Shown one piece after another: positions 1-64,000 of a stretch of 64,000 bases of DNA. Below the pieces are notes generated by a model. That model searched no databases and had not been told where the DNA came from. It saw nothing but the letters and a program-made list of their open reading frames with translations. The position numbers and the translations under genes are program-made. Position 1 is the stretch's first letter. Every line of letters begins with the position of its first letter. The stretch spans positions 384,001 to 448,000 of the forward strand of contig CM000429.1 in NCBI GenBank assembly GCA_000165345.1, read 5' to 3'.

Positions 1-23
1 TTTATCGACCATTTTTGTTTTGA

Positions 24-41
24 TTTTTTTTTTTTTTTTTT
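24..41. repeat. T18 homopolymer (A18 on the minus strand) in the 5' flank
   Basis: Direct read: an uninterrupted run of 18 T. Confidence 0.9.
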
Positions 42-330
42 GGCTTTTCCTCTATCTATTTTTTAACTAGTATAACTTTATTTATTAAGCTGAAAGTAGT
101 GAAATAGGATACATGCGATAGATCGTAATTATATCAAAATTTTGATGATAAATTAAACTTAAGTGATAAAACTCGCCTTTCTTAATTATTGATTAAAATG
201 CGGTAGTATTGGCTGCATTACTCCAGCCCAAAGTCTATTCAATTTATTATATTATGATTCTATATTTCTTAAGCTAGCAAAAATAGATTATAAGGCTGTA
301 TAAATTTTTAAAATAATATGACAAATAGAG

Positions 331-456
331 ATGCTTCAAAGTAGTGGAAAATTAAGAAAGAGCATTCGCATAGAACCTAGTATTTATCAGGCATGGGTGC
401 CTCCGATTTTTTCAGAGCCCAATCGCGAAGACGAAATAAAGATTTCATTTAAAAAG
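331..456 (+). CDS. Putative 5' exon (42 codons) of the giant AT-hook/PHD protein gene
   Basis: ATG at 331 is the first in-frame ATG after a TGA at 319-321. The open frame ends exactly at a canonical donor, AAG|GTAAGT at 457. The 88-nt intron has a T-rich tract and TTTTCTTCAG acceptor ending at 544. The downstream exon continues in phase 0 straight into the 641..9271 ORF, 32 codons with no stop. Confidence 0.45.
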
Positions 457-544
457 GTAAGTAAAATCTAATATATAAATATCCTACTGTGAATTTGTAC
501 ATTTTCATTTACTTGTTCTAACTCCTTTTATTTATTTTCTTCAG

Positions 545-3500
545 TGCGAACGTTTATATGATCCGAACCTTGTTGAGAATGAACAAACTGATAAAAAAAC
601 CGATGAAACCCTCAAAAATTTAAGATTTTTACTTAGGAGCATGGAAACTGATTTTAACTACCTCTCGGGAGAAAAAATATTGGAATATATGTCTAAAAAT
701 GTGTCGGAATCGCAACGCTTTCCTTCCTATGCAGAAAAATTAATACTAACACGAGATGAGGATCTAAACGTAACTAGTATTTCTCCTATAAAATATAAAA
801 CTGACTTGAATAGGATTAAATTATTCAAGGATGAGGTTTGCTGGTCCATCAATAAATCTCAAGACTCCATGACAACTCAAAATAAGAATTTATTAGACGA
901 AACAAAAATATCTGGTAAGGCTATTAACGATAAATCATACGTGGATTCTAGCCCCATCTCCTATGGAAAACTTTGGGAAAAAACGATAAATCAACATATT
1001 TTTATTAGCATCATAGACAATTGGAAGAAAAGTGTTGGTTTTATATTTAATGATAGCTACAAGAACCTAAAATATACTTTGAACGAGGGAATTGAGCTGC
1101 TACAAGAGGGGATAGCACTAAATAATAAAATTAGACTTCCAGAATTGGAAACTCTCGTAAATGCTGTTGAAGAATCGCTAGCATTCGAAGAAAAAATCAA
1201 AAAATTACTCTCTATAGACGACCCAACAGTAAATTTAGGAGCTCTCAAGTCTCCTTGTAAGATCCCAATTACAGAGTTATGTGAACTATTGAAAGAAGGA
1301 GAAAGCTGTTCGTTTAGGTCAAACTATTTGGATTTCTTGAAATGCCAATTAGAAAAGTTGAAGTCATGGAGGAGCAATGTACAATCTGCAATAATTGAGA
1401 AAAATTTGGATAAGTGCAAAGACTTAATAAAAGATAAAGACGAGATACTTATAGAAGTTCCAGGAATAAATGACCTTACCGAGCAAATAGCAGCAAGCAA
1501 CTGGATTGAAAAGGTTGAAAGAAGCCTTAGCCGTCCAATGAAATTTAATTTTGCAGAAAATTTATTAAATGAGCCCGCATCAAAATTTTTGGATGAAAAA
1601 AATGTGGCAGCTAAACAACAATTAATTAATAGAGTCCAAAAGGCTCAAGAATGGCTCAATGTTGTTCAATCTCCACCTTTTATATATAGCTTAGTTTCTG
1701 CCTGCAAAACTACAGCTCCAAATGACATATCTGAAGTAACACAAAAAATTATTGATCAAGCAAAGATAGAAATGGAAGAATCTAAAAATTGGAAGCTCCC
1801 AAGACCTACTGAATATGAAAAAGTTTGGCTTGAAAGTTCCACACTCAAAATTATTATTCCTTTGATGAAATATATGGAGCCTGTATATTTACGTTGGAGA
1901 AAATGGAACAAGAAATATAAAAGACTTATGGATGGACTGTGCATTTATATGGAAGCACAACTTATTTTAGAGGAAGCAGAATATACATTATGCGACTATC
2001 TAGATATGAGTGAATACCTTCCAGAATTACGCAAAAAAATTAAAGAGAGTGGTGATTGGCTAAATACTAGCAAGGAGTTTCTCAACACGATCTCAGACTT
2101 TCACACAAAACAAGATATTAACAATGTATCTTCAAGTATTTGGAATACTGTTGCCGGTATAAAAAAAGGAAGTGAGTTTTCAAGGCTTGAAATTCAACAA
2201 GCTTTAGACTTCATGAACTCCCAGTTTCATGAACGCTTAAGTTATGAAAAACTGAAGCAATTAATAGAAATTGGAAACGAGCTTACTATATATGAAATGA
2301 CAATCTTGCAAGAACTTACGTCCTGTCAAGATAGCTGTGAAAAATGGCTCAAAAAGGGAAAAGAATATTTAAAATGCTCTAAGATATCTGGAATTAACAT
2401 TGCAATGGTAATAAGCCTGTTATTAGAGCGTAGCTGCATTCTTGTTTCAAAAGAAACAGAAGATTCTCTTTTTGCTGAATTGCATTTCATCATTTGGAAA
2501 ATGGACATTAATGAGATCCAAGCTCCTATTAATGACTACGAATTAAGTTCGCTTATTGAAAGATTTAATGAAGTGAAGTTATATTTTGACTTTGATCATT
2601 CTAACTTGGCAAAAACACAAAATGAAAATCAAACCCAACCTAATAAATTGATCGCTCTATCCTTACCTAATATAAAAAAAGAAAATGAAGAATCAGACCC
2701 TCAAAATAATGAAGAGTTATTAGCTCATCACTCAAGCGTATGCGAAAATAATACTACACAATCTGAAGCAAGCTATGATCCAAAAAGTCCTGAAATTAGC
2801 ATTGAAGAAATAGATATTCAACAAATAAATATTTCACACTGGAACCAGATTAAAGAACTAGAAGCTGCCGCATTTATTACAAAACTACAAAATATCTTAA
2901 TTTATTGGACCAACTTAATTCATGAGTATGAGACTGAAAAGAAAGAAGTTGAAGTTTGGCGTAGTATTTTGGAAGACCTCAAGCATCTTCCAATTTCATT
3001 TAATAAACTTGAATTAAAAATCAACAAAATAATAAGTGATTATGATCGAATTATTTCGATTCTAAAATGCGGAGATGAAGAGTCTAATCATTTGCCAGAT
3101 TTAAAACACCCGTTTTCACTTTTATATTCTTATAAGAGACTTAATGAACTAAATATTGAGGTTTCCAACCTACCAGTGAAAATTTCTGAATGGGACAAAT
3201 GGCAAAAACACTTGGATGAACTAAACCAATGTGATGATTATACCCTCTCAATGTTCTCTTATTTGAAAGAGACAGAAATTATAGTTTCAAATTGTGAAAG
3301 CACAAGTATTGAACAAATTGAGAGGAAAAAGGTGATGGATTACTTAAATAATATAAACGAAAGACTTGTTTCAAATTCTGTTTGGGGTATTACTGACTTC
3401 AAAAGAATTTTAATAGATTTGAAGTTTACAGGTAAACTGATTCAGGACTTATCTATTTGTGAGTGTTGGATAAAAAGTGTAAAGGGAGATTCCTCAAATG

Positions 3501-6500
3501 ATCCAATGGGAATCGAACATTGGAATAGCTTGCTTCAAAGAGGAAGAACAATTAGAATAATTGACCACGAAATTTTCAATAAATTCGAAGCTCAAGTTAA
3601 GCAGTCAATAGAATGGAATGAAATATACTTCACAGCTCTGCATTCGGATGCATTTTGCAAAGTTATAAAGTATAAAAGGAATAGTAAACCATCTAATAAG
3701 ATAATTTACGAAATTGCAGAACTTTTGGTTAGAGTAGATTATGGAATAGGCGAAAGACTCGTTACTTTTAGAGAGCTAAGACAGAGCGTAAATTCTTTTG
3801 TAGAACTACGTAACCAGGGAATTAAATATTTGAATATATGTATTAATGAAAGAAGAGATAAAGTTTTTTCTAGGTTATTAAATAAATATTTGAATCAATC
3901 CCAAGTTTCTACTCAACAAAACTCAGAAGTTATAGACCAAATAAATTCAATTAAGCAATTTACATCTGATTTAAAGAACCTCCTGGAAAGCTGTAATCAA
4001 CACACAATTTCTATGGATTTAATAAGTTATATACAAGATGAGATTCTATTGCGTGAAATCAATCAGAAAATGTTCAACGCACTAATTAATCAAGAAAATC
4101 CTTATTTCACAACAAATTTATATGGTTATTCTGCTGCTTCAAATGATTCAAAGATCCCCACATTCGATGAAGCAAATGATATTGTTAACTTTATTAGAAT
4201 TAATGATTTAAATATTATGCCAGAAAACTATTCAAACATAAATGAGACCAATGGCTCTCAAACTCAGCTTTCATTTGAAATTCATGAAAAAAGTCAGCTC
4301 ACAATCAAAGAGCTTAAAGAAATAGTTTTGAATTCTGAATCTGTTTTAATGAAGGGCCTTGATTCAACTGGAATGTTAATTGAAAAGAAATACATTGATG
4401 TTGATCTGTTCAAAAAATTTAGGAAAGCTGTATATATTTCTAGTGAATGGTTGAAAGTTTTCAAGATTAATCATTTTAACATAATTGATAACATAAAAGC
4501 TGAAAGTTTTTATAATAGAGAAGTTCCAAAAAACTTGTTATCACTTAACGTTAAATCTTCAATAGATTATTTGTTAAAAGAATATCTTAAGAGCCAAGTA
4601 AGTGAGCTCGTGATTAATTCAGTACCAGAAAAAGAATGTGCTATCAATCAAGTCAAATTTGAGTTAAATTGGAATCAAATCCTTGAAAGATTTAATGAGT
4701 TGGAGATGAATGATTTAATCCAATTTAAAGGGAAAAATAATGATATTATTAAGAGATTGTTACATACTTTTGAAGTGGCTGATGAACGCTTAGATGATTA
4801 TTCAACAAAGCTTGATGAGAATATTCTATGCAAAAATGAACAATCTTCCGAGGAAGTATTTTTTGATGACTATTCAAAATATAGTGCCCCTTTATTTTTA
4901 AACCTTTTGCATTATTTAAGGAATAATAAGAGTGCTTTATCGAATTTTGCCGATGAAAAATCTTACTATGAAAGCCTACTCAACTCTATTAAATCACATA
5001 TAAATCTTAAATATTGTATCCACTTATCCGATGAAGAAAGATTAAATATTCAACAATTCGAAGAAAGTTTAGGTGTCAGCAGTAATTATAGATTAAGCGA
5101 TACAGAATTACAGAAAAATGAAACCATACAGGATCCAAATATATCAACTCAAAATATAAAATACAAAAGAAATAAGAGATCTAAATCGCTAATTAATGGA
5201 GAAAGGGTTAATGAAGAAAACATTGATAGTATTATCAATATATTAAGGAATATTGAAATGCCAAGTATCGAATTATCTCTTTTCCTAATCAATTTTGGAA
5301 AAAAGTTTGTTAAATTTGAATTAAAAGAATTCTCAAATTTATGTAAAATGGTTGAATTTTCTTTGCTTTGGATGGCCTTAGTTATTACTAAATTCCCAAA
5401 TTTTATAAAAGCGAGCCTGGGAGATGATATCAGTGAAATAAGTGGCATTGAAGCAATAAAAAAACAAAATAGTCAATTAGTTTTTGAAGATTGGGAGAAA
5501 AATGTTTGTTTTGATTTTTTCAGTACAAACAATATTTGTCTCGGTACTATTAATACTGGCGAAATAGCAAACTCTCAATGTAAGCGTCTTCAAAATACTT
5601 TGGAACTCAAAGAATTCGTCTCTTTAATTGAGACATGCGATCAATTACCAATTCAAATACCAATTAAATCGAGGCTTGTAAATATTCTTGTGGATGCATT
5701 AAAATGGACAATCTCCGCTAGAGAAGCAATATTACTATTACCTAGAAATACAATATTATGTCCATGGGTACATATTGAAGGAATAGTGGAAGAAATTACT
5801 CTACGCTCAAAGAATAGTCAAATAATGAAAACTATTGGCCTTGATAAGAATATTTATAATATCAAAGATGAAGAAATTATGAATATCATATCAAACTTCA
5901 ACGCTAATGAATATGAAACTTGTTCTAATTTTGAAAAGAATGGTGAAGTAGACATTCAAGTTAAAAAACTTCCAAGGCCTAGAGGAAGACCTAAAAGAGA
6001 ACAGGTTTGTGTGACAAAAAACGAATCACAATTTGAAGATATATTTAATAATATATGCATGGATTACAAAGAAATAGATCGCTTGCCTAATTGCGTTTTT
6101 CCAAAGTCATTTTATTTGTGGTTGTTAAATGAAAACAACAATAAATATTTTAGTGTTCAAGATTTGATGTCTATTACATCCAAGGATGAAGATAATAAAA
6201 ATTCCAAATTAAATAATTCCCAAAACTGTAATTCAAACATTGGATGGGAGAACGGTTACTTTTATTGGAATAAAAGCGGTAGTTCAGCTTCAAAAGAATC
6301 CATTGTTGAAGATGACTGTGGAAGTGATTGTAAATTGCAATATATTGGATTGATTGATCCCCAAAATTATCCAAAGAAGGAGGTTTATAAAAGCAAATTA
6401 TTGTTAGATTTTATCCTTTGCATTGAAGTATACAATAACATTCAAAACAATCCTGCAGAGTTGTGTTCTATTTGTTCCAATTTCAGAAAACGAAAACATA

Positions 6501-9271
6501 CTAATAATATTTCACCTCTAAACTGTAACTCTAGCTGGATTGTTTGCGAAGAATGCAGCCGTTGGTACCACCAGGATTGCGTTGGGTATTCCTCCAAGTC
6601 AAATAATTTTCCAGAGAAGCTATCAAATGGTTCTAATTCAGCAAATGAATTGTCATCTTGGACTTGCCCATCGTGTAGTTTGAGGTCTTCAACTTCAATT
6701 GGTCGTTCTAATTCAATTATTAACTTATTAAAAAACAGCAATAATCTTGAACTTTTTCATAGTAATAATGCTTACATACTTTCGGATATACACTGTAAAT
6801 CTATTGATCGAGCAGAAAAGAATAAAACTTATGATAAATCATTAAAAAGAGAAGTCCCAACTTTAGAAAACCTTAAGCAAATCATGAAGAGCAGTTTCTC
6901 TGATAAAATTTCTTTCATTAGGCTTCATGAAAGAAACGTAATTGCAAATACATTTTATCTATTTAATGTTTGGGTGAATGACTTTTATAGAATATTAAAA
7001 TGGGACCCATTTGAGTTTTCTGAATTTAATTCTTCAGTTTTCTTTGATCCAGCTGAGATTCAAGAACGCATAATGAATAAACAAATACTGAAAGAAAAGA
7101 GTGATCTTCTGGATAAAGCTGAAGAAGACGAAAATTTATTAAAGGAAAAACATATAGAGCATGAACAAGCTGTTGCTATGTCTGATATTACGCAAACTAG
7201 CCGTAAAGGTAGACTACTTAAAAACAAATTATCAGCAAAGGAGATGCTAAATCCTAAATTGAATTCCATTAAACCAAAGAAGGGAAGAAAGAGACGCTTG
7301 CTATTCCCAAGTACAGTTACTAAAAAACAAATTAGAAGAAGTTTTCCCTGTATGATTGATAACTCAGCTGGCACTCTACAAATAAACTTTGAAACGGTCT
7401 TCAAGGATATCTCTCCCGGCTGTAAATATAATATCGATCTAGATTATATAGGCAAAAATAAAATAATTGAAGCTGGCTTATCAAAGCCTTTAGAAATTGA
7501 TGAAATTATGAATTTGTATATTATTGGGTCTCTAATTGGTTTGGACGGAGCTGTTGAATTTGAGTGGTTATACTGTATATTAAAATATTTGGTATTCTTC
7601 AATTCTAAATTCGGATTTTATAACGAAAACCTTGCGTTACTAAACAGTTTTCAGCTCTCTGAAGAATTATCATTTATCAATACTCTCAAAAATCAAAAAA
7701 GACTTTCTTGGGAGGAATTCAAATATATCTTAGTTCATTTTTCACCAAACTTTCCAATAAAGCTTAATTCTTGCAAAATTTTTTATTTGAATTTACCAAA
7801 GTTGAGATCGATAAAACTAAAATGTAAATCAATTTTAGATTATATTAAAAATTCTAGCCAGGAAAACCTTACAAAACCTCAAAGTATTGATCAAAATAAT
7901 CGAAATTTGTTTACAGATCACGAGCAACACAAACTAAATGGGAAAAACTTTAAAACTGAGTTAGAGTCATTGTTAATTGGCATCGTCAAATCTGGAATAA
8001 TCATTCCTGAAGAAAAGATTGTTTCCCATTTATTGTTCACATACTGTTTGGAATCTATTTTACTGCTATATGGAAAACAAATTTCAAGTGTATATTGTAA
8101 CCAACTTAATCCAAAACCTTTGCATTCAACATTAGTTAATATTAATCAACACATTTTATTTTGGAAAGAGTCAGATGCTAATCTTTCAAAGATATATGGA
8201 ACCAGATTCATTCCTCCAGAATATAATGGTTTTGTTTTAGAAAATGAAGGCTCATGTTTCCAAAATCAGGAAAACAAACCCTTGTTGCGCATTCAACGCT
8301 TTATTAAATATTGTGAAACAATTCAAGAATCAATAAATCAATGCAATGAATGGAATGAAAGATACAAATTTTTAATGGAAACACCAAATGAATTTGAGAT
8401 TTATGTTAAGTTTCTTAAGCAGGGGCTAAATCTACCTTGTATTTACCCTACTGTATATTCTTTTGGAAATATATTAGCTTCAATAGAGAGCTACGAAGAC
8501 TTTGTAAATCAAGTTTTTGAAAGCCCAAGTAATGCTAGCTCGCTTACAAAAGCTTCAAATCCTCCAGGTAGCTTCAAACCATCATTTGCGCAAACAGTTG
8601 GTGCTATAGTTGGCTCCAGCCAACCCTCACTGAACCCAAAATTTGAAAATATTCAAATATTAAAAAATGTAAGGGAGTTCTTAAAAGGACTTCCTATTCA
8701 GAAGAGTGATTTAATTTTAAAAATAGACCAAATGGAAGAAAATACCCAACGTTTTATTGAAGGTATCAAACAAAAAATGCCGCAATTAAAGCAACTTAGT
8801 TCAACTGAAGCGTTAATTTCCCAATTACAACTAATTAAAGAAGAAGCGATTCACAAAGTTCCAATAATTGTCAATAATGTGCCTGAACTTAGGGAGTTAT
8901 TGAGTAATATCCCTGATTTTGGCTCCCCTCATCACAACTTGTTATTAAGAACTCAATTTCTTATGTCATTACAATGCCCAATTGCCAAGTTAAGGAAGCC
9001 ACTCAATCCATTCCCAAATATCCCGGAAGCTTCTTCTAGCCTATCTAGTGTCGTTGGACAAAGCCAAAATAACGAACTTCATCAGTCAGAAACTAAAGGA
9101 GAACTTATGGACTCTCAAGGAAATAATTCTAACAAGTCAATCTTACATGCGCCTGGCGGCGCAAATAGTAAAATTAACACATCTTGCCAACTACCAAACA
9201 GTATGTCATTTATCTGGCAAAACTTAGTCCAACAGGGGAGTAATCCTATGAGTCATTACTATTATAAATAA
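545..9271 (+). CDS. Giant nuclear/chromatin protein of about 2900 aa with an AT-hook (KKLPRPRGRPKRE) and a C4HC3 PHD finger (CSICSNF...CEECSRWYHQDC...WTCPSC), otherwise low-complexity. This is main exon 2; the track ORF 641..9271 is extended in frame back to the acceptor at 545.
   Basis: An 8.6-kb uninterrupted ORF. The PHD cysteine/histidine spacing and RGRP AT-hook are visible in the translation. Lys/Asn/Glu-rich composition is typical of apicomplexan nuclear proteins. Confidence 0.8.
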   Translation, partial: CERLYDPNLVENEQTDKKTDETLKNLRFLLRSMETDFNYLSGEKILEYMSKNVSESQRFPSYAEKLILTRDEDLNVTSISPIKYKTDLNRIKLFKDEVCWSINKSQDSMTTQNKNLLDETKISGKAINDKSYVDSSPISYGKLWEKTINQHIFISIIDNWKKSVGFIFNDSYKNLKYTLNEGIELLQEGIALNNKIRLPELETLVNAVEESLAFEEKIKKLLSIDDPTVNLGALKSPCKIPITELCELLKEGESCSFRSNYLDFLKCQLEKLKSWRSNVQSAIIEKNLDKCKDLIKDKDEILIEVPGINDLTEQIAASNWIEKVERSLSRPMKFNFAENLLNEPASKFLDEKNVAAKQQLINRVQKAQEWLNVVQSPPFIYSLVSACKTTAPNDISEVTQKIIDQAKIEMEESKNWKLPRPTEYEKVWLESSTLKIIIPLMKYMEPVYLRWRKWNKKYKRLMDGLCIYMEAQLILEEAEYTLCDYLDMSEYLPELRKKIKESGDWLNTSKEFLNTISDFHTKQDINNVSSSIWNTVAGIKKGSEFSRLEIQQALDFMNSQFHERLSYEKLKQLIEIGNELTIYEMTILQELTSCQDSCEKWLKKGKEYLKCSKISGINIAMVISLLLERSCILVSKETEDSLFAELHFIIWKMDINEIQAPINDYELSSLIERFNEVKLYFDFDHSNLAKTQNENQTQPNKLIALSLPNIKKENEESDPQNNEELLAHHSSVCENNTTQSEASYDPKSPEISIEEIDIQQINISHWNQIKELEAAAFITKLQNILIYWTNLIHEYETEKKEVEVWRSILEDLKHLPISFNKLELKINKIISDYDRIISILKCGDEESNHLPDLKHPFSLLYSYKRLNELNIEVSNLPVKISEWDKWQKHLDELNQCDDYTLSMFSYLKETEIIVSNCESTSIEQIERKKVMDYLNNINERLVSNSVWGITDFKRILIDLKFTGKLIQDLSICECWIKSVKGDSSNDPMGIEHWNSLLQRGRTIRIIDHEIFNKFEAQVKQSIEWNEIYFTALHSDAFCKVIKYKRNSKPSNKIIYEIAELLVRVDYGIGERLVTFRELRQSVNSFVELRNQGIKYLNICINERRDKVFSRLLNKYLNQSQVSTQQNSEVIDQINSIKQFTSDLKNLLESCNQHTISMDLISYIQDEILLREINQKMFNALINQENPYFTTNLYGYSAASNDSKIPTFDEANDIVNFIRINDLNIMPENYSNINETNGSQTQLSFEIHEKSQLTIKELKEIVLNSESVLMKGLDSTGMLIEKKYIDVDLFKKFRKAVYISSEWLKVFKINHFNIIDNIKAESFYNREVPKNLLSLNVKSSIDYLLKEYLKSQVSELVINSVPEKECAINQVKFELNWNQILERFNELEMNDLIQFKGKNNDIIKRLLHTFEVADERLDDYSTKLDENILCKNEQSSEEVFFDDYSKYSAPLFLNLLHYLRNNKSALSNFADEKSYYESLLNSIKSHINLKYCIHLSDEERLNIQQFEESLGVSSNYRLSDTELQKNETIQDPNISTQNIKYKRNKRSKSLINGERVNEENIDSIINILRNIEMPSIELSLFLINFGKKFVKFELKEFSNLCKMVEFSLLWMALVITKFPNFIKASLGDDISEISGIEAIKKQNSQLVFEDWEKNVCFDFFSTNNICLGTINTGEIANSQCKRLQNTLELKEFVSLIETCDQLPIQIPIKSRLVNILVDALKWTISAREAILLLPRNTILCPWVHIEGIVEEITLRSKNSQIMKTIGLDKNIYNIKDEEIMNIISNFNANEYETCSNFEKNGEVDIQVKKLPRPRGRPKREQVCVTKNESQFEDIFNNICMDYKEIDRLPNCVFPKSFYLWLLNENNNKYFSVQDLMSITSKDEDNKNSKLNNSQNCNSNIGWENGYFYWNKSGSSASKESIVEDDCGSDCKLQYIGLIDPQNYPKKEVYKSKLLLDFILCIEVYNNIQNNPAELCSICSNFRKRKHTNNISPLNCNSSWIVCEECSRWYHQDCVGYSSKSNNFPEKLSNGSNSANELSSWTCPSCSLRSSTSIGRSNSIINLLKNSNNLELFHSNNAYILSDIHCKSIDRAEKNKTYDKSLKREVPTLENLKQIMKSSFSDKISFIRLHERNVIANTFYLFNVWVNDFYRILKWDPFEFSEFNSSVFFDPAEIQERIMNKQILKEKSDLLDKAEEDENLLKEKHIEHEQAVAMSDITQTSRKGRLLKNKLSAKEMLNPKLNSIKPKKGRKRRLLFPSTVTKKQIRRSFPCMIDNSAGTLQINFETVFKDISPGCKYNIDLDYIGKNKIIEAGLSKPLEIDEIMNLYIIGSLIGLDGAVEFEWLYCILKYLVFFNSKFGFYNENLALLNSFQLSEELSFINTLKNQKRLSWEEFKYILVHFSPNFPIKLNSCKIFYLNLPKLRSIKLKCKSILDYIKNSSQENLTKPQSIDQNNRNLFTDHEQHKLNGKNFKTELESLLIGIVKSGIIIPEEKIVSHLLFTYCLESILLLYGKQISSVYCNQLNPKPLHSTLVNINQHILFWKESDANLSKIYGTRFIPPEYNGFVLENEGSCFQNQENKPLLRIQRFIKYCETIQESINQCNEWNERYKFLMETPNEFEIYVKFLKQGLNLPCIYPTVYSFGNILASIESYEDFVNQVFESPSNASSLTKASNPPGSFKPSFAQTVGAIVGSSQPSLNPKFENIQILKNVREFLKGLPIQKSDLILKIDQMEENTQRFIEGIKQKMPQLKQLSSTEALISQLQLIKEEAIHKVPIIVNNVPELRELLSNIPDFGSPHHNLLLRTQFLMSLQCPIAKLRKPLNPFPNIPEASSSLSSVVGQSQNNELHQSETKGELMDSQGNNSNKSILHAPGGANSKINTSCQLPNSMSFIWQNLVQQGSNPMSHYYYK

Positions 9272-9386
9272 AATTAACTGATCTCATATATAATTATTGA
9301 TTGTATTTTTTAGCTTAGTACTCTGCTATAATTTTTTTTTGTAATTCGAGCTTATACATGCAAACTTTCCCCTTTGTGAAAAAATT

Positions 9387-9773
9387 ATGGAAAACTTAAT
9401 AATTATGTGGAGTTTAATGAAAAGTTGTTGTTATTCAATTGGAGGAAGCTCTTGCACAGATCCTGTCAATTTTAATGCAGATTGGTGTAGTTTGATACAT
9501 ACAAATGATGAGGAATCAAAAAATTTTCAATATAAGTTGAACTCCTCTAAAAGAGATGAATCTTCAGAAAACCAGAAAAAGATATCAATGAGCTCCACAG
9601 ATATTAATGATCTCGTAAACTATTTTATTAAATGCGCATTAAATGGAGTATCTGTCGATATTTATGATCAAGCAAGTCAGTCTTTTGTTTCAGGCAAATA
9701 TTTTATCAACAGAAATTTGAATATTATTACATTTAAGTCACCTGTACATACAATAATCATTCCATTTAAAGCT
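9387..9773 (+). CDS. Hypothetical small protein, possibly the first exon of a multi-exon gene
   Basis: A 133-aa ORF whose last codons overlap a canonical GTAAGT at 9774. AG acceptors downstream (9819, 10050) allow an in-frame continuation. No recognisable family; weak Roadblock/LC7-like pattern only. Confidence 0.2.
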
Positions 9774-10339
9774 GTAAGTTTATACTGAGGTAAACTGTCC
9801 AATTCTTACAAAATCTTAGATAAATACACTCCTAAACAGTTCTGAATTTAACTACTTGTATTCAAACAGCCATAACATGTCAAGCGACCACAACAAGCAA
9901 ATTATTACGATTATTTTCGATTCTAATATGGAAAAAAGTGACACAATTCCAATTCTATTTAATGATCAAAGCTCCGCCAACAATTTCTTACTTGTGGTCG
10001 AGATTCTGAGGTAAGCTGTAACTCAAATAACCCTGGAAAGCTATCTAACAGAATGCAGATACAATGAAATGAGCGACGAGAACTACAGGGAAAACTCAGA
10101 CGAGTCCATGGCTGAGAACAAAATTCCAAATTTGCAGTGAATTGAACAAGAGATAATAAAAGGTTAAGAAAAATGAAAATAATGAAAAAAAAGTACTGTT
10201 AGTTTAAAATACCTATTTAACAGCTTTCCTAGACTCGAGAAGATCCATAAAATCGATATTTATCTAACGTAATAAACTTATGTGAGAAACAGCTCCCATA
10301 GGATACGTAATTAATTATCACGTAGGATAATTTAACAGC

Positions 10340-10663
10340 TTATGCTGCTCTCTTTCTCTGTTGCTGAATAATATCAACAAGTTCATCTCGCTTCTTCTTG
10401 GCTCTTCTTTCAGTCCCCAAGCGTGCTCTAGCAAATCTCATTGCTCTCTTAGCTGTCGATGCAGACCCAACCTTTAATAATTCCATCATTCTCTTTTCAT
10501 ATGGTGCGAAACCTGCAACTTCGCGAATTACCTGTCTAACCAAGGCATTTCTTGCAGAAAGCTTTCCCTTGCGCGAACTTGGTCTGGGTCGTTGTGGTCT
10601 CTTAGTCACAATAAAGCCGGTATTCAAGCCAACTACGGTTCCTGTTGAAATAGATGAGGTCAT
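10340..10663 (-). CDS. RPL36: 60S ribosomal protein L36e
   Basis: The 107-aa translation VGLNTGFIVTKR...RQVIREVAGFAPYEKRMMELLKV...RRAKKKRDEL matches the eukaryotic L36e family along its full length. Confidence 0.93.
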   Translation of the reverse strand: MTSSISTGTVVGLNTGFIVTKRPQRPRPSSRKGKLSARNALVRQVIREVAGFAPYEKRMMELLKVGSASTAKRAMRFARARLGTERRAKKKRDELVDIIQQQRKRAA

Positions 10664-11021
10664 TGTTACAATTCAAAGCTTGCCCAATTAAGACTTCGCT
10701 AACTCTGATTTAACGCTGCAATATTATTATTTTGAAGTCAATAAGAACTAATAATAGTTAAATAGCAATCGTTTTAATAAAACATATACGTTTTAAAAAT
10801 AAAACTAACATTTGTCTCAGCACATGGCGGTATTGAGTTGCCGCCTCTTCGGTAACTCATCTATTTTGTCAGCTGTGACAATTAATCAACTTGTCCTGAA
10901 ATATTTCTGGGCAAGTGAAATGAATGTATCTATAAAGTTAAGTCAGTTATTATACATAAAGGTAATTGATATATTGAATTTGAAACGCTAATATTCCCCT
11001 TAAATCTTCTAAATACGTGCA

Positions 11022-12407
11022 ATGCCAAAGTTTAAAAAGAGTAAAAACAAGCCTTCTAGGAACAGAAATCCTCTACATGTAGATATTGAGTCTGCAAGTT
11101 GCCCATACTCAAAACCAAGAAAAATTAAACCAATAGATTCTTCCCATGACTCCCTTTATGATAACCTTTCTAATGAAGAACAATTTTCTTCTGAAGTGCC
11201 AAAAAATATTGGAAAAAAAATCTTGAACGAGGCGAACCGACAGCTTAATGACTTCTACGATGATGAAATTCAGGAACATATTATTTACGAAGAAACAAAT
11301 GAATCTGAAGAAAAATCTAATCTTCCTATTGATAGTGCCGGTTTTATATATATTGATGAAAGTGGAATAGGAACGGCTGATGATATGGGACTGGATAATT
11401 CTTATTGGAATGATTTATTAAAAAATTATGAAAATGAAAATCATTCAAGTCAAAGCATTCGAAATCAAACGGGTTTCATAGACACTATTGTTTCTAAGCT
11501 ACGTGAGAAGAGTTCAGATAGAAAACCTTTAGAAATATCTGAAAGTTGTCAAAACTCTAATATTCCCGAAAAGGTAACTCAAGTTTATACTTTAATCGGT
11601 GAATGGCTTACCAAATATAAATCTGGAAAACTTCCAAAAGCATTTAGTATTATTCCGAAACTCGAAAATTGGGAGGAAGTTGTATTTCTTACTAATCCAC
11701 ACAATTGGTCTCCAAATGCAATGAATGAAGCAGTAAGAATTTTTTCTTCAAATCTATCCCCAAAAGACTCACTAAAATTCTATTCAAAAATTTTATATCC
11801 TACTATTCGAACGAATATATCTCAAAATTATGGCAAACTGAATTATCATTATTACCAAGCACTTAAAAAAGCTATGTTTAAACCTGCTGCATGGTTCAAA
11901 GGTATCTTATTGCCCCTTGCAGAAGATGAGTCTTGTACAATCAAAGAAGCCATAATTATTGGGAGTGTATTAAGTAAAGTTAGTATTCCTGTTCTTCATA
12001 CTGCTGCTGCAATTATCAAGCTCTCACAAATTAAGGTGTGGAATACATGTCAAACACATTTTATAATGGTTCTGCTATGTAAGAAATATTCAATGCCTAA
12101 GAAAGTAATTGATGAGTTGGTTGATAATTTTACCAAATTTGACCAAAAATTCCTGCATTATAATGACTCTTCACCATTATTTTCACAAAATAACATCAAC
12201 CTAAATTCAACAAACGTTCAAACAAATAGTATTTTACCTGTAACTTGGCATAAAACTCTGCTGGTATTTGTTCAAAGATACAAATACGAGTTTTCATCCG
12301 ACCAAATTAATAGATTAAATGATCTTGTCAAAAACCAATATCATTATTTAATCTCTCCTGAAATTATTCGTGAACTTTCTCACTCGCTAATTAAAGTTCC
12401 GAGTTAG
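11022..12407 (+). CDS. Bystin/Enp1 (40S ribosome biogenesis factor)
   Basis: The C-terminal half KAFSIIPKLENWEEVVFLTNPHNWSPNAMNEAVRIFSSNL...YYQALKKAMFKPAAWFKGILLPLAEDESCTIKEAIIIGSVLSKVSIPVLHTAAAIIKL is near-collinear with the conserved bystin domain. Confidence 0.88.
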   Translation: MPKFKKSKNKPSRNRNPLHVDIESASCPYSKPRKIKPIDSSHDSLYDNLSNEEQFSSEVPKNIGKKILNEANRQLNDFYDDEIQEHIIYEETNESEEKSNLPIDSAGFIYIDESGIGTADDMGLDNSYWNDLLKNYENENHSSQSIRNQTGFIDTIVSKLREKSSDRKPLEISESCQNSNIPEKVTQVYTLIGEWLTKYKSGKLPKAFSIIPKLENWEEVVFLTNPHNWSPNAMNEAVRIFSSNLSPKDSLKFYSKILYPTIRTNISQNYGKLNYHYYQALKKAMFKPAAWFKGILLPLAEDESCTIKEAIIIGSVLSKVSIPVLHTAAAIIKLSQIKVWNTCQTHFIMVLLCKKYSMPKKVIDELVDNFTKFDQKFLHYNDSSPLFSQNNINLNSTNVQTNSILPVTWHKTLLVFVQRYKYEFSSDQINRLNDLVKNQYHYLISPEIIRELSHSLIKVPS

Positions 12408-12524
12408 ATTTCGACTTTATAATGAACAAGATTCTACATTAAAATAGTATATTATATTCAAAATCAAATTTCATAATTAAATTATAATTATTAAAGTGCC
12501 ATTGAATTGTATGATTTATTTATT

Positions 12525-15500
12525 TTAATAGAAATCGTCTTCCTTCAAAGACATACGAGCTATGCTCAACGCACTGTTCATATATTTATCAATAAATTCT
12601 TGTTTCTTAAACTCTGGTGAGGTTTTGGAGTAGTAAATAGCCTTTATTGTTGAATGAGACCTTGTACGTTCTTTAGAATTGATCAGTTTGCTGAATGTGT
12701 TGTAGAGGTGTTCAATAGTCATTTTATTATTAATATAATCTATTGCTCTTTGTAGATTAAAACTTTCTGAGAGGTCGCCTACGTAACGAATTTCATCCCA
12801 GTAATGGTTAAGCTTCTGATTAAATGAATTCCCTATTGATTTTGCTTCTTGTATTAATGCGCTTTTAATATCTTCAAACATGTGACTTTCCATATTTCCT
12901 AGCTTTCTGGTTGAAAACTCGTATAATGTATTACGTATAATCGACTCAATTTTTTCAACTGAATTATTGTTGTCTCCCTCAACTCCTACAACCAACAACC
13001 TGGTACTACTTATAGGAACAATATTTGCAAAAATAATATATCCTAATTGTTTGTTTGTCCTCAAATTGTCATAAATATATCCTTGAATAATTGGCTGTAA
13101 TGCCATTAAATGTAATTTTTCTTCAAAAGATGGGACTCCAAACTGGTAAAATGCCAATACAGTGTTATTAATATCCTCAAAAACTGGATTTATTAAGGCA
13201 ATATCAATCGGCCTTGTAAGTTTGTGGATTTTTTTTTTCATTGAATATTTATCATTAAGTGATAAAATTTTGCTATTTAATACAAACTTCTCAATTAGAT
13301 ACAAAGATTTATTCTTGGAAATATTTCCCTGTAAATATGCAATAATTGATTGTCTATGTAATAGCTTGTATGCCCAACTATTAAACAATTCGCATTTATT
13401 GTATCCTTTATTTGAACTTGAACCCAAAATTGTTTGTGTATATTCAAGTATGAATGAAATAAATTTATGTCTATTTTTGCTGGGATTTTGATTTTCTATT
13501 TCAACGAACATTCTGTTAATAAAGTTTCTATATTCCCACTCTGTGTATTCTCCATTGGTTTGCAATGACTTAATTATTAACATAATTTTAGAATATGTTG
13601 TATCTTCTGAATTAAAAGCATATTTAGAATTATTTAGCTCTGCAATGATTTCATTCAAAATGCTGCAATCAAAATTAGAAATATTTGCAATTTCTGATGC
13701 AACTATTTCGTTCAAAAGAATGTCGATATCATCTGAATACCCAAATGTATCTATGCTTATTAAGATACCCTCGACATCCCATTCTATATAAAATGACATT
13801 CCGCATTCACTATACCTCTCAATTTTTTCTTTAATCAAAGTATCTAAAATATACGTAATAATTTCTCCCCAAACTTGAGTTTCAATTCCTTTATTATATC
13901 TCCTTGGAAACTTGAGAAGTATTTTTATTCCGATTTTATGACTTTTTTTTACAGGACCATTCCACCAAATATTAGCTAACATGGAATCTAACCTTTGCGG
14001 AGTTGATAAATCTTCTACCTCTTGAATTATTCTTAAATTAATTGGCGAACACTTTTCTGGAGTTGGTAATTTTATTTCGTTTTCTTCTCGCTCATTAAAT
14101 TTTGTTTTTTTCCAAGCATTTAATGTTTTTATGGGAATGTCTTCAATAGCGTGCTTAACATGAAAAAATTTCTCATAAGTTCCTGAAAATTCCTGTTCAT
14201 CACTTACTAAAAATAAAGTATCAAATGGCGAAATAGCATTCAAAATCTCGTAAATTAAATTTTCATCAACATCTTCGATTAGAATATCTCCACTTAATGC
14301 TGCATGAACTCCGTATTGAATCATCTTGGAACAAATTTCTGATGTGGAATGCATAGGTGAACTTTCTAACATTTCTGTGTTTGTGATGAACTCTCTCTCT
14401 GTTAATGATCTTATTCCTTGATAAACCTTTAATAATTCTTTGCTTTCTTTTAATTTGTTGATATATTTATAAATTAAACCAATTATTTCGAATTGATTTT
14501 TTAACCCTTCTGATGTTAATTCCAATTGATAGATGAAAATACTACCAAATGTATAATTTTCATATACTGAGTTTGAATTTGTTATATAATTGTTTTTTTG
14601 TAGAAACCAGAAGAGTGAGTTTTTTTGTTTAGAATTAAGAATATATGATAAATAAATCAACGGCTGTTTGACAGGAGAAATTAAACGAGCTGGAAATGAC
14701 CAAATTAACCACAGTAAATCGCGTCCGCCGAGAGATTTTACGTGGATCTTCTTACTCAAATATTTTTGATCAATTATGGATTTGTTCAAAATGCCATGCT
14801 CTTTTTTTAGTGAACTGAATTCGCATTGTCCATCATTATCGATTAAAACTCCAGAAAAATATTTTTGTAATAATTTTTCCTGATCTGTTAAACTTCTCTT
14901 TGAAGATAAAACAATAAACATATTTATTCCACAATAATATTTTTTATACATTTTTTTAAGTAGTCTTGGGATTGATATCCCTAATTTATTTGGAATGTCA
15001 ACCAATGTTTCAATATTTCCTGTTGTGAATTGTGACATTGGCTTATTTGTGTGAGTTTTTAACATATGAAATAGACGATCAAATTCATTGGGAATATTTT
15101 TCAAATGCTCTGAATTTATTATATGAATTTCTTTTTCAATAACATTTTCATAAAATAAAGGATCTATAAAAAAGTGTGAAAAGCGATCTAATCCTTCTTC
15201 CAAGTACTCTTCCCCAATTTCATTAAAGTAGATTGTTCTTTCTTCTGAAGTATATGCATTGTTTTTTCCACCATGTTGGGCCATAAATTCATCGTAGCTT
15301 TCAGGAGCCGGATACTTTTTTGTCCCCAAAAAAAGCACATGTTCAATTAAATGAAATAATCCCAAAGCATAAACAGGATTATTAAAAGATCCAACTTTTA
15401 TCCCAACAGTAAAACCTGCTTTTTCTGAAAATTTATCTTCTATCAGCAGTGCAGTAATTCCATTTTCTAAAGTGATGTTTTTATAGCTTCTATCGTCTGT

Positions 15501-15608
15501 TTTTGGCTTTAAAACAGAGTAGCCTGATTTCCAAATAGAGCTTGAGCAGCTAAGCGAAATTTCATTGTTGATACTGATAATTATAATAAATAAAAGCAAG
15601 CATAGCAT
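12525..15608 (-). CDS. Secreted insulinase-like zinc metallopeptidase, M16A family (1027 aa)
   Basis: N-terminal signal peptide (MLCLLLFIIIISINNEISLSC). Inverted zinc motif HxxEH (FHLIEHVLFLGTKKYP) and downstream EEGLDRFSHFFIDPLF glutamate motif are both intact. Length is typical of the insulin-degrading enzyme family. Confidence 0.88.
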   Translation of the reverse strand: MLCLLLFIIIISINNEISLSCSSSIWKSGYSVLKPKTDDRSYKNITLENGITALLIEDKFSEKAGFTVGIKVGSFNNPVYALGLFHLIEHVLFLGTKKYPAPESYDEFMAQHGGKNNAYTSEERTIYFNEIGEEYLEEGLDRFSHFFIDPLFYENVIEKEIHIINSEHLKNIPNEFDRLFHMLKTHTNKPMSQFTTGNIETLVDIPNKLGISIPRLLKKMYKKYYCGINMFIVLSSKRSLTDQEKLLQKYFSGVLIDNDGQCEFSSLKKEHGILNKSIIDQKYLSKKIHVKSLGGRDLLWLIWSFPARLISPVKQPLIYLSYILNSKQKNSLFWFLQKNNYITNSNSVYENYTFGSIFIYQLELTSEGLKNQFEIIGLIYKYINKLKESKELLKVYQGIRSLTEREFITNTEMLESSPMHSTSEICSKMIQYGVHAALSGDILIEDVDENLIYEILNAISPFDTLFLVSDEQEFSGTYEKFFHVKHAIEDIPIKTLNAWKKTKFNEREENEIKLPTPEKCSPINLRIIQEVEDLSTPQRLDSMLANIWWNGPVKKSHKIGIKILLKFPRRYNKGIETQVWGEIITYILDTLIKEKIERYSECGMSFYIEWDVEGILISIDTFGYSDDIDILLNEIVASEIANISNFDCSILNEIIAELNNSKYAFNSEDTTYSKIMLIIKSLQTNGEYTEWEYRNFINRMFVEIENQNPSKNRHKFISFILEYTQTILGSSSNKGYNKCELFNSWAYKLLHRQSIIAYLQGNISKNKSLYLIEKFVLNSKILSLNDKYSMKKKIHKLTRPIDIALINPVFEDINNTVLAFYQFGVPSFEEKLHLMALQPIIQGYIYDNLRTNKQLGYIIFANIVPISSTRLLVVGVEGDNNNSVEKIESIIRNTLYEFSTRKLGNMESHMFEDIKSALIQEAKSIGNSFNQKLNHYWDEIRYVGDLSESFNLQRAIDYINNKMTIEHLYNTFSKLINSKERTRSHSTIKAIYYSKTSPEFKKQEFIDKYMNSALSIARMSLKEDDFY

Positions 15609-15657
15609 TTGTATTTTTTTGATATCTTAAATATTTAATTATTTACTACGTAAATTA

Positions 15658-15665
15658 TGCATGCA
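15658..15665. promoter_or_regulatory. TGCATGCA palindromic box (AP2-type motif), about 50 bp upstream of the insulinase-like peptidase ATG
   Basis: Exact 8-mer TGCATGCA in the short intergenic space. This octamer is the best-known ApiAP2 target in Cryptosporidium/Plasmodium promoters (established knowledge). Function here is inferred. Confidence 0.3.
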
Positions 15666-15843
15666 TGTACTCATGTAAATATTTTCTGCGTTAAAAATTA
15701 TCAAAAGTAAAAAAGGATTACAAGAATATTTAATGCAGATACTTTTATTTCAGTAAATTTAGCAAATAATTCCTAAATCATTAAGTTCTAATTCTTTGAA
15801 GTCATTCATGAAAAATTGTTCATATTAACAATTATTTTGTATA

Positions 15844-17826
15844 TTAATGAGACGAAACATCTAGAAGGCTTATTTCATTAGAATGCTGTTCTAATCCATC
15901 ATTTATTCCGCTAGGTATTGGGTGAAAAACTCGTGTTTCAGAGTTTGAGTTGTTAGATACCATTACATCAGTTTTTTTTTTTTTATTATCTATTTTAAAT
16001 TCATTTGAACTATTTTTTTTTTTTATTTGCGGTAATCTCCTTTGTTTTGACCTCAAAGAATTCAAATAATACTTAATTGCTTTATAAACCGATTGCCAAT
16101 GCATAATACTTGACGTAGATTCACGAACAAAAGTTCCTTTTGAAGCAAGTCCATCTATTGATATAATTCCCTTTGACCAAGGTAATATTTCATTTGAACT
16201 TTTTTCTATTCTCTTTTCAATATGAAAAATAAATACTTCAAATTGTTCTTTGGAAAACTCCATTATTTGAGCAGGCCAAAATGTACACTTATAGTTTACC
16301 CATACTAACTCACCGATTTGAAATTTTGACCCTGGTTTAAGCTTATTTCCATGGGCTTTACAATAGTCACAAAACCAATCATTTTTTGTGATTTTATTCG
16401 CCTGGCTTTGACATGTCAGGTGATATATGTATCCACAATTTACGCACATATTCATACTCTCTTTCCCATTTCTTGGAACCTTACAAATATAGCACTTCCA
16501 TTCTGAATCTTTGGGTAATGAATGCCTAAAAAATACAGGAATATTTAATTGAAAGTTTTCGTCTTTTATATCGTTGTTAATAGAATTGCTCTCCGACTTT
16601 ATTGATTCGAGTTCTAATTCTATTTTTTCCGTTTTGTCACACCGTAAATTATTTAACAAGTTTTTCTGCTCAAGTAATTTCTCATTTGTCTCGCCTTTTA
16701 AATCTGAATTGTTTTGAAGAACTTTTTGTCCAATTCCAGCGAATATCATGTCAATTAGTTCTTCTTTTGTAATATCTTCGGATTTTTCATCAATAGAAAT
16801 CGAAATACCTGGATTTCTTCTTTTTAGTATTTTCGCAACAATATACTTAGGAAGGCAAGAAATTGCTGCATATAAATACATCTTGAAGTTCTCAACATCT
16901 ATTTTATCATTGTAAAAACTTGTATTCTCTATTTTTCCGTTTGAGTTTTTACTCGATTCGGATTTATTCGAATTTAAATTAGAACTTTTTTCCAATTCAA
17001 AAATGTGATTATTTCCATTAATTACTTTTCTTAGTGTATTGTATGTACTTAAATGATCCATTTCCTTATCGTCAAAATGAAATCTATTGTCAGAGTTGTA
17101 ATTAAATAGAGTTGTATCTTCATTTGTTGAGCTTTGAAAGCCAGAATTAATCTTTGAATTGTATTGACTATTCTCAGTATATTGAGTATCCACTAAAGAA
17201 TTTAATATTTGATTGTTTTGAAGTGATTTTTCTTTACTATTTGATAAATACTTATTTGAATTACTATTCTTGCAATTTTGAGAAATACTTTCGTATTGAG
17301 TATTTTGGAATGCTTTATAATAAATACATCTTCCTCTATGGCTTATAAATCCTTTGACACTAAAATAAATTTTCTTGCAATAAATACATCTCACTCTCAA
17401 ACTGGATTTAGTTGGAGTAAATGCATAATTGCATTCTACCTTGATTTTACCTTTTTTTATAGATACCTTTCCTTCTTGCCAGTTTAAATCTAAATTGTTT
17501 TTTGACTTGTTCTTGAAATCGGAATCGAAAGTTACATCTTGGCTCATCTTTCCCTTTAACGCTTCTAGTGAAATGCAATTTTGATTCCCTAACTCATCAA
17601 CCGGGCTCGCGCTATTATTATGGTTATTGTAATCATTGGAATTATTTGCCTTCTCAAGTAAATTAGAATTAAATTTTTCTTGCGTGTTAAATATATAATC
17701 GCTTGTTTGAGTGCAACCTTGGAATATCGAATTCCCCAGAAAATCTTTCTCTACTTCATTTATAGTTCGGATATCTGCAACAGTTTCTTTATTATTTTGA
17801 GAAGTGTTTAGGATATTAATAAACAT
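15844..17826 (-). CDS. Chromatin-reader-like protein with a PHD finger followed by a PWWP-like domain (660 aa)
   Basis: WKCYICKVPRNGKESMNMCVNCGYIYHLTCQ...WFCDYC has C4HC3 spacing. It is followed by GELVWVNYKCTFWPAQIMEF, which resembles the PWWP core. An extra Cys/His cluster (CIYCKK...HRGRC) lies upstream. The rest is Asn/Ser-rich low complexity. Confidence 0.7.
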   Translation of the reverse strand: MFINILNTSQNNKETVADIRTINEVEKDFLGNSIFQGCTQTSDYIFNTQEKFNSNLLEKANNSNDYNNHNNSASPVDELGNQNCISLEALKGKMSQDVTFDSDFKNKSKNNLDLNWQEGKVSIKKGKIKVECNYAFTPTKSSLRVRCIYCKKIYFSVKGFISHRGRCIYYKAFQNTQYESISQNCKNSNSNKYLSNSKEKSLQNNQILNSLVDTQYTENSQYNSKINSGFQSSTNEDTTLFNYNSDNRFHFDDKEMDHLSTYNTLRKVINGNNHIFELEKSSNLNSNKSESSKNSNGKIENTSFYNDKIDVENFKMYLYAAISCLPKYIVAKILKRRNPGISISIDEKSEDITKEELIDMIFAGIGQKVLQNNSDLKGETNEKLLEQKNLLNNLRCDKTEKIELELESIKSESNSINNDIKDENFQLNIPVFFRHSLPKDSEWKCYICKVPRNGKESMNMCVNCGYIYHLTCQSQANKITKNDWFCDYCKAHGNKLKPGSKFQIGELVWVNYKCTFWPAQIMEFSKEQFEVFIFHIEKRIEKSSNEILPWSKGIISIDGLASKGTFVRESTSSIMHWQSVYKAIKYYLNSLRSKQRRLPQIKKKNSSNEFKIDNKKKKTDVMVSNNSNSETRVFHPIPSGINDGLEQHSNEISLLDVSSH

Positions 17827-18094
17827 TGCGAACTTTTTAATAAAATCTTGATCGATTGCGCCCCCCTATTGTTTATTAGTGACTGTTTAATAATTACTCG
17901 TAATTAGTACAAAATTCAACTTACATCATGTTTTATTTCTCCATTTTCGAAATGACTTTGTGCGCTACTCATATTTTCCTTCTAAATACATTTGAAACGT
18001 GTCCGATCAAACCTAAGTTCTCATTAATTTGATGAAAATTCATTAATATTATTCTAGTCGCATGCAATCATTTATTTACCACTTCTTTCTTTCA

Positions 18095-18102
18095 TGCATG
18101 CA
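18095..18102. promoter_or_regulatory. TGCATGCA box, with a second GCATGCA at 18060..18066, about 270 bp upstream of the PHD-PWWP gene ATG
   Basis: Two copies of the AP2-type palindrome within 45 bp in the intergenic region 17827..18254. Confidence 0.3.
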
Positions 18103-18254
18103 ACTAGTTAAACCCGCCATAATTTCGTGGGAACCTCGATAACATGCCAAATAACCCACTAATACATGAAAAATTGGTAGAAAATATACATTTATTATAG
18201 AAATGAAAGCTCAAAAGCTACTAAAATCTACAACCTACATCCTACAAAGAAAAG

Positions 18255-20585
18255 TTAAGATAGCTTACAGAATCCATTAGAATATGAGTCATACCAAAGG
18301 GGATTTTGCCATGTGTCAATGCAAGAAATTGATGAGGAATCAAAGTCCCAGGAATTACAATCATTTTGACTTGAGCTTTCATCTTCTTGCTGAACTTCTG
18401 CAGAGTATACAGTTGGAAGGGTACAAGATACAGATGAATTAAAGAACTTTGAACCAACTGAATAATGAGGGACAGAGGTCGAAGCTTCAGAGCTTATTGG
18501 ATTTTTATCTGTTGTTGGAATACAAAACATATCAATGTTTAAATAATCACAATTCCATGACTCTGTAGCAACCAAGTGCTTGTTAAAGATTGTATAATTC
18601 ACTTGATCATGTTCTATTTGCTCGTTATTCTGAGACAAGGTATTATGGGTGTCCTGATCCAATTGGAAGGATGACAGCGTTTCCGCCTTTTCCTCATTTT
18701 CCGTACTATTGGAATTTCCAACACAAGAACTCAACCCTACCGAAGATTGTACGGTCGTCTCTTCGCTCCATCGGCTTGTTTCAGTGTTAGAATAAAAGTA
18801 TGTCCCAGAAGAAATATACATTGTTTTGTTTGGATCTTCTAAAAATGGTCCATCATAGGTTGAGAAAGACTGGCATGGAGAGGAGGTATAAGAAGAAATA
18901 TTACAGTAATTTGTGTTAGGCGAAACTGTGGTAGATGCTTGATGATGGACAGGCGTTGAAACAGAAAACTTATTACCAGAAACCATGCTATTCCTGCTAT
19001 CCGAACACTTTCTGGATAACACACTATTGCTCAATTTACCTCCAATCCGACTTGGATATGAGTCAATACTTGAACTTTGCGTTGGACTTTGGTGTATACT
19101 ATTTATAGGGCTTTCCTCTGCATTACTTACAACATTCAGTTTTAAGCAATTTCCTCCATAAGATTCTTCGATACCTACCATTATATTGTTTTCGCCAGTG
19201 TTCAAACCGCAATTAACATCGAATGAAAGTTGCTCACTGATTGAAAAGTTTTCTGCAAAGCTGTGCCTTTCATCTACATGAGTTTCGGTTAATTTGTTAC
19301 CATCAATAAAAATATTTTGAGCACAGTGATTGTTTATTTCTAACAGCGAGCTTTTTGAACTGCTATTTTTGTAATTCATTCCGGTTGTATTGGCCTGGCT
19401 GCATACATCAATTGAAGGTTTATCAATAGAAATATTACTATAACCGCAATGTAATCCTACCTCGCTTGAGCCAGAAACTAACTTCCCTGATCCTTCTGGA
19501 ATATCATTGGTAACTGTATTCGTTAATGAAATGCCTTGAAACCCAATTATTGAAGAACAATAACATCGCTGATTATTACCGCATGTTTGGCAATCAAATG
19601 TAGAGTTAGAACAAGCTAGATTCGAACTCGCCGAGTAAGGTGATGACCTAAATGAGATTGGTTTGATGCATTGGCCATTATTAATCGCCGCATTAAGATT
19701 ACAACTTGCTGGATCATTTTTCAAGTTATCATTGGGAACATAAGCGTTCAAATTTTCAGTAAGGTCATGAGAGATAGCTTTACGGTCTTTGTTAACTGCA
19801 TTATTCATTATTGAAACATTTCTACCGTTTGCCACTAAATTTTTACCAACAATTCCACTTATTTTATATCCCACTCCGCCCATTCCTCTTGAATAACTTT
19901 GCCTTTGAGAATCATAATTTTCCTTATTCATTCCTATTTTTTGTGTTTTTAATAGCCCAATAGTTGAACAATTCAAATTATTGTTCATACCTATCTGTAA
20001 AGGTAAACATTTACCATCACGTTTTTTTCTTTGCTTCATCCAACAAGCATTACAGACCCTTAACTTTGATTCGACCGAACATACCGAAATATATCTCCAC
20101 TGAGGAGTTTTTGTAGCAGAGCAAATCTGACAAAAGTAATCAGACCTGTCTAGGGGTGGCCTTCCTGCCCTCCTCTCATTTGTTTGTTTAAGTTTACTAT
20201 CCATATTTTTCATTGATTGAATTTCAGTATCAAAATACCTGGTATTTTTATATCCAAAAATCATGTCTCCCTCACTATTACCATCGCCACCTACATTTCG
20301 CACTGAATCTATCAATATACGATCACCCGATATAACATTATTTAATGGCTGTTGTCCTAACATATTAAGAAAAGGATAATTCTCAAGGCATTGAGAGTCG
20401 CCAGATAAAGTTCTTGTGCCAATGAGAGACTGATCATCAGATAATATATCACAGGATGTTAAGTTAGTCAAAATATTGCTCCTTTTAACTAGCTTTTCAT
20501 CTTTGCTTTGAATAATATTTTCAATAAGAGGAATAGCAATGGACCCACCATTCATATTTCGATTAGTTTCAATTTGCGATTTCAT
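18255..20585 (-). CDS. GATA-type zinc-finger protein with long Ser/Asn-rich low-complexity regions (776 aa)
   Basis: CQICSATKTPQWRY...(17 residues)...RVCNACWMKQRKKRDG follows the C-x2-C-x17-C-x2-C GATA finger pattern, with the basic tail. No other recognisable domain. Confidence 0.65.
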   Translation of the reverse strand: MKSQIETNRNMNGGSIAIPLIENIIQSKDEKLVKRSNILTNLTSCDILSDDQSLIGTRTLSGDSQCLENYPFLNMLGQQPLNNVISGDRILIDSVRNVGGDGNSEGDMIFGYKNTRYFDTEIQSMKNMDSKLKQTNERRAGRPPLDRSDYFCQICSATKTPQWRYISVCSVESKLRVCNACWMKQRKKRDGKCLPLQIGMNNNLNCSTIGLLKTQKIGMNKENYDSQRQSYSRGMGGVGYKISGIVGKNLVANGRNVSIMNNAVNKDRKAISHDLTENLNAYVPNDNLKNDPASCNLNAAINNGQCIKPISFRSSPYSASSNLACSNSTFDCQTCGNNQRCYCSSIIGFQGISLTNTVTNDIPEGSGKLVSGSSEVGLHCGYSNISIDKPSIDVCSQANTTGMNYKNSSSKSSLLEINNHCAQNIFIDGNKLTETHVDERHSFAENFSISEQLSFDVNCGLNTGENNIMVGIEESYGGNCLKLNVVSNAEESPINSIHQSPTQSSSIDSYPSRIGGKLSNSVLSRKCSDSRNSMVSGNKFSVSTPVHHQASTTVSPNTNYCNISSYTSSPCQSFSTYDGPFLEDPNKTMYISSGTYFYSNTETSRWSEETTVQSSVGLSSCVGNSNSTENEEKAETLSSFQLDQDTHNTLSQNNEQIEHDQVNYTIFNKHLVATESWNCDYLNIDMFCIPTTDKNPISSEASTSVPHYSVGSKFFNSSVSCTLPTVYSAEVQQEDESSSQNDCNSWDFDSSSISCIDTWQNPLWYDSYSNGFCKLS

Positions 20586-21212
20586 ATTAATAACTGCTCA
20601 TAAAAAGTCACAAATAAATGCCATATATCTCTTGACTTATCTTGAAATAATTTATTTGTAGGTATCACCAACAAATATACCTGTATCAAAAATAAAAGTC
20701 GATCTATTTCGTAGATCAAAAACATAGAGTATCAGAATGATACAAAACCCAATAAAAATGACCAGTATTGGCGATACTCTTCAGAGAGCTTGAAATAATT
20801 ATCTCTCAATACCTTAATTTTAAAATGTTATTCAATCTAAATAGTATCTTATAAAGTGCACAATTTACAATGATGCATTAGATCATGAGCAATTTTACCT
20901 GAATAATCCTGTCGTTTATCAAATACCTGAAAACTTAATGAAATAACACACTCAGCACCTTTCATAAACTATCTCCTTTCAAATAGAACTACCCTCAATT
21001 GGAACTGCATTGACCACAATAACAACTGCACAAAGACATGCGCTGCAATCTGGACAACCATCGTCTCCCCTTTAACCCACAGCCCGCGCCCTGAGGCGGT
21101 TTTTTTGGATATTCACTTCTGTATCAATCTTGAGAGCGGTATAATAAACCTAGTGATGAAATTAAAAAAAACTTTAAGATTTAATCGAAAGAATCATTTG
21201 GCATGTAGCCTT

Positions 21213-22139
21213 CTAATTATATGTATGGATACTAGGTCTCAAATGGCCACCATCACCTAGGCCACTGCAAATAACAAGGCTATCTGTTGAGATAGACATT
21301 CTAGTTACGCCACAGTTCAAGTGATTTAATCTAAGCCAACCGCTTGTGGGGTACTGGAGTCCCTTGCAAAACATGTATCGAATTACATTACCATGGCAAA
21401 CAATAATGTCTACATTATCTCCAAATGACTTTCCATTCTTAGAGAAGTATGTGTTAAATGCGTTATCTATTCTTTCCTTATCTTTTACAATCTCTCCTAT
21501 AGTTGGTTTAAATCCGCTGACAGAAGGGCTGGGAGCAATTGGAACTCCTTCTGCCAGATTGGGATCTTCGATCAACTTTACTCCAGGAAAGTATTTTGAA
21601 ATTATTGTTGCTGTTTCCTTAGCCCTTGTTAAATTCGAGTGATAAATTGCATTTACCTTTTCTCCATACTGTTGCGAAAGATATTTGCCAGTTTCTTCCG
21701 CCTGTTCTTTCCCAAGATCGGTTAGTACCTTCTCTTCATCTTTTGCAGCAGACGTTATATACTGGGCATGTCTAACTAGTATATTTTGGTGCCACTTGCG
21801 TGCATTATCACTTACAACCTTACCATTTCTCTTGTTTTCATGTTTATAATTACCATCCCAATTTGGATTCCAATTAATTGAATCTTTCAAATAGTAACCA
21901 AAATTCACAAAAGAGTAAATGGTTACTATGCCACTTAATATTATTGATGATGTGGAAAACTTTGCAAACCTATACAGCTTGGATGAAGCAAGTGTTTTTT
22001 TATTGAATAAAAAAGAAAAGTTCATTTTTCTTTCTTTCAACTGAAAGTTATTTGCTCTTGCTAAAAATGAGTATTTCCTAAGGGAACTAAAAATAGATGC
22101 TAGCATTGCTAATGAAAAATTTGTTAAATTGGTTAGCAA
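21213..22139 (-). CDS. Histidine phosphatase of the phosphoglycerate-mutase superfamily, PGAM5-like, with an N-terminal membrane anchor
   Basis: LVRHAQY (the RHxQ catalytic-His motif) sits after two N-terminal hydrophobic segments. Conserved HSNLTRAKETA and C-terminal HGNVIRY motifs are present. Confidence 0.8.
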   Translation of the reverse strand: MLTNLTNFSLAMLASIFSSLRKYSFLARANNFQLKERKMNFSFLFNKKTLASSKLYRFAKFSTSSIILSGIVTIYSFVNFGYYLKDSINWNPNWDGNYKHENKRNGKVVSDNARKWHQNILVRHAQYITSAAKDEEKVLTDLGKEQAEETGKYLSQQYGEKVNAIYHSNLTRAKETATIISKYFPGVKLIEDPNLAEGVPIAPSPSVSGFKPTIGEIVKDKERIDNAFNTYFSKNGKSFGDNVDIIVCHGNVIRYMFCKGLQYPTSGWLRLNHLNCGVTRMSISTDSLVICSGLGDGGHLRPSIHTYN

Positions 22140-22232
22140 ATAAAACTCTTAAGTTTAAATAGCGCTAGTAACGATACCTCACAAATTGAGCGGTTCTAAT
22201 TTTCTTTTCTATAACTTTATTTAAGTAACAAA

Positions 22233-25200
22233 ATGAGAGAGCAAATTCAAAAATTGGTAGAAAACCTTGAGGAAATTGGAAGCGATTATAATACTCTAAT
22301 CGGCGCTTTGGATGTACTATTAAAAGTTCAGTATGAACAATCTATTAATAAATCTGCTTTGGAACTGTATGATGTCATATTAAGACTTGTCAGAGAAACA
22401 GATTATTTGAAGTTTCAAAAAAAGTTTCTCTGTTACATTTACATATTAAAACTCATATCTAAACGTATAAAACTCTCCCTCAGAGAACTATTTTTAGAGG
22501 ATTTTTTAATTAATTTTCCCAAAATAAAATGTAAAATAATCAAAGATCAAATCAATGAAATCATTTTCAATGTTTTATGTTCAAATTTTTCAGAATTTGA
22601 CATAGTTATAAATAAATGGCGAAGTTTGTTTAACGAAGTATATGAAGACAAATGTGGATTTGAATCATTAACTGAATTAATTTTTTATATTTGTTATAAA
22701 ATGCAATTTGAGCCTGAATTTAATTTACCATTCAACACAATTATTTATAAAATCATTCAGAATTTTTCCGAGGTTTATGAAAATGATGGTTCTATTTTCT
22801 TGATCAATTCATTTGTTTCCAAGCTGGAATATTCTCAAAATTTATTATTCCCAATGTTTTTAAATCGTGATTTCGTAGATCAGGCAAGTAAGCTTATTGG
22901 AAATATGATTAAATTATTCGAGAGTAATATAAATATAAAAGTATTTGTTTTTACTTTAAGAATTCCTGGCTTAATCGAATGTTTTATTTCTAATGGATAT
23001 ATTTTTGGCTATAATAAATTCACAAAATCCTTAATTCAAGGAATCACTAGCAAAGATTTTGAAATAAGAAAAAGTACAAGGTTTATATTGGAAAAGTTAG
23101 AAACATTATTAATAGAGAAAAATCTTAATAATTTCAATGCTACTGATAAAAACCATCATTTAAACAACGTAAAATCATTTATCTGTATTTTAGATTGCTA
23201 TGAAAATTTCAGTATTCACTTATTAAAAACTAATTGGGATAAATTTGAAAAATTATTGTTCGATCTTCAAAATTTAGAAAAGGAGTGGTGGATAGATTGC
23301 TTAATAGAAATTGGGCTCAATCATGAGAATTTGAACGTTCGGAAATTTGTCGCTTTTAATACTATTAACCTTGCAATTAAGAATCCCAAGAATTTACCCA
23401 ACTGGATAAAGCGCAATACATTTTTTAATGAATATTTAAGATATATTGTTTCATCACTTAACAATAAAATCAGCCTTCAGATAGAAGAGCTTTTCCTGAA
23501 ATTTATTTATTGCGTACTAAGGGTCAAGATTGAATGGATTAATGAGTATTTGAAATACATTGCATGCAATATCAAAGCCTTTACGCCAATTCGTGTTTTA
23601 ATTTACCCTTTAACAATCGGTACAAGGAATAACTTATATCTTTTCAATGATTCCATGAATATATCAGAAGGAACTAATGTTACTAAGATTGAGAGTTTGT
23701 TCCATAACTTTAATTCATGTAATATTAAAACAAATGTATCGAAAGATATAGCCAACAAATATTCTTTTCAAGAACACAAAGATTTCGAAGAATCTATTAT
23801 TATCCCAAAAGAATTATTTACTAAAGTTCTTGATATTTCGATACCAATCATTAAATTTGTTCCAATATTATTGAGACGTGAAGTTTATTCCAAATGGTTA
23901 GAAATTATCTTAAATTATTTTGTTTGTAACGAATTTTCTACGGATGAATTAATAAAAAATCTTATTTTATTTTTGGGGATAATCCCTGAATACTTGTTTT
24001 CTACAAATGAGATTTATGCAGTTATATATAATAATATTATAAAACATAAATTGGTTATAAATTCTTGTTTTGATCCTGAAATATTAACTTCATCAAAAAC
24101 ATGGTTTAATATATTTCAATTAGGAGTTGGGTTTGGGAGGCTAAAACAAATCTTTGGATCTTTTAGCGATTCGAGTCTAATAATTAAAAGTCATGTTGTA
24201 TTTGTTTCTTCATATTATAATTGCGAAGAAATGTATAATTTAAATAGTAGTATGAATGACAAGATAATTGAGATTTCCGAAAAAATGAAAATTTTGTTCG
24301 AAAACTCTGATGGAAATAATTTTATTGATATCGACTTGCTTTGGCTTGATATTCACTTGTTATCAATATTAAAAGGTGATTCCTATAATTTTTATCTGGA
24401 AAAATTATGGAATTGGTGCATTTTAGTAATAAGCGATATTGACACACTTTTAAATAGAATAAAATCAAATATTAATTCACAGATTTCTTTTGCAATGATA
24501 TTAAAGTGTCTGATTTATTTGCAAAAAGTTGGAAAATATTCATCGATACAGAATATTTTTGACATTGTTAATAATTTATTGTTAATAAGCAATAAAATGT
24601 TATCAAATTTGTTAATGAACAACCAAAATTTAATTATTTGGGATAAAGCCAGAAGAACGAATTTTTTATACGATATAATTGATATACATTCCATAAGCAA
24701 TGACAAATATTGCATAATACAATCATCATTTTTAACGTTAGGCTTTCCAGAAAATTACTCGAGTAAATATAATAATATTATTAGGGGGAACAGACTTGTT
24801 CAATTATTCCCTTCAAATTACCGTGATTTTTTTAATCTTATATCTCAATTAAAGTTTCAGTTAGTTAATTTAATTATTTCAAAAAATGCAGATGAAGCTT
24901 TCAGTTTAGTAGAAAATGATATTTATTATTATTCTATAAGCTTAAAAGTCTCTGGAGATAATTTTTTGTATGCAAAGGGATCTCTTTCAGATTGGTTCAA
25001 ACACATCACAGAAATATTGTTTTATGAGATTGAACACTGTGGCTTTGATAGTTTTTATATATGGTTATTAATGGAACAATTGCTTGGCTTTGTTTGCATT
25101 GAAAATTATTATAATTTTGAAGAAAACTTCATTTCTCAACTCTTGAATAAAATATTTGAATTAATAATTAAAAATTGCGATGAATTGATAGATAATGGAA

Positions 25201-27659
25201 TCTATAGAAATAATTTATTCACAATTTTTAATTCAATTTTGACAAAAAAAGAATACACAATATTGTTTGAAAGACATTACTTGATAAATAAGGTGGCCAA
25301 CCATTTTTACTCTTGTATTAAATTAAATAACGGCAATGTACGGTTTTTTATTTTCCCTTTATTGGATTTAATCAAAAACTATATTGAAAGTTGCAATGAA
25401 GATATTTTTGAAGAATCTCTTAAATATTCAAGAAACATGATTCAAATCGATTCAGAAAGTCTTAGTAATATTATTATATTTGCAAATATTTTAGTTGAAT
25501 TGATCGTTTTTGAAGAGCAAGGGTTAATTGACGGAAGCAAAGTGAGATTTCAAGAATTTTCTATAGAGAATAATGTTGGAATAAGTGAAATGATTGATAT
25601 TTATAGAAGATGTAAGATATATGAGGATAGTGGTAGTTTTTTAAGACATGTAACAATTATTTATCTGTCAAATCTTATCGAAGATTCGAATTCGAAAAAA
25701 CATGATTCGTTAATAAAATTCATCTCAATGATAATTATTTTATTGACAAAAAAATTAGAAGGTGCTATTCCAGCGTCAGTTCAAGATAAGCTGGCTTTAA
25801 CAAATATTCAAGTAAATACAACTGATTTAAATATTTCAAATTGCTTTTTAATTAATGAAGCCGAAAATAGTTTCAAAAATGCAAAAAAATTCCCTCCCTT
25901 GCCAAATAGCAACCATCATAAATTTCTAATTAATATTTGGCAGTCGATTTGTTGTTTAATAAATATTTTAAATTCAAGCGAAGACAAATTTGTTAATTAT
26001 TTGATTGGATTCTACTTCAAGCATCTACAATACCTTTATAATCCAGATGTTAGGCAGTATATTGATATGTTTGGCTGCAATATTGTCGTATATTTTCCAA
26101 AAAAGTGCATTGAGTACATTATTGAAGGCCTTTCAAACAATATTAACAATCATACGCAAGTAATTTATTCTTATCTTTGCATTTCAAGCTATTTGATACA
26201 TTTTTTGAAAGATGTTTCTCCTCTGCCATTTAACGATAACTCTGAAACGGAAGTAATTAGCGATATTTTTGCTTTTGAAGGAGATTTATGGATTAAAATA
26301 AATATTGAATTTCTTGATAAGTACGTTTCGTTCTTTAATTTGTTTGCCAGCTATTCAATATCAAACTCATCCCTTTTGAGAAATGTTGTTCTATATACAT
26401 TATATGATGCATATAATAATAATTACGTTTTTGAAATTTTACAAAGGTCTTTTGAAAGTTACTTCTCTTCAGACACTGAAAATATTCATTCATTAGCGAT
26501 TGATTTTAAAAGTGCCCTCAAAATTGAAGAAACTAAGGCTAAAATAGAGATAATTCGAAATTCAAGATATTATGCGAGTAATAAGCTAGATACTTCCAAA
26601 CAAATATTTTTACTTAATTTATTTATTTTAGAAGAATCAAAATATATGAGAACTTTAGTTAATAGTATTTTCAATAATCATGATATCTTGAAGATGCTAA
26701 AGAATTTATCAATAGTTTGGACTATTTGGAAACCAATTAAATATTGTGCAGTAGAAAATATTATTCCGCGAGATAATTTGGTAGAGTTCTCGGATCAAAA
26801 GGAATCCCAAAATTTCTTTAATTGTTCATCATGCTTAGATTCAATATTAGGCAAATTGGATGGCAGTACCGATATTTATGAAACCAACTTTGAAAAGGAG
26901 CTACTTGCAATGCAAGATAAATGCGAAACATACATATTGAACTCCCATTTGATATTTGGAGATCTTAGACCCTCGTGGAGTCTCTACTATCTACTGAAGA
27001 AAATCATATGCAAAGAGATGAGCGGATACTACGCACAAGAAAAAGAAGAGAAAGAAGAGCATAACGCAATAGAAATTCAGAGGTCTCATAACTACCAACT
27101 AAAATTCGAACCTCCACACTACGATAGCCTCATTTCCGGTGAGCCAAGATCAAGGAGGTCGGATAACCGGCTGTTAAATAGATCAGGGCTAATAGTAATA
27201 GGAAGCCTTGTTGACAAAGTTCCAAATATAGCAGGAATAACTAGGACCTGCGAGGTCTTCCGCGCCAATGAGTTACTGTTGAGCAGCAAGAAAGTTATGA
27301 ACGACCCTATTTTCAGACAAATCTCTGTTACAGCAGAGAAATGGCTGCCAATAAACGAGCTGGAACCTACAAAGATCAAAGAATACGTTCAGAGGAAGCG
27401 GATGGAAGGATACAAGATATTTGGATTGGAGCAAACGTCCTCTAGTATTTCCATTAAAGGATGCGTCTTCCCAGAAAAGTCTGTTTTGATTTTAGGGAAA
27501 GAGAAAGAAGGTATACCCTCTGAAATTGTTTCGATTGTGGATCAGTGCATTGAAATCCCTCAATATGGGATAATAAGATCGCTTAATGTTCACGTATCAG
27601 CTTCAATCTTTATATATGAGTACACAACTCAATTTATGCAAAGCTTATCGATTAATTAA
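22233..27659 (+). CDS. TARBP1/Trm3-like large protein with a C-terminal SpoU/TrmH 2'-O-ribose RNA methyltransferase domain (1808 aa)
   Basis: The C-terminal 160 aa carry the three SpoU motifs (GLIVIGSL...; IFGLEQTS...ILGKEKEGIPSEI; IPQYGIIRSLNVHVSASIFIYEY). The roughly 1600-aa N-terminal region is helical-repeat-like, as in Trm3/TARBP1. Confidence 0.85.
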   Translation: MREQIQKLVENLEEIGSDYNTLIGALDVLLKVQYEQSINKSALELYDVILRLVRETDYLKFQKKFLCYIYILKLISKRIKLSLRELFLEDFLINFPKIKCKIIKDQINEIIFNVLCSNFSEFDIVINKWRSLFNEVYEDKCGFESLTELIFYICYKMQFEPEFNLPFNTIIYKIIQNFSEVYENDGSIFLINSFVSKLEYSQNLLFPMFLNRDFVDQASKLIGNMIKLFESNINIKVFVFTLRIPGLIECFISNGYIFGYNKFTKSLIQGITSKDFEIRKSTRFILEKLETLLIEKNLNNFNATDKNHHLNNVKSFICILDCYENFSIHLLKTNWDKFEKLLFDLQNLEKEWWIDCLIEIGLNHENLNVRKFVAFNTINLAIKNPKNLPNWIKRNTFFNEYLRYIVSSLNNKISLQIEELFLKFIYCVLRVKIEWINEYLKYIACNIKAFTPIRVLIYPLTIGTRNNLYLFNDSMNISEGTNVTKIESLFHNFNSCNIKTNVSKDIANKYSFQEHKDFEESIIIPKELFTKVLDISIPIIKFVPILLRREVYSKWLEIILNYFVCNEFSTDELIKNLILFLGIIPEYLFSTNEIYAVIYNNIIKHKLVINSCFDPEILTSSKTWFNIFQLGVGFGRLKQIFGSFSDSSLIIKSHVVFVSSYYNCEEMYNLNSSMNDKIIEISEKMKILFENSDGNNFIDIDLLWLDIHLLSILKGDSYNFYLEKLWNWCILVISDIDTLLNRIKSNINSQISFAMILKCLIYLQKVGKYSSIQNIFDIVNNLLLISNKMLSNLLMNNQNLIIWDKARRTNFLYDIIDIHSISNDKYCIIQSSFLTLGFPENYSSKYNNIIRGNRLVQLFPSNYRDFFNLISQLKFQLVNLIISKNADEAFSLVENDIYYYSISLKVSGDNFLYAKGSLSDWFKHITEILFYEIEHCGFDSFYIWLLMEQLLGFVCIENYYNFEENFISQLLNKIFELIIKNCDELIDNGIYRNNLFTIFNSILTKKEYTILFERHYLINKVANHFYSCIKLNNGNVRFFIFPLLDLIKNYIESCNEDIFEESLKYSRNMIQIDSESLSNIIIFANILVELIVFEEQGLIDGSKVRFQEFSIENNVGISEMIDIYRRCKIYEDSGSFLRHVTIIYLSNLIEDSNSKKHDSLIKFISMIIILLTKKLEGAIPASVQDKLALTNIQVNTTDLNISNCFLINEAENSFKNAKKFPPLPNSNHHKFLINIWQSICCLINILNSSEDKFVNYLIGFYFKHLQYLYNPDVRQYIDMFGCNIVVYFPKKCIEYIIEGLSNNINNHTQVIYSYLCISSYLIHFLKDVSPLPFNDNSETEVISDIFAFEGDLWIKINIEFLDKYVSFFNLFASYSISNSSLLRNVVLYTLYDAYNNNYVFEILQRSFESYFSSDTENIHSLAIDFKSALKIEETKAKIEIIRNSRYYASNKLDTSKQIFLLNLFILEESKYMRTLVNSIFNNHDILKMLKNLSIVWTIWKPIKYCAVENIIPRDNLVEFSDQKESQNFFNCSSCLDSILGKLDGSTDIYETNFEKELLAMQDKCETYILNSHLIFGDLRPSWSLYYLLKKIICKEMSGYYAQEKEEKEEHNAIEIQRSHNYQLKFEPPHYDSLISGEPRSRRSDNRLLNRSGLIVIGSLVDKVPNIAGITRTCEVFRANELLLSSKKVMNDPIFRQISVTAEKWLPINELEPTKIKEYVQRKRMEGYKIFGLEQTSSSISIKGCVFPEKSVLILGKEKEGIPSEIVSIVDQCIEIPQYGIIRSLNVHVSASIFIYEYTTQFMQSLSIN

Positions 27660-28905
27660 GTTTCTTTTTGCTACATTCTGCCTCGCAGTACTCACCAATT
27701 AAACTAGAAAAACTAGTTTCTGGGGAGAACGTTTGGACAGCCCTAGAAACATAAGAAACTGCAGGGGTTGAACCCATAGCTGCGATAGGAAAACCGACTT
27801 TAGACATTATCTCCAAGTCATTTTCACCGTCACCCAAATATGCTACTTGGTGGAATTTGAGTTTGAGTTTCTTCAAGATGAGTCTAGCACCATTCAGCTT
27901 GGAGGCGTTTTGAGGGACAATTTCCAATACATTTGGTACTGACCTGTAGATTTTGCAGCCAAACATTTTGACAAACGTCTCCAAATGCTCTCTTAAATGA
28001 AGGAGCACATCAGGGTCCTCCACTATGACAATCTTGAATATTCCCTTAATCTTTTCACCTTCTCTTGGTTCCAAAAATTTAGACAAGTTAACACCCTTAT
28101 GAACCATGCTATCAATCTCTTGGCTCATATACTCCTTCATGTTTTCGCCCTCAAATCCATCAACGAATAGGCCATTAGAGTTCTCAATTGCGATGTTCAA
28201 TAGACGTAGCGAATCAGCAGATTCGTCATCCTTCTCTTCATTATTAGAAATCTTTGCATACTTAGAATTTCCGTTTCTATTTGATTCAAATCTTAAAGAC
28301 TTTTCATTAGATACTGCAAATTTCTTAACATACTTAACAATTTCCAATGCATCTTCGGAATTAATCCTGGTTTCGTATAATACATCCTTAATGCCACCTG
28401 GACCAAAGACAAGAGCACCATTGTAATATACTCCTGGAAATCCGGTAAATACAGAGTTCTTAAGACCGTTTGTAATAAACTTCAATGAGCTAGTGTATGA
28501 TTTACCAGTAGCAGGGAAAAATTTAATATTAGATGAGAGAATGTCTCCGAAAATCATTGAATTTGATTCAGCAATATAGCTCGAACCAACTCCAGCTAAT
28601 GAACCATCCAAGTCAGAAATAATACAATTGAAAGAACAATTATATTTTCTCTGCTCCTTCTTTGCACGCAAGCTTCTATGCACAGACATGTTAAGATCAA
28701 GTACTTCAAACGGCAAGACTAGAGGGGTATATGAAGCATTGAAGTACGTAAAATTTGACATGATTTCCATCGAGCTATTTTTATCCAATTCAGTTATGTT
28801 CCCATTGCTATTTTCCAGAATAACATCCTGAGATCTTGTATCCTTGATGAGGGCAAATGCAAGAACAATAGTTGAAACTAGGGCTTTCTTAATCATTTTA
28901 AACAA
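27652..28905 (-). CDS. Secreted HAD-superfamily phosphatase, Cof-type (417 aa)
   Basis: N-terminal signal peptide (MIKKALVSTIVLAFALIKDTRSQ). HAD motif I DxD (IISDLDGSLAG) and motif IV GDGxND (YLGDGENDLEIM) are present. The CDS stop overlaps the convergent TARBP1-like CDS by 8 nt. Confidence 0.8.
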   Translation of the reverse strand: MFKMIKKALVSTIVLAFALIKDTRSQDVILENSNGNITELDKNSSMEIMSNFTYFNASYTPLVLPFEVLDLNMSVHRSLRAKKEQRKYNCSFNCIISDLDGSLAGVGSSYIAESNSMIFGDILSSNIKFFPATGKSYTSSLKFITNGLKNSVFTGFPGVYYNGALVFGPGGIKDVLYETRINSEDALEIVKYVKKFAVSNEKSLRFESNRNGNSKYAKISNNEEKDDESADSLRLLNIAIENSNGLFVDGFEGENMKEYMSQEIDSMVHKGVNLSKFLEPREGEKIKGIFKIVIVEDPDVLLHLREHLETFVKMFGCKIYRSVPNVLEIVPQNASKLNGARLILKKLKLKFHQVAYLGDGENDLEIMSKVGFPIAAMGSTPAVSYVSRAVQTFSPETSFSSLIGEYCEAECSKKKLN

Positions 28906-28968
28906 ATTTTAAATCACTTACACAAAATAATCAAAGTGATAGTTACGTGGAGAAAGCTTGATGTCTTC

Positions 28969-28983
28969 GGGGGGGGGGGGGGG
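28969..28983. repeat. G15 homopolymer (C15 on the minus strand) followed by AAGGGAG, in the intergenic region between the HAD phosphatase and DDRGK1 genes
   Basis: Direct read. This is the only long G/C homopolymer in an AT-rich window. Confidence 0.9.
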
Positions 28984-29032
28984 AAGGGAGTGTTGTCTTT
29001 GAAAATCGTGGGAGCCCGCAACAATAAATATA

Positions 29033-29818
29033 TTACATGGCTATTACATCATTGCAAATTAATGTAAGGTCTTTTGACTTAGATATTTTTCCGTTTTTGT
29101 TAATACAAAAGTTAATGCCTTCCCACTCCTGTTCGCTTATAAATATATATTGCCCTTTGTCTGTAATTACTCCATCTATGATTTTTTGCTCCTCAAGCTG
29201 GTTAATTCTGGAAATGACGTCTTCAATGCTTATATTAAATTCAACGCTTAAATCGTTGATATTAGTGATCTTTTCCCTAGTTATCGCATTTATAAATTTG
29301 CTTAGATTTTCATATTCACTGTTGAGATCTTCATCTCCGAATTCGAATTCATTACCAGTTTCATCAATATTTATCTTGAGCTTCCATTTCTCGTATTCTT
29401 TTTGTTCACATATTAGCGCTTTTTTCCTCTCAGACAGCTTTTCAAGAACTTTTTTGTTAATTTTATTTTCATGAAGCTCACATTTCACTGCCTTTAGCCT
29501 TTGTTTAGCTTCATACGCCTCTCTTCTGTGTTTTCTTGCTTGTTTAGCGTTTATCAACTGCTTGCTCGCAAGCTCTTCAATTCTAATTTTTCTTTTTAAA
29601 CTATTATTGAGTTTTTGGTTGTCTGTTGTATTAATTGTTGTTAAAATCTCATGGCCTCGAGTACTACCTTCATTTTGAGAAGATGTAAGATTGCTGCCCC
29701 ATATCCACTTAGTGATGTAATAATTAACAAGTAAAAATGATAAAAAAGAGCAAGCTATCCATACATAGTCCTTCTTGCTAAGAGAAAAAATAATTTCTTT
29801 AAGCAAATGTTCAGCCAT
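29033..29818 (-). CDS. DDRGK1: DDRGK domain-containing protein 1 (UFBP1) homologue, the ER-anchored UFM1-system adaptor
   Basis: N-terminal TM helix, then a charged coiled-coil region, then a C-terminal winged-helix block LSVEFNISIEDVISRINQLEEQKIIDGVITDKGQYIFISEQEW. This aligns to the DDRGK1 signature (...[31 protein letters not shown]...). Confidence 0.75.
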   Translation of the reverse strand: MAEHLLKEIIFSLSKKDYVWIACSFLSFLLVNYYITKWIWGSNLTSSQNEGSTRGHEILTTINTTDNQKLNNSLKRKIRIEELASKQLINAKQARKHRREAYEAKQRLKAVKCELHENKINKKVLEKLSERKKALICEQKEYEKWKLKINIDETGNEFEFGDEDLNSEYENLSKFINAITREKITNINDLSVEFNISIEDVISRINQLEEQKIIDGVITDKGQYIFISEQEWEGINFCINKNGKISKSKDLTLICNDVIAM

Positions 29819-29980
29819 ATATTTATCTTAGTAATATATCTATTTTTTATACGAAATAACCCTAAGTCTAAATATAGTGATACCGACTTTTTTTCTTCAA
29901 AATTGACGTGTCAAAATGGGCGCTACCTTAGTGTGCACACACAAATAACCTACTTACTCAAAATATGAGTTTCGAACTAC

Positions 29981-31519
29981 ATGATATTAAAAAATATGCA
30001 TCTAAGTAAGAATATAATTTCAAGAAAAAGTGCCAAGCTTCAGTTTTACCGTTTTTCAAAGCTCTGGCATAGCGAAGTAATATTTAAAACAGTTATAGTG
30101 GCATTACTAATTGTAATAAACATTATATTATTGATATATACATTGATAAAGATTGATGGAAATAAATGTGATGATTTCTTAGCTTTATTTGGGTGGATGC
30201 TATTACTTTTATATTGTGGAGTCTTAATTGATATTGAGTCTTCCAGAAGTTTGAAAATTTGTCTTTCAATTTTAATTCTTATTAATTTAGTGTGCATTGA
30301 GAAAAACATTTTAATGGTTGGAATTACAATTGACTTTTTAAATTTAGGAGTTCTCTGGCCTATTTTTAAGTATGGAGAAATACGTTTAGATTCAGAGGAA
30401 TATTATGAAGATGAATATATTCTGCCATTAATTGACAGTAGTAAGAAGTTATTAAATGTATACTATGAACTTTGGAGAAGAAATAGCTATGGAGGAATTA
30501 AAAGCTACAATGGGCTACTTGTAACTAGATGCGTAATAATGTCTTGTATATTCCTTTGTATTTTATTATTTAATACAGTTGATAAATACACTAATTTTGG
30601 CAAAAACAAATTTACAGAATTGCAAAACATAATCTATTTAAGAAGTACACAAATTATATCAAAAACCGAATCTATTGATAAAATATCCAAAATTGGAGGT
30701 AACGGTATATTTATAGCACAAATCATGATTATTACTTTAGCTGTGTTGCTAAAGCCGGTCTTATCAAAACTTGTTAATTTAATAATAGTATTCAAGAATA
30801 AATGCATATTAACGCTAAAAAGCAATGAAATGAGTGATGGGAAAGTAAAGCAAATAGTTAAATTTAATGATTACGAGTTTAATCATCAAAATTTGGATAT
30901 TGAATCTAACAAACAGAATGCTTTTATTAATCAGAATAAATTGCTCAATAGTTGTATATTTTTTTTTTCCGTATTTCTATTTGGAATAATAACATGTGAA
31001 AATAGGGAATTTGATATAATTTCAAGGATGTTTTTGATTGAACAAGATAAGACAATTGTGCTATGCATTTTATTGCCCTTAATTGGCTTGCTAACTGAAA
31101 TTTCTACGTTCAGAGATTGGTGTTGGTACTTCATTTTCTCATGGGTTATATATTGTTTTAATATTTGGTCAGATAATTCAATGGTAAAGAGTATCGCTAG
31201 TATACTTTCAGGAGTGCTCTTCAACATATCGGCGATATTATTTGTTATAAATCAGACAAAAAACTCAAGTAATAATAATAAAGTTCGGGAATATATTCTT
31301 ACAAGTTATATTTTTCAAAAGATGTGTTATTTTTTGGGGTGTAGTATGTCGAAAAAAGTTTTTTCAAGTCATGAAAGTAGCATTATAAAAAATATATATT
31401 TAATCATCACAAATATTATAATAATTTTTAACTTATATTTTCTTCTTTATTTTAGTTCGAGTCGAGAAATAGCTTCTAAGCAAGACGACAATGAAATTGA
31501 GTGGGATGTAGTATATTAG
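29981..31519 (+). CDS. Hypothetical multi-pass membrane protein (512 aa)
   Basis: A long ORF with at least 8 predicted hydrophobic helices and no recognisable family motif. Its stop codon directly abuts the stop of the convergent CDC50 gene. Confidence 0.6.
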   Translation: MILKNMHLSKNIISRKSAKLQFYRFSKLWHSEVIFKTVIVALLIVINIILLIYTLIKIDGNKCDDFLALFGWMLLLLYCGVLIDIESSRSLKICLSILILINLVCIEKNILMVGITIDFLNLGVLWPIFKYGEIRLDSEEYYEDEYILPLIDSSKKLLNVYYELWRRNSYGGIKSYNGLLVTRCVIMSCIFLCILLFNTVDKYTNFGKNKFTELQNIIYLRSTQIISKTESIDKISKIGGNGIFIAQIMIITLAVLLKPVLSKLVNLIIVFKNKCILTLKSNEMSDGKVKQIVKFNDYEFNHQNLDIESNKQNAFINQNKLLNSCIFFFSVFLFGIITCENREFDIISRMFLIEQDKTIVLCILLPLIGLLTEISTFRDWCWYFIFSWVIYCFNIWSDNSMVKSIASILSGVLFNISAILFVINQTKNSSNNNKVREYILTSYIFQKMCYFLGCSMSKKVFSSHESSIIKNIYLIITNIIIIFNLYFLLYFSSSREIASKQDDNEIEWDVVY

Positions 31520-32542
31520 TTATATCGATTCTAAGAAGCTTCTCAATATAATTTTTAATGTATTGCACGGACAAGATAACATAAAAATAAATAAAAAAGA
31601 TATTGTGAATAACCATACGCTCCAAATCAAGAAGAAATAGCTTGCTTTAATATTTTTACTACCAAGAAACGACACTCTTTCAATTCCTAATCTTTTTTTC
31701 GAGTTAAAATTTTCTGCTGGCCACATATTATCAATCATTTTAATCTCGTATTTTCCCCTTTCTAATCCATGAGGTATTTGACCCCAAACCATTTTGAAGC
31801 TGGGAAGCCATGCACCATGCATCCAGATTCTGTAATGTATGTCTGTGGTTTTTATCCACATCATTTTGTTGTATGGGACTGCAAACATTGAAAAATCATT
31901 TTTCAGTGATAACTGGTCAATTTCAACGTTAAGCAATTCTTTTTTGCCATCCTCTTTTAACATATATATCTCAAATTTGTCATTATAAAACGTGATGGAT
32001 GACAATCCACATGGTATCAGGGGTACTTCTTCACCAGTTTCATCAATTTTTTCTACTTGGATTTTATTTATATAGTTATCAAGAGTGTTTCCACGAACTT
32101 GGCGTAAGTAAGTAATTGTTTTTGCTGTCCCACAAGTAAAACCTGGGAAAATATCTGAAGGCCTGCTTTGAACATAGGATCGGAAATTTTGATAAAAGTT
32201 ATCTATATATATATTTATATTTACTGGCCCAGTAATATCATTCTCTATATTGAATATTAGGCTGCTTACGTTCTTTTGTATCGGTTCACTAATATACTCT
32301 ACATATGAGTTGCTTCTATAATTGAAAAAGAAAAATGCTGCAAATACTGCATGAAAGACGCCACCAATTAAGAACAAAATAATTGCAATTTTTGGTGAAA
32401 ATAGATACTTCCCAGGATTCCAAATCTTCATATCCTGTTGTACAAATGATTCTAAGATTTCATCAACTTTTTTCTCGCCCTTTCTTAGCCGTTGTATCCA
32501 AACCAAATTTGAAAGTTCGTGCCTATAATAGTTCGAGTTCAT
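31520..32542 (-). CDS. CDC50/LEM3-family protein (P4-ATPase flippase beta subunit)
   Basis: FVQQDMKIWNP precedes TM1, then a large ectodomain with conserved cysteines including LIPCGLSSITFYNDKF (the family PCG motif), then a C-terminal TM (YFFLIWSVWLFTISFLFIFML). Confidence 0.8.
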   Translation of the reverse strand: MNSNYYRHELSNLVWIQRLRKGEKKVDEILESFVQQDMKIWNPGKYLFSPKIAIILFLIGGVFHAVFAAFFFFNYRSNSYVEYISEPIQKNVSSLIFNIENDITGPVNINIYIDNFYQNFRSYVQSRPSDIFPGFTCGTAKTITYLRQVRGNTLDNYINKIQVEKIDETGEEVPLIPCGLSSITFYNDKFEIYMLKEDGKKELLNVEIDQLSLKNDFSMFAVPYNKMMWIKTTDIHYRIWMHGAWLPSFKMVWGQIPHGLERGKYEIKMIDNMWPAENFNSKKRLGIERVSFLGSKNIKASYFFLIWSVWLFTISFLFIFMLSCPCNTLKIILRSFLESI

Positions 32543-32859
32543 TCTTATGTGGCAATTCTATCATATACAATGGATGTAAATTAAGTTATATTGGATCTTA
32601 GGATAGATATTTTTAGAGCCGTATTTTTAAATATATTTTAAACATTTTTCATAGACCTAAATAATAATCCGGTATTTTCCTTCAGACGCAGAAAAAAATT
32701 TCTGCCCTCGAGAAAAAAATCGCGTATTTTTAATGAGATGTAAATATTTATATTATTAACGCATTTATGTCTTAAATTTTACTAGAAATCAATATAAATT
32801 AGAAAAATAATACTATTCTACTAGATATTTCTAAAGTTATTAATTGTCGTAAAACGATT

Positions 32860-33126
32860 CTATTTATGAATTAGCGTATACATTGTAGTCCATGTTAGAA
32901 TAAATGTTACTAGACATGTAGCAACATTTTCTATGACAATTTCTGTAGGATCTAAAATTCTTTCTGGAATATCAAGTAAATTAAGATATGTGGTTCCAAT
33001 AAATACTAATCCAAGTATTGCAGAAATAAGAACTGTGGCACCCTTAAGTCCAAATATTCCACATCCTACACCAAATAAAAGTGCACAAATTTGGAGAATC
33101 CAATAGGTTATAAGAGAAACTTCGTC
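32860..33126 (-). CDS. EMC6: EMC6 (ER membrane protein complex subunit 6), exon 2, including the stop
   Basis: Not in the ORF track. The minus-strand translation ...GVGCGIFGLKGATVLISAILGLVFIGTTYL...TFILTWTTMYTLIHK* matches the EMC6/TMEM93 two-helix core and the C-terminal FxWTxxYxxxH tail. Confidence 0.6.
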   Translation of the reverse strand, partial: DEVSLITYWILQICALLFGVGCGIFGLKGATVLISAILGLVFIGTTYLNLLDIPERILDPTEIVIENVATCLVTFILTWTTMYTLIHK

Positions 33127-33173
33127 CTGAAAATTTGATTTTCTTGTTTAGTGAGTAATTAAACTTAACTTAC

Positions 33174-33290
33174 CCTAGTCCACTCAAATGTTGCATCTGC
33201 TTTGATCGCCTTAGTAAGAAGAGAATAGTTTCTGTTATTTGTAATTTTTTCACGGATATTTTCAAAAAATTTTAATTGATTAATTGTCAT
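33174..33290 (-). CDS. EMC6: EMC6, exon 1 (39 codons)
   Basis: ATG at 33290 (minus). The exon ends at a canonical donor GTAAGT (plus-strand ACTTAC at 33168..33173). The 47-nt intron 33127..33173 has a TTTTCAG acceptor and is phase 0. Confidence 0.55.
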
Positions 33291-33316
33291 TGTTACAATT
33301 GCTCTTTCTGACGAAT

Positions 33317-34699
33317 TTATTTAAAAAGGTCTATATTGTCATTCGGCGCGTCGATTGAGTATTTAACTTCTATACAGCCGTTTACATATAGCCATGAAAT
33401 TATGGATTTTACTGTTTTTAATGCTTCATCGCGATTAGAAGAGTATATTTTATCAGAGGATTCATATGGATAATAAATTAAATGCTCAGATGCTCTTTTT
33501 TCTCTAGTAAATTTTTGGAAGAATTCAACAAGCTCACTTCTAACATCGCAAAGTTTCTTTCCATTACAAAAAAATGAGCTAATCAATATAAGTGGGTTAC
33601 ATCCTTTCCAGTCAATAATATCTTTGTATTTTAAGTTAAATCTATTTACTTGAGTTTTTATCGAATCAGGGCAAATTACATAAACTTTGTCATATCTTAT
33701 TATTTCCAAAACCTTTGCAACTTTTTTAGTAATCAGTTTTTGGCAAACCTTCAAAATATTTGATGGTTGTTCTAAAAGTTCAACTGAAATATCCCTGATG
33801 GATAAGTGTGGGTCTGCAATATTCGAAATTTCGTTTATAAGTTCATTTTCTTTATATATATTAGAAAGTTTAGACTTATCAATATAAAAAGTTAATTTAT
33901 CATATAAACTCTCTACAGGGTTTTGGAGGCAATTATTATCGATTGAAGAAAAAAAATGGTGTGGTTTTGATGGCGTTACTGTAAAATCATTGCAATCAAT
34001 TTTTAATCTCGTAAAATATTTAATAAGCTTTTTCGAAAGCCTATTGTTTTTCTCAACTATAGAAAAGATATGCTCCTGCAAATTACTTCTTTCAGACCCA
34101 CTTAAGTTAATATGTTCACTTCCAATCGACGCACCACCTTTATTATTCTGGAAACTCTTATATAAATTCTTCAAATACTCGAACGAAGTTTCATTGGACC
34201 TCAAAATTTCTACAGAAATAAAGTTATTGGCAATTTCACATGATAAAAGAGTACTTGTAATTCTAAATAGCTTTTCTTCTATGAATTCATAGTTTATCAA
34301 AGTTGATGCAATAAATACTAATGTTACGGAGAAACTTTCGATAAATTTATCCAACTCGAGATTTCTATTATCTATATTAATCTTTTTTTGATTATTATTA
34401 AATAAGGCTTGATTTAAGGATTTTGTATGGATTGTTGAACTTGGGAAGAAAACAAATCTATGCTGAAAATCTTTGGACTCAATGACTAAATCGGACATTT
34501 TGTTCCATAATGCTGAGTCAGATGGTAGAATCAAAGGTGCAAGTTTAGAGCATTCATGTCCAAAGCATTCCTTGGTTTGAATAACATTTTTCTCATTTAA
34601 TATAGAAAAGGAGCTCGGGGGATGGTAAAATATAATCTCAGGTTCTTGATATGGCCATTTGACAGTTAAAATGATTCCTACTAAGTCAAAACCGCACAT
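33317..34699 (-). CDS. Hypothetical protein with an N-terminal longin-like start, possibly NPRL2/NPR2 (GATOR1)-like
   Basis: The N-terminus MCGFDLVGIILTVKWPYQEPEIIFYHPP resembles the NPRL2 start ([25 protein letters not shown]). A mid-region ISNIADPHLSIRDISVE resembles the NPRL2 YIDGFRHIQKISAEADVE block. The family call is weak and made by eye. Confidence 0.55.
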   Translation of the reverse strand: MCGFDLVGIILTVKWPYQEPEIIFYHPPSSFSILNEKNVIQTKECFGHECSKLAPLILPSDSALWNKMSDLVIESKDFQHRFVFFPSSTIHTKSLNQALFNNNQKKINIDNRNLELDKFIESFSVTLVFIASTLINYEFIEEKLFRITSTLLSCEIANNFISVEILRSNETSFEYLKNLYKSFQNNKGGASIGSEHINLSGSERSNLQEHIFSIVEKNNRLSKKLIKYFTRLKIDCNDFTVTPSKPHHFFSSIDNNCLQNPVESLYDKLTFYIDKSKLSNIYKENELINEISNIADPHLSIRDISVELLEQPSNILKVCQKLITKKVAKVLEIIRYDKVYVICPDSIKTQVNRFNLKYKDIIDWKGCNPLILISSFFCNGKKLCDVRSELVEFFQKFTREKRASEHLIYYPYESSDKIYSSNRDEALKTVKSIISWLYVNGCIEVKYSIDAPNDNIDLFK

Positions 34700-35089
34700 T
34701 TAAAAATTTTGATAATTCAATTATATTCAGATTTGCAAAATGCCCAAGAAAATAATAAAGTATTAATAATACTTGAACAGTAGCTTATTTGTCGCCCAGT
34801 CTTACTATAAGTAGTAATGTAAACTGAAGTTAGAACTTAGATATTCTTCAATCATTGTATTCATAAATTTAAACAAATAACGCTAGTTCTGGCTTAAAAT
34901 TATACCGCTTTGGTTATAAATCTTAATGGCATTTAAATTATTACCAAATTTTAGGTGTTACCAAAATTCAGAAAGATTAATTAATACAGTTCTGTAGACA
35001 AGAAAGTAAAAATTATAGTAATATATATATTAAAATTTTTTTTTTGTTATAAAATAATTTAACATTCATGTGTTTGTGGAAAAGAAAAT

Positions 35090-35455
35090 ATGGTTGAAAG
35101 CAGTGACTTCCCACAGATATTAGACCAATTCCCTTTATATGAACATGAAGGAACGAAGACGAAAATTATTGGATTAATATTTTCAAACAAAATTCAATTT
35201 GTCTTGAGCGAAGCGGAAACCTTCGGATCAGTCTTACATGCATCTACAGATCAAGCAGGTATGATTTACGACGTCGAAGTTCTTTTAGGTGATAGAAACG
35301 ATGAGATATCACGGTTATATGCAAGGAGATTACTGGAGCTATTTCGAAGTAAGGGGTATACTAAAAGTAGCCTATTGTTGCTCACTTCTATTAGAAAGCA
35401 CTCTATTGAACATTTGAGAGGCGTTTTAAAGCATATTGATGACAATATCATTTAG
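35090..35455 (+). CDS. Proteasome assembly chaperone 3 (PSMG3/PAC3)-like protein (121 aa)
   Basis: Size and pattern match: VLLGDRNDEISRLYARRLLELF against PAC3 VLLGQDEPLIHVFAKNLVAFVS, and LLLLTSIRKHSIEHLRGVLKHI against VLLAVAVKDKSMEGLKALREVI. Confidence 0.55.
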   Translation: MVESSDFPQILDQFPLYEHEGTKTKIIGLIFSNKIQFVLSEAETFGSVLHASTDQAGMIYDVEVLLGDRNDEISRLYARRLLELFRSKGYTKSSLLLLTSIRKHSIEHLRGVLKHIDDNII

Positions 35456-37430
35456 TATCGAATGGAGGTATTTGCCTACGGCATGTTGGACATTCTAGCT
35501 TAACGCTCATCCATTGTTTAAGGCATTTTTGGTGGAATATATGATCACAGGGAGTGCAAACTGCGCACAATTCGTGATCAAAGTCCTTAAATATAGAAAC
35601 ATTCACCATACAAATCACACAGAGCTTATTTGTATGCGTTCTATCGTTGAAATTGGTTAATTCAATTTCTTCAAGTCCTGATGGTTCAGTATGTGAAATA
35701 TTATCCTGAACAAAGTTAACCTTAGATCCATTTAACGATTCAGAATTTAATTCTCCATCAATAGGAATATTAACCTCTCGTGTATCCTCATTTGAAGCTC
35801 CATTGTAGATGTCTTTACTTGTTAATCTGAAATAATTATACGGTCTTGGCCTGAATATCTTCGGAATTAAACACTTTGGTCCAAATTTTAATTGCACAAA
35901 ATAAATTATCATTTGTATTGAAGTAATTAAAAATATGAAAATAGATAGTAATGAAGAGTTCTTTGTTGAGATAGGCGTAATATTCAAATACTGGAATACT
36001 GGAGCATTGAATATCGAATTAGAATATCCCCAAACGTAAATAGGAACGAATGCCTTGCCAATTAAAGATGTAAGTATAAAATATGGGTGGAGCGGTAGAG
36101 TTGAATTCAAATGAATAGTATTAGCAAGTAGGTCATTTAGAATTTGAGGAATGAGAAATAAAAATAGTGATACATAAATACAATATGGCACGGATTGAAT
36201 GATTATTATATTTCTCTCACTTAGACTCTTTGCAAAAGTGCTAAATACTATACTTGAATTGCATATTCCGAATAGAAGTATAAAGAAAAGCACTATTCCA
36301 AATAGAAATACATAGAGCCTTCTATAAAATTGTGTTGTAATGATAGGTATTTCAGTTGAAGGAGCATTTTGTAAATAATTTGACTTCCAAATCCAAAATA
36401 AATACTTTATTTCTATGTAAAAAATGTGGATCCATTTAAAAAGTATCATAAGTGAAAACGAAGAAAACAGTAGTGAAGGTAGAGCAAATGAGCAATATAA
36501 AATAAATACACATTCCAGTATATCTAATATAATCTGCATAAATAAACAAGAAATAGATGTATTACTGACGAAGCTTGCCCCAATAACTGGTGAATTACTG
36601 TGTACAAGCTGTATTACGCTTCCTCTAATTTCCATAAGTACCTTTAAATTATATATGAATGAGAAGTGGATAATATTTAGTCTGAACAAACTCATTGAGA
36701 ATGGCTCACCTTTCAAAAGTACATTGAAGTTGCAATCCAGAGATTTAATTATAAATTCTATTTGGTTTTTACCTTCCCCTTTTTCGTTTATATTACTACC
36801 TCTAAATTTATATTTTTCATTTTCCTTCTGTGGGAATATTTGATTAACTAAGTTGGTGTCATTAGAGATATCAATTTCCAGAAGACAGTAAGTTGAATCT
36901 GAGTTTCGAATTTGGTTTGTTGGAGTTTCATTCACTTTGCTAGTAAATACCATATTTAACTCATCTTCAGCAATAATCTTTTCAAAGTTCCAGTTGTATG
37001 CTTTCCCATTTTTGTCCAGCTGTATAATTAACGAAACCAATGCAGATTTTGAGGAAATACTTGACTTCGTCCATTCAAGCTGCCATTTTGAATTGCCATA
37101 AATAGCTGTTATTGATTTGCTACCCGCGAATAAGCCATTTTTATCTTGGGGATTCCCGTGATAATTATCCAAATAAGTGTTCATTTGAAATTCACCAAAG
37201 TAAAAAGCAGATGAAGTAATGGTCGAACTGGCAACAATGGATCCATTGCCTTGAAATTTATTTTCAAAACTAAGAATTATTATTACAAAGAAAACGAAAA
37301 ATGTAAAAAATAAATTTCTTGAGTTTCTTTCAGCTGAAAAGTTCAAGATTGAAAGATCGAGGTTATTTATTCGATCAATTATTGATGCATGAAATATGCT
37401 GGGCTCCGACCTTGAATTATTATTTTCCAT
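35448..37430 (-). CDS. Tul1-like multi-pass membrane E3 ubiquitin ligase with a C-terminal RING-H2 finger (660 aa)
   Basis: Architecture is an N-terminal TM, a lumenal domain of about 300 aa, a block of several TMs, then CVICMVNV...CAVCTPCDHIFHQKCLKQW...CPTC (C3H2C3 RING-H2). It overlaps the convergent PSMG3 CDS by 8 nt. Confidence 0.78.
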   Translation of the reverse strand: MENNNSRSEPSIFHASIIDRINNLDLSILNFSAERNSRNLFFTFFVFFVIIILSFENKFQGNGSIVASSTITSSAFYFGEFQMNTYLDNYHGNPQDKNGLFAGSKSITAIYGNSKWQLEWTKSSISSKSALVSLIIQLDKNGKAYNWNFEKIIAEDELNMVFTSKVNETPTNQIRNSDSTYCLLEIDISNDTNLVNQIFPQKENEKYKFRGSNINEKGEGKNQIEFIIKSLDCNFNVLLKGEPFSMSLFRLNIIHFSFIYNLKVLMEIRGSVIQLVHSNSPVIGASFVSNTSISCLFMQIILDILECVFILYCSFALPSLLFSSFSLMILFKWIHIFYIEIKYLFWIWKSNYLQNAPSTEIPIITTQFYRRLYVFLFGIVLFFILLFGICNSSIVFSTFAKSLSERNIIIIQSVPYCIYVSLFLFLIPQILNDLLANTIHLNSTLPLHPYFILTSLIGKAFVPIYVWGYSNSIFNAPVFQYLNITPISTKNSSLLSIFIFLITSIQMIIYFVQLKFGPKCLIPKIFRPRPYNYFRLTSKDIYNGASNEDTREVNIPIDGELNSESLNGSKVNFVQDNISHTEPSGLEEIELTNFNDRTHTNKLCVICMVNVSIFKDFDHELCAVCTPCDHIFHQKCLKQWMSVKLECPTCRRQIPPFDTK

Positions 37431-37559
37431 TTTTGTTTTAGAAATAATACATAATTAGAAAGTTAGTTTGATCTTGAGAGTAGATAATAATAAAAATAAT
37501 TAGAATTATATTGTTTCCTCAGAGTTAATATAAAATAAATAAATATTTGCCAATTTTAT

Positions 37560-39041
37560 TTACTCCCAGATTTTTATAGTTCCATCCCAACCGCAAGAAG
37601 CAATGCGTGAAGGGAAAACAGGGTGCCACTGACAACCTATGCTTACCCCTTCATGGGCATTAAAACTTCTAAAATTTTTTGTAGTTTTCCAATCCCAAAA
37701 ATGAACCTTTCCATTAATATCACCAGATATTATATACTGTCCATCTGGGCTTACATCGCATTGAATTGCGTACCCTGAATTTTTAAGTCCAGTGAAGCGC
37801 TTTTTAATACATCTATAATTGGCATGCGTATCATAAACTAAAATTTTGTTATCCATACTTTGACAAACTAAATGCTGCCCATCAGAATGCAAAGCGACAT
37901 ATGGCATTGATTGCATTAATGGGTCAGCGATATGCTTCACTACAATTGGTATTCCAACATCCCAAACGAACATCTTTTTATCGTCTGAAGTTGTAACAAA
38001 CTTTTTGCCGTCTTCGCAAAATGTAACAGTATTTACCGCTCCCTGATGTTCATTGTACACTTGTACAACTTCATTAGATCTTGTGTCGTATTGAATAGCC
38101 TTTTTGTTGCTAAAGCCAACAATAATACTTTGCTCATTCTTTGGATGAACTGAAACACAGTACGGCGTCTTATCATTCAAAATTTTCCACTTCGTTTTTC
38201 CATATTCTGCATCCCAAAACAATATTTGTTTGTCATATCCACAACTATAGAAACTTTTACAGTCCCTTTGTTTATTTGAAAACTGAATATCTCTAACTGC
38301 GTTTTTGTGCCCATGGTAAATATAAATACACTTGCTATCAGAGCTCCAAATCTTTATTTGAGAATCCAACCCTGCAGATAATAATAGGTGCCCAGTTTTT
38401 GGAATGAATCTAATAGCTTGAACACCCAAAGAGTGAGCCCTTATAACTTTAATAAGTTTCTTAGGGGCATAACATTGTTCATTAGGAAGCCTTTCTTTGG
38501 TTTCATTTGGAGAGATAATCCAAGATCTATTTTGATAATCAGTACGTTCCTTGCCAAGGAATGTACTTTCGGCATACTTTTCGTCTGTCAACGAATCATC
38601 GGTATCTGATTCTTGAGTCTCATCATTAAATTCACTTTCCAAATTGTTAACTCCAAAATCTTCTTCAGTCCGAAATATGATATTCTCTGTAATGACTTTT
38701 TCTTTTTGATCTTTTCTCCACGGTCCAATGTAATTATACTTGCTCTTCTTCGATGAAGGCTTTAGTTTTTTTTCACCTATATGTTGGCTTAAATTCTCAA
38801 AATAAATTTCTTGTTTCTGACCAAATTTAGTTCTTTTATCTACTTTCTTTGAGCTTATATTTTTATTTTGAAAGTTAAAGTTTAAGTCGAATGCGGTTGA
38901 AGAGCAAGAAAAGGAATTTATTTGCTCATTTAGAGTTACTTTATTCAGATCATAATGATTAAATATAGCATCATCTACGTCTGGTGCAGAGCTTTTTTGT
39001 AAGAGTTGATTAATATTCGCTGAATCATCTTTTTCAAACAT
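37560..39041 (-). CDS. CDC40: Pre-mRNA splicing factor PRP17/CDC40 (WD40)
   Basis: The C-terminal 300 aa are near-collinear with PRP17 WD repeats (GHKNAVRDIQF..., TTSDDKKMFVWDVGIPIVVKHIADPLMQSMPYVALHSDGQHLVCQSMDNKILVY..., ISGDINGKVHFWDWKTTKNFRSFNAHEGVSIGCQWHP..., CGWDGTIKIWE). Confidence 0.9.
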   Translation of the reverse strand: MFEKDDSANINQLLQKSSAPDVDDAIFNHYDLNKVTLNEQINSFSCSSTAFDLNFNFQNKNISSKKVDKRTKFGQKQEIYFENLSQHIGEKKLKPSSKKSKYNYIGPWRKDQKEKVITENIIFRTEEDFGVNNLESEFNDETQESDTDDSLTDEKYAESTFLGKERTDYQNRSWIISPNETKERLPNEQCYAPKKLIKVIRAHSLGVQAIRFIPKTGHLLLSAGLDSQIKIWSSDSKCIYIYHGHKNAVRDIQFSNKQRDCKSFYSCGYDKQILFWDAEYGKTKWKILNDKTPYCVSVHPKNEQSIIVGFSNKKAIQYDTRSNEVVQVYNEHQGAVNTVTFCEDGKKFVTTSDDKKMFVWDVGIPIVVKHIADPLMQSMPYVALHSDGQHLVCQSMDNKILVYDTHANYRCIKKRFTGLKNSGYAIQCDVSPDGQYIISGDINGKVHFWDWKTTKNFRSFNAHEGVSIGCQWHPVFPSRIASCGWDGTIKIWE

Positions 39042-39247
39042 AACTATTTATGCTACAACTCAGCTGTCAGAACGTAATTTATAAAAAGCGCTAGCGCTAA
39101 TAACATGCCATATTCTAATTCCACACAATTAGAAGAATTTAATGGATACAAAAAAGATATAGTTGCCCTATATAATTAATACTATGTTATCTTTTCCTCA
39201 TATAAACTGCGAAAATTAGCATTTTGAAATCTTAATATTCTGAGAAA

Positions 39248-41269
39248 ATGGAAAATGAAAAAATGAAAGATCAAGAGAATGAATTCCAAGCTGAAGAAAA
39301 GGAGTCTCTAGATTCTAGTATTAGAAGCTTTGAGAACAAACCAATTTGTTCTGATGAATCTAGAGAGCTCCAAGATCATGAGAAAAATGATAATTGTTCT
39401 GGAGAAAGCTGCAAAGTAAATTCTAAACAAATTGCACAGAATGGCAATATTATTGATGAAAAAACTAATAGTTTTGATATAGACAGTCATAACTCTCAAA
39501 ATATAACTGATCTATATCTTGATCATAAGACAATTATTACGGAAAAATCTGAAAACAACAGTAATGCGGAAGTCGATCTTACAAATAACCAATCGTATTT
39601 TAAAGACTTAGATAATTCAATTGAAAAGGATGATGACAAAAGTCAAAAATCAGCTCAAAAATTAGAGAAAATTAGTCAAACTGAAGAGATGTTTTCTAAT
39701 AATAAAAATACAATAAAAATGGAATATAAAGTTAATCTAAAAGACAGGAAAGGAGAAATTAAAGAGCTATTGGACAACATCAACCAACTTAAAAGCAAAG
39801 CTAGCCAGAATGAAACTTGTATTGTGGCAAAGTTAATGAATTCTAGAGGGGTTTACTGTGGAATGCATACAGAATTATCTCTATATGAAGAATTACTGAA
39901 ATACTTGTTCTCAAAGCGTGACTTGAACGAGGAGACGTTCGAATCCATTGATATTGAAGATGATGCGTCATTAGTTGATCAGTTCGAAAGCAATACCAGT
40001 AATTTATTTCATCTGGGAATAGAGAATACAGAAACTAATACAAAAAGAAAATCAGTTTTCGAAAATATTATAGATTTTGCAGTAAAAAAAGTTTCTATTT
40101 ACAAAAATTATTCCAAAATATTTGAAAAGCCTAAACAAAATTTTGAAAATGAGCTTCTAAAACCATTGAGTGTGCATTACGATTTATCTAATCATGATAG
40201 CGTCACTTTTTTTGAAGATACAATGATTTGCGATGAAAATTTCAATAATTGTTTCGGCCCTTTTCATGTTAATGATGCATACATAAGCTTGTCCAGTAAT
40301 TATTTAAATCTTAAAATAAATCAGATAAAGAAGGAAATTGACATATTGTCAAGCTATTTAACTAAAAAAGAGTGCCAAATCTTTGAAAAAAGCATCGAGT
40401 TTAATTTTTCAATAAATTTTGGCATTAATGTCTTTAATTTATTCGAAAATAATTTATTCGGTTTAATTATTAATGAAAGATTTGATGAAAAAAATGAATT
40501 CAAATCAAAAACCAATTTAAAAGGCATAAATTCAAATAATATTCTTGCGTATAAACTGAATTTTTGTGGAATCAGATACCTAAAAGAAAATTTGATGAAT
40601 AATTTATTCAGAAAAAAATTGCAAGTTATTCAACATAGGTTGGATTCTCTATACAAATTTTTATTGCCTAGAGAAGAGTTCAGTCAAGAATTTAAAAACA
40701 AATCTATTGTTAATAGATTAATAAACGTAGAAAATATGCTACTATCTATAATCCCCAAATCTCATTCAGTTGCGGATATTTTTCAAACAAAGATACAGAT
40801 GGAGAGTAATTTACTTAATGGATTTATAATTAGTGACGTTCGGAAATCAGACTTAAAGAAGATATCAAATCTTGTAAAATCGAAAGTTTCATCTTACGGA
40901 GGAAGGAATTCAAAATTTGAAAGTGAAGGATGTGATATTGAAATGAACGATAATGAGTTATACAAAACAGAAGAAAATAAGAAAATTAAATCAATGTTGG
41001 AAGAGTTAGATGTGATAAGAAATAAAGAATCTTCCCTTTGTTTGGATGATATATTCAAAACTGCAAGCAGATTAGTGAGGAAAGAAAATACTATTGAGTC
41101 TTTTCTATCGAACGTTAAGAGAATTGAAAAATGTGAAAAAATGCATGCAGAAAATCTTGTTAGCTTAGAGAAAATTCAAGGTATTACAAACGAATTATTG
41201 GAAATTATGGAAACAAATTTAAATAAAGTCGATGAATTAAATATTGATAATATCAGTGGGAAATTATAG
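39248..41269 (+). CDS. Hypothetical Lys/Glu/Asn-rich coiled-coil protein (673 aa)
   Basis: A long ORF with coding-like composition and no recognisable motif. Confidence 0.6.
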   Translation: MENEKMKDQENEFQAEEKESLDSSIRSFENKPICSDESRELQDHEKNDNCSGESCKVNSKQIAQNGNIIDEKTNSFDIDSHNSQNITDLYLDHKTIITEKSENNSNAEVDLTNNQSYFKDLDNSIEKDDDKSQKSAQKLEKISQTEEMFSNNKNTIKMEYKVNLKDRKGEIKELLDNINQLKSKASQNETCIVAKLMNSRGVYCGMHTELSLYEELLKYLFSKRDLNEETFESIDIEDDASLVDQFESNTSNLFHLGIENTETNTKRKSVFENIIDFAVKKVSIYKNYSKIFEKPKQNFENELLKPLSVHYDLSNHDSVTFFEDTMICDENFNNCFGPFHVNDAYISLSSNYLNLKINQIKKEIDILSSYLTKKECQIFEKSIEFNFSINFGINVFNLFENNLFGLIINERFDEKNEFKSKTNLKGINSNNILAYKLNFCGIRYLKENLMNNLFRKKLQVIQHRLDSLYKFLLPREEFSQEFKNKSIVNRLINVENMLLSIIPKSHSVADIFQTKIQMESNLLNGFIISDVRKSDLKKISNLVKSKVSSYGGRNSKFESEGCDIEMNDNELYKTEENKKIKSMLEELDVIRNKESSLCLDDIFKTASRLVRKENTIESFLSNVKRIEKCEKMHAENLVSLEKIQGITNELLEIMETNLNKVDELNIDNISGKL

Positions 41270-41304
41270 GAAGCAAACTAAAAAAACATAAATATTGTAT
41301 GAAT

Positions 41305-41883
41305 TTAAAGATTTATTTCAGTAGTACTGGATAGTAGTTCCTTAGGTTCAATATTATTGAGGCCTTCCTCTAATGGCATATAATATCCAATATTGCTTGT
41401 GGAATTATTGAATCTAGGATATCCAATATATGCGATATGTAAATTTCCGCCCATTGACATAATTTTTGATTCCCAATCAATGTTATTTATAAGTAATAGA
41501 AATATCTTCAAAGATAAAATCGAACAACAAAAATGATTTGTGATTCCAGATATAAAACTTATAAAATTTAAATCTGAAAGCGTAGCATTTTGAATTTCAG
41601 CATTAAAGAAATGGACCAAGCATCCAATAATACTTGTAATCGAATATATAATATAGAGTATTGGAACTTGCAGGTGAGTTGTAACAATGCCATTACCCAC
41701 AAAAAAAAAGATCTCCAAAAGTCCTAAAATTTGATTATTTAAATAGAATAAGCTGATTGCTCCAATCAAAACTTGTAATATTATGAAATAATTTATCAAT
41801 TTGCATAAGGGGAAAATTATGTTGTAAAGACCGATAAACTGTTCTTCATCTATAGTAAAGAATAAGCTACTCCATACAATCAT
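41305..41883 (-). CDS. Hypothetical small multi-pass membrane protein (192 aa)
   Basis: An ORF with 4 to 5 hydrophobic helices. No family recognised; it could be part of a spliced gene. Confidence 0.4.
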   Translation of the reverse strand: MIVWSSLFFTIDEEQFIGLYNIIFPLCKLINYFIILQVLIGAISLFYLNNQILGLLEIFFFVGNGIVTTHLQVPILYIIYSITSIIGCLVHFFNAEIQNATLSDLNFISFISGITNHFCCSILSLKIFLLLINNIDWESKIMSMGGNLHIAYIGYPRFNNSTSNIGYYMPLEEGLNNIEPKELLSSTTEINL

Positions 41884-43053
41884 TGTTAAAGTATAAATAG
41901 CTTGAAAGTATGCAAGTCATTCACTGCAGAATAATTTAAAACAAAATATTAATTATACCTTTAAATAAATGTTTAAATTGAAAACAAATATTTTGTGGGA
42001 GGGAAAGTTGCATGTACTTCAATTAGTTATGAAAATATTGTATTGCTTCATTATAAATTATTATAGAATCTGTTCATACCTATATTAATTATTATTTAAA
42101 AAATTCGAGTATATACTATTTTATTTTCTTATTAATAGCTTTATAGAATTTGTGCTGTAGTAGATATCTAAGCCATTAATTTTTGAACGCAACACTATTA
42201 TTAGCTAGAGAAGTTCTGAAGCCACTAGGATTGGTTCGCTTATCTACATTTCATTTACCCAAATTCTTAGTTTCTTTGATAGCTTTAATAGTGTTACTAG
42301 CTAAATTTTCAAAAACATCATATCATTCCAAACTAAAAATTTGTAGTTATAAAAATACTTTAAGCATTTTCGAGATCAAATATTCAAATAAAGAAATTTT
42401 TTCGCTAGGGAAAATCTTTTTAAGTTACTGAAAATTTAAATTCCAAAGGATAAAAGGTCATCATTTTATTAATTAATCAAAACATTTAATAAACAACTCA
42501 GCAAGACTAAATATTATTTAATACAAAATGATTTTGTATTATCTAGATACTTAATCAGAGATAATATTTGTATAATTGATCTTTATATGTATGGTGAGTA
42601 GATTTTAATAACTATTTCTCATTTGATATATATCTGGGTCTGAAATAAAATCAACTATCTTTTAACATCTTTTTATAAGAAACTCGATCCTAATCGTTTG
42701 CACGAAGTTTTGGAATACGATAGAATTAACTAAATGCACATTGAGAATGTAAATTTTAATGTGCTCGATACTACTAATAATTGGTTTTAAAAAGTATATT
42801 CGTATTGCAACTTTACTTCATGTGTTAATTTAAAAGATATTTTATTAACCTTTCCCAAGGTTGGATCAATTATCGGGCGGTTACAAATATGAGACTGTAG
42901 AATTGGCTAAACAAACAAAGGATCGGGATAGAAAATAAGGATCCATACGTACATACCAGTATTTTATAAATACTGCAAATATATTTAATGCGTTTTTTCA
43001 TTTAAAAGTTTTTGTCAATCTAGCTAAATTTCTATTTATTAGCCAAAGGAATA

Positions 43054-43671
43054 ATGACGAATAATTGGAGAATGTTAAATTCTAATAAAAATCCGGAATC
43101 ACTGAGTGTATTTAGTGGTCTAAGTATTGATTTTGAAGCATATTGCAAGGAAATAGACAGCAAGCTTGTCAATATTTCGTGGATAAAGCCAGCTTCTGAA
43201 TCTTTAGGGTGTAGACCCTGTTATTTAATGTTTGGGGCGGTATTCATATTAGTTCTAATTGTAAGTATGGGTTATGCAGGAGCATTGATTTGTAACCTAG
43301 TTGGCTTTATCTATCCTGCATATATGAGCTTCAAAGCTCTAGAAACTCCAGGGAAATTGGATGACAAACAATGGTTAACTTACTGGGTGGTTTATGCAAT
43401 ATTTAATATTTTAGAAGTTTTTATTGATATTATACTTTTCTGGATGCCATTCTACTACTTATTTAAGCTCTGTTTTCTATTTTGGCTATTTTTGCCCCAA
43501 ACTACAGGAGCCGTAACTTTGTATAATAATATTTTTCGCCCACTGTTAATTAGGTTTGAAAAAAAAATAGATAATACAATTGAAAATGTTTTGGATGTAT
43601 CAAACTCCGCAAGACTAGTTGCTCAACGATATTCAAAAAAACTACTCGAAGGTTCTGAAAAAATAGAATAA
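43054..43671 (+). CDS. HVA22/TB2/DP1 (Yop1/REEP) family ER-shaping protein
   Basis: LVGFIYPAYMSFKALETPGKLDDKQWLTYWVVYAIFNILEVFIDIILFWMPFYYLFKLCFLFWLFLPQTTGA matches the TB2/DP1-HVA22 reticulon-like hairpin signature. Confidence 0.85.
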   Translation: MTNNWRMLNSNKNPESLSVFSGLSIDFEAYCKEIDSKLVNISWIKPASESLGCRPCYLMFGAVFILVLIVSMGYAGALICNLVGFIYPAYMSFKALETPGKLDDKQWLTYWVVYAIFNILEVFIDIILFWMPFYYLFKLCFLFWLFLPQTTGAVTLYNNIFRPLLIRFEKKIDNTIENVLDVSNSARLVAQRYSKKLLEGSEKIE

Positions 43672-43805
43672 TAGTTTACCAAAAAAGGTAGAACTTATTT
43701 TATGTGCTTGCAGGAAAACTTGTGTTAATTAAGTTTATTGAATAAGCGTTTACTTTCTAAATATTTTTCCTAGCCATTGACATCAGCTGTGCTTAGTAAT
43801 CATTG

Positions 43806-43813
43806 TTGGCGCC
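43806..43813. promoter_or_regulatory. E2F-like TTGGCGCC site about 195 bp upstream of the CAF-1 large-subunit ATG
   Basis: A GC-rich octamer resembling the E2F consensus TTTSGCGC in an AT-rich intergenic region, upstream of a replication-coupled chromatin assembly gene. Confidence 0.3.
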
Positions 43814-44007
43814 AGTTACTGTGGGGGCAAATTAATACAATGTAATGCGAATATAAGTTAGAGCTGAAATTAACATAAGGAGATATTAATTAATTTAAAT
43901 AGAAAAACTAGATGATTATGGGATCATCATCTTGAGCAATTCTTACTGTTGATTATTATTAATATCGTTCCAGCCTTGCTGGGTTTATATTCAGAGAATA
44001 CTGAAAT

Positions 44008-46806
44008 ATGATTGAAGAAAGCTATTCAAACTTTAGTAAAAGAGGTGATATAGAGAATCCTATTGAAATATTAGATAATGGAACCTTCCAAGATAGGGAA
44101 AACTTGAGTGTAACATCAAATAAACATACTGGGGAAGATTCACACAAAGTCATTCCATTTGAATATGGCAACGGATATGGATATTTATATACAAGACTGA
44201 AGTGGATTTTGGACAACAATGAAACAAATGGTCAATTTAAGAATGAAATGTACTCTTTACTTGAAACTATTGGCGAATTAAGAGTTTTGGGAGTGTATAA
44301 TGAGCCATACAAAAAGTATCGGAAGGCATTTGACATTTTTTCAATGAAATTTGATTCTTACAGTGAATACAATGAGAACATTATTGGCGATTTACGTTAT
44401 CAGTGTTATCAAAGCTCTTCATCTGGTAGGAAAGAGTTAAAAATTATTGATAGAGGCATTAAGGAATGGAGTAAGCGTGATCGAGAAAATAAATTATTGC
44501 ATTCATACAGGGACGCAATGTCTGAATGGCTAAATAAAAGCGAGTTAGGGATAAATAAAATGGAACCCAAAGCTATTAATAGCGAAAATATTTTTAAAGA
44601 AATTATAAATTATTCAAAAGATGTAAACAACCCTCTGCAACAATCACAAATACTATCATTTCTATCAATATCATATATTTCAGAAAAGCTGTTTCCATTT
44701 ATGTCGGGGCAATTAGCTAATAACACTTCAAGTGGAACGTTTTCATGCGGAGTTCTTAGCGATACAATAAGATCTGAAACACAAAATCCAAATGGCTCTA
44801 TTTCTTCTATTGAATTAGTTAACGAAAATGCTGTAGAAGATGCAGCTATTTCAATCGAGGAAAAACAAAACCCTTTGAGAACTGATTTCGCTTTGGAGGT
44901 AATCCAAAAAAGTAGCGAAAATTCTCTTAATAGTTTAAGAATACATAAAAATGAATCAGTTATGAACTGGATAAAAAGCAACTCTATCAGAAGGCAAGAT
45001 GCTAACGGTCAAAAGCCTGAACTAATTTACGATAAAATCCGAAAAGAAAGAAAAAAACAACTATCATTAGACAGAGAGAAGATTTTGTCTCAGGGGCTCA
45101 CTAGAGGTTCATATGATATTAATAAAGATATTTCAAATTCTTCTTTAAATAAGGACTTTATTTTAAAAGAATATTTTACTGATTATTTCTCGATTTACAA
45201 ATTATTCATTTCTACGAGGGAGAATTTATACAGCCAACGTGAATATTATAAATCAATTCCAATTGTTGGATCTATTCGATATAAGAAACAAAAGATTGAC
45301 CTCGAAGAAGTAAGAACAAGACAATTTCAAAGCATTTACAATGATGGAATTCACTCCGAACTCGTGAGCAAAATACGAAGAGTCTTAATCTATAGGAGTG
45401 AATGGAAACGCCCTCCAATGTACTTATTGATCACTCATAAAGGAAGGCATTGCAAAGGAAATTATCCTTTGGCAAAAGAGGACAACATTAACTATGATAT
45501 TGATACAGATGAGGAATGGGAGGAGCAATTTGGTGGTGAGGACGTAGAAAATGTTGATGATATACCTGATGTTTACGAAGAAGATGATGACAACGATGCA
45601 GTAGCTTCGGGATGGTTAGTTCCAGATGGGTGTTTTCAATCTGATGAACTATTAGATGAGTTCACAATTGGAAATTCAATTAACGATCATCGCGCAAATA
45701 TGGTAAATCTACTTCCTCTTTCATCCCAATATCCATCTCCTGTCGTAGTTTCATTCCTGAATCATACAAGCGTTGATTTTGGAGTTGGTATTTCGACTCC
45801 AAACGAAGAGTATGTAAATTCTATATTAAAAGGTTATTTAATACATTTTACACAAGATATTAGTTGGATATATAGTAAAATGGATACATCTAGATTTTAC
45901 TTGAGTATTACACCAGATGAATCAAATTTCCAACCCTCAAATATATCAGAAATTTCTAATGCAAAAAAAAACGTCCTCGACTTGCAATTCAAACAAGATT
46001 TATCTTACTTTATTCATGGAAAATGGGCGTCAATAAAAAAATTAGTCGACGACTTTTTTGAAATAAATAGCTATAAAGATATTAAAAAGGCGTCAGTTGT
46101 TCACTTCATTAAAGAGAATGTAAGAAAAGCAAAGCTTACAGGAGATGTCAAGTTTAGATGGTATGTTAACGAGAATTGTGCGAATCTTGGATTAGATCCA
46201 GAAAAGTTGTCAGAATTATTGGCGCAGAGAAGGGCAGAAGAAAAAAATCTTTCTAATAAAGTCGAACTCACAAAAATTACACAAAATCGAGCTTACCTAC
46301 AGTCAGATGCGGGCTCCCCAAGTCTTAAATATCAGATACAAAATTCTGGAAATTGCCCCAACTCCAATGGAAAAGGAAAGCAGACAGAATCATGTCAATA
46401 CTTAAATGGCATTGATCCCGAATATTATATTAATCAAAAAATTGTCTCAGAGAACGATGAGAATAACAACATTAATTCGCAATGTAGCTTGAAAAGTACA
46501 GATTATGTATTGAATTATATCTCATCCTCTCAAGGAAGTGAACGATCTAGTATCAACAGTCAAGTGATTGATAAGGAAACGCACACAGGAACAGTGTACA
46601 ATAAAAAGAGGAAATTTTCGACTCCAATAAGAAATGTGCCTGATGATCATTCTAACTACCCATCATTTAACCAAAAAAGAGACGCAGATGAAACGGATGG
46701 GGTTGGGAGCATTCGAACAAATACTCCGGAAAGTAAGAAAGGCCATGCATATTTATATAACAATTCACTTATTACACACTTCTTCCCGCCCAAAGCAAAA
46801 GGCTAA
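44008..46806 (+). CDS. Chromatin assembly factor 1 large subunit (CAF-1 p150/Cac1) homologue (932 aa)
   Basis: The acidic ED-region signature NYDIDTDEEWEEQFGGEDVENVDD...DDDNDAVASGWLVPDGCFQSDE aligns with human CHAF1A DYEVDSDEEWEEEEPGE...DEDDGFFVPHGYLSEDEG. A K/E/R-rich helical segment (KIRKERKKQLSLDREKIL) lies upstream. Confidence 0.7.
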   Translation: MIEESYSNFSKRGDIENPIEILDNGTFQDRENLSVTSNKHTGEDSHKVIPFEYGNGYGYLYTRLKWILDNNETNGQFKNEMYSLLETIGELRVLGVYNEPYKKYRKAFDIFSMKFDSYSEYNENIIGDLRYQCYQSSSSGRKELKIIDRGIKEWSKRDRENKLLHSYRDAMSEWLNKSELGINKMEPKAINSENIFKEIINYSKDVNNPLQQSQILSFLSISYISEKLFPFMSGQLANNTSSGTFSCGVLSDTIRSETQNPNGSISSIELVNENAVEDAAISIEEKQNPLRTDFALEVIQKSSENSLNSLRIHKNESVMNWIKSNSIRRQDANGQKPELIYDKIRKERKKQLSLDREKILSQGLTRGSYDINKDISNSSLNKDFILKEYFTDYFSIYKLFISTRENLYSQREYYKSIPIVGSIRYKKQKIDLEEVRTRQFQSIYNDGIHSELVSKIRRVLIYRSEWKRPPMYLLITHKGRHCKGNYPLAKEDNINYDIDTDEEWEEQFGGEDVENVDDIPDVYEEDDDNDAVASGWLVPDGCFQSDELLDEFTIGNSINDHRANMVNLLPLSSQYPSPVVVSFLNHTSVDFGVGISTPNEEYVNSILKGYLIHFTQDISWIYSKMDTSRFYLSITPDESNFQPSNISEISNAKKNVLDLQFKQDLSYFIHGKWASIKKLVDDFFEINSYKDIKKASVVHFIKENVRKAKLTGDVKFRWYVNENCANLGLDPEKLSELLAQRRAEEKNLSNKVELTKITQNRAYLQSDAGSPSLKYQIQNSGNCPNSNGKGKQTESCQYLNGIDPEYYINQKIVSENDENNNINSQCSLKSTDYVLNYISSSQGSERSSINSQVIDKETHTGTVYNKKRKFSTPIRNVPDDHSNYPSFNQKRDADETDGVGSIRTNTPESKKGHAYLYNNSLITHFFPPKAKG

Positions 46807-46821
46807 AGATAGTACTTTATA

Positions 46822-47271
46822 TTAGTAGCGTTTGATAAAGTCCTTTTTTCTATATATTTTAATAGGAAATTTTATGCCCTGATTATTTTTTCCCAATCCC
46901 TCTCCTTGTTTCCAGCCCATTTTTTCAAGTAGTTTTTGGCCTATTTCAAATTTGATTTCAGTTTTCTCAACTGAAATTTTATTCTCTGCCGGGGGAGACT
47001 CGCTTTTATTTTGGTGTATAGTATAAGTATTTGGTGATTTAGGATCGTATTCCAGATCTAAAAGGTTTCCACTTTTATTCCCACATCGAATATCTTGCCC
47101 CTCCATTTCGCAAACTATATTATGGTTTATTGATGAGTCAATGAATATATTCCATGTGTTAGACTTTTTAATTGCGGAAATTTCATCGATACCAGAACTT
47201 GACGATGTTTCAGTATCAGGATTGCTTCTTTTTGAAACTGGGGGTGGGAGCCCGAAATATAGGTCATCCAT
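46822..47271 (-). CDS. Small G-patch domain protein (149 aa)
   Basis: C-terminal G-patch consensus IGQKLLEKMGWKQGEGLGKNNQGIKFPI. It is convergent with the CAF-1 gene, with only 15 bp between stops. Confidence 0.7.
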   Translation of the reverse strand: MDDLYFGLPPPVSKRSNPDTETSSSSGIDEISAIKKSNTWNIFIDSSINHNIVCEMEGQDIRCGNKSGNLLDLEYDPKSPNTYTIHQNKSESPPAENKISVEKTEIKFEIGQKLLEKMGWKQGEGLGKNNQGIKFPIKIYRKKDFIKRY

Positions 47272-47434
47272 AATTGTATTAATTCATTTTTTTTATATAA
47301 TTAAATGAATGAAACCTGAATTATTCATTAAAATCGACTCTGCGCCTAGATTGAGGTACAAAAGGACATTTTCTGCGAAAATACTCATTTTTTTTTATTA
47401 AATTAATAGAAAAAAAATTAGATTTCTTTTAATA

Positions 47435-48583
47435 TTGTATTTCATTAAATTTATGGAATTGGATTCAATTAAAGCTAATGATCAGCACTGCTACTCAAAT
47501 GAAAAAAATAAAACAGGGATACCAATATTAACGGGTAGGAACAATGTTGACAAAGTTGTCGAATATTTTTGGGAGCACTTGAAGAGAAACTTATCATTTG
47601 AAGCAAATTCAAGGGTTTATAAACCTTTAATATCGGCATTATTTTCACTGTCGAGAGTTGCTTCAGAAAGCCTTGCAACAAACTCGCCAGAACTAATTAC
47701 AGAAATAACTGCAGCTAAAGAGATTTTAATGTTGAGTTTAAGTGACGAAAAGGCTCTTTATAAGCTTGTTTCTGAGTTTGGTACAACGAATATTTCAATC
47801 GCCCCAATTTGTAAAATTTTTGAATCCAAAATACTAAGTTTAGTGCTTGAGGGTTGCGACTCATCCGAATCACAAGTTACATTCTTAAAAAATATAATAA
47901 TTGAAAAAACAGATAGTTTTGTGAAAAACTTTATTTTTGGAATACAAAAAATGGTTGACTTATCTTTATCAATCTTTGTAAAGGATAGAATGACAATATT
48001 AACATTTGGATATAGTGAAAATGTTGAAATGGTACTTGAAAATGCATGGGAAAATTTTAATAAACACTATAATTTGTTTGTTGTTATGCCAAGCGAAGCA
48101 AAACAAACCAATATTGAATCTGAAGTCCGTAAAGGATTATATTCTTACCAACAAAGGAAGGTCAGCGAATGGGAAAATGGACTGACTAAAAGGGGGATTA
48201 ATATTTCTATATTATCTATGGACACAATTTATAATGCAATGAATATTGTGGACTTTGTATTACTGAATATTGAATGCATACTTGAAAATGGATCAGCAAT
48301 AGGAATTTGTGGGACTGCGGCAATATCTTGTATCGCAAAAAAAGTTTTCAACAAGCCAGTTTATATTGTCACGCATTCAACAAAGTTCACAAATTTATTG
48401 CCTTTTAATATGAATATAAATAATATTCTGTCTGACATTACTTACCAGAATCATCAGCTAAATAGCAGTCCAGTTACTTCAATTGTAGATATTTCAGAGA
48501 GCTCTTATATTTCAATGATATTTACGGACATTGGTGCAATGACACCCCAAAATGTCTCATTAGAAACTAAACAATATACCTAA
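47435..48583 (+). CDS. Translation initiation factor eIF2B-family subunit (alpha/beta/delta fold; beta-like by size)
   Basis: ILTFGYSENVEMVLENAW...FVVMPSEAKQ...GINISILSMDTIYNAMNIVDFVLLNIECILENGSAIGICGTAAISCIAKKVFNKPVYIVTHSTKF matches the IF-2B family motifs (ThgyS...; GAD.v..nG...nkiGT...A..Ak....P.yv). Confidence 0.78.
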   Translation: MYFIKFMELDSIKANDQHCYSNEKNKTGIPILTGRNNVDKVVEYFWEHLKRNLSFEANSRVYKPLISALFSLSRVASESLATNSPELITEITAAKEILMLSLSDEKALYKLVSEFGTTNISIAPICKIFESKILSLVLEGCDSSESQVTFLKNIIIEKTDSFVKNFIFGIQKMVDLSLSIFVKDRMTILTFGYSENVEMVLENAWENFNKHYNLFVVMPSEAKQTNIESEVRKGLYSYQQRKVSEWENGLTKRGINISILSMDTIYNAMNIVDFVLLNIECILENGSAIGICGTAAISCIAKKVFNKPVYIVTHSTKFTNLLPFNMNINNILSDITYQNHQLNSSPVTSIVDISESSYISMIFTDIGAMTPQNVSLETKQYT

Positions 48584-48786
48584 CAAAAGTTTTCTAATTT
48601 TTTTTAATATTTTTTAAAAGAATTCATAAAAGCTGTTGGGAAATACTAAGTCAATGTAACTGTCTCTAGCCGACTTAGTCTGAATCTAAGGAAAACCAAA
48701 ATAAAACAGGTTTGCAAGATTAATATGTAATTAAATATAGGAACACTTATTTATTGTTAAGAAATTAATCTATGTTATTAGTGTGA

Positions 48787-48806
48787 TTTTTTTTTTTTTT
48801 TTTTTT
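48787..48806. repeat. T20 homopolymer in the intergenic region upstream of the type I membrane protein gene
   Basis: Direct read. Confidence 0.9.
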
Positions 48807-48993
48807 GCAACTTTCAAAAATGTGTACAATATATCTACCAAACACACATTAAGTCCGATTACTTTTCATTTATATGAACTTTTTAAAAAATTGTATAATG
48901 CTAGATTATTGATAAATAAGTCAGCAAGAATATATATTTGGTTAAATAAAATCATTTAAAATTCTAAATTTCTCACTAATCAGCTGAATAATA

Positions 48994-50454
48994 ATGGATT
49001 TGCTTTACCTTCTATTTTTATCGTTCCTTATTTATGTGAACGGAATAAGAAACTTTCCTACTTTGGACGTCAAAGAATTCAGATCAAATGGTCTATCACA
49101 CTTTGGGAGAGTTGATGTTGGGAAAATAGATATTATTGAGGCTAACAGTCTTTATGAATCCGAAGAGGTACTTAATAAGCTTGTTTTAGCAACAAAAAGA
49201 CAACAGGAGCTAAAAGAAAAGGAAATAAACATTAAAGCTGCAATTGGTTCTAATTTGCATAAATTGAATGCAATAAGCGAGCTATTACAAATGTTAATTG
49301 AAAAAACATCGATTGAGATTAATGGAGTTGTCACTGAACTTAAAAGTACTGTTAAAGAGTCGGAGAAAACAAAAAATATGTTTTTAGTGCAGCAGAATTA
49401 CAAGGTTGTACCAACTAAAAAGCTTCCGTTGGCAGAGTATTCAGAATCAGAACTTGATACTTTTTCTAAATTTTCTGCCGGTGGAGAGTATCATGGTCTA
49501 GATTGTCCATTAAGTTGTTCTCCAAGCAGCTGCGATAATCAGCCAAAAGAACCAACTCATTGTTTCAAAGCAGAGACCCTAAAAGACGGTACTTTTGCTT
49601 CTAACTGTGTACCATTTACGAATCCAAAAACACTGACGTGCCCAAAAGGTTTTATTCGTTGTGCTTTATCACAACCAAGCAGGGGAAATTTATATGAAAT
49701 ACTAAAATCTACGGAGACGAGTACAGAAAATTCTATTAAAACTGTAAACAACAAAAAAAGATCTATTGCAATTTCAGGTAGAAACATGCATCAATGTCTA
49801 AGACTGCTAGTTGTTTCCAAGAAAACGAGCTGTAATATAGAAAATATCTTTGCTGCAGTTGACGAGTCAAGACAACTAATTATCCCTAATGGAAATAGTG
49901 TATTTCCAACTATTAAAGGCGATGTTGCTTTATTTGAAGATGTTCAAGTTAAGAAGGCAGGAAAATTCCAGCTTTGCCTATTACAATTTTACCAAGATCC
50001 TAATATAAGTGGGGGGGAAGGAGCTAGAATTATGGGTTCAGATTCTATTGGCGAGTTGAACGTGTTAAATGAAGATGAAGAAATCAGAGAAGATTTAAAA
50101 TCCAGCAGCCAGAAAGAAAATACTGAAGTATATGAAAAAGATGAAACTATTGTGGGCGCAGGAATTAAAGATGAAAAAGGCCCTAGCAATCAAGAGGAAG
50201 AGAATGAAAAAAAAGTTGTGTTGGAAAATGATGATGGAAATCAGTTGGATGATGATAAAAAAAAAAGTCATTGGGGAGTATTTTGGTATATCTTACCGAT
50301 TATATTAATTCTATTTTCATCTGGAGCAGGGTTTGCATATTACTATTATTTAAATAATAAAGAATTTGTTCATTCAAAAATAATAAATTTGCCATATCTT
50401 AGTGCATTATTTAATGTTCCAAATTCCATTACCCATGAAAACAAGGAAAAATAG
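48994..50454 (+). CDS. Hypothetical Cys-rich type I membrane protein (signal peptide, acidic stalk, single C-terminal TM)
   Basis: N-terminal MDLLYLLFLSFLIYVNG signal. A Cys-rich block (GLDCPLSCSPSSCDN...HCFKAE...NCVPF...TCPKGFIRC). An E/D-rich region. C-terminal TM HWGVFWYILPIILILFSSGAGFAYYYYL. Confidence 0.65.
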   Translation: MDLLYLLFLSFLIYVNGIRNFPTLDVKEFRSNGLSHFGRVDVGKIDIIEANSLYESEEVLNKLVLATKRQQELKEKEINIKAAIGSNLHKLNAISELLQMLIEKTSIEINGVVTELKSTVKESEKTKNMFLVQQNYKVVPTKKLPLAEYSESELDTFSKFSAGGEYHGLDCPLSCSPSSCDNQPKEPTHCFKAETLKDGTFASNCVPFTNPKTLTCPKGFIRCALSQPSRGNLYEILKSTETSTENSIKTVNNKKRSIAISGRNMHQCLRLLVVSKKTSCNIENIFAAVDESRQLIIPNGNSVFPTIKGDVALFEDVQVKKAGKFQLCLLQFYQDPNISGGEGARIMGSDSIGELNVLNEDEEIREDLKSSSQKENTEVYEKDETIVGAGIKDEKGPSNQEEENEKKVVLENDDGNQLDDDKKKSHWGVFWYILPIILILFSSGAGFAYYYYLNNKEFVHSKIINLPYLSALFNVPNSITHENKEK

Positions 50455-50707
50455 TCAGATTAAATTTTTTCGAATGGCTAAATAAAAAATAAACTTGTTT
50501 AAATTATATATTGGGAAATCTTTGAATTCAATTTCTAGGATAAATCTATTAAATATTCAAGAATGACCTAATTATTGATGATTCTCTCAAGTTTTTAATG
50601 TTTAATATATATTTAAGAAATCTATGAATATTTGAAATATCATTGTATACTATTTTTGGTAAAGGAATTTCTGGGAATAACTTGGAAATCTAAAAAGATA
50701 TTATTAA

Positions 50708-51325
50708 TTACTTTATTATAATATAAATTACCTGTATTCTTAGTTTGAATAGACTATCTGTAGAGCAAATTAACATGTCATCTTTATCTTCATTAAACCC
50801 TGTAATTTTAATCAGAATGTTATTTTTATTTGGCATTGAAATATCTATATCAATTTTATCTACTTCATTTGCGTCTTGCGTAATTAATTCAAAACATTTT
50901 GAACCAATACTATCAAATTTGTTCTCTATTTCAAGTTGATTCATAAGAAAAATTTGGTTTGATTCTAAACTTGAAGATTTATTTTCTATCGATTCAAATA
51001 AATGGATATCAACAAGGTGTTGCATAACTGCCTCATTTTCGATAATAGATCCACAGAACCTGCATATTATTGCGATTCCAGTTCTACAAATTTGTCTGTA
51101 TTGTTCAAACTCAAAAAGTAAAGATTCCTGTTTCCTATTAATGGCTACTAGCTTTTCAATTTGGTTCTGAAGAATCTCTTTATTTCTATTACTTTCATTT
51201 TGAATCTTTATATATTTCAGTTTGAGCTCTTTTAATTCTTGTTCAAGTATAACAGAGCGTTGGTAATAAAAGTGTGGGGTTTTCCCGTTTTCATCTATGC
51301 AACTGTTTAAATTTTTCATCAGCAC
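50708..51325 (-). CDS. Hypothetical coiled-coil protein with a single C2H2-like zinc knuckle (CRFCGSIIENEAVMQHLVDIH)
   Basis: ORF of 205 aa with C-x2-C-x11-H-x4-H spacing. No family assigned. Confidence 0.5.
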   Translation of the reverse strand: MLMKNLNSCIDENGKTPHFYYQRSVILEQELKELKLKYIKIQNESNRNKEILQNQIEKLVAINRKQESLLFEFEQYRQICRTGIAIICRFCGSIIENEAVMQHLVDIHLFESIENKSSSLESNQIFLMNQLEIENKFDSIGSKCFELITQDANEVDKIDIDISMPNKNNILIKITGFNEDKDDMLICSTDSLFKLRIQVIYIIIK

Positions 51326-51506
51326 AGAAACATATATTATTTTATATTTATTATCTTTGATAGTAATGCATAAGTTGCAATTGTGGGGATTTAAATTGTT
51401 TGCAGGGGGTATGTTGCCGGTTGAAATAACAAAGAAAAAATGAAATTGTGAAAAACTTTTTAAAATTAAAAGTTAAAATAATAAATAAATATAAAAATAT
51501 ATTATA

Positions 51507-51968
51507 ATGTGCGAAACAACGTTCATTGGGAGAGCTAGCGATGGCCTAATTCTTACTGAGACTTGGGATGATTTAAGCTCCAACAGATCTCTGCAGAGTT
51601 ATAAGCACCAAGCTAAACAAATATTAAAAAGCATCGGGAATGATCAAGGAGTAGAAAAATGTTCTATTGATAGTGGAAATTATGTCTTCCACTACATTGT
51701 AAATGATGGTATTATTTATATGACTTTATCGGGAAAGTCATACCCGAAGAAGTTGGCTTTTTCTTTTCTAGATGAAATAAAAAGGTTATTTATTGAAGAA
51801 CTAGGGAGAGAATTTGCAAATAGAGATGAATTCAAGAGCCTGATTGATGCAATAGATAAGCCGTATTATTTCATAAAGTTTGACCGAATAATTCAACGAT
51901 GCAAATCCGAATATAAGGACCCAAACTCGAACAAGTCGCTACAAAAACTAAATGACTCGCTAATTGAG
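51507..51968 (+). CDS. SEC22: R-SNARE SEC22, exon 1 (longin domain)
   Basis: MCETTFIGRASDGLILTETWDD...YKHQAKQILKSIG...NYVFHYIVNDGIIYMTLSGKSYPKKLAFSFLDEI is collinear with the Sec22 longin domain. The exon ends GAG|GTATGT at 51969. Confidence 0.85.
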
Positions 51969-52021
51969 GTATGTTTACTACTTGTTTTTAACCATAATGC
52001 TCAAAAAAATTAACAATTCAG

Positions 52022-52240
52022 GTAACTAATATAATGAGAAGAAATGTGGATGATATTTTACTGAGAGGTGAAAATCTTAATGATGTTGAAAGAAAAGCCA
52101 ATGATTTAAAATTTGCATCCCTGGAATTTTCTAGAGCTGCAAAAAAGCTTTCATTGCATGCATTAATTCAAAAATATGCACCAATATTGGCCTTATCGGC
52201 TATAGTTTTGATCATCATTATATGGAAGCTTATTTTATAA
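52022..52240 (+). CDS. SEC22: R-SNARE SEC22, exon 2 (SNARE motif plus C-terminal TM)
   Basis: After a 53-nt phase-0 intron (51969..52021, GTATGT...TTCAG), the frame continues VTNIMRRNVDDILLRGENLNDVERKANDLKFASLEFSRAAKKL. This has the R-SNARE zero-layer Arg and a TM anchor, matching Sec22b NIEEVLQRGEAL.... Confidence 0.85.
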   Translation, partial: VTNIMRRNVDDILLRGENLNDVERKANDLKFASLEFSRAAKKLSLHALIQKYAPILALSAIVLIIIIWKLIL

Positions 52241-52433
52241 ATTCAAATTTCTAAATTGCGGAATAAAAAAAACTTTGAACATTAGCGCCATAACTTTTTT
52301 TTTGAAAAAATTTTTGCAAGTATTACGTTTAAAAGTGCTTTATAAATTTTACTTAAAATCAATAGTAAACTCAATTGAGAGCTTTCAATCATTTAATTTA
52401 GTATATCTATTCTCTATATTTTTGGTTTAATCT

Positions 52434-53147
52434 ATGAATTTTATCGTATCCCCAACAGAACAAGAGCTTTACAGCGAGTTAAGTTCTAAATATCCGAGCC
52501 TGCACATTTGCACTCAAACACCACAACTAAAAGGAGTTATGACAATACTTAGAGATGCAAACACTTCAAAAGAAGACTTTGTGTTTTACACAGATAGAAT
52601 ATGTAGAATTGTTCTTGAACATGCTTTAAACCTTCTTCCTTATGATTATAAGGAAATTAAAACCCCAAATGGAATCGAAGTCAAGGGAATTGCATTTAAC
52701 ACTCCCATCTGCGGCGTGAGCCTAATAGGATCTGGTGAAGCGATGGAGAATGCGCTTAGATTTGTATGCAGAGGATGTAGAATAGGGAAGGTGTTATTAA
52801 ATAACTCTTCTGAAAACGAATTTGACAACGCTATTTCTGCAGCATATGTAAAATTACCCGAAGATGTCTCAGAAAGAGTTGTAATCGTAATGAGCCCAGT
52901 GTTAGGAACTGGTAATTCACTATGTTGTTTGATAGAAGTGCTGATAAAGAACAATGTAAAAGAGAAAAATATTATTTGTATGGCACTGCTTTCGTCAAAA
53001 TTAGCAATCGAACGAGTTTTCTCACAATTTCCAGAAATCAGACTTGTAATCTCCTCAATAGATTATAATCTTGATGAAAACATGCAGGTTGTTCCTGGAG
53101 TTGGTAACTTTGGCGATAGATACTTTGGAATTAAATGTAGCAAATAA
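52434..53147 (+). CDS. Uracil phosphoribosyltransferase (UPRT) homologue with a non-canonical PRPP-binding loop
   Basis: Full-length collinearity with UPRT (TQTPQLKGVMTILRDANTSKEDFVFYTDRICRIV...NTPICGVSLIGSGEAMENALRFVCRGCRIGKVLL...VPGVGNFGDRYFG). The PRPP loop reads VVIVMSPVLGTGNS where canonical UPRTs have ...LDPMLATGGS. Confidence 0.82.
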   Translation: MNFIVSPTEQELYSELSSKYPSLHICTQTPQLKGVMTILRDANTSKEDFVFYTDRICRIVLEHALNLLPYDYKEIKTPNGIEVKGIAFNTPICGVSLIGSGEAMENALRFVCRGCRIGKVLLNNSSENEFDNAISAAYVKLPEDVSERVVIVMSPVLGTGNSLCCLIEVLIKNNVKEKNIICMALLSSKLAIERVFSQFPEIRLVISSIDYNLDENMQVVPGVGNFGDRYFGIKCSK

Positions 53148-53191
53148 CTTATAATTTTTGTTTAATTATTTGTAAACTCCCGCATACTATA

Positions 53192-53199
53192 TGCATGCA
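53192..53199. promoter_or_regulatory. TGCATGCA box about 115 bp upstream of the J-domain protein ATG
   Basis: Exact AP2-type octamer in the 167-bp intergenic region. Confidence 0.3.
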
Positions 53200-53314
53200 A
53201 TCTATAACTAATTCCAAAATTAGTGAATAAAAATGATAGAAAAGACTATAAGCTCGAAATTGTGTTTATTACGTACTATAATATGCCAATCTTCTTATAT
53301 ATTGAAAAGTTATT

Positions 53315-54310
53315 ATGAATTTAATAAATAAACTTTACCGAATATATAAGAGAGAAAAAAAGGAGGACTTAAGAATAAGTGACAAAGAAGAGCCATTAAT
53401 AATATCAAAAACAAGAATGGCACTATTAGAACTAGAAATTAAAACTTTAGCTTACATTCTTTCTAGAGAATTAAAAACGAGTTCTCAAATTTCTAATCTA
53501 TCCGAAATCAAATGGGCAGAAATTACCACTGATGACTTGGATAGACTTGAATCCATCTTGTTTGAAAATGTCTACGAAATAGAAATTAACCCGATAGTTA
53601 AGTCATTAATCTCTATTTTGAGAGGACTATTAGATACACGTAACAAGTTTTTTAATGGCAAAGCGATGCCGTTCTATGTAAAATTAAAGAATGAGAATGT
53701 TCAAAGTACATTTATTTTAGAAGAAAGCGTTAATTTTCCATTTAGAAACGATAGATTAATCAAACAATGTGAAAATATAAACTCTAGTAATGCTACTCCA
53801 AAATCATATTTCTCTTCAAGAACCCCAAGAAACCTTCCAGACTTTAATCAAAAGGTAGAATTGCCAATTAAAAGTAGGTCGAACCATATAAATTTAATTT
53901 CTTCAACTCCAAGAAGTACTTCGTGTCAAACACCTAGGACAAAGAATCACATGAAACATACGAATTTAGATTATTCTACACCAAAATCCGAAATAAATAA
54001 AAAAAATTATTATATTTTTAGTGATTCAAATACCCCAAGAAGAAGCTCAAAAACTGGAATTTGTGGCAATTCGAAAATATCTAACAACCAGCAAGGAAGT
54101 ATAATGGCAGCAAAAGCGCTGCTTGGGTTAAGTGTTAATATACCTGCAACTGAGCAAGATATTAGAAAGGCATATTTGAAGGCAGCAATGAAGTGGCATC
54201 CTGATAAGATGAACTCAAGTACAAATGGGAAATCGCATATTTGTTTTACTGCAATTCAAAACGCAATGGAAATATTATTGCAAAATATTTCCAAAAATGG
54301 AGAGGTTTAA
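53315..54310 (+). CDS. J-domain (DnaJ-like) protein with a C-terminal J domain
   Basis: The C-terminus AAKALLGLSVNIPATEQDIRKAYLKAAMKWHPDKMNSST...AIQNAMEIL contains the HPD tripeptide and helix II/III pattern. The N-terminal 250 aa are Ser/Thr/basic-rich and unassigned. Confidence 0.72.
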   Translation: MNLINKLYRIYKREKKEDLRISDKEEPLIISKTRMALLELEIKTLAYILSRELKTSSQISNLSEIKWAEITTDDLDRLESILFENVYEIEINPIVKSLISILRGLLDTRNKFFNGKAMPFYVKLKNENVQSTFILEESVNFPFRNDRLIKQCENINSSNATPKSYFSSRTPRNLPDFNQKVELPIKSRSNHINLISSTPRSTSCQTPRTKNHMKHTNLDYSTPKSEINKKNYYIFSDSNTPRRSSKTGICGNSKISNNQQGSIMAAKALLGLSVNIPATEQDIRKAYLKAAMKWHPDKMNSSTNGKSHICFTAIQNAMEILLQNISKNGEV

Positions 54311-54387
54311 AATTTCAGTAATTTGGTACAAACCATTTTTGAAAAAAGTTTATTGGCCATCTGAAAAATAATTAATGCAAATCAAGT

Positions 54388-54414
54388 GGCGGGAATTTTC
54401 AAATTTGTCCCCGC
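54388..54414. promoter_or_regulatory. Inverted pair of E2F-like sites (GGCGGGAA-N11-GTCCCCGC) about 70 to 95 bp upstream of the giant SPRY/UBA gene ATG
   Basis: TGGCGGGAATTTTCAAATTTGTCCCCGC. The GGCGGGAA half-site matches the apicomplexan E2F-type motif (TTTGGCGGGAAA). The second half is its imperfect reverse complement. Confidence 0.3.
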
Positions 54415-54482
54415 ATTACATAATTGCATGTAATAACTGTCCATATGGAAGACTTAGATTAAAAAGATTTATTTAATTTCAG

Positions 54483-57400
54483 ATGGGAAATAATATTGAT
54501 TTAATTACTTATGAACAATCAAATTATGAAGTTAATGAGTTAGATAAGCTGTATTTGCAACTAGGAAATTATATTGGAAGAAAGGATGAAAATATTTATA
54601 TAAGAGAATTATTAAAGTACTTCTTACAAAATTATTATGACTTAAATCCTAATATAATTGAAGATTGGTGGAAGAGGCGCGAACAGCTATTCCTGAGTGT
54701 TGATGAACTAATTTGGAGTAACCCAAAAATGTTTGATGATTCACTTTGTGAACTAAATTTTGCAACTGAAGAAATGAAAACTTTGACAATGACGTCAAAT
54801 ACGAAAAATAAAATTTCCAAATACTTAGAAAAATTAAATTGTATTATTAATGATGAATTTTCAATTGTAGGCAGTTTTAATTGGGAAGAATATATTGGTA
54901 TTAGATTACAATGTTATGTTAACTTGATGATTACATTGAGAAGGCTTCAACTGAAATTATTGGATTATGATAAAAATAATTATTTTGGACTAAATAAACT
55001 ACTATTTAAGACCAATCAATCCAGTGAAGATATTTTTTTTCTTATAAATAAGGTTTTTAATGAAAATTTTGTAAATTTGGAAACTTATACAAAAATTAAT
55101 CAAGTATTTTTGAAACAAAAATTAACAAATAACTTTAAACGGGAAAAATTAAATTTTATACCTGAAGATGAAATTTTGAACCATTTTATGAATTTTACAA
55201 TTCCTAAATCATTAGATGAAATATATAAAAAAAATACTTCAAGTTCCGAAATTGTACTTCTCGTTAGATGTGTTCTTGGATATATTTGGAGCTATTATAA
55301 AGTCATTTTTTTATCAAATGAGTCAGTTCAGAACCAAATTTTTCTTAATGTTGACAATTTATTTCCAAAGGAAATAATTACAGGTACTACAGATAAAAAC
55401 GCTATGTTATGTTTAAGTGAAGTAATAAAAACGCTGTTAATAAATATAATATTCAACTCAATGATTAGTGAATCCAACGAAAACTTGTGTTTACTAGAAG
55501 ATTTAATTAAACTAGTCCTACAGCTTGGAAACAATATTTTATTATCAGTTTGTGAAAATAAAAGCTCAATGAACAAATGCTTTGTTTTTGGAAGTAATAA
55601 AGTAACCAATTCTGATCTCGAAAACAAAAGCTTATTAATGAAAATGCTTGAGAACATGTTTTCTGAAGATGGATTTTTTGTTAGTATAGTTAAAATTTGT
55701 TTGATCGCTATTTCAATATTAACCACAGGAGTTAATCATTTTCTAGCAAAAAATGGGCAGAAAGAGTCAAATGCTAATCAAAACTTAAGTGAAAATTACA
55801 AAAACAATGTAAAAAATTCGCAAAAGTGTAGCTATTTCTCAAATGATATATGTATTATTACAATAATTATGAGATTGGTCAGTGAATGCAAATATTTAAT
55901 GCAACGATTGTGGAATTTATATATGTTTCTATCAAATGAAGTGAATTGTTGCAATTCACCTGATTTAATTAAGGAAGAAATATATTGTTACGGGCCCATG
56001 CAATTTCATTCTTCTCCAAGAAATACCTTTATTGTTGAATTCCATGAAAAACATTCAATCGGCACTATTAATGATTCGCAAAATAAATTAAATAAGAAAT
56101 TTGAATTGGAAGTTCTGGAAAAACATAAATATTATTGGAAGCTTATACGGGTTCAAAATGCTTCTCATATAATTATATTATTTGATAGCAACTGCTCTAC
56201 AGAAAAGAATACGGATATTTTAGAAATTTTTTGGTCACGGGAAAATTATTCAAGTGATAGAATCAATAAAAATTTTAATGATTTAAGATCTCAATATAAT
56301 GAATCTTTATTTGGAAAGCTTTCTGGACCTAAACACTTGTGGCCAAAAAAGCCTACTATTTATGAAGGAAATACGCTATTAGTTGTTTTTCGCACGTCAA
56401 TTGAATCTTTAGATCAAATTAGTGATGATAAGTGGGGATTCAGAATTTATTTCCAATGCCATTATTGGGATCAAGTGATTGAAAATAAAATAAGCCATAA
56501 AATATCTGATAATAAAACAGAATTCAAGCATAGAGAAATATTGCTATATAATCTAAAAGAAGTATTTATTTTTTCTGCTGTTGCTGTTTCATCAAGCTTA
56601 AGTTTTATGTTACGTGGTCCAAACATTAAAAGAATCGAAAGAAACTTCAACGAAATTTTGGATTCTCTACTTTTTGCTGGTGGGTTAGATATAAATTATG
56701 AAAAAGAGTTTCCACATTTTTCCAACTTGAAAAAAAGTGATTTAGTACCTTTTAATACGGGAAATAAAAATTTGGTTACTTTTGCTGACTTCAATTCTCA
56801 TTCAATGGCACTGATCGATTCTAAAAATAGTATGCATGGTTCTTTGCTGAAAAATGGAATAACTCTAGACAAAAAAGTTAATAATGATCTATTTTACAGA
56901 TTTTTACCTAATATTGATGAAATTAAAGACCAAATTATTAATAATTTGCACTGGGGATTCATAGTTAACTTTGTTTTAAGTCTTTCATCTATTATCCACT
57001 ACAATGCAAAAAAAAATCATTTTAATTTATCAATTGAATTAATGAATGACAAAACATTTATGAAAATTGTAAAAAATGATTCAATAACTGCAAGATTTGG
57101 CAGCGAAAAACTTTCAATGGTGGTTAGATCTTATATATCCTGTTATTTGCATCATCTGGGACTTTATTACAATATTTTTCAGCTATGTGAGAGCCTATTT
57201 AATTTTGGTCTTGGTCTAGAGAGAATAATTCAATTGGCTTGGGAATTTTATTCAAATAATAACTTAGAACACATTTATAACGATTTTTTATTTGAATTTA
57301 TAATAAAATTCATACTAAAACAAGAATCTTGCCAACCTCTTTTAAATGTTTGGACACTGGGAAGAAAATTTAGATCTTGGATAATTATGGAAAAACATAA

Positions 57401-60400
57401 AATTGAGATTAATCAGCCAGAAGAAAAAATAATATACGAATCTAGAAACAGTATTGAAACAGATTTTGACGGTTTACTTAAATCTATTATTTGTAATACA
57501 TCTTTAATTCTAAATTTGGTACCTTTTTCTGGAAGTAAGCATGCTTCAATTTACTCTAAAAATGATTTAAATAGGAGCGAAAACTTTATGGATAATCTTT
57601 ACGAAGATGCATCTAATAATTATGATATTGGTGGATCCAAATATGTATTTTATCCAAATAGAAATATATGTTTGGTTTTAGAATCGATAATTGGTTTTAA
57701 TAAGTATGAGTTATTATTGAATAAATGCTATACAGAAAAATCAAAATCGTTAGTGAATTTTGAAAGTAATAAAGATTCAGTTATTGATACCAAATCAAGT
57801 TTCTTAGATTATAATGAATTGGAAAAATTAAATAACAGTCAAGTAATCAGAGAAATCTGTGATGGAATTGAAAATTTAATTAAATCAGCAAACTACTTTG
57901 GAAAAATGAAATATAATGAATCTGAAGAAAGCTTTTTTGGAATGGATACCGTCCTTTGCATTAGGAGATTTCGTGCAATTTCACGCTTTGAAGCATTTAG
58001 AATACTCTCTACTTTGTTTAACGATGAGAATATTAATGAATTTCTTCTCACCTCATTAATTAAAAGCATAAGATCCATGGGTGAGGAGACACTATGTTTT
58101 TCACCAATAAATAATTACAACGAAACTGGAATATTGGAGTCTCATACGCATAATTATCTTTATTTCTCAAGTGAATATTATAAAAAAGATGAAAATCATC
58201 GTACTTTGGAAGTTCATTACTCAGATAACTTGGTTGGATGCGGCAAAAAAGTACAGAAACAGGTTAAGGATGCGTATTTTAAATTGTTACATTCATTAAT
58301 AAATGGTAAAGCAGTAGCTTCAAAAGGAGCTGAGATTTTAAAAATGAGTTTGTTCGCTTATTTTGCATTGAAAAAGGCCGAGAGTTATGATTTTTTAAAA
58401 ACTGGCTTTCCTGATAGAATTCTATACTTAATGACTGGTTGTAACAAGAGCTGTGAATTAGGAAATGAATGCATACCATCAGTTTCACTTGGCCCCTATC
58501 CAGTATTCCTGGTCTATTCAATTATATGTTTAAAATGTTCCCTGCAAGAAAACTCAGCAATTAAGCTATCTTTAATATTTTCTTCATTTGTAGGGCTTTC
58601 TCACTCCATTTCAATATCTGGTGAATTTAAAGGGCAATTGACGTCAAGAGAACTTTGGAGAATTAGCGAGATTTACTTCATGGGAAAAATATTAATTCTC
58701 ACATCAAAAATGACCAATTTTTTGAAAAAAATTGAAATTTCAAAAACAGAACAAAAAATATATTTGGAATATTTTAAATATATTTTTAATAGAAGACATA
58801 ATATTAACTCTTCAATTAAATCTCCCGAATTGATTGATGATTTGTTTGTAAAATTTTTTTATATTAAACCAAGTATTCTTTCTAATATTATTTGCAGAGC
58901 TTTAGATTCAAGTAACCAAATACTACACTTTTACTGTATCAAATTTTTATGGAAATTTCTTCCATTAACTTCGACAAAGGATTTCTTAGAACAATACTCT
59001 CGGAGGTTAATTCCAAATAATTACTTAATAAAGTCTAAAACTCTTGAAAAATTAAACTATATCGATTGCTTTGAAGGCTATTTAGAAAAAATAGGCCAAT
59101 CATTGGTTTTATTTAACAGTTTTGAAGAAGAATCCAAGATTCATCCTCCAGCAGTATTGGTTAATTCTTTAGAAACTGGACTCTTATATTCGTTCAATGA
59201 TCAATTGGGATCTTTATTAGATAATAATAACAGATTTATAAATAATAATGATGACTTTTATAAAAATATAATATTTTTGTTAAGGTTAATTGCATTGTAT
59301 TCAGAAAAGAATGAACAGAAATATAATGAAGTCAGCTTTAAAAAAATAGATCTAGAGCTAATACATATGGGATTTGTCCAATTATTATCCGAACAGATAT
59401 ATAAAATTCCAACTTTGCTTGATTCACTATTAAATCTCGACGAACATTTAAAACTCGAAGAAGTTTATAGATGTATTGGAATGCTTGCTGTAATAATAGA
59501 TGATTATGATTTTGAAACTCATGTTGGAAAACTGATCCATTTTCAAGAAAATCAATTAATTGAAAGTAAGAATGAAATCAGTAAAATGGGGATATTGATT
59601 TCTAATAATCCACTTAAAAAAGAATACTCCATTTTAATTAATGATTTCAAGTCTATTGAAGTAAAGAAATTCTCTTATAACTCTATAAATATATTGAATA
59701 AAACTAATATATCTTTCCCTATGAAATTTATTATTTCTAAATTAAATTTTGATATAATAAAAATAATAACTAGTATATTGAAAATTTCATTTCAATATTT
59801 ATCCAGTTTATCTACAAATATTGATAATTTGGAAAAGTATTTTTCGATAAAAATTATGGAATATGGTGCAACAATTTCAAATTTGGAGAAAAAAAAGCTA
59901 GTTGCTTTACAAATTATTTCGATGAGTTTGAGTTTTATTAATATGTTGATTGACAATGGGTACATTTCTACATTAAACCTCAGCAATGATCGGAATGTAA
60001 ATCAATTAATTGAACTAATAAATGCAATAACTAAGATTGGAATTGTAAATTTGCCGTCTATAAATGAAAAAGATGGAATATCAAGCAATATTTCAATAAT
60101 TTTAAGTAGAAGATTTATTCAACGAACTCTTCAAAAGAATCAATTTTCTAGTTCAGGTTACTACCCAATATTTAAAAAGTCTACTCAAGCGGATTTACTC
60201 AAAAATTCGCCTTATACAAATATTATGCTAACACTTCCAACAAAATGGGAAATTAAGAACCAATGTTTTTATTTTAAAAACAAAAATACAATAATTTTTA
60301 ATATCAATCATCACTTGTTTCAAGATAAAGGAAATTCAACAATGTTTACTGCAAATTGTTATATTCCAACGTTACTTTCCTTTTACTATTTTGAAATTAA

Positions 60401-63400
60401 TTTCTCATTTAGTGATGAAATGCCAAGGCACAACGAACTGAAGACAAATTTTTGTTTTTTGAGTGAATTGGATCTTGCATTCTGTGTTTGTATAGGGTTA
60501 TATAGAGATGGCTGCCAAAAAGGAATTTCGGGTTCATTCGGCAGTTATGCATATAAAAACACAGGAAAACTTGTGCATGGTTGCGATGAGAAAGAATTTA
60601 GTGAACAAAAAGTCGAAAATTTCTGTATTGGAGATACTGTTGGCTGTGGGATTGATTTCACAAATAAAGTTGTATTTTTTACAAAGAATGGTAGGATAAT
60701 TCGTTATCAAAGTAGTCAGTATACTTTTATGCAAGAATCTCTGTGCAAAAAAAAGAGTGATTACCCGAAATTTAACAATGTAATGGGTCATTTCAAGCCT
60801 GCTATTTGGATTGAAAGGTCTAAATATGATTTTGATACAAACAAATATTTGATTGTTAATGCAAATTTTGGTCAAGAATTGTTTAAATATAAATATATTA
60901 ACAAACTCAATTCCAATAACATACTTTCTTTAGAAAATGAAGAATTATCAATTTTCAGAAATAATAGTGAACAATTAACTTTTAATAACTTTCTATGTAA
61001 TAACTATAGTGAATTGAGCAAAGCGGAATTAAATAGAAGAACTTTGGCTTTTGAGTTACATGAAATAATTAATAACGATAATTTTCCATTATCTGTATGT
61101 ATTCATGCATTAGAAAACTGCAAAGATAATTTAGAATTAGCAGCTAATTGGCTATTAGAGAAAAATTTTCAAAATTCAAGTTCAACATCAATACCAAGTG
61201 AATTTCATTTTTCTTCAGATTCAACAAATAGTGGGATAAAAACATGTTCTGATGGAACAAAATGTAATAAAGTAATTTATTCTGAAAAAGAGTATTTAAT
61301 CGACAAATTAATTAGTTCAAAAAACAAAAGCACTGAATATCATTCTAGCAAATATTTTGAGTTAATTAATACTTTTATATTTAATAAGTATAATCAAGAA
61401 TTAAACTTTATCAAAGATAATTACTTTGAAATATCAAAATACTTTCTCATTTTTGGCTCATTTGGAGAAAATCCCCTTCATAGAATTGAGAACTACGTTT
61501 TAACCAATTATTCTCAAAACGTTAATATTCAAAATTATTTATCAGGCGATATTTGGTTTAATTCACAATTTGATTTTCAAGGATATGACAGAAAAAATCT
61601 GCCGAGTGAATTTGTAGAGCAACAAATATCAAATTTAACATTACAACTATTACATAAAAGAAATTCATTTACAGGAGCATCTTTTTCCCAGAAAACAAAA
61701 AAAAACTCTTTCTTACCTGGAACAATAGTTGAAATTGCACAAAATTTTAAATACTGGATATGTGGTGTTGAAGAAAACGATTGTTTTGCTTCAGAAATTA
61801 TCTCAATGAAAAGTATGGGCACTATTATTGATTTAAACAACTCACCCAAATGTAGAATTATTTATTTCTTAAGAAAGCTTTCAAAATTTACAGGGGTTGT
61901 TTGGTCGTGTAGTCAAATTACAAACTCAACATTAGTACAATTTTTTGATTATTACTCGCTTGTTTATTATTTAGTAAATTTACCATCTAATTTTTTAATT
62001 GAAACATCGACTAATATTGGACTTAGCAATGAAAGGGTTACATACAATAAAGGAACAAAGCTTAAGGCATTCCAGGATTACATCGAAAACATTTTTTCAT
62101 CTAACATTCATAACGAAAATGGAAGGACATTTTTTTATGGTAGATTACCACAAGTATTTCACTTATACTTTAAGTTTGAGCTGATTAAATGTATACAATC
62201 AACTAGAGAAGCTATATCAAAGAATTTAAATAAAGTTCATAAGTACTTGTTTGGTCAAAGCAATCATAAGCGTTTAAATTCTCTTGAAAATATTCTCCAA
62301 ATATTTAAATTAGTCTTTGGAAGTAAATGCCCTAAAATTTCTGATTATTTTGTACCCATGTATACGAAGGAAAGATTATTTTCTATATATTATACAAATT
62401 TATTAAATCAAGAAAATATGATTGGCTATACTCGGTTTCTAGAGGAATTTCCAAAGAAAGAGACAATCAAATTTACTGATATTATACTTAGGGAATATAT
62501 TTCAACAATTAAAGCTGGAATTTATTCTGAAATTCCAATTATAAAGATTGAAACTACTCATCCATGTGAATGTTTGATTGACAAAAAATACGATATTTCA
62601 TTTAAGGACTGTGACTATTTTTTTGCGATATTTGATCCGCTTTGCGAAATTAGCTCTGACAATTTGTCGTTTTTTAAAATTACTTTCAATGATTGCTTAG
62701 ACGGGAAAAAAATCACATTATTAAAAGCGACAGGAAGAGGCTTAAGTGGATGTAAACTAGTCATACCAACAAATTTATTTACTATTTACTTGGTAACATC
62801 TTCTCAAAATAACAATAAATATGGTATTAAAGCTTGTTTTATTCCAATGAGATATTCAATAAGCGATTACAAATTAATGGAAAACAAAAATATTCATTTT
62901 TCCTATATATTATTGGATTTAATTCTTAAAAACGTTGGAAATAATATTGATATAACTCATATAAAAAAAATTGTTGAAATATTACTTTTTGTATTGTTTG
63001 AAATACACATTCCCAAACAAATTTACTCATGCAAGCAAATATCCAACAAGAATATCTCATCATTTAGTTCAAAAGAAGAAAAAGTCATTCCGATACAAAA
63101 CTCATTCATTCATATAGTTCAACAATTGATTAATATTTTTATTAAATACCCAGAAGTTATATGTAATATTTCCCAAAAGAGCATTGTTATTTTAGATTAC
63201 TTAAACACATTCTTTAATATTGTTTATCTAATTCAAATGGACCAATTACAAATTGTGACAAACCATGGGAGAAATGTTAATATTAAATATTGCATTATGT
63301 TACAACTGCATTATTTGTTATTTTTTTATAAAAATAATAAAATGGATTTTTTAATAAATAATAAATATTCCCGAGAGTCTAATTTTGGTAAGCTATCAAA

Positions 63401-64000
63401 TTTTACTTTGTCAAAGTTATCTTTAGAGTTACAAATACAACATAATCTTATAGCGGAGTTAAATCTAGCAGTGCATGACTCAAAAATTAAATATTATCAT
63501 AAAAACAAGAATGTTCTATATAATATTCCGGATACAGAAATATATTCTTTAAAAAAATATAATCAAAAAGAAACGGTTTCAAATTTTCTTTTAAATGGAG
63601 ATATTAAAACACACAACTTGATCACTATAGGAAAAAAATCTATTTTTAACTTCTGTAAATGGTATAATATAATTTCAACATCAAATATCTCTATTCAAGC
63701 TTTTATTTCTTCTATAAATTATATATATGCGGAAAAATTTAGAACCGAAAATGAAAATTTCCCAATAAAAAATTTTTATTCCAATAAAGGAAATGACAGT
63801 CATCTATTTGACTTAGAGGAATCTAAAAGTTACTCATATTATTATGAACCCAATACGCCTCTAGTACTTATTGAGAAACTTGGTGAAGTTCAAATATCAA
63901 TTTTAAGCGCAATGATAATCATTCCATTTGAAACAATGAGCTCTAACAATTCAAGTTTATCGATTGACATTTCACAATTTATTAGAGAGTGTTTGGAATT
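54483..64000 (+). CDS. Giant protein, N-terminal at least 3172 aa, running off the window end, with a SPRY domain and a UBA/CUE-like ubiquitin-binding helix bundle. Candidate giant ubiquitin-system protein.
   Basis: I read the frame from ATG 54483 codon by codon to position 64000 and found no stop. It is absent from the ORF track because it is unterminated in the window. No competing ORF exists on either strand over 9.5 kb. The SPRY core is FYYFEINFSF...GLYRDGCQKGISGSFGSYAYKNTGKLVHG...FCIGDTVGCGIDFTNKVVFFTKNGRII. The UBA/CUE-like segment is LAFELHEIINNDNFPLSVCIHALENCKDNLELAANWLLEKNF. Confidence 0.8.
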   Translation, partial: MGNNIDLITYEQSNYEVNELDKLYLQLGNYIGRKDENIYIRELLKYFLQNYYDLNPNIIEDWWKRREQLFLSVDELIWSNPKMFDDSLCELNFATEEMKTLTMTSNTKNKISKYLEKLNCIINDEFSIVGSFNWEEYIGIRLQCYVNLMITLRRLQLKLLDYDKNNYFGLNKLLFKTNQSSEDIFFLINKVFNENFVNLETYTKINQVFLKQKLTNNFKREKLNFIPEDEILNHFMNFTIPKSLDEIYKKNTSSSEIVLLVRCVLGYIWSYYKVIFLSNESVQNQIFLNVDNLFPKEIITGTTDKNAMLCLSEVIKTLLINIIFNSMISESNENLCLLEDLIKLVLQLGNNILLSVCENKSSMNKCFVFGSNKVTNSDLENKSLLMKMLENMFSEDGFFVSIVKICLIAISILTTGVNHFLAKNGQKESNANQNLSENYKNNVKNSQKCSYFSNDICIITIIMRLVSECKYLMQRLWNLYMFLSNEVNCCNSPDLIKEEIYCYGPMQFHSSPRNTFIVEFHEKHSIGTINDSQNKLNKKFELEVLEKHKYYWKLIRVQNASHIIILFDSNCSTEKNTDILEIFWSRENYSSDRINKNFNDLRSQYNESLFGKLSGPKHLWPKKPTIYEGNTLLVVFRTSIESLDQISDDKWGFRIYFQCHYWDQVIENKISHKISDNKTEFKHREILLYNLKEVFIFSAVAVSSSLSFMLRGPNIKRIERNFNEILDSLLFAGGLDINYEKEFPHFSNLKKSDLVPFNTGNKNLVTFADFNSHSMALIDSKNSMHGSLLKNGITLDKKVNNDLFYRFLPNIDEIKDQIINNLHWGFIVNFVLSLSSIIHYNAKKNHFNLSIELMNDKTFMKIVKNDSITARFGSEKLSMVVRSYISCYLHHLGLYYNIFQLCESLFNFGLGLERIIQLAWEFYSNNNLEHIYNDFLFEFIIKFILKQESCQPLLNVWTLGRKFRSWIIMEKHKIEINQPEEKIIYESRNSIETDFDGLLKSIICNTSLILNLVPFSGSKHASIYSKNDLNRSENFMDNLYEDASNNYDIGGSKYVFYPNRNICLVLESIIGFNKYELLLNKCYTEKSKSLVNFESNKDSVIDTKSSFLDYNELEKLNNSQVIREICDGIENLIKSANYFGKMKYNESEESFFGMDTVLCIRRFRAISRFEAFRILSTLFNDENINEFLLTSLIKSIRSMGEETLCFSPINNYNETGILESHTHNYLYFSSEYYKKDENHRTLEVHYSDNLVGCGKKVQKQVKDAYFKLLHSLINGKAVASKGAEILKMSLFAYFALKKAESYDFLKTGFPDRILYLMTGCNKSCELGNECIPSVSLGPYPVFLVYSIICLKCSLQENSAIKLSLIFSSFVGLSHSISISGEFKGQLTSRELWRISEIYFMGKILILTSKMTNFLKKIEISKTEQKIYLEYFKYIFNRRHNINSSIKSPELIDDLFVKFFYIKPSILSNIICRALDSSNQILHFYCIKFLWKFLPLTSTKDFLEQYSRRLIPNNYLIKSKTLEKLNYIDCFEGYLEKIGQSLVLFNSFEEESKIHPPAVLVNSLETGLLYSFNDQLGSLLDNNNRFINNNDDFYKNIIFLLRLIALYSEKNEQKYNEVSFKKIDLELIHMGFVQLLSEQIYKIPTLLDSLLNLDEHLKLEEVYRCIGMLAVIIDDYDFETHVGKLIHFQENQLIESKNEISKMGILISNNPLKKEYSILINDFKSIEVKKFSYNSINILNKTNISFPMKFIISKLNFDIIKIITSILKISFQYLSSLSTNIDNLEKYFSIKIMEYGATISNLEKKKLVALQIISMSLSFINMLIDNGYISTLNLSNDRNVNQLIELINAITKIGIVNLPSINEKDGISSNISIILSRRFIQRTLQKNQFSSSGYYPIFKKSTQADLLKNSPYTNIMLTLPTKWEIKNQCFYFKNKNTIIFNINHHLFQDKGNSTMFTANCYIPTLLSFYYFEINFSFSDEMPRHNELKTNFCFLSELDLAFCVCIGLYRDGCQKGISGSFGSYAYKNTGKLVHGCDEKEFSEQKVENFCIGDTVGCGIDFTNKVVFFTKNGRIIRYQSSQYTFMQESLCKKKSDYPKFNNVMGHFKPAIWIERSKYDFDTNKYLIVNANFGQELFKYKYINKLNSNNILSLENEELSIFRNNSEQLTFNNFLCNNYSELSKAELNRRTLAFELHEIINNDNFPLSVCIHALENCKDNLELAANWLLEKNFQNSSSTSIPSEFHFSSDSTNSGIKTCSDGTKCNKVIYSEKEYLIDKLISSKNKSTEYHSSKYFELINTFIFNKYNQELNFIKDNYFEISKYFLIFGSFGENPLHRIENYVLTNYSQNVNIQNYLSGDIWFNSQFDFQGYDRKNLPSEFVEQQISNLTLQLLHKRNSFTGASFSQKTKKNSFLPGTIVEIAQNFKYWICGVEENDCFASEIISMKSMGTIIDLNNSPKCRIIYFLRKLSKFTGVVWSCSQITNSTLVQFFDYYSLVYYLVNLPSNFLIETSTNIGLSNERVTYNKGTKLKAFQDYIENIFSSNIHNENGRTFFYGRLPQVFHLYFKFELIKCIQSTREAISKNLNKVHKYLFGQSNHKRLNSLENILQIFKLVFGSKCPKISDYFVPMYTKERLFSIYYTNLLNQENMIGYTRFLEEFPKKETIKFTDIILREYISTIKAGIYSEIPIIKIETTHPCECLIDKKYDISFKDCDYFFAIFDPLCEISSDNLSFFKITFNDCLDGKKITLLKATGRGLSGCKLVIPTNLFTIYLVTSSQNNNKYGIKACFIPMRYSISDYKLMENKNIHFSYILLDLILKNVGNNIDITHIKKIVEILLFVLFEIHIPKQIYSCKQISNKNISSFSSKEEKVIPIQNSFIHIVQQLINIFIKYPEVICNISQKSIVILDYLNTFFNIVYLIQMDQLQIVTNHGRNVNIKYCIMLQLHYLLFFYKNNKMDFLINNKYSRESNFGKLSNFTLSKLSLELQIQHNLIAELNLAVHDSKIKYYHKNKNVLYNIPDTEIYSLKKYNQKETVSNFLLNGDIKTHNLITIGKKSIFNFCKWYNIISTSNISIQAFISSINYIYAEKFRTENENFPIKNFYSNKGNDSHLFDLEESKSYSYYYEPNTPLVLIEKLGEVQISILSAMIIIPFETMSSNNSSLSIDISQFIRECLE

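Follow-up and report, generated by a model that had tools for sequence, protein, structure and literature searches.

The end of the window (the whole 64,000-nt stretch of DNA that was analysed) is occupied by the first part of a very long plus-strand gene (Table 1). As the earlier note had claimed, the frame is continuous from the ATG at 54483 to the last nucleotide, and re-translation of the plus strand gave 3,172 codons in a single frame with no stop. At the base composition of the window, stops should occur roughly once in 11 codons, and the chance of so long an open frame is about 1e-130. The frame had also been described as invisible to the ORF track. It was indeed absent from the ORF list, but this was a tool artefact and not biology, because the listing tool is designed to leave out any ORF extending past the source end. 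Such a listing silently loses edge-truncated ORFs, and the same loss is expected at each window boundary. When the contig was extended, the frame closed with a TAG at window-equivalent positions 68319-68321, resulting in a gene of 4,612 codons for which no intron is needed.

Table 1. Features of the giant gene and its upstream spacer located within the window (domain limits as predicted from profile matches, structural models and inspection).
Feature	Position	Strand	Remarks
E2F-like motif GGCGGGAA	54388..54395	+	95 nt 5′ of the ATG, in the 172-nt intergenic spacer; candidate promoter element
In-frame stop upstream of the gene	54474..54476	+	makes ATG 54483 the first possible start
First 3,172 codons of the single-exon, 4,612-codon gene	54483..64000	+	EAK88406.1; the CDS runs on past the window
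CUB-like domain 1, putative beta-sandwich	56031..56456	+	aa ~517-658; core NASHIIILFDSNCSTEKNTDILEIF...WPKKPTIYEGNTLLVVF...DDKWGFRIYF
SPRY domain, RanBP9/RanBP10/Gid1 type	60234..60890	+	aa ~1918-2136; Pfam core aa 2001-2082 (60483-60728)
UBA-like domain, putative three-helix	61029..61169	+	aa ~2183-2229; LNRRTLAFELHEIINNDNFPLSVCIHALENCKDNLELAANWLLEKNF
CUB-like domain 2, putative beta-sandwich	62535..62930	+	aa ~2685-2816; PIIKIETTHPCE...FAIFDPLCE...NNKYGIKACFIP

The identity of the gene was established by comparison with public records. The DNA of the window corresponded to the Cryptosporidium parvum chromosome 1 record CP029780.1, with identity across 15,518 nt, and the translation matched the first 3,172 aa of the C. 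parvum Iowa II protein EAK88406.1 (P0008; 4,612 aa) with 100% identity, a protein annotated on chromosome 1 as 'Large protein with a SPRY domain and HECT domain'. The same gene has also been deposited as QOY43436.1 (CPATCC_000220), which presented no differences from the gene in the window. The neighbourhood, with a DnaJ gene upstream and CAF1C-WD40, Mog1 and RING genes downstream, was the same as in the C. parvum record. Since an in-frame stop sits just upstream, no earlier start codon is available, and all orthologues aligned from residue 1 and used the same start methionine, save one aberrant C. hominis model. Thus, the open frame is the start of an already annotated C. parvum ubiquitin ligase gene, a correct but ordinary find.

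The locus tag was not read off an annotation but deduced from gene order. Ponts 2008 (PMC2408969) lists the HECT gene cgd1_1920 and the RING gene cgd1_1950, and since the third gene downstream at this locus (L001) is a RING gene, the giant gene is most likely cgd1_1920. A literature search by gene and protein identifiers retrieved that survey of apicomplexan ubiquitin enzymes as the sole paper naming the gene. The view of the product as effectively uncharacterised was therefore accurate as to function, but the gene itself is already known, being present in GenBank with its SPRY and HECT description and in the 2008 survey. It could plausibly rank among the largest proteins of the genome.

E2F-like GGCGGGAA boxes are typical of Cryptosporidium promoters. 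Two copies were found in the window, against 0.22 expected, and the one placed upstream of the giant gene may be considered a candidate promoter element, judging from its sequence and position.

The earlier note had anticipated that a HECT or RING catalytic domain could lie past position 64000, and a C-terminal HECT domain was found on the same uninterrupted ORF. The Pfam HECT model (PF00632; cutoff 23.9 bits) matched the C. hominis orthologue with 220.3 bits at aa 4229-4602 of 4,615, and the C. canis orthologue with 213 bits; 75 HECT matches were obtained in PDB. The expected catalytic cysteine of the C-terminal lobe was also present. It corresponds to Cys4573 in the LPTSHTCFF motif (LPTSHTCFFQLELP), 39 residues before the C-terminus, aligned to LPTSHTCFNVLLLP of E6AP, and both the residue and its flanking motif were invariant in 13/13 Cryptosporidium sequences. 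The domain carried two insertions, one of which comprises about 87 poorly conserved residues right before the catalytic cysteine. When the HECT profile was compared with PDB, HECTD3 scored 142 bits and all other HECTs, which belong to classes III, V and VI, 107 bits at most, UBE3C (72 bits) being among the weakest; with a single sequence as query, HECTD3 scored 117 bits.

The SPRY core predicted about 5.8 kb into the frame was recovered by Pfam (PF00622; cutoff 26.3 bits) at 5.8-6.0 kb of the ORF, with 37.5 bits in the whole product and 41.2 bits in the segment alone, and it was matched in 8/8 orthologues. Profile comparison with PDB pointed to the SPRY domains of RanBP10 (E 1.5e-5) and RanBP9 (E 2.7e-5). 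The AF2 model was a beta-sandwich with a core pLDDT of 65-80, and Foldseek searches of PDB with this model returned the RanBP9/10 IUS-SPRY (E about 1e-10; TM 0.71 to the target), the HERC1 SPRY (4qt6; E 1e-6) and the SPRY domains of TRIM9/67, Ash2L and DDX1. Therefore, both by sequence profile and by fold, the closest SPRY is that of RanBP9/RanBP10/Gid1, a scaffold of the CTLH/GID E3. However, this likeness is confined to the SPRY domain and says nothing about the remaining protein, in which no matches to LisH, CTLH or CRA were detected. The domain is presumed to be a substrate- or partner-binding module.

Downstream of SPRY, the UBA/CUE-like helices proposed at about 200 aa from this domain were found where expected. 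The UBA model was matched at a marginal level, and the CUE model (PF02845) gave nothing at E<=0.1 across the 8 orthologue segments. UBA (PF00627; cutoff 22.4 bits) was borderline at aa 2200-2224, scoring 20.4 bits when the whole protein was scanned and 23.1 bits for an isolated 371-aa segment. Among the orthologue segments, 5/8 matched UBA and 3/8 matched UBA_7, and the profile retrieved HHR23A UBA2 from PDB (E 3e-3). AF2 placed three helices at the expected positions (pLDDT 52-76). The segment harbors the conserved motif LELAANWLLE, and its loop is NDNFP in place of MGF; the homologous module of the related protein P0056 presents MGGSFP, a canonical MG-x-F loop. These observations are consistent with a UBA-like domain, although a marginal one, which is presumed to bind ubiquitin.

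Two further regions may correspond to CUB-like beta-sandwiches. The Pfam CUB model (PF00431) gave no direct match to either of them in the Cryptosporidium protein, and both were accepted via profile matches to homologous blocks of 11 giant protist HECTs, which contain two 'ESxHPY...WGYKF' blocks. Pfam CUB itself was matched in 5/11 of these giant proteins (best E 4.8e-7), and its coincidence with the 'ESxHPY...WGYKF' blocks was assumed. For CUB-like 1, an hhalign comparison of the Cryptosporidium alignment (aa 500-690) with the first block resulted in a probability of 98.5% and an E of 1.5e-15, with an aligned core at aa 553-658. With an E of 1e-35, the block was retained in C. andersoni, C. 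muris and C. serpentis; it was also detected in P0056. The stretch N-terminal of the aligned core, down to aa 517, was delimited by eye only, from the similarity of VEFHEKH to ESxHPY. For CUB-like 2, the region at aa 2670-2840 matched the second block over 127 columns (probability 97.0%; E 1e-10), and collinear HMM matches were observed in P0031, P0056, P0175 and the gastric Cryptosporidium clade.

A Laminin_G_3/ConA-like region (PF13385) is suggested at aa ~3400-3660, beyond the window. It was matched in 7/7 Cryptosporidium orthologues, all below the cutoff of 27.6 bits (best E 1.3e-5; 21 bits in C. hominis). At the equivalent position, P0031 reached 37.9 bits and P0056 59.2 bits, both above the threshold, which was also exceeded by the closest HECT of Toxoplasma (29.2 bits). 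Nothing was found when the profile of this region was compared with PDB, and the AF2 model was unusable (pLDDT 27.5). Whereas the public annotation of EAK88406.1 comprises SPRY and HECT only, the UBA, the two CUB-like and the LamG-like domains are additions of the present analysis.

The gene is under purifying selection along its whole length. The dN/dS values were 0.24 and 0.29, and the ratio was below 1 in every 400-codon block, one block reaching 0.56. The 4,612-codon frame of C. parvum was likewise stop-free in C. hominis and C. meleagridis, conservation was even from end to end of the protein, and the orthologue length (4,553-4,945 aa) and block order were kept across the genus. In C. andersoni, C. 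muris and C. serpentis every block was collinear; in P0056, P0031 and P0175 this held for part of them. A phmmer search of PDB with the window product returned noise only (E>0.2), and an NCBIfam scan of the protein gave nothing meaningful. No fold could be assigned to about 3,000 of the 4,612 residues.

Other properties that could have been attributed to such a protein were considered and rejected. An expansion of low-complexity 'junk' sequence was dismissed on the absence of homopolymer runs of at least 5 residues, the even conservation and the dN/dS below 1 throughout. Internal duplication as the source of the giant size was likewise discarded, as self-BLAST revealed no repeats and the two CUB-like domains barely recognised one another (hhalign probability 11%). 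A membrane protein, as is PfUT of Plasmodium, was not supported either, since a single hydrophobic 19-mer with KD>=2.0 was present (aa 399-417) in an Ile/Leu/Phe-rich protein. Finally, N-myristoylation of the MGNNID N-terminus was rejected because the Asp at position 6 is off the PROSITE consensus, as read by eye.

According to Grau-Bove 2013 (PMC3673628), class I HECTs comprise HERC1, HERC2, HECTD3, KIAA0614/HECTD4, HECTEx1, HECTAm1 and HECTHe1, and SPRY was reported to be exclusive to this class. Since HECTD3 outscored all other HECTs and SPRY is reported for class I alone, the Cryptosporidium ligase would fall among the class I HECTs, a placement based on score ranking and domain content rather than on phylogeny. 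The nearest giant proteins by HECT score included those of the oomycetes Pythium, Aphanomyces and Albugo and of the heterolobosean Pharyngomonas; SPRY was present in 10/11 of the nearest giant HECTs examined, and Laminin_G_3 in 4/11. Human HECTD3 (PDB 9r85) was the best solved HECT match, and its tail (...AIDTD) resembles that of the Cryptosporidium protein (...AIDID). However, HECTD3 is an 861-aa protein with an APC10/DOC domain and without SPRY, UBA or CUB, whereas neither the window product nor the full-length Cryptosporidium protein matched APC10 at E<=1.

Other class I families offer parallels in domain content. HECTHe1 and HECTEx1, which harbor Laminin_G3 and SPRY and were defined as Heterokonta- and Excavata-specific (Grau-Bove 2013, PMC3673628), match the SPRY, sub-threshold Laminin_G_3 and HECT content of the Cryptosporidium protein. 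The order of domains differs in the Pythium protein P0076, in which it is CUB, LamG3, SH3, CUB, MIB_HERC2 and HECT. The KIAA0614/HECTD4 family was described as pan-eukaryotic, including Alveolata and Rhizaria, with SPRY in some members and zf-RanBP in some protist ones (PMC3673628). The SPRY of the Cryptosporidium protein agrees with this description, a size of about 4,000-4,600 aa would also fit, and the protein is possibly a member of this family, which was compared by description only. The collinear relatives P0031 (from the rhizarian Amorphochlora) and P0056 combine zf-RanBP, SPRY and HECT; Pfam gave no zf-RanBP match in the Cryptosporidium protein. InterPro-based tables give human HECTD4 as 'HECT only' (PMC6457168).

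The earlier note had likened the protein to HERC1-like HECT or RNF123-like ligases, which would act via an RCC1-like GEF/propeller or a RING. The giant size, the SPRY and the HECT do recall HERC1. HERC1 is itself a giant class I HECT with SPRY, and with UBA in some members (PMC3673628), its SPRY was among the fold matches, and one C. hominis record labels the orthologue 'HERC2'. However, HERC1 features WD40 repeats in addition to two RCC1-like domains, and no match at E<=1 to RCC1/RLD, WD40, MIB_HERC2, Cyt-b5, ZZ or APC10 was obtained in the window part or in the full-length protein. Besides, the SPRY is nearer to RanBP9/10 than to HERC1, which is described as animal-specific (PMC3673628), and a RING is absent, the C-terminal catalytic domain being a HECT, which argues against RNF123/KPC1. 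Because RLD, WD40 and RING are all missing, this alternative is already largely refuted and was considered very improbable. A Cryptosporidium counterpart of HUWE1/Tom1/UPL1, that is, a UBA-containing quality-control HECT on an armadillo-like solenoid, would share the giant size, the mid-protein UBA and the C-terminal HECT, and the HECT domains of HUWE1 and TOM1 did score about 85-103 bits. Nevertheless, the HUWE1 HECT stood 40 bits under HECTD3 in the profile comparison, and DUF908, DUF913, WWE and DUF4414 had no Pfam matches at E<=1. Moreover, HUWE1 belongs to class VI and SPRY has been reported in class I only (PMC3673628), and C. parvum was described as being without a TOM1 homologue (Ponts 2008, PMC2408969), so that this reading was judged highly unlikely.

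The published placement of the gene implies a chain-elongating ligase of the HUL5/UBE3B/UBE3C (UPL6/7-like) type, as Table 2 of Ponts 2008 (PMC2408969) sets cgd1_1920, together with cgd8_1200, in the row of PF11_0201, HUL5 and 'similar to UPL6/UPL7'. This grouping was a coarse one, based on BLAST/HMM, and it is hard to reconcile with a UBE3C score of about half that of HECTD3, with the lack of any IQ motif match in the window product or the full-length protein, and with a SPRY/CUB/LamG content and a size of 4.6 kaa unlike those of the UBE3B/C/HUL5 proteins of about 1,000 aa; its probability was regarded as minimal. It might also be argued that the long frame does not represent one functional product, but several units transcribed independently or a catalytically dead HECT-like scaffold. 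The unusual insertions of the HECT domain would fit a dead scaffold, and the dN/dS range indicates only moderate constraint, particularly in the block with the highest value. On the other hand, the frame remains open in three species, length, block order and end-to-end conservation are retained across the genus, the catalytic cysteine and its flanks are invariant, and independent annotations each call a single gene, all of which leave this possibility with very little probability.

The explanation preferred here, and held with high confidence, is that the locus corresponds to a single-exon C. parvum chromosome 1 gene for a 4,612-residue HECT-type E3 ligase, probably of class I, belonging to an old lineage of giant protist proteins in which the order CUB-SPRY-UBA-CUB-LamG-HECT is fixed. 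The core proposal of the earlier note, a giant E3 ligase combining SPRY with a ubiquitin-binding domain, was thereby borne out, although the UBA is marginal. The predicted domain order is an N-terminus of unknown fold, CUB-like 1, a long spacer, SPRY, UBA, CUB-like 2, LamG-like and HECT (aa ~4170-4612). By analogy with the HECT family, E2~ubiquitin would dock on the HECT N-lobe, and ubiquitin would be transferred to Cys4573 of the C-lobe, forming a thioester, before reaching a substrate lysine. The substrate could be gripped by the beta-sandwich modules (SPRY, CUB-like and LamG-like), while the UBA may bind ubiquitin or chains, either on the substrate or growing chain, favouring processivity, or for autoregulation. 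More tentatively, and with somewhat less than an even chance, the lineage defined by this order would be an ancient, pan-eukaryotic and little-studied one of giant class I ligases, which may be the same as KIAA0614/HECTD4.

As a discovery, the finding carries little weight, the gene having been recorded in GenBank and in the 2008 survey already. The gain is modest: the domain map was refined with UBA, two CUB-like and a LamG-like domain, and the protein, which the 2008 table had set in its HUL5/UPL6-7 row, was reassigned to class I; its collinear relatives occur in Rhizaria and other protists. Only three HECT genes are listed for C. parvum (Ponts 2008, PMC2408969), and because this is so in a small-genome parasite, a core, possibly essential function is suggested for this ligase. 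Conserved across the genus, 4.6 kaa in size and subject to purifying selection, it can reasonably be proposed as a candidate essential, parasite-divergent enzyme. Human HECTD4, of about 4,000-4,400 aa, is disease-associated in GWAS and mechanistically obscure. If the Cryptosporidium protein is indeed of the HECTD4 type, this intron-less gene in a CRISPR-tractable parasite would provide a simple model for HECTD4-type ligases.

Re-translation of the plus strand from the ATG at window position 54483 revealed one continuous frame of 3,172 codons up to position 64000, with no in-frame stop, as the earlier note had read it. At the G+C content of this region, 27%, stops should turn up roughly once in 11 codons, and the chance of such an open frame was estimated at ~1e-130. 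An in-frame stop at 54474 precedes the ATG, and a DnaJ gene (53315-54310) ends 172 nt upstream of it. The frame was absent from the six-frame ORF list, as noted before, because that list by design leaves out any ORF cut by an end of the source; the seeming emptiness of the last 9.5 kb is thus a track artefact. The final 15,518 nt of the window match the C. parvum chromosome 1 sequence CP029780.1 without a difference, and there the frame runs on beyond 64000, uninterrupted, to a TAG at window-equivalent position 68321, totalling 4,612 codons.

In a protein search, the window product matched seven clusters, every one of them made up of Cryptosporidium proteins of about 4,550-4,650 aa with a HECT domain. 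The top cluster contained EAK88406.1 (P0008, C. parvum Iowa II, 4,612 aa), which was 100% identical over 3,172/3,172 window residues and is named in UniRef 'Large protein with a SPRY domain and HECT domain'. Identity among seven species was even along the length (0.58-0.84 per 100-aa bin), the orthologous DNA of C. hominis and C. meleagridis was stop-free, and dN/dS in comparisons with these DNAs was 0.24 and 0.29 over the full length, with each 400-codon block falling within 0.13-0.56. The whole frame is a single, genuine coding gene on which purifying selection acts with moderate strength. About 3,000 residues fall outside any assigned fold; neither internal repeats nor homopolymer runs were found, and just one 19-mer was strongly hydrophobic.

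Ponts et al. 2008 (PMC2408969) listed three C. parvum HECT genes, cgd8_1200, cgd1_1920 and cgd7_4990, and a RING gene, cgd1_1950. As a RING gene was found three genes downstream of the giant ORF on the contig, and locus tags are numbered in steps of 10, gene order indicates that the giant gene is most likely cgd1_1920. One C. hominis gene model (P0009; OLQ16004.1/PPA63419.1), of 4,874 aa, bears the name 'E3 ubiquitin-protein ligase HERC2' and begins 330 aa before the Met common to all other orthologues, in a stretch corresponding to window ~53315-54482; since C. parvum has the 54474 stop and a distinct DnaJ gene of 331 aa in this stretch, both the extension and the HERC2 name look like annotation artefacts. 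The annotated C. meleagridis product (L004 501-14342, JIBK01000002.1), of 4,591 aa, does not match the translation of its locus, which is itself an uninterrupted frame of 4,613 codons; in the annotated model, a false intron of about 66 nt has probably been spliced out.

The rest of the window, which has about 30% G+C and tightly spaced genes that mostly lack introns (PLU-1/PHD, SpoU methylase, M16 peptidase, GATA, CAF1A and DnaJ proteins), fits the compact Cryptosporidium genome. Among its few intron-containing genes is that of a longin/synaptobrevin SNARE (51507-52240, plus strand), for which the NCBI model covers 734 nt but encodes 226 aa, from which an intron of about 53 nt follows; in another annotation it appears as two genes, Longin (168 aa) and Synaptobrevin (68 aa). 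A second giant ORF may encode a chromatin protein distantly similar to KDM5/JARID, in which JmjC gave no match at E<=0.001. The E2F-like box was found twice in the window against 0.22 expected, a count of 2 being reached in 3/100 shuffles.

Coordinates of domains, motifs and neighbouring features of the giant HECT gene
Feature	Position	Strand	Remarks
SPRY (PF00622)	aa 2001-2082 of window product		37.5 bits in whole protein (cutoff 26.3); 41.2 for segment alone
UBA (PF00627)	aa 2200-2224 of window product		20.4 bits in whole protein (cutoff 22.4); 23.1 for isolated segment
C-lobe insertion	aa ~4480-4565; ~19400-19700 of L001 (C. parvum contig stretch covering the full gene), outside the window		about 87 aa, directly before the catalytic Cys loop
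E2F-like box GGCGGGAA	window 54388-54395	+	95 nt before the ATG of the giant ORF
Imperfect inverted partner GTCCCCGC	window 54407-54414		12 nt after the first box
Second exact copy of GGCGGGAA	window 46783-46790	-	near 3' end of CAF1A gene
Longin-domain ORF	window 51507-52013	+	168 aa; first exon only of the SNARE gene
Second giant ORF	window 641-9271	+	2,876 aa; PLU-1-like region (49 bits) and PHD finger

The catalytic domain that the earlier note expected past 64000, HECT or RING, proved to be HECT, with Pfam scores of 220 bits (C. hominis) and 213 bits (C. canis). Its catalytic motif LPTSHTCFFQLELP aligns with LPTSHTCFNVLLLP of E6AP, and the putative catalytic cysteine, Cys4573, lies 39 residues before the C-terminus and is invariant in 13/13 sequences. 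Relative to solved HECT domains two insertions were observed, one in the N-lobe and the other in the C-lobe; the latter is Asn/Glu/Ser-rich and poorly conserved between species, and its position adjoining the active site is unusual among these structures.

The SPRY core claimed within the frame was confirmed at the levels of sequence, profile and fold. SPRY was called in 8/8 Cryptosporidium orthologues, and the eight-orthologue profile matched the SPRY domains of RanBP10 (E 1.5e-5) and RanBP9 (E 2.7e-5) in the PDB. The AF2 model was a beta-sandwich of modest confidence (mean pLDDT 54, core 65-80), for which Foldseek retrieved the RanBP9/10 IUS-SPRY (E ~1e-10, TM 0.71 on target), together with Gid1, TRIM9/67, Ash2L, DDX1 and the HERC1 SPRY. 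For the adjacent UBA/CUE-like segment, the UBA reading held and the CUE reading did not, as Pfam matched UBA in 5/8 and UBA_7 in 3/8 orthologue segments, and CUE, at E<=0.1, in none of the 8. A UBA, which would presumably bind ubiquitin, is probable on the grounds of the borderline Pfam scores, these orthologue matches, the profile match to the HHR23A UBA2 domain (E 3e-3), three AF2 helices exactly at the UBA position, and the homologous segment of the distant protist relative P0056, RRTMAEELVQLMGGSFPVEICEIALERTGDSLEASANWLIEHGY, which keeps the canonical MG-x-F loop that is degraded to NDNFP in Cryptosporidium.

Relatives were sought with a C-terminal profile of 1,149 positions, run by HMMER exhaustively against 1.84 billion representatives; 11,418 HECT proteins were returned. 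After the intestinal Cryptosporidium entry (P0005) ranked, at 936 bits, a C. andersoni/C. muris/C. serpentis protein of 4,941-4,945 aa that follows the profile collinearly along its entire length, and then a Toxoplasma HECT protein of 1,978 aa (356 bits); many lower matches were HECT-only, and a striking number of these were 3,400-6,900 aa long. A word-indexed protein search had missed the query's own orthologues or source protein, which are AT-rich and Asn/Lys/Ile-rich and were found by the exhaustive search; word-indexed negatives on Cryptosporidium-like proteins are not reliable. When the full-length Cryptosporidium HMM was run locally against the matches, several shared more than HECT: the SPRY-UBA block was collinear in P0031 (the rhizarian Amorphochlora amoebiformis), P0056, P0040 and P0085, and a second block (HMM positions 2670-2840) was present in P0031, P0056 and P0124, P0056 and P0040 being metagenome or read-archive protist proteins. 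The Pfam order was zf-RanBP, SPRY, Laminin_G_3 (37.9 bits) and HECT in P0031, and zf-RanBP (weak), SPRY, UBA_7 (weak), Laminin_G_3 (59.2 bits) and HECT in P0056. Laminin_G_3 lies upstream of HECT in both and in all seven Cryptosporidium orthologues, where it is consistent (7/7) but sub-threshold (best E 1.3e-5); it reached 29.2 bits, above cutoff, in the closest Toxoplasma HECT.

The alignment of 11 giants revealed a repeated motif, ESxHPY...PGA..L.I.FD..C.TE...D.L.F...SDG....WG[YF]KF. Pfam CUB was called in 5/11 of these proteins, and we infer that the motif is CUB-like, the link being made at the protein level with block overlap assumed. Profile-profile comparison confirmed two stretches of the window product as matches to it, the putative CUB-like 1 (residues 500-690 against the first motif block, Prob 98.5%, E 1.5e-15) and CUB-like 2 (residues 2670-2840 against the second, Prob 97.0%, E 1e-10). 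The two barely detect each other (Prob 11%), so the copies are old. With block HMMs, the order was CUB1, SPRY/UBA, CUB2, LamG, HECT in gastric Cryptosporidium (3/3 species), CUB1, SPRY/UBA, CUB2, HECT in P0056, and SPRY/UBA, CUB2, HECT in P0031 and P0175. The signature ESxHPY...FD..C.TE...D.L.F...SDG....WGYKF recurs 2-3 times per giant class I HECT ligase in oomycetes, a heterolobosean, a dictyostelid and other protists, as in P0076 (aa 1225-1345 and 3052-3205, alignments A6/A7). Because Pfam CUB was found in just 5/11 proteins, the signature may deserve a separate family model.

As for family placement, Grau-Bove et al. 2013 (PMC3673628) defined six HECT classes and reported SPRY from class I only; the members of this class are HERC1, HERC2, HECTD3, KIAA0614 (=HECTD4), HECTEx1, HECTAm1 and HECTHe1. 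The Cryptosporidium HECT profile scored highest against HECTD3 (142 bits), the sole class I member among solved-structure matches, followed by Pub2 (107), E6AP (104), HUWE1 (102), UBE3C (72) and UBR5 (68). Given this ranking, the class I exclusivity of SPRY and its presence in 10/11 of the nearest giants examined, the protein files as a class I HECT by score and domain content. The HERC1-like or RNF123-like giant E3 proposed earlier stands as a giant SPRY/HECT ligase with a probable UBA, but not as either namesake: Pfam scans of the window product and full-length orthologues found neither the RLD and WD40 of HERC1 nor a RING as in RNF123. The DUF908, DUF913, WWE and DUF4414 that mark HUWE1/TOM1 were not found in these scans either. 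The HUL5/UPL6-7 grouping in the table of Ponts et al. 2008 was not supported either, UBE3C scoring just 72 bits against 142 for HECTD3. Within class I, KIAA0614 is pan-eukaryotic and occurs in Alveolata and Rhizaria too; some of its members have SPRY, and some in protists have zf-RanBP. Laminin_G3 plus SPRY is carried by HECTHe1 and HECTEx1 (PMC3673628); human HECTD4 appears as HECT only in InterPro-based tables (PMC6457168).

By established HECT biochemistry, E2~Ub would dock on the HECT N-lobe, and ubiquitin would move to Cys4573 and then onto a lysine of the substrate. Spread along a very long scaffold, the four beta-sandwich modules (two CUB-like, SPRY and LamG-like) would likely offer substrate- or partner-binding surfaces, and the UBA beside SPRY would engage ubiquitin, either of the substrate or of the growing chain, or serve autoregulation.

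The gene and its SPRY/HECT description are already in public records and in a 2008 survey, apart from which our literature search found no paper naming it. The earlier observation is therefore confirmed, and its interpretation essentially right, for a gene known as annotation and functionally unstudied. To this are added the explanation of the ORF-track artefact, the mapping of the UBA, two CUB-like domains and a LamG-like domain, collinear relatives outside Apicomplexa, and the reassignment to class I. The giant gene may represent, in this parasite, the little-known HECTD4-type giant ligase; in that case, as one of just three HECT ligases listed for C. parvum, in a small genome, it would provide a simple model of this family.
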